Shown here: positions 1 to 64,000 of the stretch, piece by piece | How positions within the stretch are numbered: the first letter of the stretch is position 1 | Layout of the letters: each line of letters starts with the position of its first letter | Assembly (NCBI GenBank): GCA_965153355.1 | Contig: OZ231126.1 | Coordinates: forward strand, 15,004,001 to 15,068,000 | Length of the DNA: 64,000 bases | Direction of reading: 5' to 3' | Source: Flaccisagitta enflata | Taxonomy: Eukaryota | The notes under the pieces: model-generated | Databases searched by the model: none | What the model saw: the letters and a program-made list of their open reading frames with translations, nothing else | What the model was told of the DNA's origin: nothing | Program-made: the position numbers and the translations under genes

Positions 1-157
1 AAAAGGAAAAGGAGATTTCATCAAAAACGGAGATCGTATCAAAAATAGGACAAAGTTGAGATCTTTCTTTTCTTTCTCCTGTCACGCCCATTACCCTCCC
101 TTACCCTCCCTCTTCCTCCCCTTTCTCCTCCGACTATCCCTTCTTTCTTTCTTTATT

Positions 158-224
<67 letters not shown>

Positions 225-775
225 AGCTTTCTAGCTTTCTTTCTCTCTTTCTTTCTTTCTTTCTCTCTTTCTTTCTTTCTTTCTTTCTTACTTTCTTCCT
301 TTCTTTCTTTCTTTCTCTCTTTCTTTTTATTTTTAATTCTCTATTTTTTTTTCTATTTTTTTTCTTTCGTTCTTTTTTTCTTTCTCTCTTTCTTTCTTTT
401 CTGCTTTCAATATTTTTTCTTTCCTTCCTTCCCTCTTTTTTAGTTCTTTCTTTTGACTTTTTTCTTTCTTTTTCCCCTTTTTTGTCTTTTCTTTTTTCTT
501 TCTGCCTTATTTTTTTCTTTTTTGCTGTTGTTGTACTTTCCATTCGTCTATTCTTTTTTTCTTTTCTTTCTTTCTGTCGTTGTCAACGCCGGCACCATTT
601 TCCTTCTCCTCCTCCTCATGTGCTACCTCCTCCTCATTGACCCTCGGCTGACCGCAAGTGGGATGTCCGGCAGTCAAATTCTCCACTAAAAATGACAGTT
701 AAAAACCCCTTCATCAGGCTTCTGTTGCGCGCGGCCCGTGCCACAAAGGAAACAAGAGCAGTCAGAGAGAGAGAG

Positions 776-889
<114 letters not shown>

Positions 890-1134
890 AAAGAAAGAAA
901 ACAGACACACACGCATACACACACGCATACATACACGCACACACACACACACACGTTCTGGCACTACGTGGTTGACCCGGTCATTTGTCCCTCCTCCTCT
1001 GGCTCTGCAAAGACGGGAGTTGATTTTGGTGTTCGTTTTTGCTCTGTGCTTGTGTGGGGGAAGGGGGGGGGGGCATTCTGTTCGTCTGTTAGTCTTTTTT
1101 TTCCTCATCCTTGTTCTCCCTCTCTGGCTCTCCC

Positions 1135-1333
<199 letters not shown>

Positions 1334-2528
1334 GTTGCAAGTGACGCTCGATGGCATCGAGCTGAATACAGAATAGTGATTACTACTATTCATTCCATTT
1401 TAATTTTTGAGGTTCCTTTGCCAGACACGATTTTCGTTGATTGCGGTTCACAATCAGAACCACTCGTTCAACGCAGACCCAAGAAATAGGATCATATACT
1501 AATAAAATGCTCAAATTCGCTCAATCTCCACGGAATAGACATTGAGCGAGAAACATTGCGCTAAGCTCATTTTTTTAAGTTTGAACTAAACCAAAAAACA
1601 TGGAATGCCTAAGACAGAGTGCCCACGAAGCCAACATTTAGGGTATCAAAATGGCTCAAAATAGTAAATATACATGAGTGAAAATAGAAAAACAAGTGAA
1701 TAAAAATGATTAAGATAAGACATGCATGATATTTGAAAACAAAATTTGCATCGGTTTAGCAAGAGACTCAGATTTAGCTTAGATTACTGAGGAAGATTTA
1801 CTGAAAATTTCTCCAAATTTCTTTTTTGTCACTGACAAGGGGTTGGTCGAAATTTTAAGTTTGCATAGAAAATGAAAAAACGAAAAAACAAAGAACATAG
1901 TTCTCATCCCAAATCGTTTTTAGAGAAAACTATGTCTTTGAAAATGCAAAATTCTTTTGGGTGTGGCTTTCTTATAATTTCGACCTGAGAAAATAGAAAA
2001 AAATGTCAACAGAATTTCACTAAAAATCTTCATTTTTTTTGCCATTTTCCGTGAGAATGGTTTATCAAAAGGCGATTTAAAGTGTAAAATATGGAATAGA
2101 CGTACATATCAAGTGTATCCAATGACAACTTGAGCAATGATAACATTTGTAGATAGATAATTAGTCCATTATTGATGCAAAAGTGGGGTGAAGCGCTTCA
2201 TTTTTCCCTGGCAGATTTCACGTCCTAAGCCAAGAAAATGTCAATCAAAAAATACATTCGAGTCGTAGTGATGGATGGACCAACTGACATGATATGGTAT
2301 GGAGACTTATGGAGTTGCGTGTTTTCAACTTACAATCAAAATCGAGCTGGTTATGACGCCTGTATCGTATATCCGTCTTTCGTAGAAAATGAAACCGCAA
2401 CTGAATTCAAAACAAGTCATGTGTGATCAAAGCCTTTTTAAAGTGCTTTTTGTTGGCCATAGAGGCAGTCTTTTAATCAATCACTTTCAATAGATCAATT
2501 CCAAGTAAACCGTACATTTTCTTCCATC

Positions 2529-12902
<10,374 letters not shown>

Positions 12903-13428
12903 GGAGTATGGGAAACGTGACAGAAAAGGCAAATATGTCTTGTCAATTTTCGCTTCCCTGACTCGGCTTTTATGTACTGCCCACTTCCTTTGTAAGCCAA
13001 CAATTCGGATCGCTATCACTAGTATCACTACCTATTAGTATTACATTTTATCTCAGATATTCACAATGATGAAAATGAACATTTTGTAAAATAACAACTG
13101 GGTCATTATCATTCTACCTTATAGATGTTACGTCCTTTGCAAAAATGAAAAACCGTTAAGTCTAAAGACTAATATCTTCAGTCTAAAGACTAATATCTTC
13201 AGTCTAAAGAGCTTCAATTTAGAGCACTTTCGCAGTGATCTGAATCGTTCCTCTTTGAAAAGGAAATCCGTTTATTCCGACCCTAATTCATTTTCCCCAT
13301 TCACGCCGTCATCTCTGATGCTCGTCAATTCTAAACCATTTCTCCGCTCTTTTTTCTGCCATCGAATTTTCAATTCTCCCCCCTTCCCTCCTCCTCTCAC
13401 CCATTCGGCCTTCACCCTTCCCTCACTT

Positions 13429-13492
<64 letters not shown>

Positions 13493-13882
13493 CCTCTGTT
13501 TTTTCTGCTGCAACAGGACCCACTTGCTTCGCTCTCTTCCCCTCAATATTCCTTCGATCTATCCATAACACGTGCCGCTCGCGCGAATCAAAGCCATCTG
13601 TTCCCAAGTTTTTGTTTTTTTCCTCTCTCTCGTGCGCTCGCTCTCCACTCGTCAATATTTTCGTGCTCTTTTTTTCTGTCCTGTCTCTCTATCTTTCTTT
13701 ACCTTTTAAGTCGCGTGCACGCGACTCAGTAACCCGCTATGTTGGCCGGTTGGTCTGGTCTGTCCATGAAAGGTTTTTGCATCCTGCCTATTTAGACCGT
13801 AAGTACCCGCTTAGCTTTTGACATACCTGCCCCTGCACGCTAGTTGGGTAGCCGTGTATTCGGTTTTGTTTTCTCGGTCTGT

Positions 13883-14053
<171 letters not shown>

Positions 14054-14181
14054 CAATCCTCCGGCTCTCATAACCCCATACTATCTTCCTCCCTTTCCCT
14101 TCCAACTTCCCTTTCTTTTGCTTCGATTCCTCATTCCCATAGGCGTCATAGAAGAAGACCCCCTCTGGCAGGAAAATGGAG

Positions 14182-15544
14182 CGCCAACCCCTCTTTTTTT
14201 TCCTTCCTCCTCCTCCTCCACTTCTTTTCTTCCTCATCTTCCACCGCGACCAAGTGTGAAATGTGACTGTTTTAGATGCGTCATCGTGGTGAGATCTCGA
14301 CGACGCAATGTTATTGGTTTTGGGGTAAACATAATCACGAGTGTTCATGAATACTATTGACTGAAGGGAGGACAGGATTGATTGGCACGGTTTAAAGGCG
14401 TATGGCGCTGGACTAATCGATCATATGCAAGTCTACAAGCATTCAGCTCGTGTCCAATCTCCATACCATTTTTATTCGCGTGCTACGCGACTCTTCCCCC
14501 CGCTTTGTCTGTCCGTCCGTCCGTCCGTCCCACATTTCCTTTCGTGATTTTCATTCTTTAAACTCACTGCTCCTGCCCAAATGGTCCAGTGGCCTCAAAT
14601 ATGGCCCCTGCCCACCCGCACGCGATTGAGATCCGACCTTTGTTTTAAAAGGTACCATCTTAAATTATATCCAACCCCGCAGCATCGGATCTAAGAAAAG
14701 AAGTTATCCGCCCACAACACAATCCCTTTCCATGCAATAAAAACAAGGCCGGATACACGGGCCAAGACGGTGCGCCGAGCGTTTTTTATTCATAGCTATC
14801 CCTAGCTCCATCAGACTTATCCCTAGCTCTATCAGGCCTCTCCCGAGCTCTATCAGACCTTTCCCAAGCTCTTATCAGACCTATCACCAGCTCTATCAGA
14901 CCTTTCCCAAGCTCTATCAGACCTATCAACAGCTCTATCAGACCTATCCCCAGCTCTATCAGACCTATCCGACCTATCCGATCTATCACCAGACCTATCC
15001 GACCTATCCCCAGCTCTATAAGACCTAACCGTAACTGATTATATTAGTATCATTTATGATATATATGATATATATGATATATATGATATATATGTTATAT
15101 ATGATATATGATATGATATGATATATGATATGATTTATGATATGATATGATATATGATATGATATGATATATGATATGATACATGATATATGATATGATA
15201 TATGACAGGATATATGACAGGATATATGATATGATATGATATGATATCTGATATGATATATGATATGATATATGATATATGATATATGATATATGATATA
15301 TGATATATGATATGATATATGATATATGATATGATATATGATATATGATATGATATATGATATGATATATGATATGATATATGATATGATATATGATATG
15401 ATATATGATATATGATATATGATATATGATATATGATATATGATATATGATATGATATGATATATGATGTATATATATATATGAAATGATGTATGATAAA
15501 GATGAGAAAGAGTGTTTTTCAGATTCTGTTTCACGGAAAACTAG
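14182..15544. repeat. direct repeat copy 1 (1363 bp), putative giant target-site duplication of the LINE
   Basis: Matches 31501-32883 except for 2 substitutions seen, a 9-bp unit in the 21-bp minisatellite and length of the (ATATG)n array. Abuts the LINE tail. Confidence 0.9.
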
Positions 15545-15805
15545 AAATTGAAATTGAAATTGAAATACATCTATTTAACCCGAGACATGTTAAGGACACA
15601 AGATCAATAAACATATCCAAAAGGGTGCGTGCATGTGTAGTGCATAAAACTAATTTGATGGCACAAGATACATGAGCGTGAAATTTTACAACAGGCTTTG
15701 CGAGAATATATCAAATTGGGCAGAAAAGCTAAATGGTTGCGAAAGCAGTGTCGTCGTTTGGGCTAAAAGCAAAAGCTACATTCCGACGGCTGCGTTTATA
15801 CTTGG

Positions 15806-16674
15806 TGTTAGAAATGTATGTCCGTCCGTCTATTAAGTATGAGTGCATTTGTTTCTTTTGCGTGCTTTTGGTTTTTCTTCTTTTCCTGTTATTCAGTGCC
15901 GGCGTCTTTTGTTTCTCGCCATTTTTTATATTGGACGCTAGATGGGTAACCATATGGTTGCGCCTTGTATTTTGTGCCATTTGTTTTTATTACGTAGGCA
16001 AACATACGTAACTCGTCTTTCGTATCATCCAATTTTGGATTGATTGATTTTATTATTTACGGCATTGCTTCTTAAAGTGATTGATTGATTTTTCGTGATC
16101 GATTGAATGCGCCCTTGGAATTCACTAATTTCAATAATCTCTCATCTTTTTATTGCAGATAAACTTATGAACGGACAATTAACGTTAGTTTGACATCGAC
16201 AGACTGTGGGTTGAAACCAACGAAAGTGGGCCTAAAAGTAAGTTTTATAGACGCGTCTTTGCTTTTATTAACGTTGTTTTTATCTTGTCTTCCGGTCTGA
16301 TTTTAGTATGGTTTTTATCGCTTGCCCGATCAGCTTGCTATAGGGATGATATGAATGAATTTAATGGGATGGGCCGGGGCAGGTATTATCAGGTGGCATG
16401 GGCTCTGAAGAAGATGAACATGTTGTCATGTGCTGTTTCTGTCCTTTATTGTGTCCTATCTCGATTTCATGTTATCTTTTGCGTTTGCTGATCACCATTA
16501 ACGCCCACTTTCCCTTTCATTTTTCCCCCTCTCTTCAGTTGTTGAAATTTTTATGGAATAAACGAGACGATCGCCTTCCTATTTTCCAATCGGCCAACTT
16601 TCTTTCACCACAAGTCGTCAGTCAGATAGACGCTCATAGACAGTGCCAGTTGAAACTCGTGGGCGTAATTTATA
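15806..16674 (+). repeat. 5' LTR (869 bp)
   Basis: tgttagaaatg...gcgtaatttata. Differs from the 3' LTR by 2 substitutions, a 1-bp indel and a 6-bp indel (by eye). AATAAA at 16557. Confidence 0.93.
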
Positions 16675-16733
16675 TTTCAGCAATTTAAAAGCAACTCGAC
16701 TCTTTACATCTTGACCTCCAGCGAAATTGGACA

Positions 16734-19700
16734 ATGGCGGCGCGGCAGCGACGACACCGTCTCGGCTGCTTCAACGTCATCTCGTGTATCTCACTTCGGT
16801 TTGAATCAGTGTCCGAGGTCGGATCGTTTGCGCGCGATGAGAAACGACATCACGGCGGAGATGGAAGGATGCCGGCGCCTTTTCGACGCCGTTGCCGCTT
16901 ACGCCGAAGGATCGAATGATTTCGACGACGCCGCATGTGAATCAGATGGCGCTCGACACGGCCTTCGGGATATGGTCTACGACTTTATATCATACGCAAG
17001 GCAAATGGCGCTCGACTCGATGCCCGGCGACCCTCTTCGGTCGCGGCGTCCACTCTGCGTCGAATCCGGCGCGAATGGAACTCCATGCGTTTCTTCGATC
17101 GTGAAAACTATCCAGAGGGTTTTCCTTCCAACGCCGACATCGTTAACGCAATGCACAATGACATTGGGAATCGTAAAAGACCCGTCAATGAATTCTCATG
17201 GAACAGTCTCCCAACTGACACTCATGCCCGTGACAATGTGACTGGGCTCCAACACCAAGGATGCGGAACGTCTTGCCAAACCGACGGATCCGAGTATCTA
17301 CCACTTCCGGCCCCGCGACATAGTGCGCAATCTCCAACTGGCGGTCAATTTTAAATCTGCCGCCGATCCAAAGGAGATGCCGTCAATCAGTGGGTCTCGG
17401 ATTTGGTCTCGGAAATTGAACCTGCGCGTGCGTCTCCGATGGAGCAAGCTGACGACATGCTTGCGGATCTCGACGACGCCGATGCTCTTGCAAGAGGTCG
17501 TGGGATTATCAACGGACTGACGCCGCAGGAGAGGGCGAGGCGACGCTTCGTCAACAGGAGTGCGGAGAGAGACAGATGGGGTAGACAGCTGGAGGAGGAA
17601 ATGCGACAAGGCCGGCGGCTGATAGATGATTTGCAGCAGCAACAACGGGAGGAGGAGCAGCGACAGCAGGACAACAGCAGCAGCATCAATTGCAGATGCA
17701 GCAGCAGCAGCTCCAACAGCAACGTCAACTCCACCGACCACAGGAGCAGCAGCAAACGACAGCTCAACGGCAGCAGCAAGAGCTGTTGCAGCAGCAGCAG
17801 TTGCAGCAACTTCAACAATTTCGTCAACAAGACCAACAACAACGTCAAGTCTTGCAGCCGGCGCCACAACATGTGGTTCAACAACAACAACAACGGCGGC
17901 AGCAGCAGCAACAGCAGCAACAGACAGCAACAAGGGCTGCAACAACATCAACGGTTATGCTTGCCGCATGAACAACAACAACAGCGGCAAAATAATGAAG
18001 ATGAACGTATGCAACAGCAACTGCAGCAGCAACAGCAACCTTCCGCCGCGATCCCAGCGGTGGTAGTGGATCCTCCAGCGTCAAATAACCATCCTGTCGA
18101 AAGCATGAGCGTCAGTGAAGAAACAGAAGAAGAAGAGAGACAGCAGCGCCTTGCAGAACACGTCTGCGCATGATGGCTGAAGGTGAAGGTGGTGGTGCAG
18201 CAACAGCTCCAAAGGCGCCGATCGCGGTGCCATTGGGATTCCAACAGCGAAGCTCATCACAAGAAGACAAAGAGTTGTACGACAGAATGTGTAACTTTCG
18301 CCAGCAGCAGCAACGAGATAAAGATAGAAGAGCAGGAGTATTCAATAATGCGGCAGAAATGCAACGAAAACACTGGAATAGCCTGAACGACGGCGGCATT
18401 GGTGGAGCTTTAGAGCAGCGGGATGTGAAGCTTAGACAACTGTCTGAGCTGGACAAGCAGCAGCCGCAGCATCCGCCAAAAGACCGTCGATCTATCTTCT
18501 TCAATCCGGGATTGTTTCGAACTTACAGCAACGTCATGTGCAGTCAGTGGAAGCGTCCGTCAAGCAGCCGATGCAGCAGCAACAGTTGGAGCAGCAGCAG
18601 CAGCAAGGACAGCGTCAGCGTCAACTGCAGCAGCAGAATGAACAGCAACAGCATCCTGACCAGCAACAGCAGCTTCAACATCAACAGTGGCAGCAGCAAC
18701 GGCTTCAACAACTGCAACAGCATCAGGATCAGCATCACCAAACCCCAGCAGCAACGATTCTCCCTACCGCACCGGAAGTGATCTTCGAGAAGCAGATTGG
18801 TTCTGCTAGAAGGGAGACTGAACTTCCCCGTCAAGAGGAAAAGGTCTTCAACACAGCCGGAAGCGGAGGTGATGCAACGGAGGCGATGCGCAGGAGGCAG
18901 AAGCAGGAGGCCGCTGACGCGAAGTTGGCACAGCAGCTGCAAGATAAGGAGAGAAGAAAAGTCGCTCCCAAGAAGGCAATGAGTGGATTGCAGCCGAAGG
19001 CGCCAAAAGTAGCGCAAGCGCCTCTAGCAACGCCTCAAGCGGAAGTCATCCAGCAGAATCAACGTTTGCAGCAGGAAGTGGATAGTTTGAAGATGCAGAT
19101 TCAGCAGAGAGACTTTGACCTTGCCGCAGCGAGAGAAGAAGAGAAACAACGTAAAGAAGAACAACAACAGCGACAGTACGTCCGCCAAGATTTTGATGCT
19201 CCCCGATTCCATCAAGATGATCGTCAACAACAAATGAATCAGCAGGAAGAAGTTGGGTGGAGTGTGAAAACTACCAAAAAGAGATCTCCGGTCAAGGTCG
19301 GGGGTCAATACGCGTTCACCCAACAAGAGCCAGCGTATCATCAGGTGGAGCTTCATCAAGTAGCTCGTCAACCGGAAGTCCATGTACAGATGCCCAACAA
19401 TCCGGCTCTGGACATGTTCCTGGAGAGGGCGGCGTACAACGATTATATGCGAGCAAGGGAGGTCGGCCTCAAAGCATTGGAGAGAGCAAGACCTGAGAAG
19501 CCTCTGCAGGAGCTTTCATCCACCGATTTCATGATGTGGAAGAGGAAGTTCAAAGATGCTGAAAAGCATGAAGGCTTGACGCAAATGGACATTTTATTGG
19601 AATTGCCTAAGTGGTTTGCTGGTCCAGCAAAGGAGATCATTGAAACTGCGACGATTGATGCAACTGAAGCGACAGCAAGAGGAGAGATTGACGACGCCTT

Positions 19701-20597
19701 CGCAAAAATGGACGTCGTCTTTATGGCAAGGCGCTGCAACATTGCGGCGCTGTTCAACGAAATCGTCGCGGAGGCGGATCCAGTCGGCCGACCATGCAAG
19801 GCATTTCAATTTGTCTGCAAGGTTGCAAAGGCAAAGAAGATTGCGAGGACCTGTGGGAAGTGCAACACTGCTATCGTGACGAGCTGCTGCAGGAAATCCT
19901 CAATAAGAGGGTCCCTCATCTTGCAGATAAATTTTGGGAAAAGCAACATGAAGCAACCCAGAAAGGACAGTCATTTTCATTCGACAACTTGGTCAACATG
20001 ATTGAGACATGGGCGGTGATTCAGCGCAACAAAGGTGCAAGCTGCAAAACAGCGTCAGTGGCAGCAGTCGCAACGACAGAAAAAGAGGCGCCATCATCAT
20101 ACGAGGATGCTTTGACCAATGGCAAGCAAAAGATGCAGTCGACGGACCGCTGCAACGTCTGCAGTGGAATGCATCAAACAGAAGAATGTCATCAGCTGTT
20201 AGAGTTGGAAGTGGACGCGAGAGTTCAAAAGATCATGTCTCGTCGTCTTTGCTTCCACTGCCTCGCGCCAGGACACAACGCCAAAGGATGTGCAAACAGA
20301 CCAACTTGCCAGATCTGCAAGAAGCGGCACACAACAATTCTCCACGGGCGCACCTACAAGAAAGAGGAAAAGGAAGAGAAGAAAGGAGAGAATAAGCAGG
20401 GAAATAAAGTACCGCTGGCTCCCTTCAAAAAGTCAGAGGATGCGGCTGCAGCAACACCAACAGCTCCGTCGACGGCGGAGGCAGCCAATCCTCACGGAAG
20501 TGATCTCTTCCAACGTCACGGCATGACTGGCGGCGACGGCAGCGTCGCGGTCCGTCTCTTCATTCGGACGGCGTTGTCCGTCCGATTGTTCCAGTGA
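16734..20597 (+). pseudogene. frameshifted Bel/Pao gag with long Gln-rich N-terminal region
   Basis: Coding-like sequence hops among frames (ORFs 16711, 17085, 17403/17690, 18170, 18538, 19794). Bel/Pao knuckles CNVCSGMHQTEEC, CFHCLAPGHNAKGC and CQICKKRHTTILH. Start position approximate. Confidence 0.85.
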
Positions 20598-22455
20598 CTA
20601 TCATAAACAATTCTTCGGGTGTGCAGAGGACGATATACGCTATGATCGACTCAGGCGCTGATCGCGACGTGATCAGTACCAATGTTATTCGCAGTCTTCT
20701 GATTCCGACAAAAACAGTGCAAATGACGGTGATTACTGTGGGAAATCATGTTGTTGAGGATCGTTTCATCGCATCATTCACCATGAAGTCGGTCGACGAG
20801 GAATATGTCGTCGACATCAACGACGCGTTGGTGGGTGATTTGTTAACGAGTGAACGCGACATTCCTCCTTTTCTCCGCGACCTATCCGACCAACCTCACA
20901 TCAGAGATATAAAGTTTCCAGAGGCAGAAGGCGGTGTTATGATGATCATCGGAGCGGCGCATGCGGATGCCGCCGTCGCTCAGGAAGTCCGCCGAGGGCC
21001 TTCAGGATCCTTGACTTGCTTCAGATGTTTATTCGGTTGGACTGTATGTGGAAAAAGGGAAGAGGGGCGAGATTTTGCATCGATCAACGCCATCGCAACG
21101 GATGATCGCGTCCTCCACGACAGCATCGATCGCATCCTCGACAATCGCGTCCTCAACAGCAACATCGACCGCATCTTCTACCATGACTTTGCATCACCAA
21201 TCGTCTCGCAAGAGGAGATGGGCGATTCCCTTGAAAACATCAGAGCGTGCAAAATGTTAGAGGAAAAGACATACTTTTGCCCAATTGCAGCAAAGAATCT
21301 TCTTCCTAAACCGGAAGTGACGCAAGACGTCTTGGAGGAGGCGCGCAAACAGCTCGTCAAGTCAATGCAGCGGCAACATTATTCCGACGTTTTCGAACAA
21401 TTGGAGTTGGGAAAAGCCTTTAAGCCAGGAAGCCGTCGTGACTTTATCATCAAGAACAAGGAGGTGCTAAAGTTGAACCCTTTCGTCGATGACGACGGCA
21501 TCCCTCGCGTCGGCAGCCGATTGGAGAATGCCGACATCGCACATGACGCTAAATTTCCCTTCATCCTTCCGCCAAAAGACGAGGATGTGAAATCATTAAT
21601 TCGCCATTATCGTCATAATGATTTTCACGCGGGTGCAAAGCATACATTGTGCCAATTACGCCAATTTGTGTGGATTACAGAAGGTCTTCAGGCTGTCAAG
21701 AGCGTCGCCAACACGTGCTTCAGATGCCAGAAGAACTTTAAAAAGAACGCGAATCAGCGAATGGCTAATCTTCCATCAAATCGCATCAATCCTGCACCTG
21801 TTTTTACAGAGACCGGATTGGATATGTCAGCCGATGCGATGGTAAATGCAATCATCCGCTTTGCAGCAAGGCGCCCAGGAATCAACCGATTCACTTTAGA
21901 CTGTGGAACTAATCTAGTCATCGGTCTCTTCAAGCGCCATTTGCTTCCATCTCTACTGGCCATCCTTCACGTCGATGCCTTCAACACTGCTGTCGTCGAA
22001 GTTGAAGGAATTCTCAACCGTCGTCCTCTGACAGCGCTCAGTGATGATTAAATGATTCTGAGGCCCTCACACCGAATCATATCCTCAATCCATCAACATC
22101 CGGCAACGCCTCTCTGGATCTGGCGCAACAAGGCGTCAACTCTGACGCCGACTCAGCGAAGATTCAATGGAGGCGTGCGCAATCGCGTGTGGATGCGTTT
22201 TGGAAATCGTGGAGGGTCGAATATTTGTCGCTTCTTCACGCGCGAAGCAAATGGTCGAGATCCGAGAGAGACTTTGCGGTCGACGACATGGTCGTCGTCA
22301 TGGGCGAAACGCTGCCTCGTCACAATTGGAGTTTAGGACGCGTCATGGGTGTCGAAGGATCATCAGCCCATGTCCGGAGGGCTTATTCTCAACGCCAAGA
22401 TGAAAAGATCGTGAAAGACCGCATAAAGCTTCTGCGGCTGGGATTGGATTCATAA
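20594..22455 (+). pseudogene. deleted Bel/Pao pol: protease joined to partial integrase; RT and RNase H missing
   Basis: Protease YAMIDSGAD; LNPFVDDDGIPRVGSRL; integrase zinc-binding region HAG..CFRC; core fragments TGLD, RFAARR, DCGTNL, EVEGILNRRPL; then a frameshift to FWKSWRVEYLSLLHARSKW..WSLGRV. No RT YxDD region is present. Confidence 0.88.
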
Positions 22456-23534
22456 AAAACGCTAAGTTTTGAGAGAGAGAGAAAAAAGGCGCATGGGCCT
22501 GTCCATTAGTAACTATAGATATGAGTGATTGAAACTCTGACTTGTTATATTTACAAAGAGTTGTTATTATTCATATTTGGTTCTGATTATCCATGCTTTC
22601 ATCTTTCCTCTTGTCAATTATGTTATCCATTTCCATTAACACATCAAAAACACTGATTCATTCGCTCTGTCTACATGTACATATGATTGTGCCAAAATCC
22701 ATTCTTATCATTATCAGTTCGCGTTAACGAACATTTCAAAGCTTCCGCTGACGACGTTGTTCCATCTGCGAAGTCAGTCTACATCTTGAAGTCGCTCGTC
22801 GGAGTCAAGATGTCCCGTCAGCATCCGGCTCCACCTGCGCCTTTCGATGCGGTCGCCGTTTGACATCATTCATCGCCTTTCGCCCCGGAGTTGACGAGAT
22901 GTTGGAGCCAGAATGACCGCTCGTCTCTGTAATGGAGAAGGCGCAGGTGATGTGGTCGTTCCATGATGCTTACTAATTTTTTCTTTTACTTAACAGATTC
23001 GTTTTTATATATAGTTAGTAATTTATTTAATTTTGTCTTGTTTTGTTTGGTTCCTTGGAACATGTACATTTTTGTTGTGTTTGTTTTAGACATGTCTTTT
23101 TAATCTTTATTACGAATACTTTCGTATGATATGTTTTTAGTAGTATGCCCCTACTTATTATTTTCCACTCTCAAGTCAAATCCCAGGCTTGGAGTGCTCC
23201 AAGGCCCGTTCCCCCTTTCCCCCCCCTTTCCCCTTAACTTTTTCAGAACGGGTGCCTCAACCTCCTCGTCTCCGCCTCGTTTCCATCCGCGTCATCGTGA
23301 TCGTTGAAAATTTGCTGGTGGTGGATCCTTTCCGGACGGGAATCATCATTCGTGCAGTCGTCGATCTGTTGATAGTTAGGGTGGGGATGTAAGAGGCGGT
23401 GGACGGGGAGAGGGGCGGGGCTGTGTCTATGTAATTTTTTTAAGGAAGGTAGTATCGGTTTTTAGTAGGGTTTCCCGACTGGAAACTAGATGTCGGAGTT
23501 TTGAAATTCGTGAAATTCCAAAAATGGGGCAGAA

Positions 23535-24408
23535 TGTTAGAAATGTATGTCCGTCCGTCTAGTAAGTATGAGTGCATTTGTTTCTTTTGCGTGCTTTTGG
23601 TTTTCTTCTTTTCCTGTTATTCAGTGCCAGCGTCTTTTGTTTCTCGCCATTTTTTATATTGGACGCTAGATGGGTAACCATATGGTTGCGCCTTGTATTT
23701 TGTGCCATTTGTTTTTATTACGTAGGCAAACATACGTAACTCGTCTTTCGTATCATCCAATTTTGGATTGATTGATTTTATTATTTACGGCATTGCTTCT
23801 TAAAGTGATTGATTGATTTTTCGTGATCGATTGAATGCGCCCTTGGAATTCACTAATTTCAATAATCTCTCATCTTTTTATTGCAGATAAACTTATGAAC
23901 GGACAATTAACGTTAGTTTGACATCGACAGACTGTGGGTTGAAACCAACGAAAGTGGGCCTAAAAGTAAGTTTTATAGACGCGTCTTTGCTTTTATTAAC
24001 GTTGTTTTTATCTTGTCTTCCGGTCTGATTTTAGTATGGTTTTTATCGCTTGCCCGATCAGCTTGCTATAGGGATGATATGAATGAATTTAATGGGATGG
24101 GCCGGGGCAGGGGCAGGTATTATCAGGTGGCATGGGCTCTGAAGAAGATGAACATGTTGTCATGTGCTGTTTCTGTCCTTTATTGTGTCCTATCTCGATT
24201 TCATGTTATCTTTTGCGTTTGCTGATCACCATTAACGCCCACTTTCCCTTTCATTTTTCCCCCTCTCTTCAGTTGTTGAAATTTTTATGGAATAAACGAG
24301 ACGATCGCCTTCCTATTTTCCAATCGGCCAACTTTCTTTCACCACAAGTCGTCAGTCAGATAGACGCTCATAGACAGTGCCAGTTGAAACTCGTGGGCGT
24401 AATTTATA
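23535..24408 (+). repeat. 3' LTR (874 bp)
   Basis: Copy of 15806-16674, preceded by the PPT and followed by TSD cttgg. Confidence 0.93.
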
Positions 24409-24495
24409 CTTGGAATATTTTTTCCACTAAAGTAGCATTAGTCCAAAGGCACAAGCGAAAGTCCGAAGGCACAACCGTCGTCGTCGTCGTTGTCG

Positions 24496-24534
<39 letters not shown>

Positions 24535-24612
24535 TCGTAGTTGTTTTCGTAGTTGTTTTCGTAGTTGTTTTCGTAGTTGTTTTCGTAGTTGTTTTCGTAG
24601 TTGTTTTCGTAG

Positions 24613-24660
<48 letters not shown>

Positions 24661-25198
24661 TTGTTGTTGTTGTTGTTGTTGTTGTTGTTATTGTTTTTTT
24701 CGTTGTTGTTTTCGTTGTTGTTTTCGTTGTTGTTGTTGTTGCTGTTGTTGTTGTTGTTGTTGTTTTTGTTGTTGGAGAGCAGGACTGAACGAGATCGGCG
24801 CGGCGGACGGCGACTTGCGGGAATTGCAAGTTTCGAAATTCGTCACGGGCTTGGGCTCGGTCATCGTGAGACGTAGACATGTGGAGGAACAATGATGGGG
24901 ATGAAGAATGTTAAGATGTTGCCAAATTGACTGGGTTACATTGTACAACGTAAACGTTATACAGTATTCGGCTCACCTGAGGCTACAGGTGCTTGTGCCT
25001 GCACCGAATATCCTCCAACGCTGCCCGCTGAACCCCGGGTCCTATGCGCGGACAGAAACCGGCGGCGCCAACAACGCTGGCGCTGCGAACCAGGAGATCT
25101 TGAGGCTTGAGCTTTAAGCGGCCCCCAGGGGCTTAGGGGACCGGTGCTCTCGAAGTTGGCGTACGTTTGGTTGCCGATTCGAATGGTGAGTGCGAGAG

Positions 25199-25275
<77 letters not shown>

Positions 25276-25309
25276 CGATTCGAATGGTGAGTGTGAGAGA
25301 TGGTTTCGG

Positions 25310-25379
<70 letters not shown>

Positions 25380-25456
25380 CGCTGCTGCTGCTGCTGCTGC
25401 TGTTGTTTTTTTTGTTTTGTTTTTTGTTATTGTTGTTGTTGTTTTTGTTTTTTTAA

Positions 25457-28381
25457 TTAAGATCGCATAGCAGCAATTTCCGAGTCACTAAAGATGCATT
25501 CAGTCACGCTTTTGTATATCCCCGAAGCATTGTCTCTTCGTTCATCAGTGATTTTTTTCCCAAATGGGCTGAATCGAATAATTGCGGTTACTCGTTTTTT
25601 CGCAAATGCCGTAAGTTCCTCTTGAATTGATTTGATACCCGTGTGATGACAAAGTGTGTCATAGCTCGTATAACTCGGGACGCCGCAGTAGAATTTCACA
25701 CAACGTGAGTGGATTTTTTTCAGTTTGTCCCAGAGGCACGCGTTCATGCTAACGTAAGCAACTGAACCATACTTCCAGATCGAGTTAACAACGGCATCGT
25801 GCAGTTTGATGACGCGTTCCGGATGGCTCCACGTTGATTTTGCGGATATGGATTTGAGGGCGCTAATTCTTGGAATGGCGCTGCCAATCATTTCATCAAC
25901 ATGACGCTTCCATGTGAGTTTTTCGTCAAAGCGGACACCGAGGAACCTGTGACTTTGGACTTGCTGTAGGACCTTTCCGAGTAGCTCAATGCGTACAGTC
26001 ATTCTTTGATGTGTTGGACGTCTGCTGAAGAATATGAAGACGGATTTTTCTGGAGCGAGTTTGATGCGCCAATCGCAGGTCCATTTGGCAAGACGTTGCA
26101 AGACTTTATTCATTCGTGCCTCTGCCCGTCTTGGGCATGCATCACTAATCCATAATGCCACGTCATCTGCATATTGGGCAAGGTTGATGTTTTCATCAAT
26201 TCCAAGAATTTTTTTCAAGTCGTCGACAAATATATTGAATAATGTAGGACTAAGCACGGCTCCCTGAGGGGTTCCCGCAGCCATGTTGACATTGTCTGAA
26301 ATGATTTTGTCAACCTTAACTCGGAGAGATCGACTTGTGAGAAAGCCTTTTATGACACATAGAAGGTTTAATGGCAACCGCATCATCAGTAGCTTCCACA
26401 TTAGTCCCGATATCCAAACGCGATCAAAGGCGCCGGAAACGTCGAGAAATACTGCAATGACACATTCCTGCTTTGCAAAGGCGTGATTGACGTCCTCAGC
26501 TAGACGGAGAATATGTTCTTGGGTGGATCGTCCTTTTTTGTAAGCTGCCTGATGAATGTTTTCTGCAATTTGTCGTTTCCGTTTTTCCATTTCTAAACGT
26601 TCTTTGATGCTGCATTCGAATAATTTGGAGACGCAACTTGACAAACTTATCGGCCTCCAATTTTTTGCTTCTTTGAGGTCTTTACCCGCTTTGGGGATCA
26701 TAGTAATCCTCACTGATCTCCATTTCTGTGGAAAGTATCCGGCGACATACAAACAAGTAAAGAGTTGTGCAAGACCAACTATGAAATTTTTTCCAGCATT
26801 CTTAATCGCCTTATAAGTGACGCCATCTGATCCCGCCGATGACCGATTTTTCCGACTTTTCAAATGATATCTTATTTCATTGACAGTGATTTTTTGCGGA
26901 TGAAATATTGGCGGCGATTTTTTCCCAAATCTGCCAATTCTCTCTTCATCTATGAAAAATGATTCATCCTTTTCCATGATAATTTTTGCCTTTTCGAAAT
27001 CTGGCTTAATCAGCTCCAATGCTGCGTCGACTTCCGCGCTGATTTTTTGACGATGAGTTTCAGAAAAGTTGGCATCCGATGGAAAGCTGTGAGCAGTTGC
27101 CAGCCTGTCAGAATGTATTTTTGCTATCGAAAGGTCGTCCTTATGCAAGATTCCATTTGCATCTCGTATGCCCTTGTTGTTGTGCTCATGACTTTTGCTG
27201 TTACCCAGATTTGGCGCCGCGTCCTTTAACATCTTCCACGATTTAGCGCCATCTTTTTCATTCCATATTTTGGTCATTTCATGCGACTCTTTCTTCTCCA
27301 TATCTCTCTTGATACATCTTTTTATATCTCGGTTAAGTCGATTATTCATTCTTCTTATGACTTCTGTATCTTTGCCTTCTTCTTCAAGCTCCTTCCGTAT
27401 CTTATTCAGTTTTCTTCGTAGACTTATGAAATTTCGAGTTTCTTTTGATAGAACAACTCCGTCTCTCGTCAGCACTTTTAGCATTTTGCTGTGTTTATCA
27501 ACGGCTTCATTGATACTTTGGCAAATATCACTTATAGTTTCCTCCGTTCTATATTCGTTGCTGCAGTTAACCAAAGGCTTTATGTCTTTTAATTCATCTT
27601 TCACTTTCTCCCAATCAATTACTTTTATTGTTCTTTTTCCAGTTTTGAACCCAATGTCCAGTTTGAAGGAAGTTATCACATGATCTGATCCGCACTGGCC
27701 ATCTGTGAACCATTTTGTCGACGATGCGCTTGTCTTCAGCTTCAGCAGACAAAGGTCGATGCATGATGTAATGTTGTGACTAGTTGAGAAATAAGTGGGA
27801 TCATCATCATTTTGTATCGCATAGCCGTTAGAGCAAGCCAAAGAGGTAAGCATCTGTCCGGCTTTATCTGTCTTTTTTGTGTGCCCAAGACCTATATGCG
27901 CATTCATATCGCCAATTAGAACCGCTGCTTCAAAGTTGTGTGACAATCCCTCAAGAGCGTCAAAATGCTTTTGCAGTAGAATCTCACCAGGATGAAGATA
28001 CACAATTGCTAACCTTAATCTTTTGTTGTCAGTTTCCGCTTCAATAACTATCAACTCGTTAATGTTATTTTCGATCTCCGAGATTTTTATTCCATTTTTT
28101 ACCAATATGAGAACCCCTCCGGGCACAGCAGTTCCACTATGATGATCTTTTCGGATGCATTTGTATCCTTTGAATCTTATAGACTGATTTCTTTTTAATC
28201 TTGTGTCATTTATGCATATAAAATGATTGGTGACATTTTTCCTTCTATCAATCAGCAAGCCAATTTCATGTTTCTTGTTCTTGATAGAGTTGATGTTTAT
28301 TTGATCGATGATGATACTGCTGGAGTTGCTGCTGATAGCATTACTACCGGCATTACACGCCACTGCAGCTCTTGTGGACAT
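25457..28381 (-). CDS. LINE ORF2: AP endonuclease + reverse transcriptase, 974 aa
   Basis: APE motifs QININSI, ICINDTRL, GGVLILVK, GDMNAH, CIDL, GSDH; RT motifs WRPISLSSCVSKLFE, AYKKGRST, FLDVSGAFDRVW, GTPQGAVLSPTLFNIF, QYADD, FLGVRFDEKLTW. No stops or frameshifts. Confidence 0.95.
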   Translation of the reverse strand: MSTRAAVACNAGSNAISSNSSSIIIDQININSIKNKKHEIGLLIDRRKNVTNHFICINDTRLKRNQSIRFKGYKCIRKDHHSGTAVPGGVLILVKNGIKISEIENNINELIVIEAETDNKRLRLAIVYLHPGEILLQKHFDALEGLSHNFEAAVLIGDMNAHIGLGHTKKTDKAGQMLTSLACSNGYAIQNDDDPTYFSTSHNITSCIDLCLLKLKTSASSTKWFTDGQCGSDHVITSFKLDIGFKTGKRTIKVIDWEKVKDELKDIKPLVNCSNEYRTEETISDICQSINEAVDKHSKMLKVLTRDGVVLSKETRNFISLRRKLNKIRKELEEEGKDTEVIRRMNNRLNRDIKRCIKRDMEKKESHEMTKIWNEKDGAKSWKMLKDAAPNLGNSKSHEHNNKGIRDANGILHKDDLSIAKIHSDRLATAHSFPSDANFSETHRQKISAEVDAALELIKPDFEKAKIIMEKDESFFIDEERIGRFGKKSPPIFHPQKITVNEIRYHLKSRKNRSSAGSDGVTYKAIKNAGKNFIVGLAQLFTCLYVAGYFPQKWRSVRITMIPKAGKDLKEAKNWRPISLSSCVSKLFECSIKERLEMEKRKRQIAENIHQAAYKKGRSTQEHILRLAEDVNHAFAKQECVIAVFLDVSGAFDRVWISGLMWKLLMMRLPLNLLCVIKGFLTSRSLRVKVDKIISDNVNMAAGTPQGAVLSPTLFNIFVDDLKKILGIDENINLAQYADDVALWISDACPRRAEARMNKVLQRLAKWTCDWRIKLAPEKSVFIFFSRRPTHQRMTVRIELLGKVLQQVQSHRFLGVRFDEKLTWKRHVDEMIGSAIPRISALKSISAKSTWSHPERVIKLHDAVVNSIWKYGSVAYVSMNACLWDKLKKIHSRCVKFYCGVPSYTSYDTLCHHTGIKSIQEELTAFAKKRVTAIIRFSPFGKKITDERRDNASGIYKSVTECIFSDSEIAAMRS

Positions 28382-28398
28382 GCTGCATGTTAGTTGAG

Positions 28399-31122
28399 TT
28401 AATCAAGTTGACGCCAGATTGAGGATGCAATGGAGGTTGCAACGCTGAGTGGAGTGATCCAAACTGCTGCGAGTGTTGAAGGAGGAGGAGGAGGAGGATG
28501 AGAATGTTGATGCAGGTGTGATGGAAGCGTTGGTGGCGCCGCTGCTGCTGCTACTGCTGCTGATGTCGCTTGTTGAAGGGATGCCATTGGCGTTGCTGGG
28601 GCAAGAAGATGAAGATTTGATGCATCTGTCAACATGCCTGTCTGTATTACTTTGGGCTGGACTGCCTCAATTGTAGATCCCATTGATGGCGCTAGGAGGT
28701 CACCCATTATCTCAGCGCAGTCAAGTAGAGCGTTTGGTGCATCTCCCCAACACCTGACCTGAATGTTAGGGATTGCTGATGCATCTGCATTTTTCCTGCT
28801 TTTTTCTTGATGACGTTGTTGATGAAGATGAGCCGTTGGAAGAGCAAATTGCTTGTCCATTTGTGCCTCAACTTCCATACAAATCTCGTTGTTTTGTGCA
28901 ACTGGGTGTGCCTTGGAATTCGCCAATGCTGTTGCAGTTGGATTGATCTGATCAGAAGATGCTGCAGATGGATGCGTCATTGCAGTAATTGTTTTTGATG
29001 ATGCTGGTGATGCTGCTGTTGATGGTATGTTTGCTGTTATAGGAAACGAAGGAGCGTTGAGTCTTGCTGCTTTTGCTGCTTCAGTGGCGGCTGCTGCTGC
29101 AGCTGCCGTTGCCCTTGCTTCTGCTATATCAGCTTCCTTATTCATTTGTGACATTCGAGAGTTTCTCCGTGGTGACGACGCGGGGCTTACACCAGGACGA
29201 GTTTTGATGTATTCATTCTCAAACAGACTTCTGGCAAAGATTGCTATATCAAAATTGTCGCCGTATTTTTTGTTGACCAATCGAACACTGTCATCAAAGA
29301 TTGATCTTTTGTCAAGTGCCGTATTTGAGATCTTGGGAGCAATAACATCAACTACCAATTCGACTGCTGCTGCAAGAATTCTCGTTGCATCTTCAGATTT
29401 TATCTTTCCCAGCGTCAATTCGCCATCATATCTGTTTCTGACAGTTGATGGGGCAGGATGATTGAATTCTTGACCAGAGTTGAGAGATGAGAGTTGAGAG
29501 ATGGTTTGCTCACTTTGTCGCGCGTTAGAGTAGAGATTTGGATTGACAGAGGGCATTGAGGGCGCAATTTCACTTTGTTGATTTTTTGCCACCGCAGCAT
29601 AAGTTTTTTTCTTTCTCTCATCTCGTTGGTATTTGATTTTGGCTGGACAGCCCTTGAAAGTTGAGAGATGATTTTCACCACAGTTAAGGCATGTGGCTGT
29701 GTCTTCTCCTGCTGTGCAATCCTTCTGGCTGTGTTCTTTGCTGCCGCATTTTATGCAGACTGCTTCATTTTGACAATCTATGGCAATATGCCCGTGCTCA
29801 CCACAGTTAAAGCATTGATTCACTTTAACAGTTGTATGTCTTTGTACCGCATACCTTTGATATCTGAGGAGGAGGCCATCTTCAACCAATTTGTCAGCAT
29901 CACCGGCTTTATGTATGATGGCTCTCATTGTGAGAGTCGGTGATTTATTAGCCCCAGTTTTTACTCTTTCCAAGTTGCAAAATGAGATTTGTCGCTTCAT
30001 TAGAGCCTCTTTTACTTCGTCTTCTTTGATGTCTTCTTCTACCCACTTGATGTAGACTGTTTTGGCGAAATTGTCAGTGAGTGCAAGCCTGGGAATTAGA
30101 CTTATTTCGCTTGTCTTCCACCTTTCTTGAAGCATCATTGTATTGAAATCTTTTTGGGTCTTTCCAACGACCAGAATGTCATTTTTCCTTGTTTTTCTTA
30201 TTTCAAGGATTTCACATTCGGCTGGCTTGTGCTCTTCAACTATTTTTATCAGAGTTGGCCGACTGTCAATTTGCTCTTGACTTAGATTGTGACCCAGCAA
30301 AAGCCCAAACGGGTTTCTTTTGTTCCCAACCTGACGTCTTGGTTGGCCTTGTCCTGTTTTAGCTCTCGCACCTTGTGGCAGGGAGGATACTGGCGTAGCA
30401 GACTGACCAAGCTTAGTCCCAGTGGCAGTTGTTTGTGACGCTTGAGACGCCGCTTGATGTTGACGGGTATCCGTTGGTACTTGGTTCACAGATGCTGAGA
30501 ATTTGGCTGTGAGTAATTTTGTGTTTCCAATTCCAATTATTGATGAAGATGCAGCTGGCGCCGTCGATACGATACCTGCTGAGGTGGTTACTAACGAGGA
30601 AGGTGCTGCAGATGCAGACATTGTCGTCGACGTGGTTGCTGCAGATGTAGTCGTCGTCAATACGGCTGCTGCAGATGTTTTTGTTGATGATGCAGTTGCT
30701 GCAGATGAAGCATTAGAAAGCCCATTTGCAGATGTATCAGCCCCCGTGGAAGGTGGTGGCGCAAATCCCACGTCGAAGGACGAGTTGGGAAGCGGGAATT
30801 GATGTGCAGCCATTATGCTGTTTTTGTTGTAGATGGTAGACGCGAGATCTAGGGAAGGAGCTGAAGGTGACGCCGTCTCTTCAGAGCCGGCTGAGCTAAC
30901 GTCGTCTCTTTGTCTTTTACGTAGTGGCGTTATTTTAGACCTTTTTCCGCCTTTGCGACTTTTTTTCTCTTTTGTAGCATCACTGGCTTCTTTATCTTGA
31001 GCGGAGTTAGACAGTAACTCTCTTATTTTTTGTTGGATCTCACTCGGAGCATTACAGAAACGTGAGGTTATTTCTTTCTCTTGGTCAGCTGTCTCAGCTG
31101 ACTCGTGAGACATGGATGACAT
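28399..31122 (-). CDS. LINE ORF1 nucleic-acid-binding protein (gag-like), 907 aa
   Basis: Three zinc knuckles CFNCGEHGHIAIDC, CIKCGSKEHSQKDC and CLNCGENHLSTFKGC, preceded by an RRM-like region (KTVYIKWVEEDIKEDEVKEAL). ATG in caaccATG context. Confidence 0.9.
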   Translation of the reverse strand: MSSMSHESAETADQEKEITSRFCNAPSEIQQKIRELLSNSAQDKEASDATKEKKSRKGGKRSKITPLRKRQRDDVSSAGSEETASPSAPSLDLASTIYNKNSIMAAHQFPLPNSSFDVGFAPPPSTGADTSANGLSNASSAATASSTKTSAAAVLTTTTSAATTSTTMSASAAPSSLVTTSAGIVSTAPAASSSIIGIGNTKLLTAKFSASVNQVPTDTRQHQAASQASQTTATGTKLGQSATPVSSLPQGARAKTGQGQPRRQVGNKRNPFGLLLGHNLSQEQIDSRPTLIKIVEEHKPAECEILEIRKTRKNDILVVGKTQKDFNTMMLQERWKTSEISLIPRLALTDNFAKTVYIKWVEEDIKEDEVKEALMKRQISFCNLERVKTGANKSPTLTMRAIIHKAGDADKLVEDGLLLRYQRYAVQRHTTVKVNQCFNCGEHGHIAIDCQNEAVCIKCGSKEHSQKDCTAGEDTATCLNCGENHLSTFKGCPAKIKYQRDERKKKTYAAVAKNQQSEIAPSMPSVNPNLYSNARQSEQTISQLSSLNSGQEFNHPAPSTVRNRYDGELTLGKIKSEDATRILAAAVELVVDVIAPKISNTALDKRSIFDDSVRLVNKKYGDNFDIAIFARSLFENEYIKTRPGVSPASSPRRNSRMSQMNKEADIAEARATAAAAAAATEAAKAARLNAPSFPITANIPSTAASPASSKTITAMTHPSAASSDQINPTATALANSKAHPVAQNNEICMEVEAQMDKQFALPTAHLHQQRHQEKSRKNADASAIPNIQVRCWGDAPNALLDCAEIMGDLLAPSMGSTIEAVQPKVIQTGMLTDASNLHLLAPATPMASLQQATSAAVAAAAAPPTLPSHLHQHSHPPPPPPSTLAAVWITPLSVATSIASSIWRQLD

Positions 31123-31465
31123 GGTTGCCGTTGTTTGCGAGCAGTGAGGAGGAGGACGAGGAGGAGGAGGGAGGAGACAACGGTTGCTGTTGTTGCTGTA
31201 GCTCTCGTGTTGCTGTGATGATGCCAGACAACGATAGTAGATAGTAGATTATCCTTACGAAATATTAATTATTATTCAAATGAAATAGAAAAATTTTTTT
31301 TTTTTCCATAGACAGCCCCCGTCGGGGCGGCCACGTGTTTATTTTCTTTCTGCTACTTAGGTTTTTATTTTCCGTCTCCGAGAAAAATGGTCAAGTCGTT
31401 TTCGAACAGAGTTATTTTTGGGCGAGGAATTTTCGTGGATTAATCGGGCAAGAGAAAAAATAATT

Positions 31466-31499
31466 CGTCTTCTCCTTGCGAGTCTCGAGTCGTGAATGA
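31466..31499 (-). promoter_or_regulatory. LINE internal Pol II core promoter (Inr + DPE)
   Basis: The minus strand reads TCATTC (Inr TCAKTY, A+1 = 31497), G at +24, and AGACG at exactly +28..+32 (31470-31466). This is the canonical Inr-DPE spacing of jockey/I-type LINEs. Confidence 0.75.
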
Positions 31500-31500
31500 A

Positions 31501-32883
31501 CGCCAACCCCTCTTTTTTTTCCTTCCTCCTCCTCCTCCACTTCTTTTCTTCCTCATCTTCCACCGCGACCAAGTGTGAAATGTGACTGTTTTAGATGCGT
31601 CATCGTGGTGAGATCTCGACGACGCAATGTTATTGGTTTTGGGGTAAACATAATCACGAGTGTTCATGAATACTATTGACTGAAGGGAAGACAGGATTGA
31701 TTGGCACGGTTTAAGGGCGTATGGCGCTGGACTAATCGATCATATGCAAGTCTACAAGCATTCAGCTCGTGTCCAATCTCCATACCATTTTTATTCGCGT
31801 GCTACGCGACTCTTCCCCCCGCTTTGTCTGTCCGTCCGTCCGTCCGTCCCACATTTCCTTTCGTGATTTTCATTCTTTAAACTCACTGCTCCTGCCCAAA
31901 TGGTCCAGTGGCCTCAAATATGGCCCCTGCCCACCCGCACGCGATTGAGATCCGACCTTTGTTTTAAAAGGTACCATCTTAAATTATATCCAACCCCGCA
32001 GCATCGGATCTAAGAAAAGAAGTTATCCGCCCACAACACAATCCCTTTCCATGCAATAAAAACAAGGCCGGATACACGGGCCAAGACGGTGCGCCGAGCG
32101 TTTTTTATTCATAGCTATCCCTAGCTCCATCAGACTTATCCCTAGCTCTATCAGGCCTCTCCCGAGCTCTATCAGACCTTTCCCAAGCTCTTATCAGACC
32201 TATCACCAGCTCTATCAGACCTTTCCCAAGCTCTATCAGACCTATCAACAGCTCTATCAGACCTATCCCCAGCTCTATCAGACCTATCCGATCTATCACC
32301 AGACCTATCCGACCTATCCCCAGCTCTATAAGACCTAACCGTAACTGATTATATTAGTATCATTTATGATATATATGATATATATGATATATATGATATA
32401 TATGTTATATATGATATATGATATGATATGATATATGATATGATTTATGATATGATATGATATATGATATGATATGATATATGATATGATACATGATATA
32501 TGATATGATATATGACAGGATATATGACAGGATATATGATATGATATGATATGATATCTGATATGATATATGATATGATATATGATATATGATATATGAT
32601 ATATGATATATGATATATGATATGATATATGATATATGATATGATATATGATATATGATATGATATATGATATGATATATGATATGATATATGATATGAT
32701 ATATGATATGATATATGATATGATATATGATATGATATATGATATGATATATGATATATGATATATGATATATGATATATGATATATGATATGATATGAT
32801 ATATGATGTATATATATATATGAAATGATGTATGATAAAGATGAGAAAGAGTGTTTTTCAGATTCTGTTTCACGGAAAACTAG
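31501..32883. repeat. direct repeat copy 2 (1383 bp)
   Basis: Starts cgccaacccctc.. immediately after the LINE 5' end and ends ..cacggaaaactag like copy 1. Confidence 0.9.
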
Positions 32884-34438
32884 GAGTGGTGCGCGTATTA
32901 ACTACATCTATTTAACTAGTCAGTGAGGGTTCACAAGGCCCTCTTCCATTTATTTCAGTTTGGGTATAGTGAGGGATATTGTTCCACTTTTCATATGATA
33001 TATATATGATATATATATATGATGTATATGATATTGATGATATATATGATGATATATATGATATAATATATATGATATCATTTATGATATATATCATTTA
33101 TGATATATTAGTATCATTTATGATGAACAAAATGAGTTTTCTTTTGATTTCAAAAACTTTTAGCGATTTTTCATTCGAGCGTGACCGACGGATGGACGGA
33201 CAGACAGACAGAGCTTCTTATAGAGATGCTATGGCGCATCTAAAAATCATCCTAGCATATTTCTGAATCATTTCCAGTGATTCTTGCTTCTTTTCGAGAT
33301 TTTTAACTCGAGCGTTACAGACCGACCAACCGACCGACCGACCAACAGACAGAGCCTCTTATAGAGGTGCCATGGCGCACCTAAAAATACAAGCAACAGA
33401 TCGTACATTTCCAAACCTTTGGACGAGACCACAAGATGATGCAAACGAATCACCGCGCCTTCGTGTGATGAAATGCAGCCTCATTGCCACGCGAAAACTA
33501 TCCATTTACGGCGCATAAATGTCGTCAATGTAATAACCAAAGGTCCGATGAAGAATCGGAGAGCTTGAAGGACGACCGAGACATTTCGAGAAGGAACTCA
33601 TAGGGGAAGGGGAATGAGAGAAGTCGCTGGAAGGAGAGAAGCCAAAGATGAGAAAAAGCTTTCGATGGTCGGCGATGCCCACTGATCGGCAAAAGTCTGG
33701 CTTTAATGTCTATCAATAGTTACCATGTAAGCAGGATTTTTTTTTTAGCTAAATTCTTGAGAACATAAATTTTTTATCGATGAAATATCCAATGGTGGCG
33801 TGCCTTAATAGAATCTTCAATTTAGATATGACTGACTTTATCTATAAAAGACAAAGTAATAAAAAAAACATTAAACAAGAACAGCACAGAACAAATGACG
33901 GATGGTCAGGTGGGGCAGTACTAAAGAGAATACTCACACGTCTTAAAATGACAAGGATACCAGATTGATTACTATAATATCATACAAATCATCGAAAAAA
34001 ACTTATTTTCAATAATATAGACCGACCGAGGGATAGATCATGAATGGACTGACGCAACAGGACATGTGTCTGCAACCAAAAAGAAACAAATGTCAGGATA
34101 GAACACAAGACCCATTTGAGCTGTTGCCCAAGAAAGTAGAAGGCGGGACGGTGATGAGTCACGAGAGAAAAGTCACGCTTTATGCAACTGTCGCAGCCAA
34201 TTGCCGTCAATCACTGCCTCCCCCTCCGCTTTCGAGAAGCATCGGACAGGTCATAGTCATTCCCTCAAATGAGCATCACCGCGCTCTTTGTCTCTCCTCT
34301 TTATTTCTCACTTTTTTGTCTGTCTTCTGTTATTCTGCTCTGTGAGTGTGAATGTCTGTCTACCTCTTTCCTCATTCTTTCCTTTTTTCCACCGCAATCT
34401 GTCTGTCTAACTTTGTCCCCATTTCTTGACGTGTCGCT

Positions 34439-34535
<97 letters not shown>

Positions 34536-34600
34536 CTCTCTCTCTCTCTGACTGCCTCTCTCTCTCTGACTCTCTCTCTTTCTCTGACTCTCTCTCTCTC

Positions 34601-34699
<99 letters not shown>

Positions 34700-35192
34700 T
34701 TTTTTTATATATCCTCCTGTCCAATAAATTCTATGGATAATCACTTTTGAGGAAAAAGAGGATTTTTTTTCCAGAAACACCAAAAGCGAGGTGACACATG
34801 TCACATCCATTTTTGAGGAAAAATGGCTTGCTGGGTTGCCCAAGCTGAAGTGAAACAACAGGTTAGAACATTAACATTATTTATATTATTCTTGTAGTAT
34901 TGCAGTACAAAAAGTTTAAAGTCTTAGTTGTACCGTATAATTCACGACAAACAGTCATTGATCTTAAAAGATCGAAGCATAACATTTCACAGAGGAAAAA
35001 CCGCTTTTCAAAGAATAATTGCAATATCACGCGAAAAGAATTCGTTTTTGAGAAACAATTTAATCCTTCTTTTTAGAAATCATTCTACTACGAGTTTTGA
35101 TTCAAAACAAGCTAGCAGTAGCTAGATCGCAGTCTTTTCTACCAAGTAATCGAACTTGACTAAGACATAATTGACATATGAGCGTTCAAGTT

Positions 35193-40259
<5,067 letters not shown>

Positions 40260-43200
40260 CTTCGCTGATGAATATTCACGCTAAGACAAGTATTCCAGGT
40301 TTGTATCTTTTTCTTACTTTCTCGCTCTTTATAAGACTTTTTTTTTAGTTTTTATCGTTTTAGTTTTAAGTCGATTGCAATCGATTACCGAAGGTATGAG
40401 TTATTTTTCAAGATGCAATATTGTGAAAAAAGTAACTCATCTATTCGAAAAGGAAGATTTCTCCATCAGTAAGTTAAAGGGTCGGTTTTGCAAATGATGA
40501 TTCTTTTTGCTTCTTTTTACTTTTCTTTCAAGTTTGCCATACACTACGACGTCAAAACCGCTATGAATGACGTCAATGACTGCGAGAGGAGTGCGTGAGA
40601 AGACTTCAAGATGACGTAGAATGGCGTTTTAAGTCATTTCACCGACTTTGGAGGTTAAAAATAGCGAAAGATACGCAGATGGATTGACTTCTTTACGCGA
40701 GCTTAGAGGGTGAAAAGAATTTTATCTTAAAATCTTTTTAAAATATATGGTCCAGGTTGCCCGGGTCGGTGCTTGTAAGCGTTTTTGCCTTGCCCTCAAT
40801 AATCGTTGCATCATTTCGAAAACGAAGTCATCTTATTTTGTTGTACCGTGATTTGTGGCTGAGTTTCATGATCACCTTTACATATGACCTATAAACATTG
40901 TTACCTTACAAGTTACAGCCTCAGTGTCCCGTTTGTTTTTGATCATAGTGCATCGCTTTGAATTCTTGTTGATTCCCAATTTTTTTGCCCAGATCTGTAA
41001 GACCGTTTGTCGGTCTCTAAAACTCTTATCTCTTCCTCTCTCACTTGCTTTGTCCGTCTGTCTGTCTTTTTCTTTCTCACTCTGTCTCTCTGTCTTTACA
41101 CATTTCACTAGTTGAGAGCTTCATAGACCATGAACTTGTTATTTCACACTAAAACTCACAGTTCAACCACTGATTTTCAGAAAATCAATTCAGTTTGACG
41201 CCCGGATCCCCAGAAATACAAGCACCATGATTTTTTTTTTTTGCTTTCTCATTTTTTGAATGGTGGATAAAAATGAGCACAAGTTATTCACTCCTTCGAA
41301 CTGACGAACTCAAAACCGAAACCTGGTTTTTCGTGCGAAAAATGAATCGTGCTTAAAAACTTAACTTAGCTTCGATCTTTTTGAGTCTTAATCTAGCGAT
41401 TCTTTAAATGGTCGAACGGTCCGTCAGTTGGTCCGTCCGCAATGCGATTATATGTTTGATACGAAATCGGCCAAATGGTAACAGTTTACACGTGCCATTC
41501 TGCGTGGCTGCCCCTGCCCATTGGTACGCGACTTAAAATTGCCGTGTATAATTGTCTTTTTTGCCCTTTTTTGATTCAATTCAGGATAGGTTTTACTTCT
41601 TCGTGGGAATGAGTTAATCCATAGGCAGTCACTACTTAAAGATCGTCACTGGTGCAAATGGCAGAGGTTCACATTGGCTGGGGCGATAGTTTACATCCGC
41701 TGCGCCTGTCAGGCTTTCTCCCTCCATAGCTAGGGCTTAAAAAAGTATTGCCTGTCGCATGAAACACTTGCAGTTTTGCTCTGAATTTGAATTCAACTGC
41801 GTGTAAGATAGTGCCGCTACGGCCTGACGCCAGTATCTACATTGCCTGTAGGGGCTCCAATTGAAAGAGCTTGAAAATCTGCTTTGGATGGTGTCGAAAA
41901 AACAATAGATCAAAGCAACTGCGATTTTTAACACTGATATTACTGACATGGTGTTTGACACTATTTCCTGTTCTTGCGCTCAGAGTTTAAGTCCGGGGAC
42001 AAAAAGGTGAACTAACAAGGCCGGATACACGGCTACCCAAGTCGCGTGCGGGTGGGCAGGGGCCATATTTGAGGCCTCTCTATCATTTAGGCAGGAGCTG
42101 TGAGGCCAAAGACCGCAAAAACCCCCCCAAAAAATTAGTGTGACGGATGGACCAACGGACAGATGGACCTACGGACGGCCAGCTAACGGACCGACAAAGC
42201 GACTAAAAAGCAGACAATCAAGTTGGATTTCAATCTAATGCATTACATGTATATAACGGTCATTTTTTTTATTGATGTCACTCATCAAGTTTGGACAATA
42301 TTTCAGTTTTCTTTCTAGATTTACTTCTTTACTCACATTGAGACATATGTAATGGTGATTTTTAAAGTGCGACTTTCCTTGTCATTCTTGCTGTCTCACT
42401 ATGCTTTAATGAGTTACGCACATCTTTTTCAAAGCGCAAAATTGCATAACACTAACAGCTGCATTCAGTCTGAGCCACTTCGAGTGAAACAATGCAATGT
42501 CCGTGTATCAGCGTATCTGTTTGTCCATTTATTTGTTGGTTTTAGTCTGTTTGTCTTTCTCTCTTGAAGCGTAATGATACATCGGAAGATTAACTCCAAT
42601 GTAAAAGGAAACAAGTTTTAAAAAATAGTTGTAAGATAAGTGTTACTTTTTTTCTCCATTTTTTAGAAAGAAAAGTTTGTAGATCATCTGAACTAGTAAC
42701 GCTGAATACTTTTGACTTCCTCAGTTTTATTCAACGTCATCATTTTATTCATAAACTTGAAAATCTATTTTGAGCGGGCTTTTTCATCGCCTTGGCTTTC
42801 GCCCCCTACCATAGCATAGCCCGAACTACATCGAGTCCCGTTAAGACATGGATCTCATCCCTTTTTTGTGCAGCGGCCCCAAAGAGGACGAAAGTAACCT
42901 GGGGACTTTTGACTTCCTCCGTTTATCCGTCCATTTTGTCATTTTGAAATCTACCCCGGGCTTTTTCATCGCCTTGGCTTTCGCCCCCTACCATAGCATA
43001 GCCCGAACTACATCGAGTCCCGTTAAGACATGGATCTCATCCCTTTTTTGTGCAGCGGCCCCAAAGAGGACGAAGTCCTGTAAAACAGGGGGACTTTTGT
43101 TCATCCGTCCGTTTGTCCTTTTGTCTATCCGTCCCCCCAGGTTTTCTCAGGCCTTGAACTTTGCCTTATCAGGCCTGAACTTTGCAGATATCAGGCCTGA

Positions 43201-44686
43201 GAGGGCCCGGGGGAGATGGACGGACGGACGGACAAACGAAAGTCCCCTTGTGTTCTACAAGACTTTATCCCCTATAAGGCCGCTGCTTCCTCTCACTCCA
43301 ATTCACAATCAAGCAAAGCAGGGCAACGGGTATCCCTGACCACATATTGCCCTTGGGCGACCTGTTTTCCTTTTCAACCATTCTTCTCTCTGTTGCATTA
43401 CGTTCCGATGGAAGGATCATCGCCAGCCTTCCGTCAAGTCGTAAATGACTCATTGACAAGCCCACTTATTGCCACCAATGGCCGTTCCAAGGGCATCCAT
43501 TAACAATCTCGGATACAGCGCAATAGCTTACATAAAGTCATTTTTTTTAATGCGGACACGCGAATCAATAGGCCACTTTCTGATCGGTTCGTCCGTCTGT
43601 CTAACCCATTAAAATAAACTTTTGATTTTTTGTGTACAGACTACGCCTAACTCGTAGATCTAACAAAACGACCATGCCACACTTTACATGCATGTACGCA
43701 TGGAATTACACGCGTGCGTGTGACTCAAATTTGCGCCGTGTGGAGTCGACCGAAAGAGTCGATAAATCCTTCCTTCTCTTATTTTTTTTTCCTTCCTCGG
43801 CTCAGCTCGATAGCGCGTGATTCTTTGAGGCGAGAAGCGATACACACAAGGATGAGCGATAACGTCACGTGATGTTTGTGGGCCACGTGGATGGGATGAC
43901 GCCATACCTGCTGCTAATCCGAGGCGATATCGATACGTCGTGAGTCGTGTCGGAGAATCTCCTTCCCCCGATTGAATCGACTGAGTCTCGTCAAATTCTC
44001 TATTTCTCCCACTTTATTTCCACTCATTTCGTCTTGTACAATTGTTGCGCCCAGCGTGTGTCAATGTGTCATTCACACGATAATTCCTATTCCTGACTTA
44101 TTTAGCACAGAGGAAAAGGCAGCCAATTCAACCGCCCTTTCCCTCCACTCCCCCCCCCCTAGCCCGCTTGATGGCGACATTCAACAGCACACCTCAACCC
44201 CAACCCCCATGAATGTGCACTTTTTGAAGCCACGTGGCTCGCTGATTTTTATCTCTTGCTTTCTTGTTTCGTCGTGGTTTGAGCTGTACGTCGTTAAAAG
44301 CCGAAGATTTTAGGTCGTTATTAGCATTTTTGCGCCATAAAATACGCATGGAGCATTTTGCTTATGTCTTTATGAGATCTGACAACTTCCCCCCCCTTTC
44401 AAGTATTTCTATCGTTACGCGGAAAACAACAATGCTCAACACTCAACACAAGTAAACTTTACCTTCGGAAGTACAGCGGAAACGTCTCACAAACATCTTT
44501 TTAACTTCGATATCTGATTCATCAGAACAGAATTGAATGGTTTGGGTCAAGATAAGGGGAGAGAGATGTGAAAATTGGATGCAATGGACATGACATTTGG
44601 GCTAACCGAAAGGCACCGTAGCAAAGGTCTGCTCCAACAGACCCACCAGTAACGTAATTCCACCACAATCAACCACTATACAATTA

Positions 44687-45176
44687 CACTTTTTTTATTT
44701 TATAAGAACGTCATTTTTTGAGCAAGCCTTCAATGTTCTTAAATTTTGAGCGGTTTCAAGGCTTGAACGTTCTTAAATTGTTCTTAATTTAAACACACTT
44801 TTTAACCTTCAATTAAGAACATTTTTAATTATTTTATGTTTGTTATTAATAAGAAAATGAAGGAAAATGTCAATGAAATAATAAAGCAGCAGGTTTAAAC
44901 ATTATAAGTGAATAAAAAGATTAATAAAAGTAGAAAGATATATACTATATAAAGTGGAACTTGATTTGCTGAACAGAGTCTCTTGATTTACAAAGAACAA
45001 TCGATTGAAAAAAGCCCAGAGAAAAAATGTTCTTAAATTTCTAAGATTTTAAGCTTAATGTTTTTAAATTTTTAATAAAAATAAAACCTTTGAATGTTCT
45101 TAGCATGTTCTTAAATTTCTGATGATTTGAAGCCTAACGTTCTTATAAACTTGGTTCTTATAAAATAAAAAAAGTG
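44687..45176. mobile_element. TA-flanked MITE (CACTTTTT..AAAAGTG); related copies at ~58415-58840 and ~58897-59619
   Basis: ta|cactttttttattttataagaac ... gttcttataaaataaaaaaagtg|ta with internal GTTCTTA repeats; the same termini recur near 58.4 and 58.9-59.6 kb. Confidence 0.75.
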
Positions 45177-45904
45177 TATACTTTCTTTAATCACCATGTC
45201 AATTCTACAAAATCATAGGCTTTACAACAAAAACAAATGCTTTATTTCAAACTGTGTAAAGAAGTGCGCCGCTGGGGAAGCCTAAAAAGGGGTATTACCC
45301 TGCATCTTTCAATGATTTTAAAAAAAGTTAATCTTTTGAATTTTTTTTTAAAGCTTAAGCGGAAAGTCAAAAACAATTTCTAATGAAGGGAACCACAAGA
45401 CAACAATACCCTCTCTCGATTTTTCATCAGTTTTCAATGTTTAAGCATGTAGTTTCCTTATAATTTCGCATAAGAGACTGTTATGATGATAAAGTCAAAT
45501 AAAAAAAAAGCGGCGGCATCTGAATTCCAGTATGGAACGGGAGTGAAGTGAAACCTCGTTTAATGTTACTGATCGAACTCGAAGTCGCGGAAAAGAAATC
45601 CATCCAGCAAGTTGCGATGAGTTTTCGACAAGTATGAACACTACGAACAGAGAACTCTTGCCCTTCAAAGACAAAGAGGCGCAACATGCCCATCTGAAAT
45701 GTAGATCTACACGGCACTGTTGACCGAGGAGTCACGCGAAATGCAACATATGAGTGAGTCTCAGTCAACACTCGGTCGCATCTAACGACTCCGTCAATGG
45801 GCCACGGAAACCATGGCTTTGACTTTGATCGGCCATCTGGCCATGGATTTCTATGCCTCACGACGGCCTTGGAAGAAGGAAGGATTTTAGTCGTTCTTTG
45901 TTTC

Positions 45905-45955
<51 letters not shown>

Positions 45956-46869
45956 ACTCCATGGGGTCACCGTCGTAATGGAATTAATGAGAGCATCCCT
46001 CCTCTCTTCTCTGACTATCCCCACCCTTCATCGTTCAACCTTGCAGCGGGATGCACGTGTAAGTTACAGCGACTATCAAGTCAACGCTACCACGCTATAA
46101 ATCAACTCCGTGACTTCTTAGTGGTCGTCTTCACTAACAAAGAGAGGGCATCCAGGTCAGAAGAAAAAGGCTTCGTAATGTTCTTCTTGACGGCTTCATG
46201 GCAGTGGATCTGGCCATTGCGTTATAGCACCAAGTATTACGCTAATTTTATGGAATAAAGGTACCTGAACATTTAAAGATGCGTCAAAGCCCCTCTATAA
46301 ATCTGTCCATCAATTGGTATGTCCATCTTTCAGTCGCACCAGCTCGCCATCCGGATCTCTCTTGAGACACAAAGACACTCAAAGACAGTGGCACGTTGAT
46401 TTCATTCATCGTTCGACGTCGTGTTCCCATGATCGCCAGGCAATAAAATTCAATCGCCGACACTTAATCTTTGTCAAGGCCGGAAATCTGATCCGGCGGT
46501 CAAAACTGTCGGTGGATATCGGTCATTGATCTTGCATTAACTGGCTTTGTCTTTCTTCTTGCTACCACAATCATCGTCCCTAGATTCCTGAAATCTGTTT
46601 TGGTGTTTGAGGGACGTGAACCAGTATGCTACTGGCGCTGTTTTACAAATCTCTTGGCATCGACGTGACCATAGCATGACTAGCATTGCTAATACGTAAG
46701 TGTGCTCAATGACAGTGATGCAACTGTCTGTTTGTGTGAGTTGGCGTGTACTATGAAGGAAGAAAAGGCAAAGCGTAGGGCAGAAATAGAAAAAAAACGA
46801 CGAAAAAAGGTAGAAAGAGAAAGAATCAATGACAAGAGAGGAAATGAGATCAGAAAGAGTTAGAAAGAC

Positions 46870-47065
<196 letters not shown>

Positions 47066-47465
47066 AAATTTCGACTCCATAAATTGCGCGGAGTCACTGA
47101 TTCAAGAGACTAAATACAAACCATCTGTTCATAGAATGGAAATCAATGATGGGAAGACAAAGCGACCCGAGGCGATTCACAGAGAGCTCTTTCCACAATT
47201 CCCTCTCATGGCCATGGGCAAAGCAAATTAAAGCGACCGACTTTCATTTTCTTGAGTTCGCAGAGGAAGACAGATATAACGGTGAGCCAATCCGCATTTA
47301 AAAGACCTACTTTAGAATGTTGTGCAGATGTCAGAATCCTCAAAATACAATTTGAGGTGCTTTGGCGCAACATCAATACAGTCTGCCTCTGCGTTATGTA
47401 AATACTACAAAGTGTCATCAAATTAATGAAGATACCAAGGGCATAAGCTCGTCTGGTCAGATGCA

Positions 47466-48442
47466 CAGGCCTGAAAATAGAGCGTGCCCGCGTGCCCGGT
47501 GCACGCAGTTTTGCTGTCGGGCACGCAGCTTTTGCTAGCTGTGTGCCCGACGTGCACGCTCTTGTCTCTTCTTTTATTTCTTTAATCTCTTATGCTTTCA
47601 AGAAAAAAGGGAAAAAAAGTGCAAAATGAGCGTTCTCAGTCTTCTTTTCACCTTCTTGCTCTAAATCCTTACACAAACTCTCATTCATTAAATCATTCAT
47701 TCATTCATTCATTCAATCATTCATTCATTCATTCATTCTTTCATTCTTTGTTAGATAACAAGGCACAAGTATTGGCGTAAACTCGGTCTTTTCCTTTAGA
47801 CGTTTAAGAGTGTGACACTGGAATTTCATCCTTATTTGTTGAATCAATGTTACTCTTTTCAACTGAGAAAAAAGGCCGATATGTATGCCTGGCTGACTAA
47901 GAATGTATGAATGAACGTTTTTGAGGAATGAACATACTTAATGAACGCTTGAATGGATGAAAATAGAATGTGAGTGAAGAAGAATGAAGGTGAATGAAGG
48001 TGAATGAAGGTGAATGAAAGTGAATGAAGGTTAATGAAAGTGAATGAAAGTGGGAAGGTTACGAGAATAAAGATTGACGCCAGGATTGGCAGTTTTGCGC
48101 GGTTTTGACATTAGTGCGATCGACTGACAGACCAGCTGACCAACCGACTGAGGGACAGGCATGACTTTATCTACACACATGCAAATAAAGTCAAATTAAG
48201 CTTAGCCTAACCTAATCTTTTTTAACAATGCATCAAAACGCTCCAAAATTAAGAGAACGTTGTAGTTATTTTACTAGTAGCTATCTCTATCTCTTTTGAA
48301 GGATTCAGAAAAAAAATGTGTTGTTAGAAGTATGGTAGAACTACCTATTTTACCGGACACGCTGTTTTCCTGTCGGGCACGCTAAAATTTTGGGGGGCGT
48401 GCCCGGCGTGCACGCTCAGAAATAATACTAATTTCAGGCCTG
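47466..48442. mobile_element. non-autonomous hAT-type element
   Basis: TIR caggcctgaaa/tttcaggcctg, 8-bp TSD CAGATGCA (47458-47465 and 48443-48450), subterminal GCGTGCCCG/GGCACGC repeats at both ends. Confidence 0.85.
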
Positions 48443-49019
48443 CAGATGCACATTGTCACAAGTCTGATTTCCATAAGACATTCGCTTCTTCACACTTGCT
48501 TATTCCCTATTCTATGTTTTCGCAGATAAATACAACGTTGTCGCATCTCAAAAGAGATAATTTGGATCATTATTATAATAGATGTCTCCAAGGGGTGGAA
48601 GGGGTGGCTAGGGTGGCTGGAGGGGTGGCCTGAGCCACCCCACCGGCCACCCTGGCCACCCCAACAAAAATTAAGCCACCCTATGAATTTCATTTATTTC
48701 AACCACCCCCCACCCCGGCCACCCCCCACCCCGGCCACCCCCCACCCTGGCCACCCCCCACCCTGGCCACCCCCCACCTTAGCCATCCTCCACCTAGCCA
48801 CCCCTCACCTTGGCCACCCCCCACCCAGCCTCCCCCCACTTTAGCCACTCTTGTAACTTTAATCCCCTTATACACCTTACCAACCACTTAACATGCTGCA
48901 AAGTTAAACACTTTAATTGCCACAAAGTGAATCACTTTGCCTGCTTGCTTGTCACAATGTGAAACACTTACCTATCACAATATGAATCACTGTGTATCAC
49001 TTTGCGTGCGGCAGAGTGA

Positions 49020-50210
49020 AACACTTTGCCTGGGCCAGAGTGAAACACTTTGCTTGCGGCAGAGTGAAACACTTTGTCTGCGGCAAGGTGAAACACTGCC
49101 TGCGGCAAAGTGAAAAACTTTGCCTGGGGCAAAGTGAAACACTTTGCCTGGGGCAAAGTGAAACACTTTGCCTGCGGCAAAGTGAAACACTTTGCCTGCG
49201 GCAAAGTGAAACACTTTGCCTGCGGCAAAGTGAAACACTTTGCCTGCGGCAAAGTGAAACACTTTGCCTGCGGCAAAGTGAAACACTTTGCCTGCGGCAA
49301 AGTGAAACACTTTGCTTGCGGCAAAGTGAAACACTTTGCCTGCGGCAAAGTGAAACACTTTGCCTGCGGCAAAATGAAACACTTTGCCTGCGGCAAAGTG
49401 AAACACTTTGCCTGCGGCAAAGTGAAACACTTTGCCTGCGGCAAAATAAAACACTTTGCCTGCGGCAAAGTGAAACACTTTGCCTGCGGCAAAGTGAAAT
49501 ACTTTGCCTGCGGCAAAGTGAAACACTTTGCCTGCGGCAAAGTGAAACACTTTGCCTGCGGCAAAGTGAAACACTTTGCCTGCGGCAAAGTGAAAAACTT
49601 TGCCTGCGGCAAGGTGAAACACTCTGCCTGCGGCATAATGAAACACTTTGCTTGCGGTAAAGTGATACACTTTGCCCACTTCCCAGCATAATCCCCAAAC
49701 CTAATACAGCCCCTAACCTTAAAAGCCTCAAAACCTAAACAAAACACAGCCCACAAGCCTAAACCCAACACTTTGCCTGGGCCAGAGTGAAACACTTTGC
49801 TTGCGGCAGAGTGAAACACTTTGTCTGCGGCAAGGTGAAACACTGCCTGGGGCAAAGTGAAACACTTTGCCTGGGGCAAAGTGAAACACTTTGCCTGGGG
49901 CAAAGTAAAACACTTTGCCTGGGGCAAAGTAAAACACTTTGCCTGGGGCAAAGTAAAACACTTTGCCTGGGGCAAAGTAAAACACTTTGCCTGCGGCAAA
50001 GTGAAACACTTTGCCTGCGGCAAAGTGAAACACTTTGCCTGCGGCAAAGTGAAACACTTTGCCTGCGGCAAAGTGAAACACTTTGCCTGCGGCAAAGTGA
50101 AACACTTTGCCTGCGGCAAAGTGAAACACTTTGCCTGCGGCAAAGTGAAACACTTTGCCTGCGGCATAATGAAACACTTTGCCTGCGGTAAAGTGATACA
50201 CTTTGCCCAC
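49020..50210. repeat. 24-bp palindromic tandem satellite (CACTTTGCCTGCGGCAAAGTGAAA), roughly 45 units in two blocks
   Basis: Read directly. The unit is a 9-bp inverted repeat around TGC plus AAA, and it accounts for the 8-aa-repeat ORFs. Confidence 0.95.
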
Positions 50211-50219
50211 TTCCCAGCA

Positions 50220-50765
50220 TAATCCCCAAACCTAATACAGCCTCTAACCTTAAAAGCCTCAAAACCTAAATAAAACACAGCCCACAAGCCTAAACCCAAC
50301 ACAGCCCCTAACCCTAAACTTAATACAACCTCTGACCCTAAACCCAACATAACCCCTGACCCTAACACAACCCCTTAACCCTAATACAACCCCTAACCCT
50401 AACACAATCCCTAAACCCAACACAACCCCTAACCCTAAACCCAACATAACCCTTAACCCTAAACCTACACAACCCCTAACCCTAAACCCAACACAACCCC
50501 TAACCCTAAACCCAACACAACCACTAACCCTGACACCCCCTAACCCTAAACCCAACAGCCCCTAACTCTATACCCCACACAATCCCTAACCCTAAACCCA
50601 ACACAATCCTTAACCCTAAACCTATCACAATCCCAACACAGCCTCAAACCTCAACCCAATACAGACTCTTTCCCTAAACCCAATATAGCCTCTACCCCTA
50701 AACCTAATACAGCCTTTAATATTTAAACTTTAACCCAACAGGGACCTTAACCCTAAACCTAACAT
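50220..50765. repeat. degenerate telomere-like (CCCTAA/CCCTAAACCCAACACAA) array
   Basis: Repeated ccctaaccctaaacccaacacaa units; a similar patch lies at 51865-51970. Confidence 0.8.
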
Positions 50766-50860
50766 AGAATTGGTTAATACAATCATTTTTTTTTGGTATT
50801 TTGTATTTTGTATAGATTAGCCCCCTATCCACCCCTGGCCACCCGTCTACCCCTGGCCAC

Positions 50861-51475
50861 TACGCTGAGGAGAATACATTTTTTTTCATGCAGGGACCCA
50901 GAGGAGGGCCCAGATTTTTTTATTTTGATGCAACTAATGTATTTTAAAAATTTCAGGACCATAGATGTTCTTGAACATTCATCATATTGCACTTGAAAAA
51001 TAGCTCATCTTTAAGAGGGCCAAAATTTCAAAATCATTTTTCCTCACAACTGATGCCAGATTCAGATTTCCTGTAAAAAATTATGTCCAATACTATATTT
51101 TCTTTTTTTTAAATTTTGTTTTTAAGCTGAAAAAAATGCAAAAAATCTTTAAAAAGACCTTGTTTTTTAAAAACCCTTATTTTTTGGAGGTTTTTTGCAT
51201 TTTTTTCAGCTTAAAAACAAAATTTTGAAAAAAGAAAATATAGTATCTGATATAATTTTTTTCAAGGAATCTGAATCTGGCGTCAGATCTAAGGAAAAAT
51301 GATTTTGAAATTTTGGCCCCTTTAAGGATAAACCATTTTTCAGGTGCAATATGATGAAGGTTCAAGAATGGCTATGGTCCTGACATTTTTAGAATACATT
51401 AGTTACATCAAAATGAAAAGATCTGGGCCCTCCTCTGGGTCCCTGCATGAAAAAAAGTGTATTCTCCTCAGCGTA
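50861..51475. mobile_element. foldback MITE, possible 8-bp TSD CTGGCCAC
   Basis: tacgctgaggagaatac..cagaggagggcccagat versus atctgggccctcctctg..gtattctcctcagcgta; palindromic to a centre near 51165. The TSD equals the host repeat motif, so it is uncertain. Confidence 0.8.
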
Positions 51476-52674
51476 CTGGCCACCCTTCCACCCCTGGCTC
51501 CCGTCCACCCCTGGCCACCCATCCACCCCTGGCCACTCATCCACTTCTAGCCACTTGTCCACCCCTTGCCACCCGTCTACCCCTGGCCACTTGTCCACCC
51601 CTGGCCACTCGTCTACCCCTGGCCACCCGTCCAACCCTGACCTCCCGTGCACCCCTGGCCACCCATCCACCTATCTATCCTTGGATTAGTAGTTGCTCGG
51701 GGCAGATTTATCTCTGCCAAGTCAGTTCCAATACCCGTTCTACCTGCACTATTCGTACAAGCGCCACTATCCACAATTCCTACGCAAGTTGCTCCGGGCA
51801 GATTTGACTCTGCTGAGTCAGTTCCAATACCCACGCCGCTTTCACCGACCATGCAAACGCGACTCTAAACCCAACACAGCCTCTAACCCTAAACCCAACA
51901 GTACTAACCCTAAACCCAACACAGCCCCTTACCTTAAACTCAACATAGCCCTTTACCCTAAACCCAACACAGGGGTAGGAATTGTGGATGGTGGCGCAAG
52001 TGCAGGTGCAGGTGCAGGTAGCACGGGTATTGGAACTGACTTGGCAGAGTTAAATCTGCCCCGAGCAACTGTTAGTCTAAGGATAGATGAGTGGATGGAT
52101 GGCCAGGGGTGGATGGGTGGCCAGGGGTGGATGGGTGGCCAGGGGTGGACGGGTGGCCTGCCACCCCTTTATGTAAGTGGCCACCCCTCTAACTTTGAGG
52201 CCACCCCTCCAATGTTGGCCACCCATGGCCACCCCCCACCCCATGATCAATTACATAGGGCCACCCCCTGGAGACATCCATTATAATTCTTAACCGATAA
52301 TTTATTCCGATTTGGTGCATCCTACCTGAGGTGCAAATCACAGAGGCCGAAAAGGTAATGTTATCAAAAACCGTAATGATAATCCATAATAATCATAAAC
52401 CATGATAATAAAAACAACGAATACTATAAACCATGATTCCGAAAGAGGTATTGATTGGCCGGTAAGCAGCAGTTTGAAAGAAAGATAAAATCGTTACGTT
52501 ATGACGAAAACTACATTCAAAGAGCACAAAAGTGTAAGCACGTTATGCTTGAGAATAGATATGAAGCGCCGTAGACCAACTATGGACTATTGGACTAAGG
52601 ACTAATGCACAAAAGGTGAGCAGTATTTTCCCATCAGAATTTGAGTCGTTGTGCTGTTACAACCGTACAGCAGT

Positions 52675-53784
52675 CTATTTATCCGGCTTGATCTCGCCCT
52701 TTGCAATGAGCTCTGCTTCTTGCTTCTTCCATTCTGCCATGTATTCGTCATACTGTTCTTTTGTCATGGCGATGTCGCCTTGCACGATATACGGGGCGTC
52801 GCCCCCCGCGTCGGCTGATCGTCCTTGACCCATTTGATTGGCTCTTTCGATGATTTGATCTGTAAGGGAATATCAAATTAGGAACGAAGTATGGAAAGTG
52901 AAGCAAACATTAGGTGATATCAGGATTGGTGGTACTATGCGTGTAGCGTGAAAACACGCCCGACTGGACAACGAATCATCCTCTCACTGCGCGGAGTGAG
53001 CGTTGAGCCGAAAATGTATGAGGTATGATGTATATGGTTGACAAATTCTGTCAGAAATATGTACTTTTAAGTATCTAAAATGATAATAATTTCAGTGTGT
53101 GATCTCGCTATAAAACAGCGTTATAGGCTCGCTGAAAAAAAAACTGCTTTTAAAGTGGCAAAACAGACCGACAGACGGACTGACCAACATACCTAGTTCT
53201 ATAAATGCACAAATGAAATGGACAAGACGGAATCAGCGGAGTTAAAACATTCCCTAAAACATCAAGTTGAGTACAAACACTTACAAGAGAAAACCAGTTC
53301 ATGAATATGATCAAGCCTGCTTACCCATGGTCATGCCCGCCGTTTCTTCATCCTCATCATCGGAAATGTCGGGTAAATTCATGATTTCTTCCGCGGTAAG
53401 GCCCTTGATGTACTGACCGTCTTCTTCCTCTGGAACTTGCCCTGGAAAGTAGGAGTGGCGTGAGGAAATGCTTCTATCAGTTGATAAACATTTGCTATCA
53501 GTTGATAACTATTTGCTGAAAACGCTGGATTCTAGCATAAGTCATACCATCAAGCTCACCAGAAAACCAGGCAGCATTTAATGAAATGTTTAAACCCTGT
53601 TTTCAACCTGCTATAGCTCCATTTATTTATGTGCAGCAAATTTACATTTATGAGCTAGATAGTAGTACCAGCCTACCAGGGTTGTCACTAGTAACTTCCT
53701 ACCTTCCTTTTTAGCTTCCGCCATGGCAGCCACGAATACCAGGAGCGACAAACCGATTAAAATTCCTGTAAGTTCAAGTTTCAT
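52675..53784 (-). CDS. secreted 127-aa protein resembling a stand-alone astacin pro-peptide
   Basis: Exons 53784-53703, 53441-53325 and 52859-52675 with GT-AG sites join in phase: MKLELTGILIGLSLLVFVAAMAEAKKEGQVPEEEDGQYIKGLTAEEIMNLPDISDDEDEETAGMTMDQIIERANQMGQGRSADAGGDAPYIVQGDIAMTKEQYDEYMAEWKKQEAELIAKGEIKPDK*. It has a hydrophobic signal peptide, and IVQGDIAMTKEQ resembles the astacin pro-segment motif (F/Y)(E/Q)GDIxLTxEQ. Confidence 0.75.
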
Positions 53785-54180
53785 TGCAATATTCTGCGGC
53801 GCAATTTGGTACAAGAAGAAATCATGAAAAATAAATAATTCGACAAGTTGCTGTTGCATGAACGAAGAAACTTTTTCCACCTCTGCACGGGCTCAACAAA
53901 ATCAAACAACGATATAAACACCTGCCTCGTTCCGAAAGTCGATGACAGATTGACAGAAATTGAACCGATAAGATAATCTAACGATGACTAGGATCGCCGT
54001 TTAAGGATATATATGGAGGTGAGTCAGACTGACCCACAAAGATTGGGTGGGAACTTATCACAAGAGAAAGAGAAACGCACTAAGACAAATGAGGATACAA
54101 ACATAAAAATTGCAACAAATTGAGAAAAACACAAAATGCATTATGGGGAAGTAATGTTTGTAAGAAGGGAAAGATTCGTA

Positions 54181-55133
54181 TCACTTTGTCATGATTTCGA
54201 CAAATTTGACATAGTTTATTTTAAAGTCATCCCCGCCGATTCCAGCCTCTTGAAACATTTCGTCCACTTCCTCGCTCGATAACATCTCGCCAACCGTTGT
54301 CATCAGATGCCTACGAGAGGAAATTTCAACGACTTGCAATTGTAACATAACAGTCACTCAGCTGCCAATTGATTTTTGGGCGCGACAAGACACCTATATA
54401 ACTGGCTCTGTCCGTCGGTTAGTTGGTCGGTCTGTCTTTGTCTGTCTGTAACGCATTCGTTCGACGATCCACACGTCGCACCTTATTGGCCTACCTGGCC
54501 TTGTTTTATTGTTGCAGCTCATCGCTAGCGGCACTGGCTTCGGTACTTCCTGGTCATGGTAATAGCTCATCGCAAACGCCTCAGCTGCGGCGGGCACTTT
54601 GACCTTACCTTAATTCTTTGGCAGTAACATATCCTTTTTTCTGTTTGTCGTAAATTTGAAATGCCTCCAAAATTTCCTTTTTCTCCATTTTGACGTTGCG
54701 ATCGTTTTGACCGGGAATCATGGTAAGAAAGGAGGCAAAGTCGACCATTTGATGACCCGTCTGAGCTTCGACGTCTAAAAGAGAGTATCCAGATCAAAAA
54801 TGTCAACTTACAGAGACGCTAACGCTTAAACAAGAACAATTCAGGATACCAACAACTAGAGGTTTAATGAAATGTGCTTTAAGGATTAAAACAGGAAACA
54901 GTTCCTAGCAAATTGAAATACTCAATTCTTCACAACTGAGAAAAAGGTGTTCCTATGCAGCTCTTACCCAAAATAAGCTCGTCTATTTCCGCTTCGGTGA
55001 CAGTGTGGCCCAAAGCTCTGATGACAATCCCCAACTCTTCGCCCGTGATGAGACCGTCACCATCCTCGTCAAATAACGAAAACGCTTCCTTGTACTGATC
55101 GATGAGTTCTTGCGACAAGTTTATGTGCTCCAT
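54181..55133 (-). CDS. calmodulin-like EF-hand protein, 153 aa, 3 exons
   Basis: Exons 55133-54968, 54774-54609 and 54310-54181 join in phase (462 nt): [136 protein letters not shown]. It is collinear with calmodulin/CALML4 over its full length. Confidence 0.9.
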
Positions 55134-55196
55134 ATTTCCAATCCCAAACACTTCAGGTTCAAGTCGAAAATCCAATTTCAGATCCAGCGGCTGCTA

Positions 55197-55814
55197 CAGT
55201 ACCTTCCGAGCAAACCCGGCTAAAACCGGAGGATTAATTTTTATTACTTTGATTTTATTTCCCAAACTTCATTTTTTGTAGCTAACTTAATTATAAGATA
55301 TTTGATTCCTTGAACATATTTGGCTGTCAAAAAAAAAAACTCGTGAAATCAAAATGCATAAAGACATCAATATTGAGTAATCTAACCCAGACCGTTGGAT
55401 TCAGCGGAAAATTTTACCTATCCTAGAGTACAAGAACAGCTAAGTCAGATAATTATTTCAGATTCTATGGCCATTTAAAGATTTTAAAGACAATTGTCCT
55501 GAATTATTTTGAGACAATTGTCCTTAAAAGCTTTAAATGGCCATAAAATCTGAAATAATTATCTGACTGAGCTGTTCTTGTAGTCTAGGATAGGTAAAAT
55601 TTTCTGCCGAATCCAATGGTTTGGGTTAGAACACTCAATATTGATGTCTTCCTGTTTTTTGATTTCACGAGTTACTTTTTTTGACAGCCAAATATGTTCA
55701 AGGAATTAAGTATCTTTTAATTAAGTTAGATTCAAAAAATGAAGAGTGGGAAATAAAATTAAAGTATCAAAAATTAATCCTCCAGTTTTAGCCGGGTTTG
55801 CTCGGAAGGTACTG
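55197..55814. mobile_element. foldback MITE (whole-length imperfect palindrome), TA TSD
   Basis: ta|cagtaccttccgagcaaacccggctaaaa ... ttttagccgggtttgctcggaaggtactg|ta; the arms pair up to a centre near 55505. Confidence 0.85.
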
Positions 55815-56264
55815 TAGCTATCAGGATAATGTTTACTTTTAAACGAGTGTTTAAGAAATAGATAGCATCAAAACAAGGTCTGAACTCCCCGACCCAGAAC
55901 GGTCATGGAACTCTGTCAATCAAAGAAACACCAGCCGTCGTCACTGCAGGAAGAACTCCTTATGTGGGCGCGAAGACATGATACAAACACAAACCATAAA
56001 TCTGATTCACTTACGATAACAGTCAATGGACAAAACACTATAGGTGTATATATCATACCGTTTACTTTGATCTTATTTCTTGAAGAACAAAATATTGTGT
56101 GCAATGATTAACAATTGAGATTACACCCAGCTGTGATTTTACCAATTGAAATGTTACAGCTAGCTGTAATTCTCACAACCAGTCCTTTTTTACATTTTTT
56201 TGTTCATTACAGCCGACATTCATATTTCAATTTGTTTCAATGCAGCCAACTGTAATTTCAACTA

Positions 56265-56586
56265 CTGTATTTTTTCTAAAAAGCGCCCCCCCCCCCTCTT
56301 TTTTTTCTTAGTGTTATACTTTTCAGAAGAGATTTGAACAGAAACATTGAATAAAATGACGATATAAAACAACACAATGAGCCAGTTCCAAACACTTTCA
56401 AACAGATAAATGCAAGGAATATCTCCATTTTGAGTAAAATTTAGCATTTCGTTAGCCTTTCATGAAAAAGATAGACTGAATGACAGTTCATCTACAATAT
56501 AAAGGGGGCGCTAATTAAAGGGTTAAAAAGCCAAGTTTTATTTCAATTCCAAAAGCGCCCGGGGCGCTTTTTAGAAAAAATACGGT
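56265..56586. mobile_element. TA-flanked MITE (pogo/Tc1-like termini)
   Basis: ta|ctgtattttttctaaaaagcgcccc ... ggggcgctttttagaaaaaatacgg|ta. Confidence 0.65.
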
Positions 56587-57889
56587 ATTAGTTATTGCAT
56601 ACAATATTTTGTTCATTTTCATTTTCATTTTGTTCATTTCATAAAATAAGTCAGACCGTCAGTATTATTGAAGAGCCAGGAGGTTTATGAGTGAGCCACA
56701 ACTTTTTCTTTTGCATAATACAATAGTCCTCCCCCACCTTCAGTACTGTTTGTTTAATTGGGGTAATTTTAAGGGGGATAGAAACCATGGGTTAAGGGAT
56801 CGGTTATTGTCCCTTCAGAAATGTTGGTAAGAATAATATGCGGTGCAAGTCAAATCTCCCATGCTAACCCTTTGCCCATTTGAATACACTCAAGGTGGAT
56901 GACCTATTCAGTTTTCACCCAGAGTGTTAGGAATTTTTTGTACAAAATGTCCAGAGGCAGAGGTTTGCTACCGGGGGAATGTCTTTTTAGATAAAGTAGA
57001 TCACGGTCATTTGACCAGAGGGGCAGGTCGGTTAGAAGTGTTGCCCCTCAGGTATGGAATTCTCTGCAAACAGGAATGAAGCTGTCTTCCAACATTGCCT
57101 CTGTCGAGGACAGGTCCAAATCGGACCTTCTTGCCCCTTATTCTTTTTTCTCTCAGCATTTGCTTTCTTTTTGTCTTGTCTCTTTCTCATTGCGGTCTCT
57201 TTTCTATTTTTGCCGTTTTCCCTATATATATGAAAGTTGTAGACTTGGTTCCTTCTTGTTGCCCCACTTTGGGGCTGTACATATGTTGGGCATCTGTGCA
57301 TCTTCCTGTCATCGTGTGTCTTGTGTCTTCCTGTCGTTTTATTTTCCTTGTGTGATTATCTGTCTTCCTTGTGTGATTATCTGTCTGTCTCTCTCTCCTC
57401 TCTTTGTCTCTCTCTGTCAATATCTCTTCATTATTGCATCATATGCATATCAATGGCGTTGTCTTATGGACATATTTTAGGCAAATATAGGCCTATGATG
57501 CTGGAAATATTGTTGAAAATATTACTGGAGTGGAGGTTTTATTGTAGCAAGAAAATTGGCAACAGCATTGTTGAAAGATGAAGTTTGATATTTTTGCATT
57601 GTAATGTTTGATATACATTTTGTTATTGAAAGTGTTGTTCTACACAAGAGTTTACTCGCTGTTCCCAATACTTTCATATCGTTTCCTCCTTCTCTTGCAG
57701 AAACTGATTCAAAACTAACATTGTGATATATACACCTGTGTTTTGTCTATTGACTGATAAGTCCTATCAAAAAGCGATTTGAGGAGATTCAAGAAAACCT
57801 GAAAGAATTCCAAGCAGGAGAGTTCAAACGGACAAAACATCCTTAACAAAGGCAAAACCTGTTATAAACAGTTAACTGAGTCCAAAGTA

Positions 57890-57977
<88 letters not shown>

Positions 57978-57982
57978 CAGAG

Positions 57983-58047
<65 letters not shown>

Positions 58048-61000
58048 CGAAGATGTCACACACAGAGACAGATCAAGTCTAGCAGCTCCCTCACGCGCTT
58101 ATGCCGAACGGACCAAATCGTCGGGGAACAAGTTAGCAAAATCAGGCTACTCGACACTCATACCCCGTAGTATAGGGGCCGTCCCATAAAATATGACGAA
58201 CAACCGCTGCCTGTTGGTTGGTCAGTCCATCCATTGTCGGTTGCAAAGCAGTATGGACGTTTTTAGGCGTTTTTACCCGTTCAAAAATCCATCTATCACA
58301 GGGGTGTATAAAGTTGAGTAGCTTTTTATCTCTCATCCCCCCTTCCTCCGTTAGTTTACAAGCTTTCCCACATTTCTTTCGACATAAAAATCAGAAACAA
58401 AAGGTTTTTGGACTACACTTTTTTTCTTTTAAGAAAGAACATGTTATTTTTTTCTTAGGCTCAATGTTCTTATTTCTAGAGCGATTTGAGGCTCAATTTG
58501 TTCTTGGGATGTTCTTATTTTCTTTAATTGTCAGCTTATACAAGAATGGTTTAATTCTGATTGCTAATTAAAAGGATTTGAAAAATAAATTATCTATCAC
58601 TAACAAATCACATTTAAGTGTAAGACTCTTTTATGTAAACCATAACAATCACACTGTCACAATTATTTTTTTTTTACAACATTTCCCTCATTTACATAGA
58701 GCAAAAACAGGAAGAATGTGCTTATAACCCCTCCCCTATTATGAGGCTGATGATGTTCTCATAATTAAACATTTTTGTTTTTTTCAAAATCTAAGCCTCA
58801 ATGTTCTTATAAACAAGGTTCTTAGTCAAAGAAAAGAGTGTACTCAGTATTCAGGATTGATAAGGTCTTCCAATGGTCTTCATAAGTTACTCTTACACTT
58901 TTTTTATAAGAACGTCTTTTTTTTTTTAAAGGCTTCATGTTTTAATTTTTGAGGCCAAATGAAGCCTTCAATGTACTTAGAGCATTCCTAACTTGAACTA
59001 TTATACTAGTAATGGCGGCTGTCGCCATGAGGAAAAAAGTTGTAAGCATTGGTCATTTGTCACCAAGCTTTTATGTTCAATCCCTGCATTTTTTTTAATA
59101 TGTTAGATCAAATCAAAGACACACTCACAGATGAGCTGCTATGCTCATAAATATGTTTTCTTGTATTTGCATGCTCAAGAAAACATAAATACACTCTTTT
59201 ATTAATCATACTTAAAATCATAAAAAAATCGAAAAAATTCAATTTGAATTTTTCGTAAATCAATCTTTAAAAATTCATGACGCAAAAAATATTTGTCGTA
59301 GAGCGTTCTGCTTGGCGCCGAATGAAAGAACTATCAAGTTTACTTACCCTTTAAATTTCATTGGAGGCCAAGATCAGCCCTATGAGTTCCCTAACTTTCG
59401 CATAAGAAAATAAAAACCCTGTTTCTCTTGAATATGTCAAAAAGTCGAAGGCTAAACTATAGGAAACCTTATAATGTACTATTACTCTTTTAATATTACC
59501 ATAAGCAAACTTTTTCTCTCAAAATTTAAGACCTTCATATGTTCTTAAGATGTTATCAATTTTGGAGTCATTCAAAGCCTTGATGTTCTTATGAACTAGG
59601 TTCTTATAAAAAAAGAGTGTATTATTGACTGATGAATATAAAATTTTTTAAAAAATTTTTCTTCTTTTTTGACCTTAGATTTTTAGTCGCGTACTACGCG
59701 ACTCTATATGCCACTTTTTGGTCCGTCGGTCCGTCCGTCGGTCCGTCCGTCGGTCGGTCGGTCGGTCACAAAGTTGTTTTAAAGGCTATATATCAAGTTT
59801 TTCATATTTTGAGTAGTGGAGAAGAAACTTGGAGTAATGAATAGCTCTTTTTGAAAAAAATGTTGCTTGTCTGTCTGTCTGCCTGACTTTTTTTGAAAGT
59901 GCCGACGCACGCGACTTAGGTCTAATGACCTTGTTTCCCCACAATCTTCTAACTCCTTGGTTTCATTCTCAACTTTATTTACTCTTGGATTCTAACGAGA
60001 TAAGAATGTTCTTATTATCTACGCAACCTTCTACCTGGCAGGGCGGCTTAAATAAGACAAATTATCGAGAAACAAAACGGAGTTTAGGATACTATATATT
60101 TTTGATTATTCGTGAGTGAAATGACAAAATAAAGGCAAAGTGACTAGAAAATTTTATCCAATTCATGGAGATAGGCACTAGTTTAAAACGTAAGAGATAC
60201 GGCGTGATACGTAGCTTCCTTGTCATTTCGGTCGTATGAATTTCTTAATGAACTACTTTTGGGATGAAAACAAGTAACCCGGGGTTACAATATCGTCGCG
60301 GACGGGTGGGCAGCAGCGTACACCCCCAACCCCATACACACAACCAACCAACCAACGGACGGACGGACAAAGCCTCTTTTAGGGTCGCGAGTCCGCGACA
60401 AAAAAAATGTATGAAAACAAAAATGGAGCGGAAATAATTCGATAAGACTTCTTTTTTTTTCGAAAATATGGTAATAAATCTGTTTGCAATAAAATTTGAT
60501 AAATAAATCACTGAAACGCATAATGGATAAATAAATAAATAAGGGTAACGTGGCCAAAAATGACCTGGCCATGAGTAATTGGATAAACAACCGAAGGCAT
60601 AAAACAGTTTCGGACCAAAATCGATTAGGTACTGAAAAGAAGCATAACAGTATGCGTTATTTCATTTCATTAGGTCATTTCAGGGTATGTTGAATCTACC
60701 AAACTATGTTAATGAATAAGGCTACCAGTGCGATCGATTAAATAAATACTCGTTGGTCTCACGGAAAGTAAGGGGGGAGTAACGGAGTGTCAATTTGAAA
60801 AAGAAATCATTTTGGTGGTTGGCTTAAAAATATATTCAGATAAGGTACGAGGGACATACATAGGAAAGCTCTCAGGACTGAGAGAAGATAAATTCTTAGT
60901 GAGATCTTCCATGAGGAGTCCACGCGCGGTAAAGCAACTGAACGAATTGATCTACAATGAAGCGTATAACGCCTTTTAGTCATCATGCGATAAAAAAACA

Positions 61001-61091
61001 AATACTGCCAGGACCGAGCGATCGTTTGTCAACATACCCTCAGATGCGACAATGCATCTGCCGAGTCGCTTCTCTCGTGAAATCCTGCCGG

Positions 61092-61604
61092 TTGGGTGCT
61101 TCGCATAGCAAAAGTTGGTTATTTCTTTTTGCCCTCTTTACCTAATATGGAGTGACCAACTTTAGGACTTTTACTATTTTTGTTTTATCAAAAATCGTTC
61201 ATCTTCTGTTTTTTTGAAAATTGCTTTTGAGGACCTAATTTGCATAATGCAGTGGGATAAAACAACATGCTGACATTGTTTGAATCAGCTTTTATAATTT
61301 CTTATTCTTTATAGAATTGCAATTCTGCCTTTTATTTGCTCTTTCATAACTTATGTTCGGATATTTTAGTTTATTCTTACATACATCATAATTTTTAAAA
61401 ACAAATAATTGTCCTTTTTGTAACAAAACTACACAGGATTTTGCTTAATTCTGGGAAATCCTTGAAAACTTTAAGGCCAAAACAAAATGGAAGATGACAG
61501 AATTTTGAAAAAAAGAAAATGGTCATCTTTATGATTTTTGCTCCTCCACATTACGTAAGTAGGGTGAAGGGATACTCCCAACTTTTGCTATGTGAAGCAC
61601 CCAA
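61092..61604. mobile_element. Mutator-like MITE with 9-bp TSD
   Basis: TIR ttgggtgcttcgcatagcaaaagttgg / ccaacttttgctatgtgaagcacccaa; TSD TCCTGCCGG at 61083-61091 and 61605-61613. Confidence 0.8.
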
Positions 61605-62497
61605 TCCTGCCGGGAACTGGCCGATGAAAATGAGTTGAGAAATAAAACGAAGAGTTATGCTAATGATTATCATTAATGCTGAGATCTGTAAACAGAAACA
61701 CTTGGACGATCGATTGGAGACATAATCACTATTGTTTCCGGTTTTGTATCTATCGACTCAGTCCACAACATCTGCAACGAGGGATCGTGAACCAATGCTT
61801 AACGTAAACAGTTGGTCGTTCATTATGGATACCTGGTAATGGTAAAAGTCCCAACGACTCGGTTTAAATGATTTGTATAGGTTAACGAACTACAATACGT
61901 CTGCCAGGATGCCTAGAAGAGCCAAGGTTGAACTTGGACTGGCAATAAGGTTTTTCCTTTGGCAAAATGCTTTCAAATGAGCTATTGCACAACTCTCAAC
62001 TCAACCAGGAACCATCTTCAGGGTGATTTTAGGAATTATACTATCATTGCAATCTGTACTTCGATTTTGCAATTTCTGTTTCTCTTATTCATACGTATGA
62101 AAACTTGAAAGTCTCGCAGTAGCTCATAAAATTTTGCAACATCATTGCCGAGCAAAGTTCAATTTTGGCTTCTCAAGGCACCCTGGCAGGCTTACATTGG
62201 GTGAATCGTCATAATTTCAAGATCTGCGACTCATCGAGAACAGTCGTGACCATTCGGTATGACGAAAGAAAGAATGAACGATCGAGTTCAAAACAGAAAT
62301 CCATCGAAAAGGGTGAAGACACTGTTATAGAAACTTGTTGAGTCAAGAGACGAATCCATTCACTCTTTTTTTTAACAATAATCGGGAAACGAATGAATTC
62401 CTGACTCGCTCATTCTCCGCGGCCAGCTCGCGCCAGAGTCATCACTCCTTTCCGACGATCAAAGAAGTCTCTTTCTCTTCGGAAGACTCGTAAATTT

Positions 62498-64000
62498 TCA
62501 CTCCTTTCCGACGATCAAAGAAGTCTCTTTCTCTTCGGAAGACTCGTAAATTTTCCGCGCGTCAGCCGATGCCAATCCATCCGAGGTCGAAGTCGTGGTT
62601 TCCGGCAGCAACAAGTCACCCATGTCAATCATAACGTCCAATTGCTTGGACACGATCTCAGATTTGGTAACGGCGTCTTCAAAGTTTTTTCTCGTCAATC
62701 CTTCGATAATGGAAGAGGAAGACGACCCGGAAAGGGGTGACGTGATGGAATTCAGCAGAGACGGCGACATCTGAGACTGAACCGGGAAAAGTGGGTAGTT
62801 GGATTTATTTTCTTCTGACAGCTAATGTTTCTCCCTGGATCTGTTTCTTACCTTGACATCTTTCAAACTGCCAATCAACCAATTATCCATCAAGCCAATC
62901 AACCATCCATCAAGCCAATCAACCAACCATCCATCAAGCCAATCAACCAACCATCCATCAAGCCAATCAACCAACCATCCATCAAGCCAATCAACCAACC
63001 ATCCATCAAGCCAATCAACCAACCATCCATCAAGCCAATCCACCAACCATCCATCAAGCCAATCCACCAACCATCCATCCATCAAACCAATAAACCAATA
63101 ATCCATCCATCAAGCCAATCCACCAATCATCCATCCATCAAGCCAACCAATCATCCATCCATCTATCAAGCCAACCAATCATCCATCCATCAAGCCAATC
63201 AACCAACCATCCATTCAACAAGCCAATTAACCAACCATCCATCAAGCCAATCAACCAACCATCTATCCATCAAGCCAATCAACCAACCATCCATCCATCC
63301 ATCAAGCCAATCAACCAACCATCCATCCATCCATCAAGCCAATCAACCGACCATCCATCCATCAAGCCAATCAACCAACCATCCATCAAGCCAATTAACC
63401 AACCATCCCAGCCAATTGACCAACCATCCATCAAGCCAATCAACCAACCATCAAGCCAAACAACCAACCATCCATCAAGCCAATCAACCATCCATCCATC
63501 CATCAAGCCAATCAACCAACTATCCATCAAGCCAAACATCCATCAAGCCAATCAACCAAGTCCTGTGCCAATCAACCAACTATTGTGCCAATCAATCAAC
63601 CAACCATTTTTCCAATGAGCCGTCGTAAACCTCTCCATTACTATTCCTTACTCTGAATCAAACTTTTTCACACAGCTTAGTCTTTCAGCAACATGATATC
63701 ACAGCACACCTGTCGCGAGTGAGATCGTCTATCCGACGGTGGTCTCGACAGCTGGCTTTGCTGCGATCGACTTCGTTGTTGTTGCTGCTGCTGCATTGTA
63801 GAGACGGGTTGAGAGGATGATCTTTGTGATTGCGAGCTCAACTGAGATTGGCTCCTCATTCGTTGCGACGCCTGACTGGCGTGGCTCAGTTCCGATTGAC
63901 AACGACTCGTCTCCAATAGGGGACGTAACATCGAAGCTAATCCGTTAGCATTAGATACGGCCAATAATCCCCCGCTGTTTTTAAACCGTTGCGCTCCTTG
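62498..64000 (-). CDS. 3' part (last two exons) of an unidentified Ser/Gln-rich protein; gene continues beyond the window
   Basis: Open frame from the window end to a phase-0 donor (..RQ|gtgtgc, exon end 63710), then acceptor at 62776 or 62770 into a 90-aa ORF ending TGA at 62498. The intron is filled with CCAT/CCAA repeats. No recognisable domain. Confidence 0.55.
62870..63605. repeat. intronic CCAT/CAAGCCAATCAACCAA minisatellite
   Basis: Read directly; ~24-bp degenerate units. Confidence 0.9.

Follow-up and report, generated by a model that had tools for sequence, protein, structure and literature searches.

The 64-kb window, that is, the whole stretch of DNA analysed here, contains a LINE on the minus strand that lies between two nearly identical copies of a host segment. 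We denote the two copies A1 and A2, the left flank X and the right flank Y, and the order at the locus is X-A1-LINE-A2-Y (Table 1). Self-BLAST of the window aligned 14175-15544 with 31495-32883 at 97.0% identity over 1399 columns, and global alignment set the true boundaries of the repeat at 14182-15544 (1363 bp) and 31501-32883 (1383 bp). In the global alignment, A1 and A2 share 1351 identical columns and differ by two substitutions and two indels. The substitutions (G/A at 14370 and A/G at 14396) are spaced only 26 bp apart, and the indels both fall in tandem repeats, one of 9 bp within the 21-bp minisatellite and one of 29 bp within the (GATAT)n array. The near-identity of the two segments had been noticed in an earlier reading made from the letters alone (the sequence-only reading), and it was confirmed at the very coordinates given there. 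Direct repeats in the window were taken as pairs of at least 250 bp with an offset of >700 bp, and as near-identical at 97% identity or more. The only near-identical long-range pairs were the A copies and a pair of LTRs (15806-16674 and 23535-24408), and the remaining distant pairs listed were 77-82% identical. As only the LTR pair besides A is near-identical in 64 kb, the region shows no general segmental duplication. Searches of the flank and of A for tRNAs and Rfam families gave 0 matches.

Table 1. Features of the locus, in window coordinates
Feature	Position	Strand	Remarks
Pyrimidine-rich host tract	13300..14245	+	perfect (CT)83.5 at 13885-14051; spans the X/A1 boundary
A1, left copy of host segment	14182..15544	.	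1363 bp
Content of A1	within A1		pyrimidine-rich start; old interspersed repeat, 14469-14632; 21-bp minisatellite, 14796-15027; (GATAT)n, 15055-15498
LINE 3' tail	15545..15565	-	sense (TTTCAA)x3.5, joined to the last base of A1
LINE 3' UTR, distal	15566..15805	-	final 14 non-tail nt GTTAAATAGATGTA (sense), 15566-15579
TSD of nested element	15801-15805 and 24409-24413		CTTGG, 5 bp
Nested LTR retrotransposon	15806..24408	+	8603 bp, within the LINE 3' UTR
LTRs of nested element	15806-16674 and 23535-24408	direct orientation	869 bp and 874 bp; 2 substitutions, 2 indels
LINE 3' UTR, proximal	24409..25456	-	(AAC)n-type arrays, 24489-24774 and 25200-25449
LINE ORF2	25457..28402	-	981 codons open; APE endonuclease (Exo_endo_phos/Exo_endo_phos_2) and RVT_1
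LINE ORF1	28399..31248	-	949 codons open; CCHC zinc knuckle region
LINE 5' UTR	31249..31500	-	sense start TTCATTCACG; Inr-like TCATTC, A+1 at 31497; joined to the first base of A2
A2, right copy of host segment	31501..32883	.	1383 bp
Nick-site region	32878..32919	+	AACTAG (end of A2, first-strand nick site), 30 nt, second AACTAG

The element between the copies is a young, intact APE-type LINE in which both ORF1, with its CCHC region, and ORF2, with endonuclease and reverse transcriptase, are open. The sequence-only reading had described a full-length LINE filling the space between the copies. Both termini are indeed exact, but the interval of 15,956 bp (15545-31500) is made up of the minus-strand LINE and a nested 8,603-bp LTR element, and the LINE proper measures 7,348 bp once the nested element is removed. 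Pfam searches of ORF2 detected RVT_1 (1.8e-31), Exo_endo_phos_2 (1.5e-09) and Exo_endo_phos (2.8e-05, just under the cutoff). The order of APE endonuclease and then RT in ORF2, the simple-repeat tail, the Inr-like 5' end and the lack of terminal repeats of its own identify the element as an APE-type LINE. ORF1 ends at a stop codon ~20 nt before the first ATG of ORF2, and the two are in different frames. The 5' UTR carries a DPE-like AGACG at +28 to +32. The CCHC knuckles of ORF1, together with the lack of an RNase H, would suggest the Jockey/CR1 superfamily. A protein search with ORF2 returned 27 proteins, none closer than 54% identity, the closest being metagenome ORFs at 53-54%; its neighbours in the protein atlas were generic EN-RT clusters, commonest in Arthropoda. 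Within the 64-kb window, BLASTN found no repeat of the LINE ends elsewhere, and BLASTN of the ends combined with TBLASTN of both ORFs found no second copy or fragment. Six pattern matches to the family in IMG/VR yielded 0 confirmed cases, and the 14 loci matching a degenerate 3'-end motif in JGI metagenomes were all due to chance, with similarity never extending beyond 22-27 nt.

The nested element has two direct LTRs, a short TSD and gag-pol remnants, which identify it as an LTR retrotransposon. Its interior gave a weak aspartic protease match, Integrase_H2C2 (1.8e-06) and DUF5641 (2.5e-18), and it is presumably BEL/Pao-like. RT, RNase H and an integrase core were not detected among the nine ORFs scanned, suggesting that the nested element is probably a non-autonomous deletion derivative. 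The nested element provides a relative age for the duplication. Over 1353 aligned sites A1 and A2 show 2 differences, and the LTR pair shows 2 over 869 (Fisher p=0.65), counts that are too small for dating. At this resolution, the duplication is not detectably older than the LTR insertion, which must itself post-date the LINE.

A is host DNA and apparently does not belong to the element. Within it lies an old interspersed repeat (14469-14632) that has four further copies in the window at 77-79% identity, and the tracts of A run into the outer flanks. The pyrimidine tract of X (66-100% pyrimidine) does not stop at the boundary, as the first 64 bp of A are still 91% pyrimidine, against 44% on the LINE side of A2. 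At the other boundary, (GATAT)-type arrays are present on either side of the joint between A2 and Y, and the 19-mer TATTAGTATCATTTATGAT, found at 15042, 32352 and 33106, recurs across it. The host-like character of the duplicated DNA proposed in the sequence-only reading is therefore borne out, both by the internal old repeat with its four other window copies and by the tracts that continue into X and Y. That reading had relied on a resident repeat starting near 14740/32060, cut by the tail in A1 and continuing to ~33245 after A2. No other copy of this repeat occurs in the window, although host repeat structure is continuous across the A2/Y joint as had been claimed. The repeat with four other window copies is a different one and is older than that at ~14740/32060.

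Alternative identities for A were also considered and rejected. A does not represent the LTRs of a composite element, since a LINE with exact termini lies in reverse orientation between the copies, and A itself is built of host repeats. Nor is it a 5' or 3' transduction, as there is no second tail after A and the X/A1 and A2/Y joints are native host joints.

The junctions between A and the LINE are exact. The end of A1 runs straight into AAATTG x3.5 (15545-15565), which complements (TTTCAA)n. Immediately before the start of A2 stands the LINE 5' end, which reads TTCATTCACG... in reverse complement and bears the Inr-like TCATTC. The direct repeats of the target adjoin both LINE termini without spacer or filler, so the claim that one copy abuts the tail and the other the Inr-bearing 5' end, with nothing in between, holds to the base at both junctions. 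No clear microhomology was seen at either junction. Since both termini are bona fide element ends, these are retrotransposition junctions rather than arbitrary breakpoints.

Collectively, these results are best read as one retrotransposition event in which 1363 bp separated the first nick from the break in the second strand, producing a giant TSD, a reading to which we assign a probability of about 0.6. The proposal of a single insertion with a ~1.36-kb TSD is the most economical one and fits the exact termini, the host-like nature of A and a duplication not detectably older than the nested LTR element. The anatomy of the locus, its exact junctions, the origin of A in the host and the relative ages are observed; that a single event made both junctions, and how the second break arose, is inferred. 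In the proposed sequence of steps, the LINE endonuclease would nick the plus strand of the window after ...GGAAAACTAG, at the empty-site position between 15544 and 32884. Primed by the 3'-OH of the nick, the LINE RNA would be reverse-transcribed, starting in its (UUUCAA)n tail. The break in the other strand would lie 1363 bp leftward, between 14181 and 14182, instead of a few bp away. This position falls within the pyrimidine-rich host tract, and the second break would thus lie inside a polypurine/polypyrimidine tract, 131 bp from the perfect (CT)83 run. It could have been a nick made late or in the wrong place, or a break that was already there, possibly in the sister chromatid. The end of the full-length cDNA would then be joined at the distant break, and fill-in of two 1.36-kb single-stranded overhangs would leave one copy of A on each side of the LINE. 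The LTR element would have inserted into the LINE 3' UTR afterwards.

The site of the first nick has a structure of its own. The 30-nt piece between the two AACTAG motifs ends in the LINE 3'-terminal motif, a 14-mer at 32903-32916, which lies 19 nt from the nick in the target compared to 21 nt in the LINE RNA. The resemblance is limited to the 14-mer and a few nt: the best local alignment of the LINE 3' UTR with Y scored 30, within the range of shuffled sequences (maximum 33), and neither the LINE 3' end nor the Y flank gave an RNA fold better than those of shuffles (z of -0.10 and -0.28, respectively), giving no indication of a shared 3' hairpin. The 14-mer at the nick could reflect RNA-DNA pairing that guides first-strand cleavage. 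Alternatively, the 30-nt piece could be an earlier micro-insertion with a normal 6-bp TSD that regenerated the site, which was then hit again. A broader version of this idea, in which kilobase duplication is a property of the LINE family, as in Dualen-4b, and the nick site is chosen or re-used via the element's own 3' end, appears doubtful. That this LINE would duplicate kilobase segments as a habit, as the sequence-only reading suggested, is an extrapolation from the one copy at this locus.

Several observations weigh against a single event. Unequal exchange between two nearby insertions gives an identical junction structure, the clustering of the substitutions in A is also compatible with a conversion tract or with two haplotypes, the junctions lack clear microhomology, and the LINE-like 14-mer just past A2 points to an unexplained history or property of the site. 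In a rival history, two LINEs of the same family and orientation would have inserted 1.36 kb apart on different haplotypes and been merged inside the LINE, either by a real unequal crossover or by an assembler's haplotype switch in the ~16-kb repeat (nested element included). The haplotypes X-LINE-A-Y and X-A-LINE-Y would then yield X-A-LINE-A-Y, and the edges of A would conceal short TSDs of the ordinary kind. Exactly the observed junctions would be produced, the LINE-like motif and the repeated AACTAG beside A2 hint at a neighbourhood that attracts this LINE family, and the differences between A1 and A2 are clustered as allelic variants can be. However, such a history requires two full-length insertions of the same family within 1.4 kb plus an exchange, in a 64-kb window that holds no second LINE copy or fragment. 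The start of A has no motif like the AACTAG nick site or the 14-mer. Marine invertebrates are usually highly polymorphic and, if this species is too, 2 differences in 1353 sites is a low number for two haplotypes. We therefore consider merged insertions unlikely.

A misassembly of another kind, such as a false duplication or chimeric join at a heterozygous 16-kb insertion whose real filled allele carries one A, might be expected where long microsatellites and a 16-kb repeat-within-repeat make assembly difficult. Yet an artefact would have no reason to match the tail and the Inr-bearing 5' end to the base, nor to fall at a host position that nothing sets apart in the empty site. Moreover, the A copies are non-identical (two substitutions and two indels), so a single consensus was not just written out twice. 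This makes an artefact of this kind quite improbable. The mini- and microsatellites in A are also prone to replication slippage and duplication, which would favour a host segment that was already tandem (X-A-A-Y) when the LINE landed exactly at the joint between the two copies, without a TSD of its own. In this scenario, one particular phosphodiester bond in 2.7 kb had to be hit, leaving neither TSD nor deletion. In addition, divergence between the A copies (2/1353) does not exceed that between the LTRs of the later insertion (2/869), and thus gives no hint of a duplication of greater age. A prior tandem duplication is accordingly a very remote explanation, and a single insertion with a giant TSD remains our preferred reading.

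Kilobase TSDs have been documented before, making the present case a new natural example rather than a new phenomenon. ZfL2-2, a zebrafish LINE of the L2 clade, produced a 1228-bp TSD in 1 of 25 insertions in wild-type chicken DT40 cells (Suzuki et al. 2009, PMC2666801). Like the element described here, it is an APE-type LINE with a short-repeat tail, and the kilobase target duplication was seen at a single insertion as a rare outcome (PMC2666801). In contrast, the ZfL2-2 element was engineered, its host cells were in culture and the site before insertion was known, whereas the present copy is natural, full-length and apparently germline (PMC2666801). For human L1, TSDs in NER-deficient cells had a median length of 1495 bp, the shortest being 5 bp and the longest 5.3 kb (Servant et al., PMC5223499), and those in complemented cells reached up to 1.6 kb (PMC5223499). 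The explanation offered there, as here, is that the second strand was nicked or broken at a distance from where the endonuclease cut; those insertions had poly(A) tails, were all 5'-truncated and arose in repair-defective cells, while ours has a hexamer-repeat tail and is full length (PMC5223499). In Chlamydomonas mutation-accumulation lines, de novo insertions of Dualen-4b_cRei had flanking duplications with a median of 900 bp, which, as for our LINE, were interpreted as very long TSDs (PMC9977147). In that family the long TSD is a habit, found in more than half of insertions, whereas the present LINE is known from one copy (PMC9977147). The long TSDs of Dualen were also tentatively linked to its two endonucleases (RLE and APE), whereas our ORF2 shows only APE and RT (PMC9977147). 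The L1-bridged tandem duplications of tumours (PCAWG) likewise have a single L1 insertion at the joint of a direct duplication, but at a scale of 22.6 Mb and in a somatic cancer context (PMC7058536). The rotifer element R9, as described in papers that cite the original work, differs in having a fixed, site-specific 126-bp TSD in rDNA. Published long-TSD events are mostly sporadic, as in the 1 of 25 for ZfL2-2 (PMC2666801).

If real, the locus X-A1-LINE-A2-Y would represent a natural, probably germline LINE insertion that duplicated 1.36 kb of host DNA, made by a full-length, intact element in a wild marine animal. So far, kilobase TSDs have mostly been documented in assays on cultured cells, in cells deficient in repair, in tumours and in one algal family. 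A second break within a polypurine/polypyrimidine tract by the (CT)83 run offers a testable idea on the origin of the distant break, and the LINE-like motif at the nick site offers another on target choice. The 1.4-kb direct repeats left by such an event could later mediate precise loss of the element, and this would account for all observed cases being very young. Retrotransposition would, if the duplication is real, be a source of small segmental duplications.

Comparison of the 64-kb window with itself revealed two near-identical pairs of long-range direct repeats. One pair (15806-16674 vs 23535-24408; 99.0% identity over 875 columns) represents the LTRs of a retrotransposon, and the other (14175-15544 vs 31495-32883; 97.0% over 1399 columns) represents the left and right copies, A1 and A2, of a segment A that flanks a LINE. 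Global alignment returned exactly the bounds that the sequence-only reading had given for A1 and A2 and bore out their near-identity, with 1351 identical columns, two substitutions and two indels, a similarity far above chance level. Both indels lie within tandem arrays: a 21-bp minisatellite accounts for 9 bp and a (GATAT)n array for 29 bp. The sole substitutions, at 14370 and 14396, are both G/A transitions and only 26 bp apart, a spacing with a chance of roughly 4% for two random sites within 1353 bp. Such clustering may point to a conversion tract, to local mutation at fill-in or to an allelic origin. Elsewhere, a direct pair (1688-2218 vs 3299-3821; 82%) and an inverted pair (7719-8128 vs 36097-36546; 77-79%) are probably older interspersed repeats. 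Two large tandem arrays were also present (48992-50207 and 62870-63607), one with a period of ~24 bp and 92-96% identity and the second, near the window end, more diverged. Long (CT)n/(GA)n microsatellites are spread through the whole window at intervals of about 10 kb.

Coordinates of the duplicated segment, the elements between its copies and the long microsatellites
Feature	Position	Strand	Details
A1	14182-15544		1363 bp; bounds from global alignment
A2	31501-32883		1383 bp; bounds from global alignment
LINE	15545-31500	-	
LINE ORF1	28399-31248	-	949 codons, open; CCHC knuckle
LINE ORF2	25457-28402	-	981 codons, open; APE endonuclease and RVT_1 domains
LTR element	15806-24408	+	8,603 bp, nested in LINE 3' UTR
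(CT)n/(GA)n microsatellite	5005-5321		
(CT)n/(GA)n microsatellite	13885-14051		perfect, 83.5 units; 131 bp from proposed second-strand break
(CT)n/(GA)n microsatellite	34440-34691		
(CT)n/(GA)n microsatellite	37683-37930		
(CT)n/(GA)n microsatellite	46835-47062		
(CT)n/(GA)n microsatellite	57893-58045		

The end of A1, ...GGAAAACTAG, runs straight into the complement of the LINE tail, and the LINE 5' end, reverse-complemented, leads directly into the start of A2, CGCCAACC.... Neither joint contains a filler base, confirming the earlier claim that the copies adjoin the tail and the Inr-bearing 5' end with no spacer. Because both junctions are exact element termini, they are genuine retrotransposition joints. 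The likeness of the copies ends at their outer limits, with X, the host DNA left of A1, before 14182 and Y, the host DNA right of A2, after 32883. Three lines of evidence identify A as host DNA. Within A1, 14469-14632 belongs to an old interspersed repeat, of which the window has four more copies, 77-79% identical. X is 73% pyrimidine, then a perfect (CT)83.5 run, then 66% pyrimidine, and this tract carries on into A, whose initial 64 bp are 91% pyrimidine, compared to 44% on the LINE side of A2. Finally, the 19-mer TATTAGTATCATTTATGAT is found in Y as well as in A, and so are (GATAT)-type arrays. Since A is host DNA, the joints of X with A1 and of A2 with Y are native, and those of A1 with the tail and of the 5' end with A2 are new. 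The interspersed repeat and the continuity into X and Y uphold the host-like nature first proposed for A. The further proposal of an interspersed repeat running from near 14740 in A1 to ~33245 beyond A2 was borne out for continuity across A2-Y; no other copies of it were found in the window.

The A1-to-A2 interval spans 15,956 bp. The sequence-only reading had placed a full-length LINE here; its exact termini held, and the interval also contains the nested LTR element, whose subtraction leaves a LINE of 7,348 bp. The first ORF2 ATG lies ~20 nt past the ORF1 stop in a different frame. On the sense strand the LINE begins TTCATTCACG..., with an Inr-like TCATTC and, at +28 to +32 from the A of this motif, AGACG, which we take to match the DPE consensus. 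It ends ...GTTAAATAGATGTA, followed by a (TTTCAA)x3.5 tail. Long (AAC)n-type arrays (GTT on the + strand) occupy 24489-24774 and 25200-25449 in the 3' UTR. They are unusually bulky for a 3' UTR that measures ~1.3 kb. The closest relative in the protein collection searched had at most 54% identity, and scans of IMG/VR and of JGI metagenome contigs found no relatives.

The nested element, presumably BEL/Pao-like, has LTRs of 869 and 874 bp that differ by two substitutions and two small indels, and is flanked by a 5-bp target-site duplication (TSD), CTTGG. The only domain signals in its interior, spread over several frames, were Integrase_H2C2, DUF5641 and a weak aspartic protease match; a scan of nine ORFs detected neither RT nor RNase H nor an integrase core. 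The element has the appearance of a non-autonomous deletion derivative that was mobilised recently. The LINE must have inserted before it. Per-site differences were 2/869 for the LTR pair vs 2/1353 for A1/A2 (Fisher p=0.65). Judged from these counts, which are too small for finer dating, the duplication and both insertions all appear recent, with the duplication not detectably older than the LINE.

A giant TSD of ~1.36 kb, as originally suggested, is the best available explanation of the exact junctions and host-type A, although it is unproven. We put the probability that a single target-primed reverse transcription event made the whole structure at about 60%. The first nick would fall on the + strand after AACTAG (32878-32883), at the end of A2, and the second-strand break 1363 bp off, inside a polypurine/polypyrimidine tract beside the (CT)83 run; filling in of the two long overhangs would then duplicate A. 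The distant break may have been made by the element itself, as a misplaced nick, or may already have been present, possibly on the sister chromatid. It lies in the type of tract that adopts unusual DNA structures, which would favour the second possibility, a pre-existing lesion. The sequence-only reading went on to suggest that this LINE may duplicate host DNA on the kilobase scale as it inserts; that would carry a single case over to the whole family.

An identical picture would arise from a pair of insertions in the same orientation, on different haplotypes and 1.36 kb apart, if unequal crossover or an assembler haplotype switch had joined them within the LINE. This is unlikely, as two full-length insertions so close together would be a coincidence, and the copies of A are very similar to each other. 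An assembly artefact of another kind is quite improbable, being expected neither to match both LINE termini to the base nor to yield copies of A that differ. Had a tandem A-A duplication come first, the later LINE must have struck the exact joint between the copies and created no TSD of its own, which makes this order of events very improbable.

The single-event mechanism is already known from experiments, so the structure would be a new natural example and not a new mechanism. Among 25 ZfL2-2 insertions in wild-type DT40 cells, one had a TSD of 1228 bp (PMC2666801). TSDs >100 bp are reported for <10% of L1 events in HeLa cells, and TSDs of 5 bp to 5.3 kb (median 1495 bp) in NER-deficient cells (PMC5223499). 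More than half of de novo Chlamydomonas Dualen-4b insertions are described with duplications >50 bp, median 900 bp (PMC9977147), and tumours with tandem duplications bridged by L1 insertions (PMC7058536). Ordinary human germline insertions are given TSDs of 10-20 bp (PMC12350158).

The proposed nick site also carries a LINE-like motif. At the A2 end, + strand 32878-32919 reads AACTAG, 30 nt and a second AACTAG. With 13 occurrences of AACTAG in the 128 kb of both strands, the chance of a second copy within 50 nt is roughly 0.5%. The 30-nt piece ends in TACATCTATTT. The last 14 non-tail nucleotides of the LINE (15566-15579) recur exactly as TACATCTATTTAAC at 32903-32916. This 14-mer lies 19 nt from the A end, compared to 21 nt in the LINE, where the tail separates it from the junction, and occurs nowhere else in the window at 0 or 1 mismatch. 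The other 19 nt of the piece had no match in the window, and no more homology or common fold was found between the LINE 3' end and the Y flank. The motif may be an earlier 30-nt micro-insertion of the same LINE family with a normal 6-bp TSD, in which case the nick site was used twice. It may instead reflect homology-guided targeting, in which the target paired with the 3' end of the LINE RNA, or a resident element having the LINE 3' end in common. The motif adds slightly to the moderate interest of the case.

What the first reader, a model, noticed from the sequence alone, without database searches (positions are those of the whole stretch)
16535..16685. Bel/Pao retrotransposon with an apparent tRNA-independent self-priming site (Tf1-like geometry)
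Seen: the 5' LTR ends at 16674 and is followed by TTTCAGCAATT (16675-16685), not the TGG.. of a tRNA primer-binding site. Inside the LTR, TCAGTT at 16535-16540 matches the Inr consensus (A+1 = 16537). AATAAA follows about 20 nt later, and AGACG lies at +29..+33, one base off a canonical DPE. The first 11 nt of that predicted transcript, AGUUGUUGAAA (16537-16547), pair without gaps with 16675-16685 (9 Watson-Crick + 2 G-U). The primer 3' end would sit exactly at the LTR boundary. Established: S. pombe Tf1 and related Ty3/gypsy elements prime reverse transcription with their own first 11 nt annealed immediately next to the LTR; Bel/Pao elements are normally described as tRNA-primed. Inference: this lineage may self-prime, and the G-U pairs fit RNA-level pairing. 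Caveat: the same site also looks like a 3' splice acceptor (polypyrimidine tract + cag), so the primer 5' end could arise another way.
Basis: partly seen in the sequence, partly recalled or inferred. Interest (0 to 1): 0.88.

Follow-up and report, generated by a model that had tools for sequence, protein, structure and literature searches.

The report
Bel/Pao retrotransposon with self-complementary primer site
A defective Bel/Pao-type jumping gene from a marine animal lacks the usual tRNA docking site and instead has, right after its left repeat, 11-12 bases that can pair with the probable start of its own RNA, so it may prime its own copying, which is plausible but not yet shown.

Summary
The element (15806-24408) has 869/874-bp LTRs, a 5-bp target duplication and a polypurine tract. 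It is an RT/RNase H-deleted derivative of a Bel/Pao Pol known only from metagenomes. The 5' LTR ends at 16674. No TGG lies in the next 50 nt. Bases 16537-16547 pair with 16675-16685 (9 Watson-Crick + 2 G-U), and a 12th pair (16548-16674) follows. This is the only run of 8 or more pairs in the LTR. Chance is about 1% at offset 0 (187/20000 shuffles) and 6% with offsets 0-5.

New evidence came from an accidental open frame across both arms, which recovered 27 related records. All 19 that cross the LTR/internal junction keep the same non-tRNA site. These include 6 of 6 from a diverged sister family, which also keeps the 5' arm. The window's G at 16680 is unique; 17 records have A, which still pairs. 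There is no compensatory double change.

The start site could not be tested: 0 RNA reads were laid. No host tRNAs were available. Tf1-like self-priming is the best reading (about 0.45) but is unproven. It would be the first case in Belpaoviridae.

The parts
15801..15805 (+). Target-site duplication CTTGG (5' copy); the 3' copy is at 24409-24413
15806..16674 (+). 5' LTR (869 bp, TGT...ATA)
   Evidence: blastn, 98.97% to the 3' LTR; differences listed; the end is confirmed by LTR+flank records P0092, P0093, P0094 and P0098
16500..16552 (+). Conserved block around the predicted start: NAHFPFHFSP in one frame and SVVEIF in another. It contains two Inr-like motifs (16517, 16535).
   Evidence: its function as a core promoter is inferred
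16535..16540 (+). Inr-like TCAGTT; predicted +1 is A16537
   Evidence: the start site was not measured
16537..16548 (+). 5' arm of the helix (proposed self-primer, cut after nt 11 or 12)
   Evidence: At the amino-acid level it is kept in 19 of 20 family records. At codon level 16538-16548 is fixed in the sister family by two reading phases.
16557..16562 (+). The only AATAAA in the LTR (putative poly(A) signal, within R)
   Evidence: in the sister family the codons imply GATAAA instead (inferred)
16649..16655 (+). U5 copy of GTTGAAA, which can form a local 7-bp hairpin with 16675-16681 (competing structure)
   Evidence: read; LKL codons are kept in relatives; its role is inferred
16674..16685 (+). 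3' arm of the helix: the non-tRNA primer-binding site abutting the LTR
   Evidence: kept in 19 of 19 junction records
16690..16696 (+). Second, 7-nt site (AGCAACT) complementary to 16537-16543. The MFE fold prefers it for short transcripts. It is not kept in the sister family.
19345..20414 (+). gag core with CCHC knuckles (frameshifted). The long Q-rich leader/gag N-terminal region lies at 16700-19300.
   Evidence: tblastn with the L002 gag, 26-29% identity; translations
20642..21307 (+). Pao-type aspartic protease region (DSG)
   Evidence: 200/223 identical to P0001 residues 1-223
21287..22455 (+). Integrase remnant (H2C2, core with two gaps) and DUF5641. RT/RNase H (P0001 residues about 224-839) is missing.
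23520..23534 (+). Polypurine tract
23535..24408 (+). 3' LTR (874 bp); carries the same 5'-arm sequence at 24268-24283

Best explanation
The element is a non-autonomous Bel/Pao (Belpaoviridae) LTR retrotransposon with RT/RNase H deleted. It belongs to a very abundant family in a marine animal genome. The family does not use the 3' end of a tRNA as primer.

The most likely mechanism is Tf1-like self-priming. Transcription starts at or just upstream of the Inr-like TCAGTT (A16537), about 20 nt before the only AATAAA. The first 11-12 nt of the genomic RNA fold back onto the 11-12 nt that abut U5 (16674-16685). The RNase H of a helper element of the P0001 type cuts the RNA after nt 11 or 12. The new 3'-OH then primes minus-strand strong-stop synthesis, which begins exactly at the last LTR base.

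Shown here: the anatomy, the absence of a tRNA-type site, the exact geometry, and conservation of both arms across the family and a sister family.

Inferred: the start site, the cleavage, and the priming itself.
For: 1. No TGG lies within 50 nt after the LTR. The LTR end is fixed by the 3' LTR and by independent LTR+flank records.

2. The helix is 11-12 bp and is the only run of 8 or more in the 869-nt LTR. Chance is 187/20000 at offset 0 with no more than 2 G-U.

3. The helix starts at the A of one of only 3 TCAKTY motifs, 20 nt upstream of the only AATAAA. That is where an R region should begin.

4. The junction is family-wide. 13 of 20 family records cross into the internal region, and all 13 carry the same site. 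All 6 junction records of a sister family (54-56% identical in the pseudo-frame) carry it too.

5. In the sister family the 5' arm is read in two codon phases (SVVEIF; MLKF). These fix 16538-16548 as identical to the window, while the sequence between the arms has diverged and shifted frame.

6. The only variation in the arms is G/A at 16680: G in the window, A in 17 records, undetermined in 2. Both letters pair with U16542.

7. Contiguous conservation past the site stops after about 12-13 nt, where a T-run indel begins. This fits a short primer better than an 18-nt tRNA site.

8. The helix has probability 0.26-0.52 in the ensemble. Forcing it costs no more than 0.4 kcal/mol, and it is in the MFE for the 364-nt transcript.

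9. In an RNA contig of run X17 all 8 substitutions lie in 16342-16525 and none in 16526-16670.

10. Self-priming is established for Tf1 (first 11 nt, RNase H cut between 11 and 12; PMC7175516 passage). It is predicted in both Ty3/gypsy and Ty1/copia lineages (PMC6317226).
Against: - No start-site evidence. The one raw poly(A) RNA run (X22) laid 0 reads.
- RNA-library contigs also cover U3. One record that I recall to be transcriptome-derived (P0091) runs from U3 through R-U5 into the leader. If it is a single transcript it starts upstream. Assembly through R, or read-through, is equally possible.
- No compensatory double change was seen. The arms are simply conserved, which an Inr/promoter block and any kind of primer site would also give.
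- Other LTR blocks are conserved too.
- The wobble G16538-T16684 is kept in both sister-family records that show both arms (P0096, P0100). By recalled logic of plus-strand strong-stop transfer, where the primer is copied into the new site, it should be replaced by G-C. It could persist if the RNA starts at about 16539 or the primer's 5' end is not copied.
- In the window copy the longest uninterrupted Watson-Crick run is 6 bp. It would therefore not meet a plain criterion of 10 bp of complementarity (PMC6317226 methods).
- The fold of 16537-16700 is no more stable than shuffles (z = 0.31). Its MFE pairs the 5' end with 16690-96 instead. The site can also form a local hairpin with 16649-55.
- With offsets 0-5 allowed, chance is 6-10%.
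- Host tRNAs and other small RNAs could not be compared. There is no tRNA in the window and no genome is held.
Confidence: 0.45

Rival explanations
1. A host RNA other than a tRNA 3' end primes at the conserved site 16675-16685. It could be a tRNA half or internal fragment, as in copia, or another small RNA. The match to the LTR segment is then incidental.
For: Half-tRNA priming exists in Ty1/copia lineages (PMC6317226). The site is conserved, as any primer site would be. The conserved G-U at 16538/16684 would be irrelevant if the true primer has A there. The reverse complement of the site has the look of an anticodon loop (Y-U-GAA-A); this is my own reading and was not tested.
Against: It requires a 10-11 of 11 match between an unrelated host RNA and the exact predicted start of R. 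The chance of such a match anywhere in the LTR is about 1%, before asking for the position. As I recall them (no sequence used), cytosolic tRNA-Phe anticodon stems of model animals do not fit positions 7-11. No tRNA-like hit was found around the site.
Confidence: 0.25
2. The two arms are conserved for separate reasons, or as a long-range 5'-end/leader helix used for packaging, dimerisation or translation control. One arm would be a core promoter/Inr and start of R. The other would be a leader element next to U5. The primer is then unknown.
For: The 5' arm lies inside a larger conserved block running from about -37 to +16, typical of a core promoter. Other LTR blocks are conserved as well. There is no covariation. 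The fold is not exceptional. Competing pairings exist for both arms.
Against: An LTR element must have a minus-strand primer site abutting U5. Nothing else is there: no TGG for 50 nt. The helix ends exactly at the LTR boundary in every junction record.
Confidence: 0.2
3. The post-LTR TTTCAG is a 3' splice (or trans-splice) acceptor. The complementarity is irrelevant.
For: A pyrimidine tract plus CAG lies at 16669-16680 in the window copy.
Against: 17 related records read TCA ACN at this place, so there is no AG. The acceptor is therefore not conserved, while the site is. No joints or loose ends at 16680 appear in the RNA-library contigs (tables 5 and 7 as shown).
Confidence: 0.03
4. This dead copy has a private deletion or mutation of a normal tRNA-type site.
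For: The copy is defective in pol.
Against: 19 of 19 junction records from two families carry the same site. In run X1 depth stays at family level through 16651-16700. An RNA-library contig of run X16 spans 16521-16690 with 1 difference and no gap.
Confidence: 0.02

Closest known systems
Tf1 / Tf2 of Schizosaccharomyces pombe and Tj1 of S. japonicus (Ty3/gypsy, Tf1/sushi group)
   Same: There is no tRNA site. A site abutting the 5' LTR is complementary to the first about 11 nt of the element's own RNA. The primer 3' end would sit at the LTR boundary (PMC7175516 and PMC4600332 passages).
   Different: The superfamily is different (Bel/Pao, not chromovirus). Complementarity includes one conserved G-U, and two in this copy. 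Start site, RNase H cut and priming are unmeasured. This copy has no RNase H of its own.
Plant lineages predicted to self-prime: Tcn1 (Ty3/gypsy) and TAR/Houba/Osr-1 (Ty1/copia)
   Same: The call rests on sequence alone: an LTR segment complementary to the 0-5 nt post-LTR region (PMC6317226 methods). It shows that self-priming has been proposed outside the Tf1/sushi group.
   Different: Those calls used at least 10 bp of complementarity found by blastn. The window copy reaches 11-12 only with G-U pairs. The hosts are plants, not an animal, and none of these lineages is Bel/Pao.
Canonical Bel/Pao elements (Belpaoviridae: Tas, Pao, BEL; Achilles of the olive fly)
   Same: Gag with CCHC knuckles, Pao-type protease, integrase with H2C2 and DUF5641, LTRs, a 5-bp target duplication and a polypurine tract.
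   Different: These are described as tRNA-primed. The ICTV profile gives an 18-nt site for tRNA-Arg or tRNA-Gly (PMC8742986). Achilles has a tRNA-Tyr 3'-end site (PMC4580426). Here there is no TGG site in any of 19 junction records.
copia-type half-tRNA priming
   Same: The site is non-canonical and does not start with TGG.
   Different: No tRNA fragment could be matched, because host tRNAs are unavailable. Here the complementary partner lies in the element's own LTR.

Membership tests
Bel/Pao (Belpaoviridae) | Pao-type aspartic protease (Peptidase_A17) within Pol | tested here: met
   The window protease region is 200/223 identical to P0001. P0001's precomputed domains include PF05380. Pfam on the window ORF itself gave no A17 hit.
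Bel/Pao (Belpaoviridae) | Integrase with H2C2 zinc domain followed by DUF5641 | tested here: met
   PF17921 E = 1.8e-6 and PF18701 E = 2.5e-18
Bel/Pao (Belpaoviridae) | RT/RNase H between protease and integrase | tested here: not met
   Deleted in this copy: P0001 residues about 224-839 are absent. It is present in relatives P0003 and P0004 (PF00078). The copy is therefore a non-autonomous member.
Bel/Pao (Belpaoviridae) | LTRs, 4-6 bp target duplication, polypurine tract | tested here: met
Bel/Pao (Belpaoviridae) | Primer site complementary to a host tRNA 3' end (as in the ICTV description) | tested here: not met
   No TGG in 16675-16727. The same holds in 19 junction records. Host tRNAs themselves were not available.
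Tf1-like self-priming elements (mechanistic class) | No tRNA-type site next to the 5' LTR | tested here: met
Tf1-like self-priming elements (mechanistic class) | The site abutting U5 is complementary to an LTR segment of about 11 nt | tested here: met
   11-12 bp, unique in the LTR. Includes 2 G-U in this copy and 1 in relatives (inferred from codons).
Tf1-like self-priming elements (mechanistic class) | That segment is the 5' end of the genomic RNA | tested here: inconclusive
   Only motif evidence: an Inr-like TCAGTT and AATAAA 20 nt downstream. The raw RNA run gave 0 reads.
Tf1-like self-priming elements (mechanistic class) | RNase H cleavage after nt 11 and extension of the cut end | not testable with these tools
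   Needs cDNA intermediates
Tf1-like self-priming elements (mechanistic class) | Pairing maintained across related families (covariation) | tested here: inconclusive
   Pairing is kept in the family and in one sister family, with one one-sided change (G/A at 16680) and no double change. Evidence is at amino-acid level only.
Tf1/sushi group (phylogenetic) | Ty3/gypsy chromovirus Pol | tested here: not met
   The Pol relatives are Pao-type. Any likeness is one of mechanism only.

The most novel reading that the evidence does not exclude
A whole clade of Bel/Pao elements primes reverse transcription with the cut 5' end of its own RNA. The clade comprises at least the window's family, its P0001-type autonomous partner and a sister family, all from marine plankton. 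This would be a third, independent origin of self-priming among LTR retroelements and the first in Belpaoviridae, which ICTV describes as tRNA-primed.
Probability: 0.42. Interest if true: 0.7.

Novelty: new variant of a known kind. Interest (0 to 1): 0.55.

Why it matters
Primer choice is a lineage-defining trait of LTR retroelements. It ties them to host tRNA pools and to tRNA-fragment-based host defence. Belpaoviridae are described as tRNA-primed (PMC8742986). Four full-text searches found no paper proposing self-priming for Bel/Pao. I checked listings for all four and read passages in nine papers.

If confirmed, self-priming would have arisen in all three LTR retrotransposon superfamilies. 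The family is extremely abundant: 9147 contigs were laid from one DNA run. It would therefore offer a natural system in which the start of R and the primer site must co-evolve. If not confirmed, the conserved non-tRNA site still needs a primer to be found.

Tried and rejected
- Host genome: none is held. The window has no tRNA and no Rfam family at gathering score. Around the LTR there are only chance-level hits.
- Reads: the raw poly(A) RNA run X22 laid 0 reads, so there was no test of start site, poly(A) site or splicing. Contigs of X16 and X17 break at graph branch points and say nothing about RNA ends.
- Viral contigs: a protein query, an alignment query and a 25-nt LTR pattern all found nothing.
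- Genome contigs: a 20-nt pattern and the alignment found nothing.
- Metagenome contigs: the single scan, with alignment A1, gave 4 loci. L002 starts inside gag. L001 holds the pol 3' part, a third ORF and about 330 nt. L003 and L004 are pol fragments. None reaches a 5' LTR/primer-site junction. L001 and L002 overlap by 888 nt at 98.8% and were not joined.
- Earlier findings of this scan: nothing relevant.
- The outer 1.4-kb direct repeats (14175-15544 and 31495-32883) were checked as possible LTRs of a second element. They flank a LINE instead.
- Host identity: Pfam on other window ORFs and a search with the LINE ORF2 gave no named close relative.
- The original Tf1 papers (three PMC ids) are not held. 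The argument that the primer is copied into the new site is therefore recalled, not read.
- P0081 is family-like up to ..SPSL (about 16534) and then unrelated. I considered it a possible U3/R recombinant marking the start of R. It cannot be told from an insertion at amino-acid level, so it is left as a lead.
- An alternative parse of the LTR end (end at 16668 with an 11-bp duplication) was rejected. Independent LTR+flank records run on to ..TATA.
They might list Bel/Pao or animal self-primers.

Full report
**Anatomy**

The finding lies in an LTR element at 15806-24408 on the + strand. Its LTRs are 15806-16674 and 23535-24408, 98.97% identical over 875 columns. The differences are two substitutions, a 1-nt indel and a 6-nt indel, all in 15833-16375. 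The target duplication is CTTGG (15801-05 and 24409-13). A polypurine tract (23520-34) touches the 3' LTR. The LTR reads TGT...ATA.

Inside are a long leader/gag region with Q-rich low complexity and a gag core with CCHC knuckles. The gag core is 26-29% identical to the gag of locus L002. A protease region follows, then an integrase remnant with H2C2 and DUF5641.

The closest Pol in the protein collection is P0001 (1312 aa; PF05380, PF17921, PF18701). The window copy is 200/223 identical to it in the protease part. It lacks P0001 residues about 224-839 (RT/RNase H) and has two further gaps in the integrase core. It is therefore a non-autonomous Bel/Pao element that depends on a P0001-type helper.

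P0001-P0011 form a clade of about 1300-aa Pols, 32-68% identical to the query. All come from metagenome assemblies and none carries a name.

The element sits inside the 3' part of a LINE on the minus strand. It is the only copy in the window.

**The observation**

The helix 16537-16547 with 16675-16685 has 9 Watson-Crick and 2 G-U pairs. It continues by a 12th pair, U16548-A16674. It stops on the other side at C16536/T16686. It is the only run of 8 or more pairs between the LTR and the post-LTR sequence at offsets -1..+3.

Chance estimates:

| Test | Any G-U count, 11 pairs or more | No more than 2 G-U |
|---|---|---|
| Shuffled LTR, offset 0 | 50/3000 | 187/20000 |
| Shuffled LTR, offsets 0-5 | 313/3000 | 1210/20000 |
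| Mock sites from elsewhere in the window vs the real LTR | 28/919 | 80/8996 |

The pairing alone is therefore a 1-in-100 event, or 1 in 16 if the offset is left free.

Position adds weight. The helix begins at the A of one of three TCAKTY motifs in the LTR. It lies 20 nt upstream of the only AATAAA. There is no TATA box. Given the sequence of the site, I estimate that its partner begins with an Inr core preceded by TC in about 1 case in 64. This is my own estimate, not a simulation.

No TGG occurs from 16675 to 16727. A tRNA 3'-end site is therefore absent by direct reading.

**Folding**

The 164-nt RNA from 16537 is no more stable than shuffles (z = 0.31). Its MFE pairs the 5' end with a second, 7-nt site at 16690-96. 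In the ensemble the proposed helix has probability 0.26-0.52. Forcing it costs no more than 0.4 kcal/mol, and for a 364-nt transcript it is in the MFE. The bimolecular duplex is -10.5 kcal/mol. The site can also close a local 7-bp hairpin with GTTGAAA at 16649-55. The helix is thus plausible but not dominant.

**Reads**

The stretch is held by two DNA runs of a coded organism A, by many marine metagenomes and by some RNA libraries.

Laid on 15701-17200, DNA run X1 gave 9147 contigs. Summed depth was about 10^6 over the LTR and about half that over the internal part, against 10^2-10^3 in the flank. The family is hugely repeated.

None of the 40 listed substitutions lies between 16526 and 16764; 45 further rows were not shown. 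An RNA-library contig of X16 spans 16521-16690 with one difference and no gap. A contig of X17 has all 8 of its substitutions in 16342-16525 and none in 16526-16670. It then ends ..ATT+ACA followed by unrelated sequence.

The only raw-read RNA run (X22, poly(A)) laid 0 reads. The start site, poly(A) site and splicing therefore remain untested.

**Relatives at the DNA level**

Scans of viral contigs and genome contigs found nothing. The single metagenome scan, with the Pol alignment, gave four loci. None reaches a 5' LTR junction. L002 starts inside gag. L001 ends about 330 nt after a 765-aa third ORF.

**Relatives through an accidental reading frame**

One + frame is open from 16365 to 16688 and covers both arms (P0075). 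Gene callers have translated this frame on other copies. The protein collection therefore holds them: 6 cluster representatives and 20 sequences in all.

- 19 of 20 keep LQLLKF (16533-16550).
- One, P0081, is family-like up to ..SPSL (about 16534) and then unrelated.
- 6 of 20 continue from ..LKLVGV into unrelated flank. Three of them keep ..TAT A (P0092, P0093, P0094), and P0076 is compatible. This fixes the LTR end at 16674. P0079 ends ..ATT ACA. P0078 is unclear.
- 13 of 20 cross into the internal region, and all 13 carry the same site.

Among the 13 junction records, nine 96-aa records and P0091 read [T/I/N]YISTI. P0082 reads it in another phase (YFNN). P0080 and P0095 read FQQF. By codon constraints position 16680 is A in 11 of these 13 and undetermined (Gln CAR) in 2. 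The window's G was not seen in any relative. Position 16684 is T wherever it is determined. A and G at 16680 both pair with U16542. Most copies therefore have at most one wobble.

P0091 carries the site twice, separated by three codons.

**Sister family**

A profile-free search of 1.84 billion representatives with P0091 gave 6 hits. Three were new: P0096 and P0097 (54-56% identical) and P0098 (44%). Cluster members P0099-P0102 were added.

This sister family has a diverged, frame-shifted R-U5. Even so, 6 of 6 junction records read [N/I/S]YISTILKLDR, the same site.

The 5' arm appears in two phases: SVVEIF (P0096, P0098, P0100) and MLKF (P0097). Together these fix 16538-16548 as identical to the window. 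In P0096 and P0100, which show both arms, 8 pairs are determined. Seven are Watson-Crick and one is the wobble G16538-T16684. Four pairs rest on third codon positions.

The second site (16690-96) is not kept. A T-run indel directly follows the 11-12-nt site. AATAAA appears as GATAAA (inferred).

All of this is inference from amino acids. I did not see the nucleotides.

**What this means**

The relatives do not have a normal TGG site. The pairing is kept across a sister family.

The splice-acceptor caveat is weakened. 17 records have no AG at the place.

The strongest test, compensatory covariation, gave nothing, because both arms are essentially invariant. The 5' arm sits in a conserved block from about -37 to +16 that looks like a core promoter. 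The two arms could therefore be conserved for separate reasons.

The conserved wobble at 16538/16684 is an argument against a strict Tf1 mechanism. By what I recall of plus-strand transfer, the primer is copied into the progeny's site, which would turn T16684 into C. A start at about 16539 would remove the difficulty, and so would incomplete copying. Without positions 10-11 the relatives have a perfect 10-bp Watson-Crick duplex, subject to three undetermined third positions.

**Comparison with what is known**

Tf1 primes with its first 11 nt after an RNase H cut between nt 11 and 12 (PMC7175516 passage). Tj1 is read the same way (PMC4600332 passage). In plants, self-priming is predicted for Tcn1 (Ty3/gypsy) and TAR (Ty1/copia) (PMC6317226 passages and methods section).

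Belpaoviridae are described as primed by host tRNA, with an 18-nt site for tRNA-Arg or tRNA-Gly (PMC8742986 passages). The Bel/Pao element Achilles has a tRNA-Tyr site (PMC4580426 passage).

Four full-text searches found no paper that proposes self-priming for Bel/Pao. I read listings, and passages of nine papers, not whole texts. Supplements were closed.

**Verdict**

The main rivals are a host RNA primer other than a tRNA 3' end (0.25) and separate functions of the two arms with an unknown primer (0.20). If true it is a new variant of a known mechanism in a third superfamily.

Noticed in passing
window 25457-31248 (minus strand), with direct repeats 14175-15544 and 31495-32883: A LINE with ORF1 (CCHC knuckle) and ORF2 (APE endonuclease + RT). 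It is flanked by 1.4-kb direct repeats that are 97% identical. The Bel/Pao element is inserted in its 3' part. The closest relatives of ORF2 are unnamed metagenome proteins at 53-54% identity.
   Followed up: partly
L001 2510-4807: A relative of the same Bel/Pao clade carries a 765-aa third ORF after pol with no Pfam match (possibly env-like). The window element has no trace of it.
   Followed up: partly
L001 4960-5135: After a G-rich purine run, the start of that relative's presumed 3' LTR contains TCAGTTG at 5125, 5 nt before the contig end. This is the same heptamer as at the predicted start site in the window.
   Followed up: no
protein record P0081 (relative of window 16428-16534): This record is family-like through U3 up to about 16534. 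It switches to unrelated sequence within 2-3 nt of the predicted U3/R border. It could be a recombinant LTR or an insertion.
   Followed up: partly
protein record P0091 (relative of window 16365-16900): This copy carries the post-LTR site twice in tandem, 21 nt apart. The first site is the A form. The spacer codons are Leu-Gly-Pro.
   Followed up: no
window 16668-16674 and relatives: The last 7 nt of the LTR vary among copies (..ATT TAT A, ACT TAT A, AAT TAT A, ATT ACA, TTT ACA), while the adjoining site is constant. The window copy ends in TA rather than the usual CA, yet it has a clean 5-bp target duplication.
   Followed up: partly
window 15795-15800 vs 16669-16674: The 6 nt before the 5' target duplication (TTTATA) equal the last 6 nt of the LTR. 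This is a 1-in-4096 coincidence or a target preference.
   Followed up: no
window 24445-25500, 13341-14092, 15121-15480, 48992-50207: Blocks of short-period tandem repeats (8-14 nt units). In addition, a 24-nt-period array of about 1.2 kb lies at 48992-50207.
   Followed up: no
window 17600-18900: A long Gln/Ser/Asn-rich low-complexity insert lies in the leader/gag N-terminal region of the element, open in several frames.
   Followed up: no
run X22: A 1.8-Gb sample of a poly(A) RNA run labelled as the same organism gave no read at 85% likeness or more to an LTR family present in thousands of copies. Either the family is tightly silenced or the run does not hold this organism.
   Followed up: no
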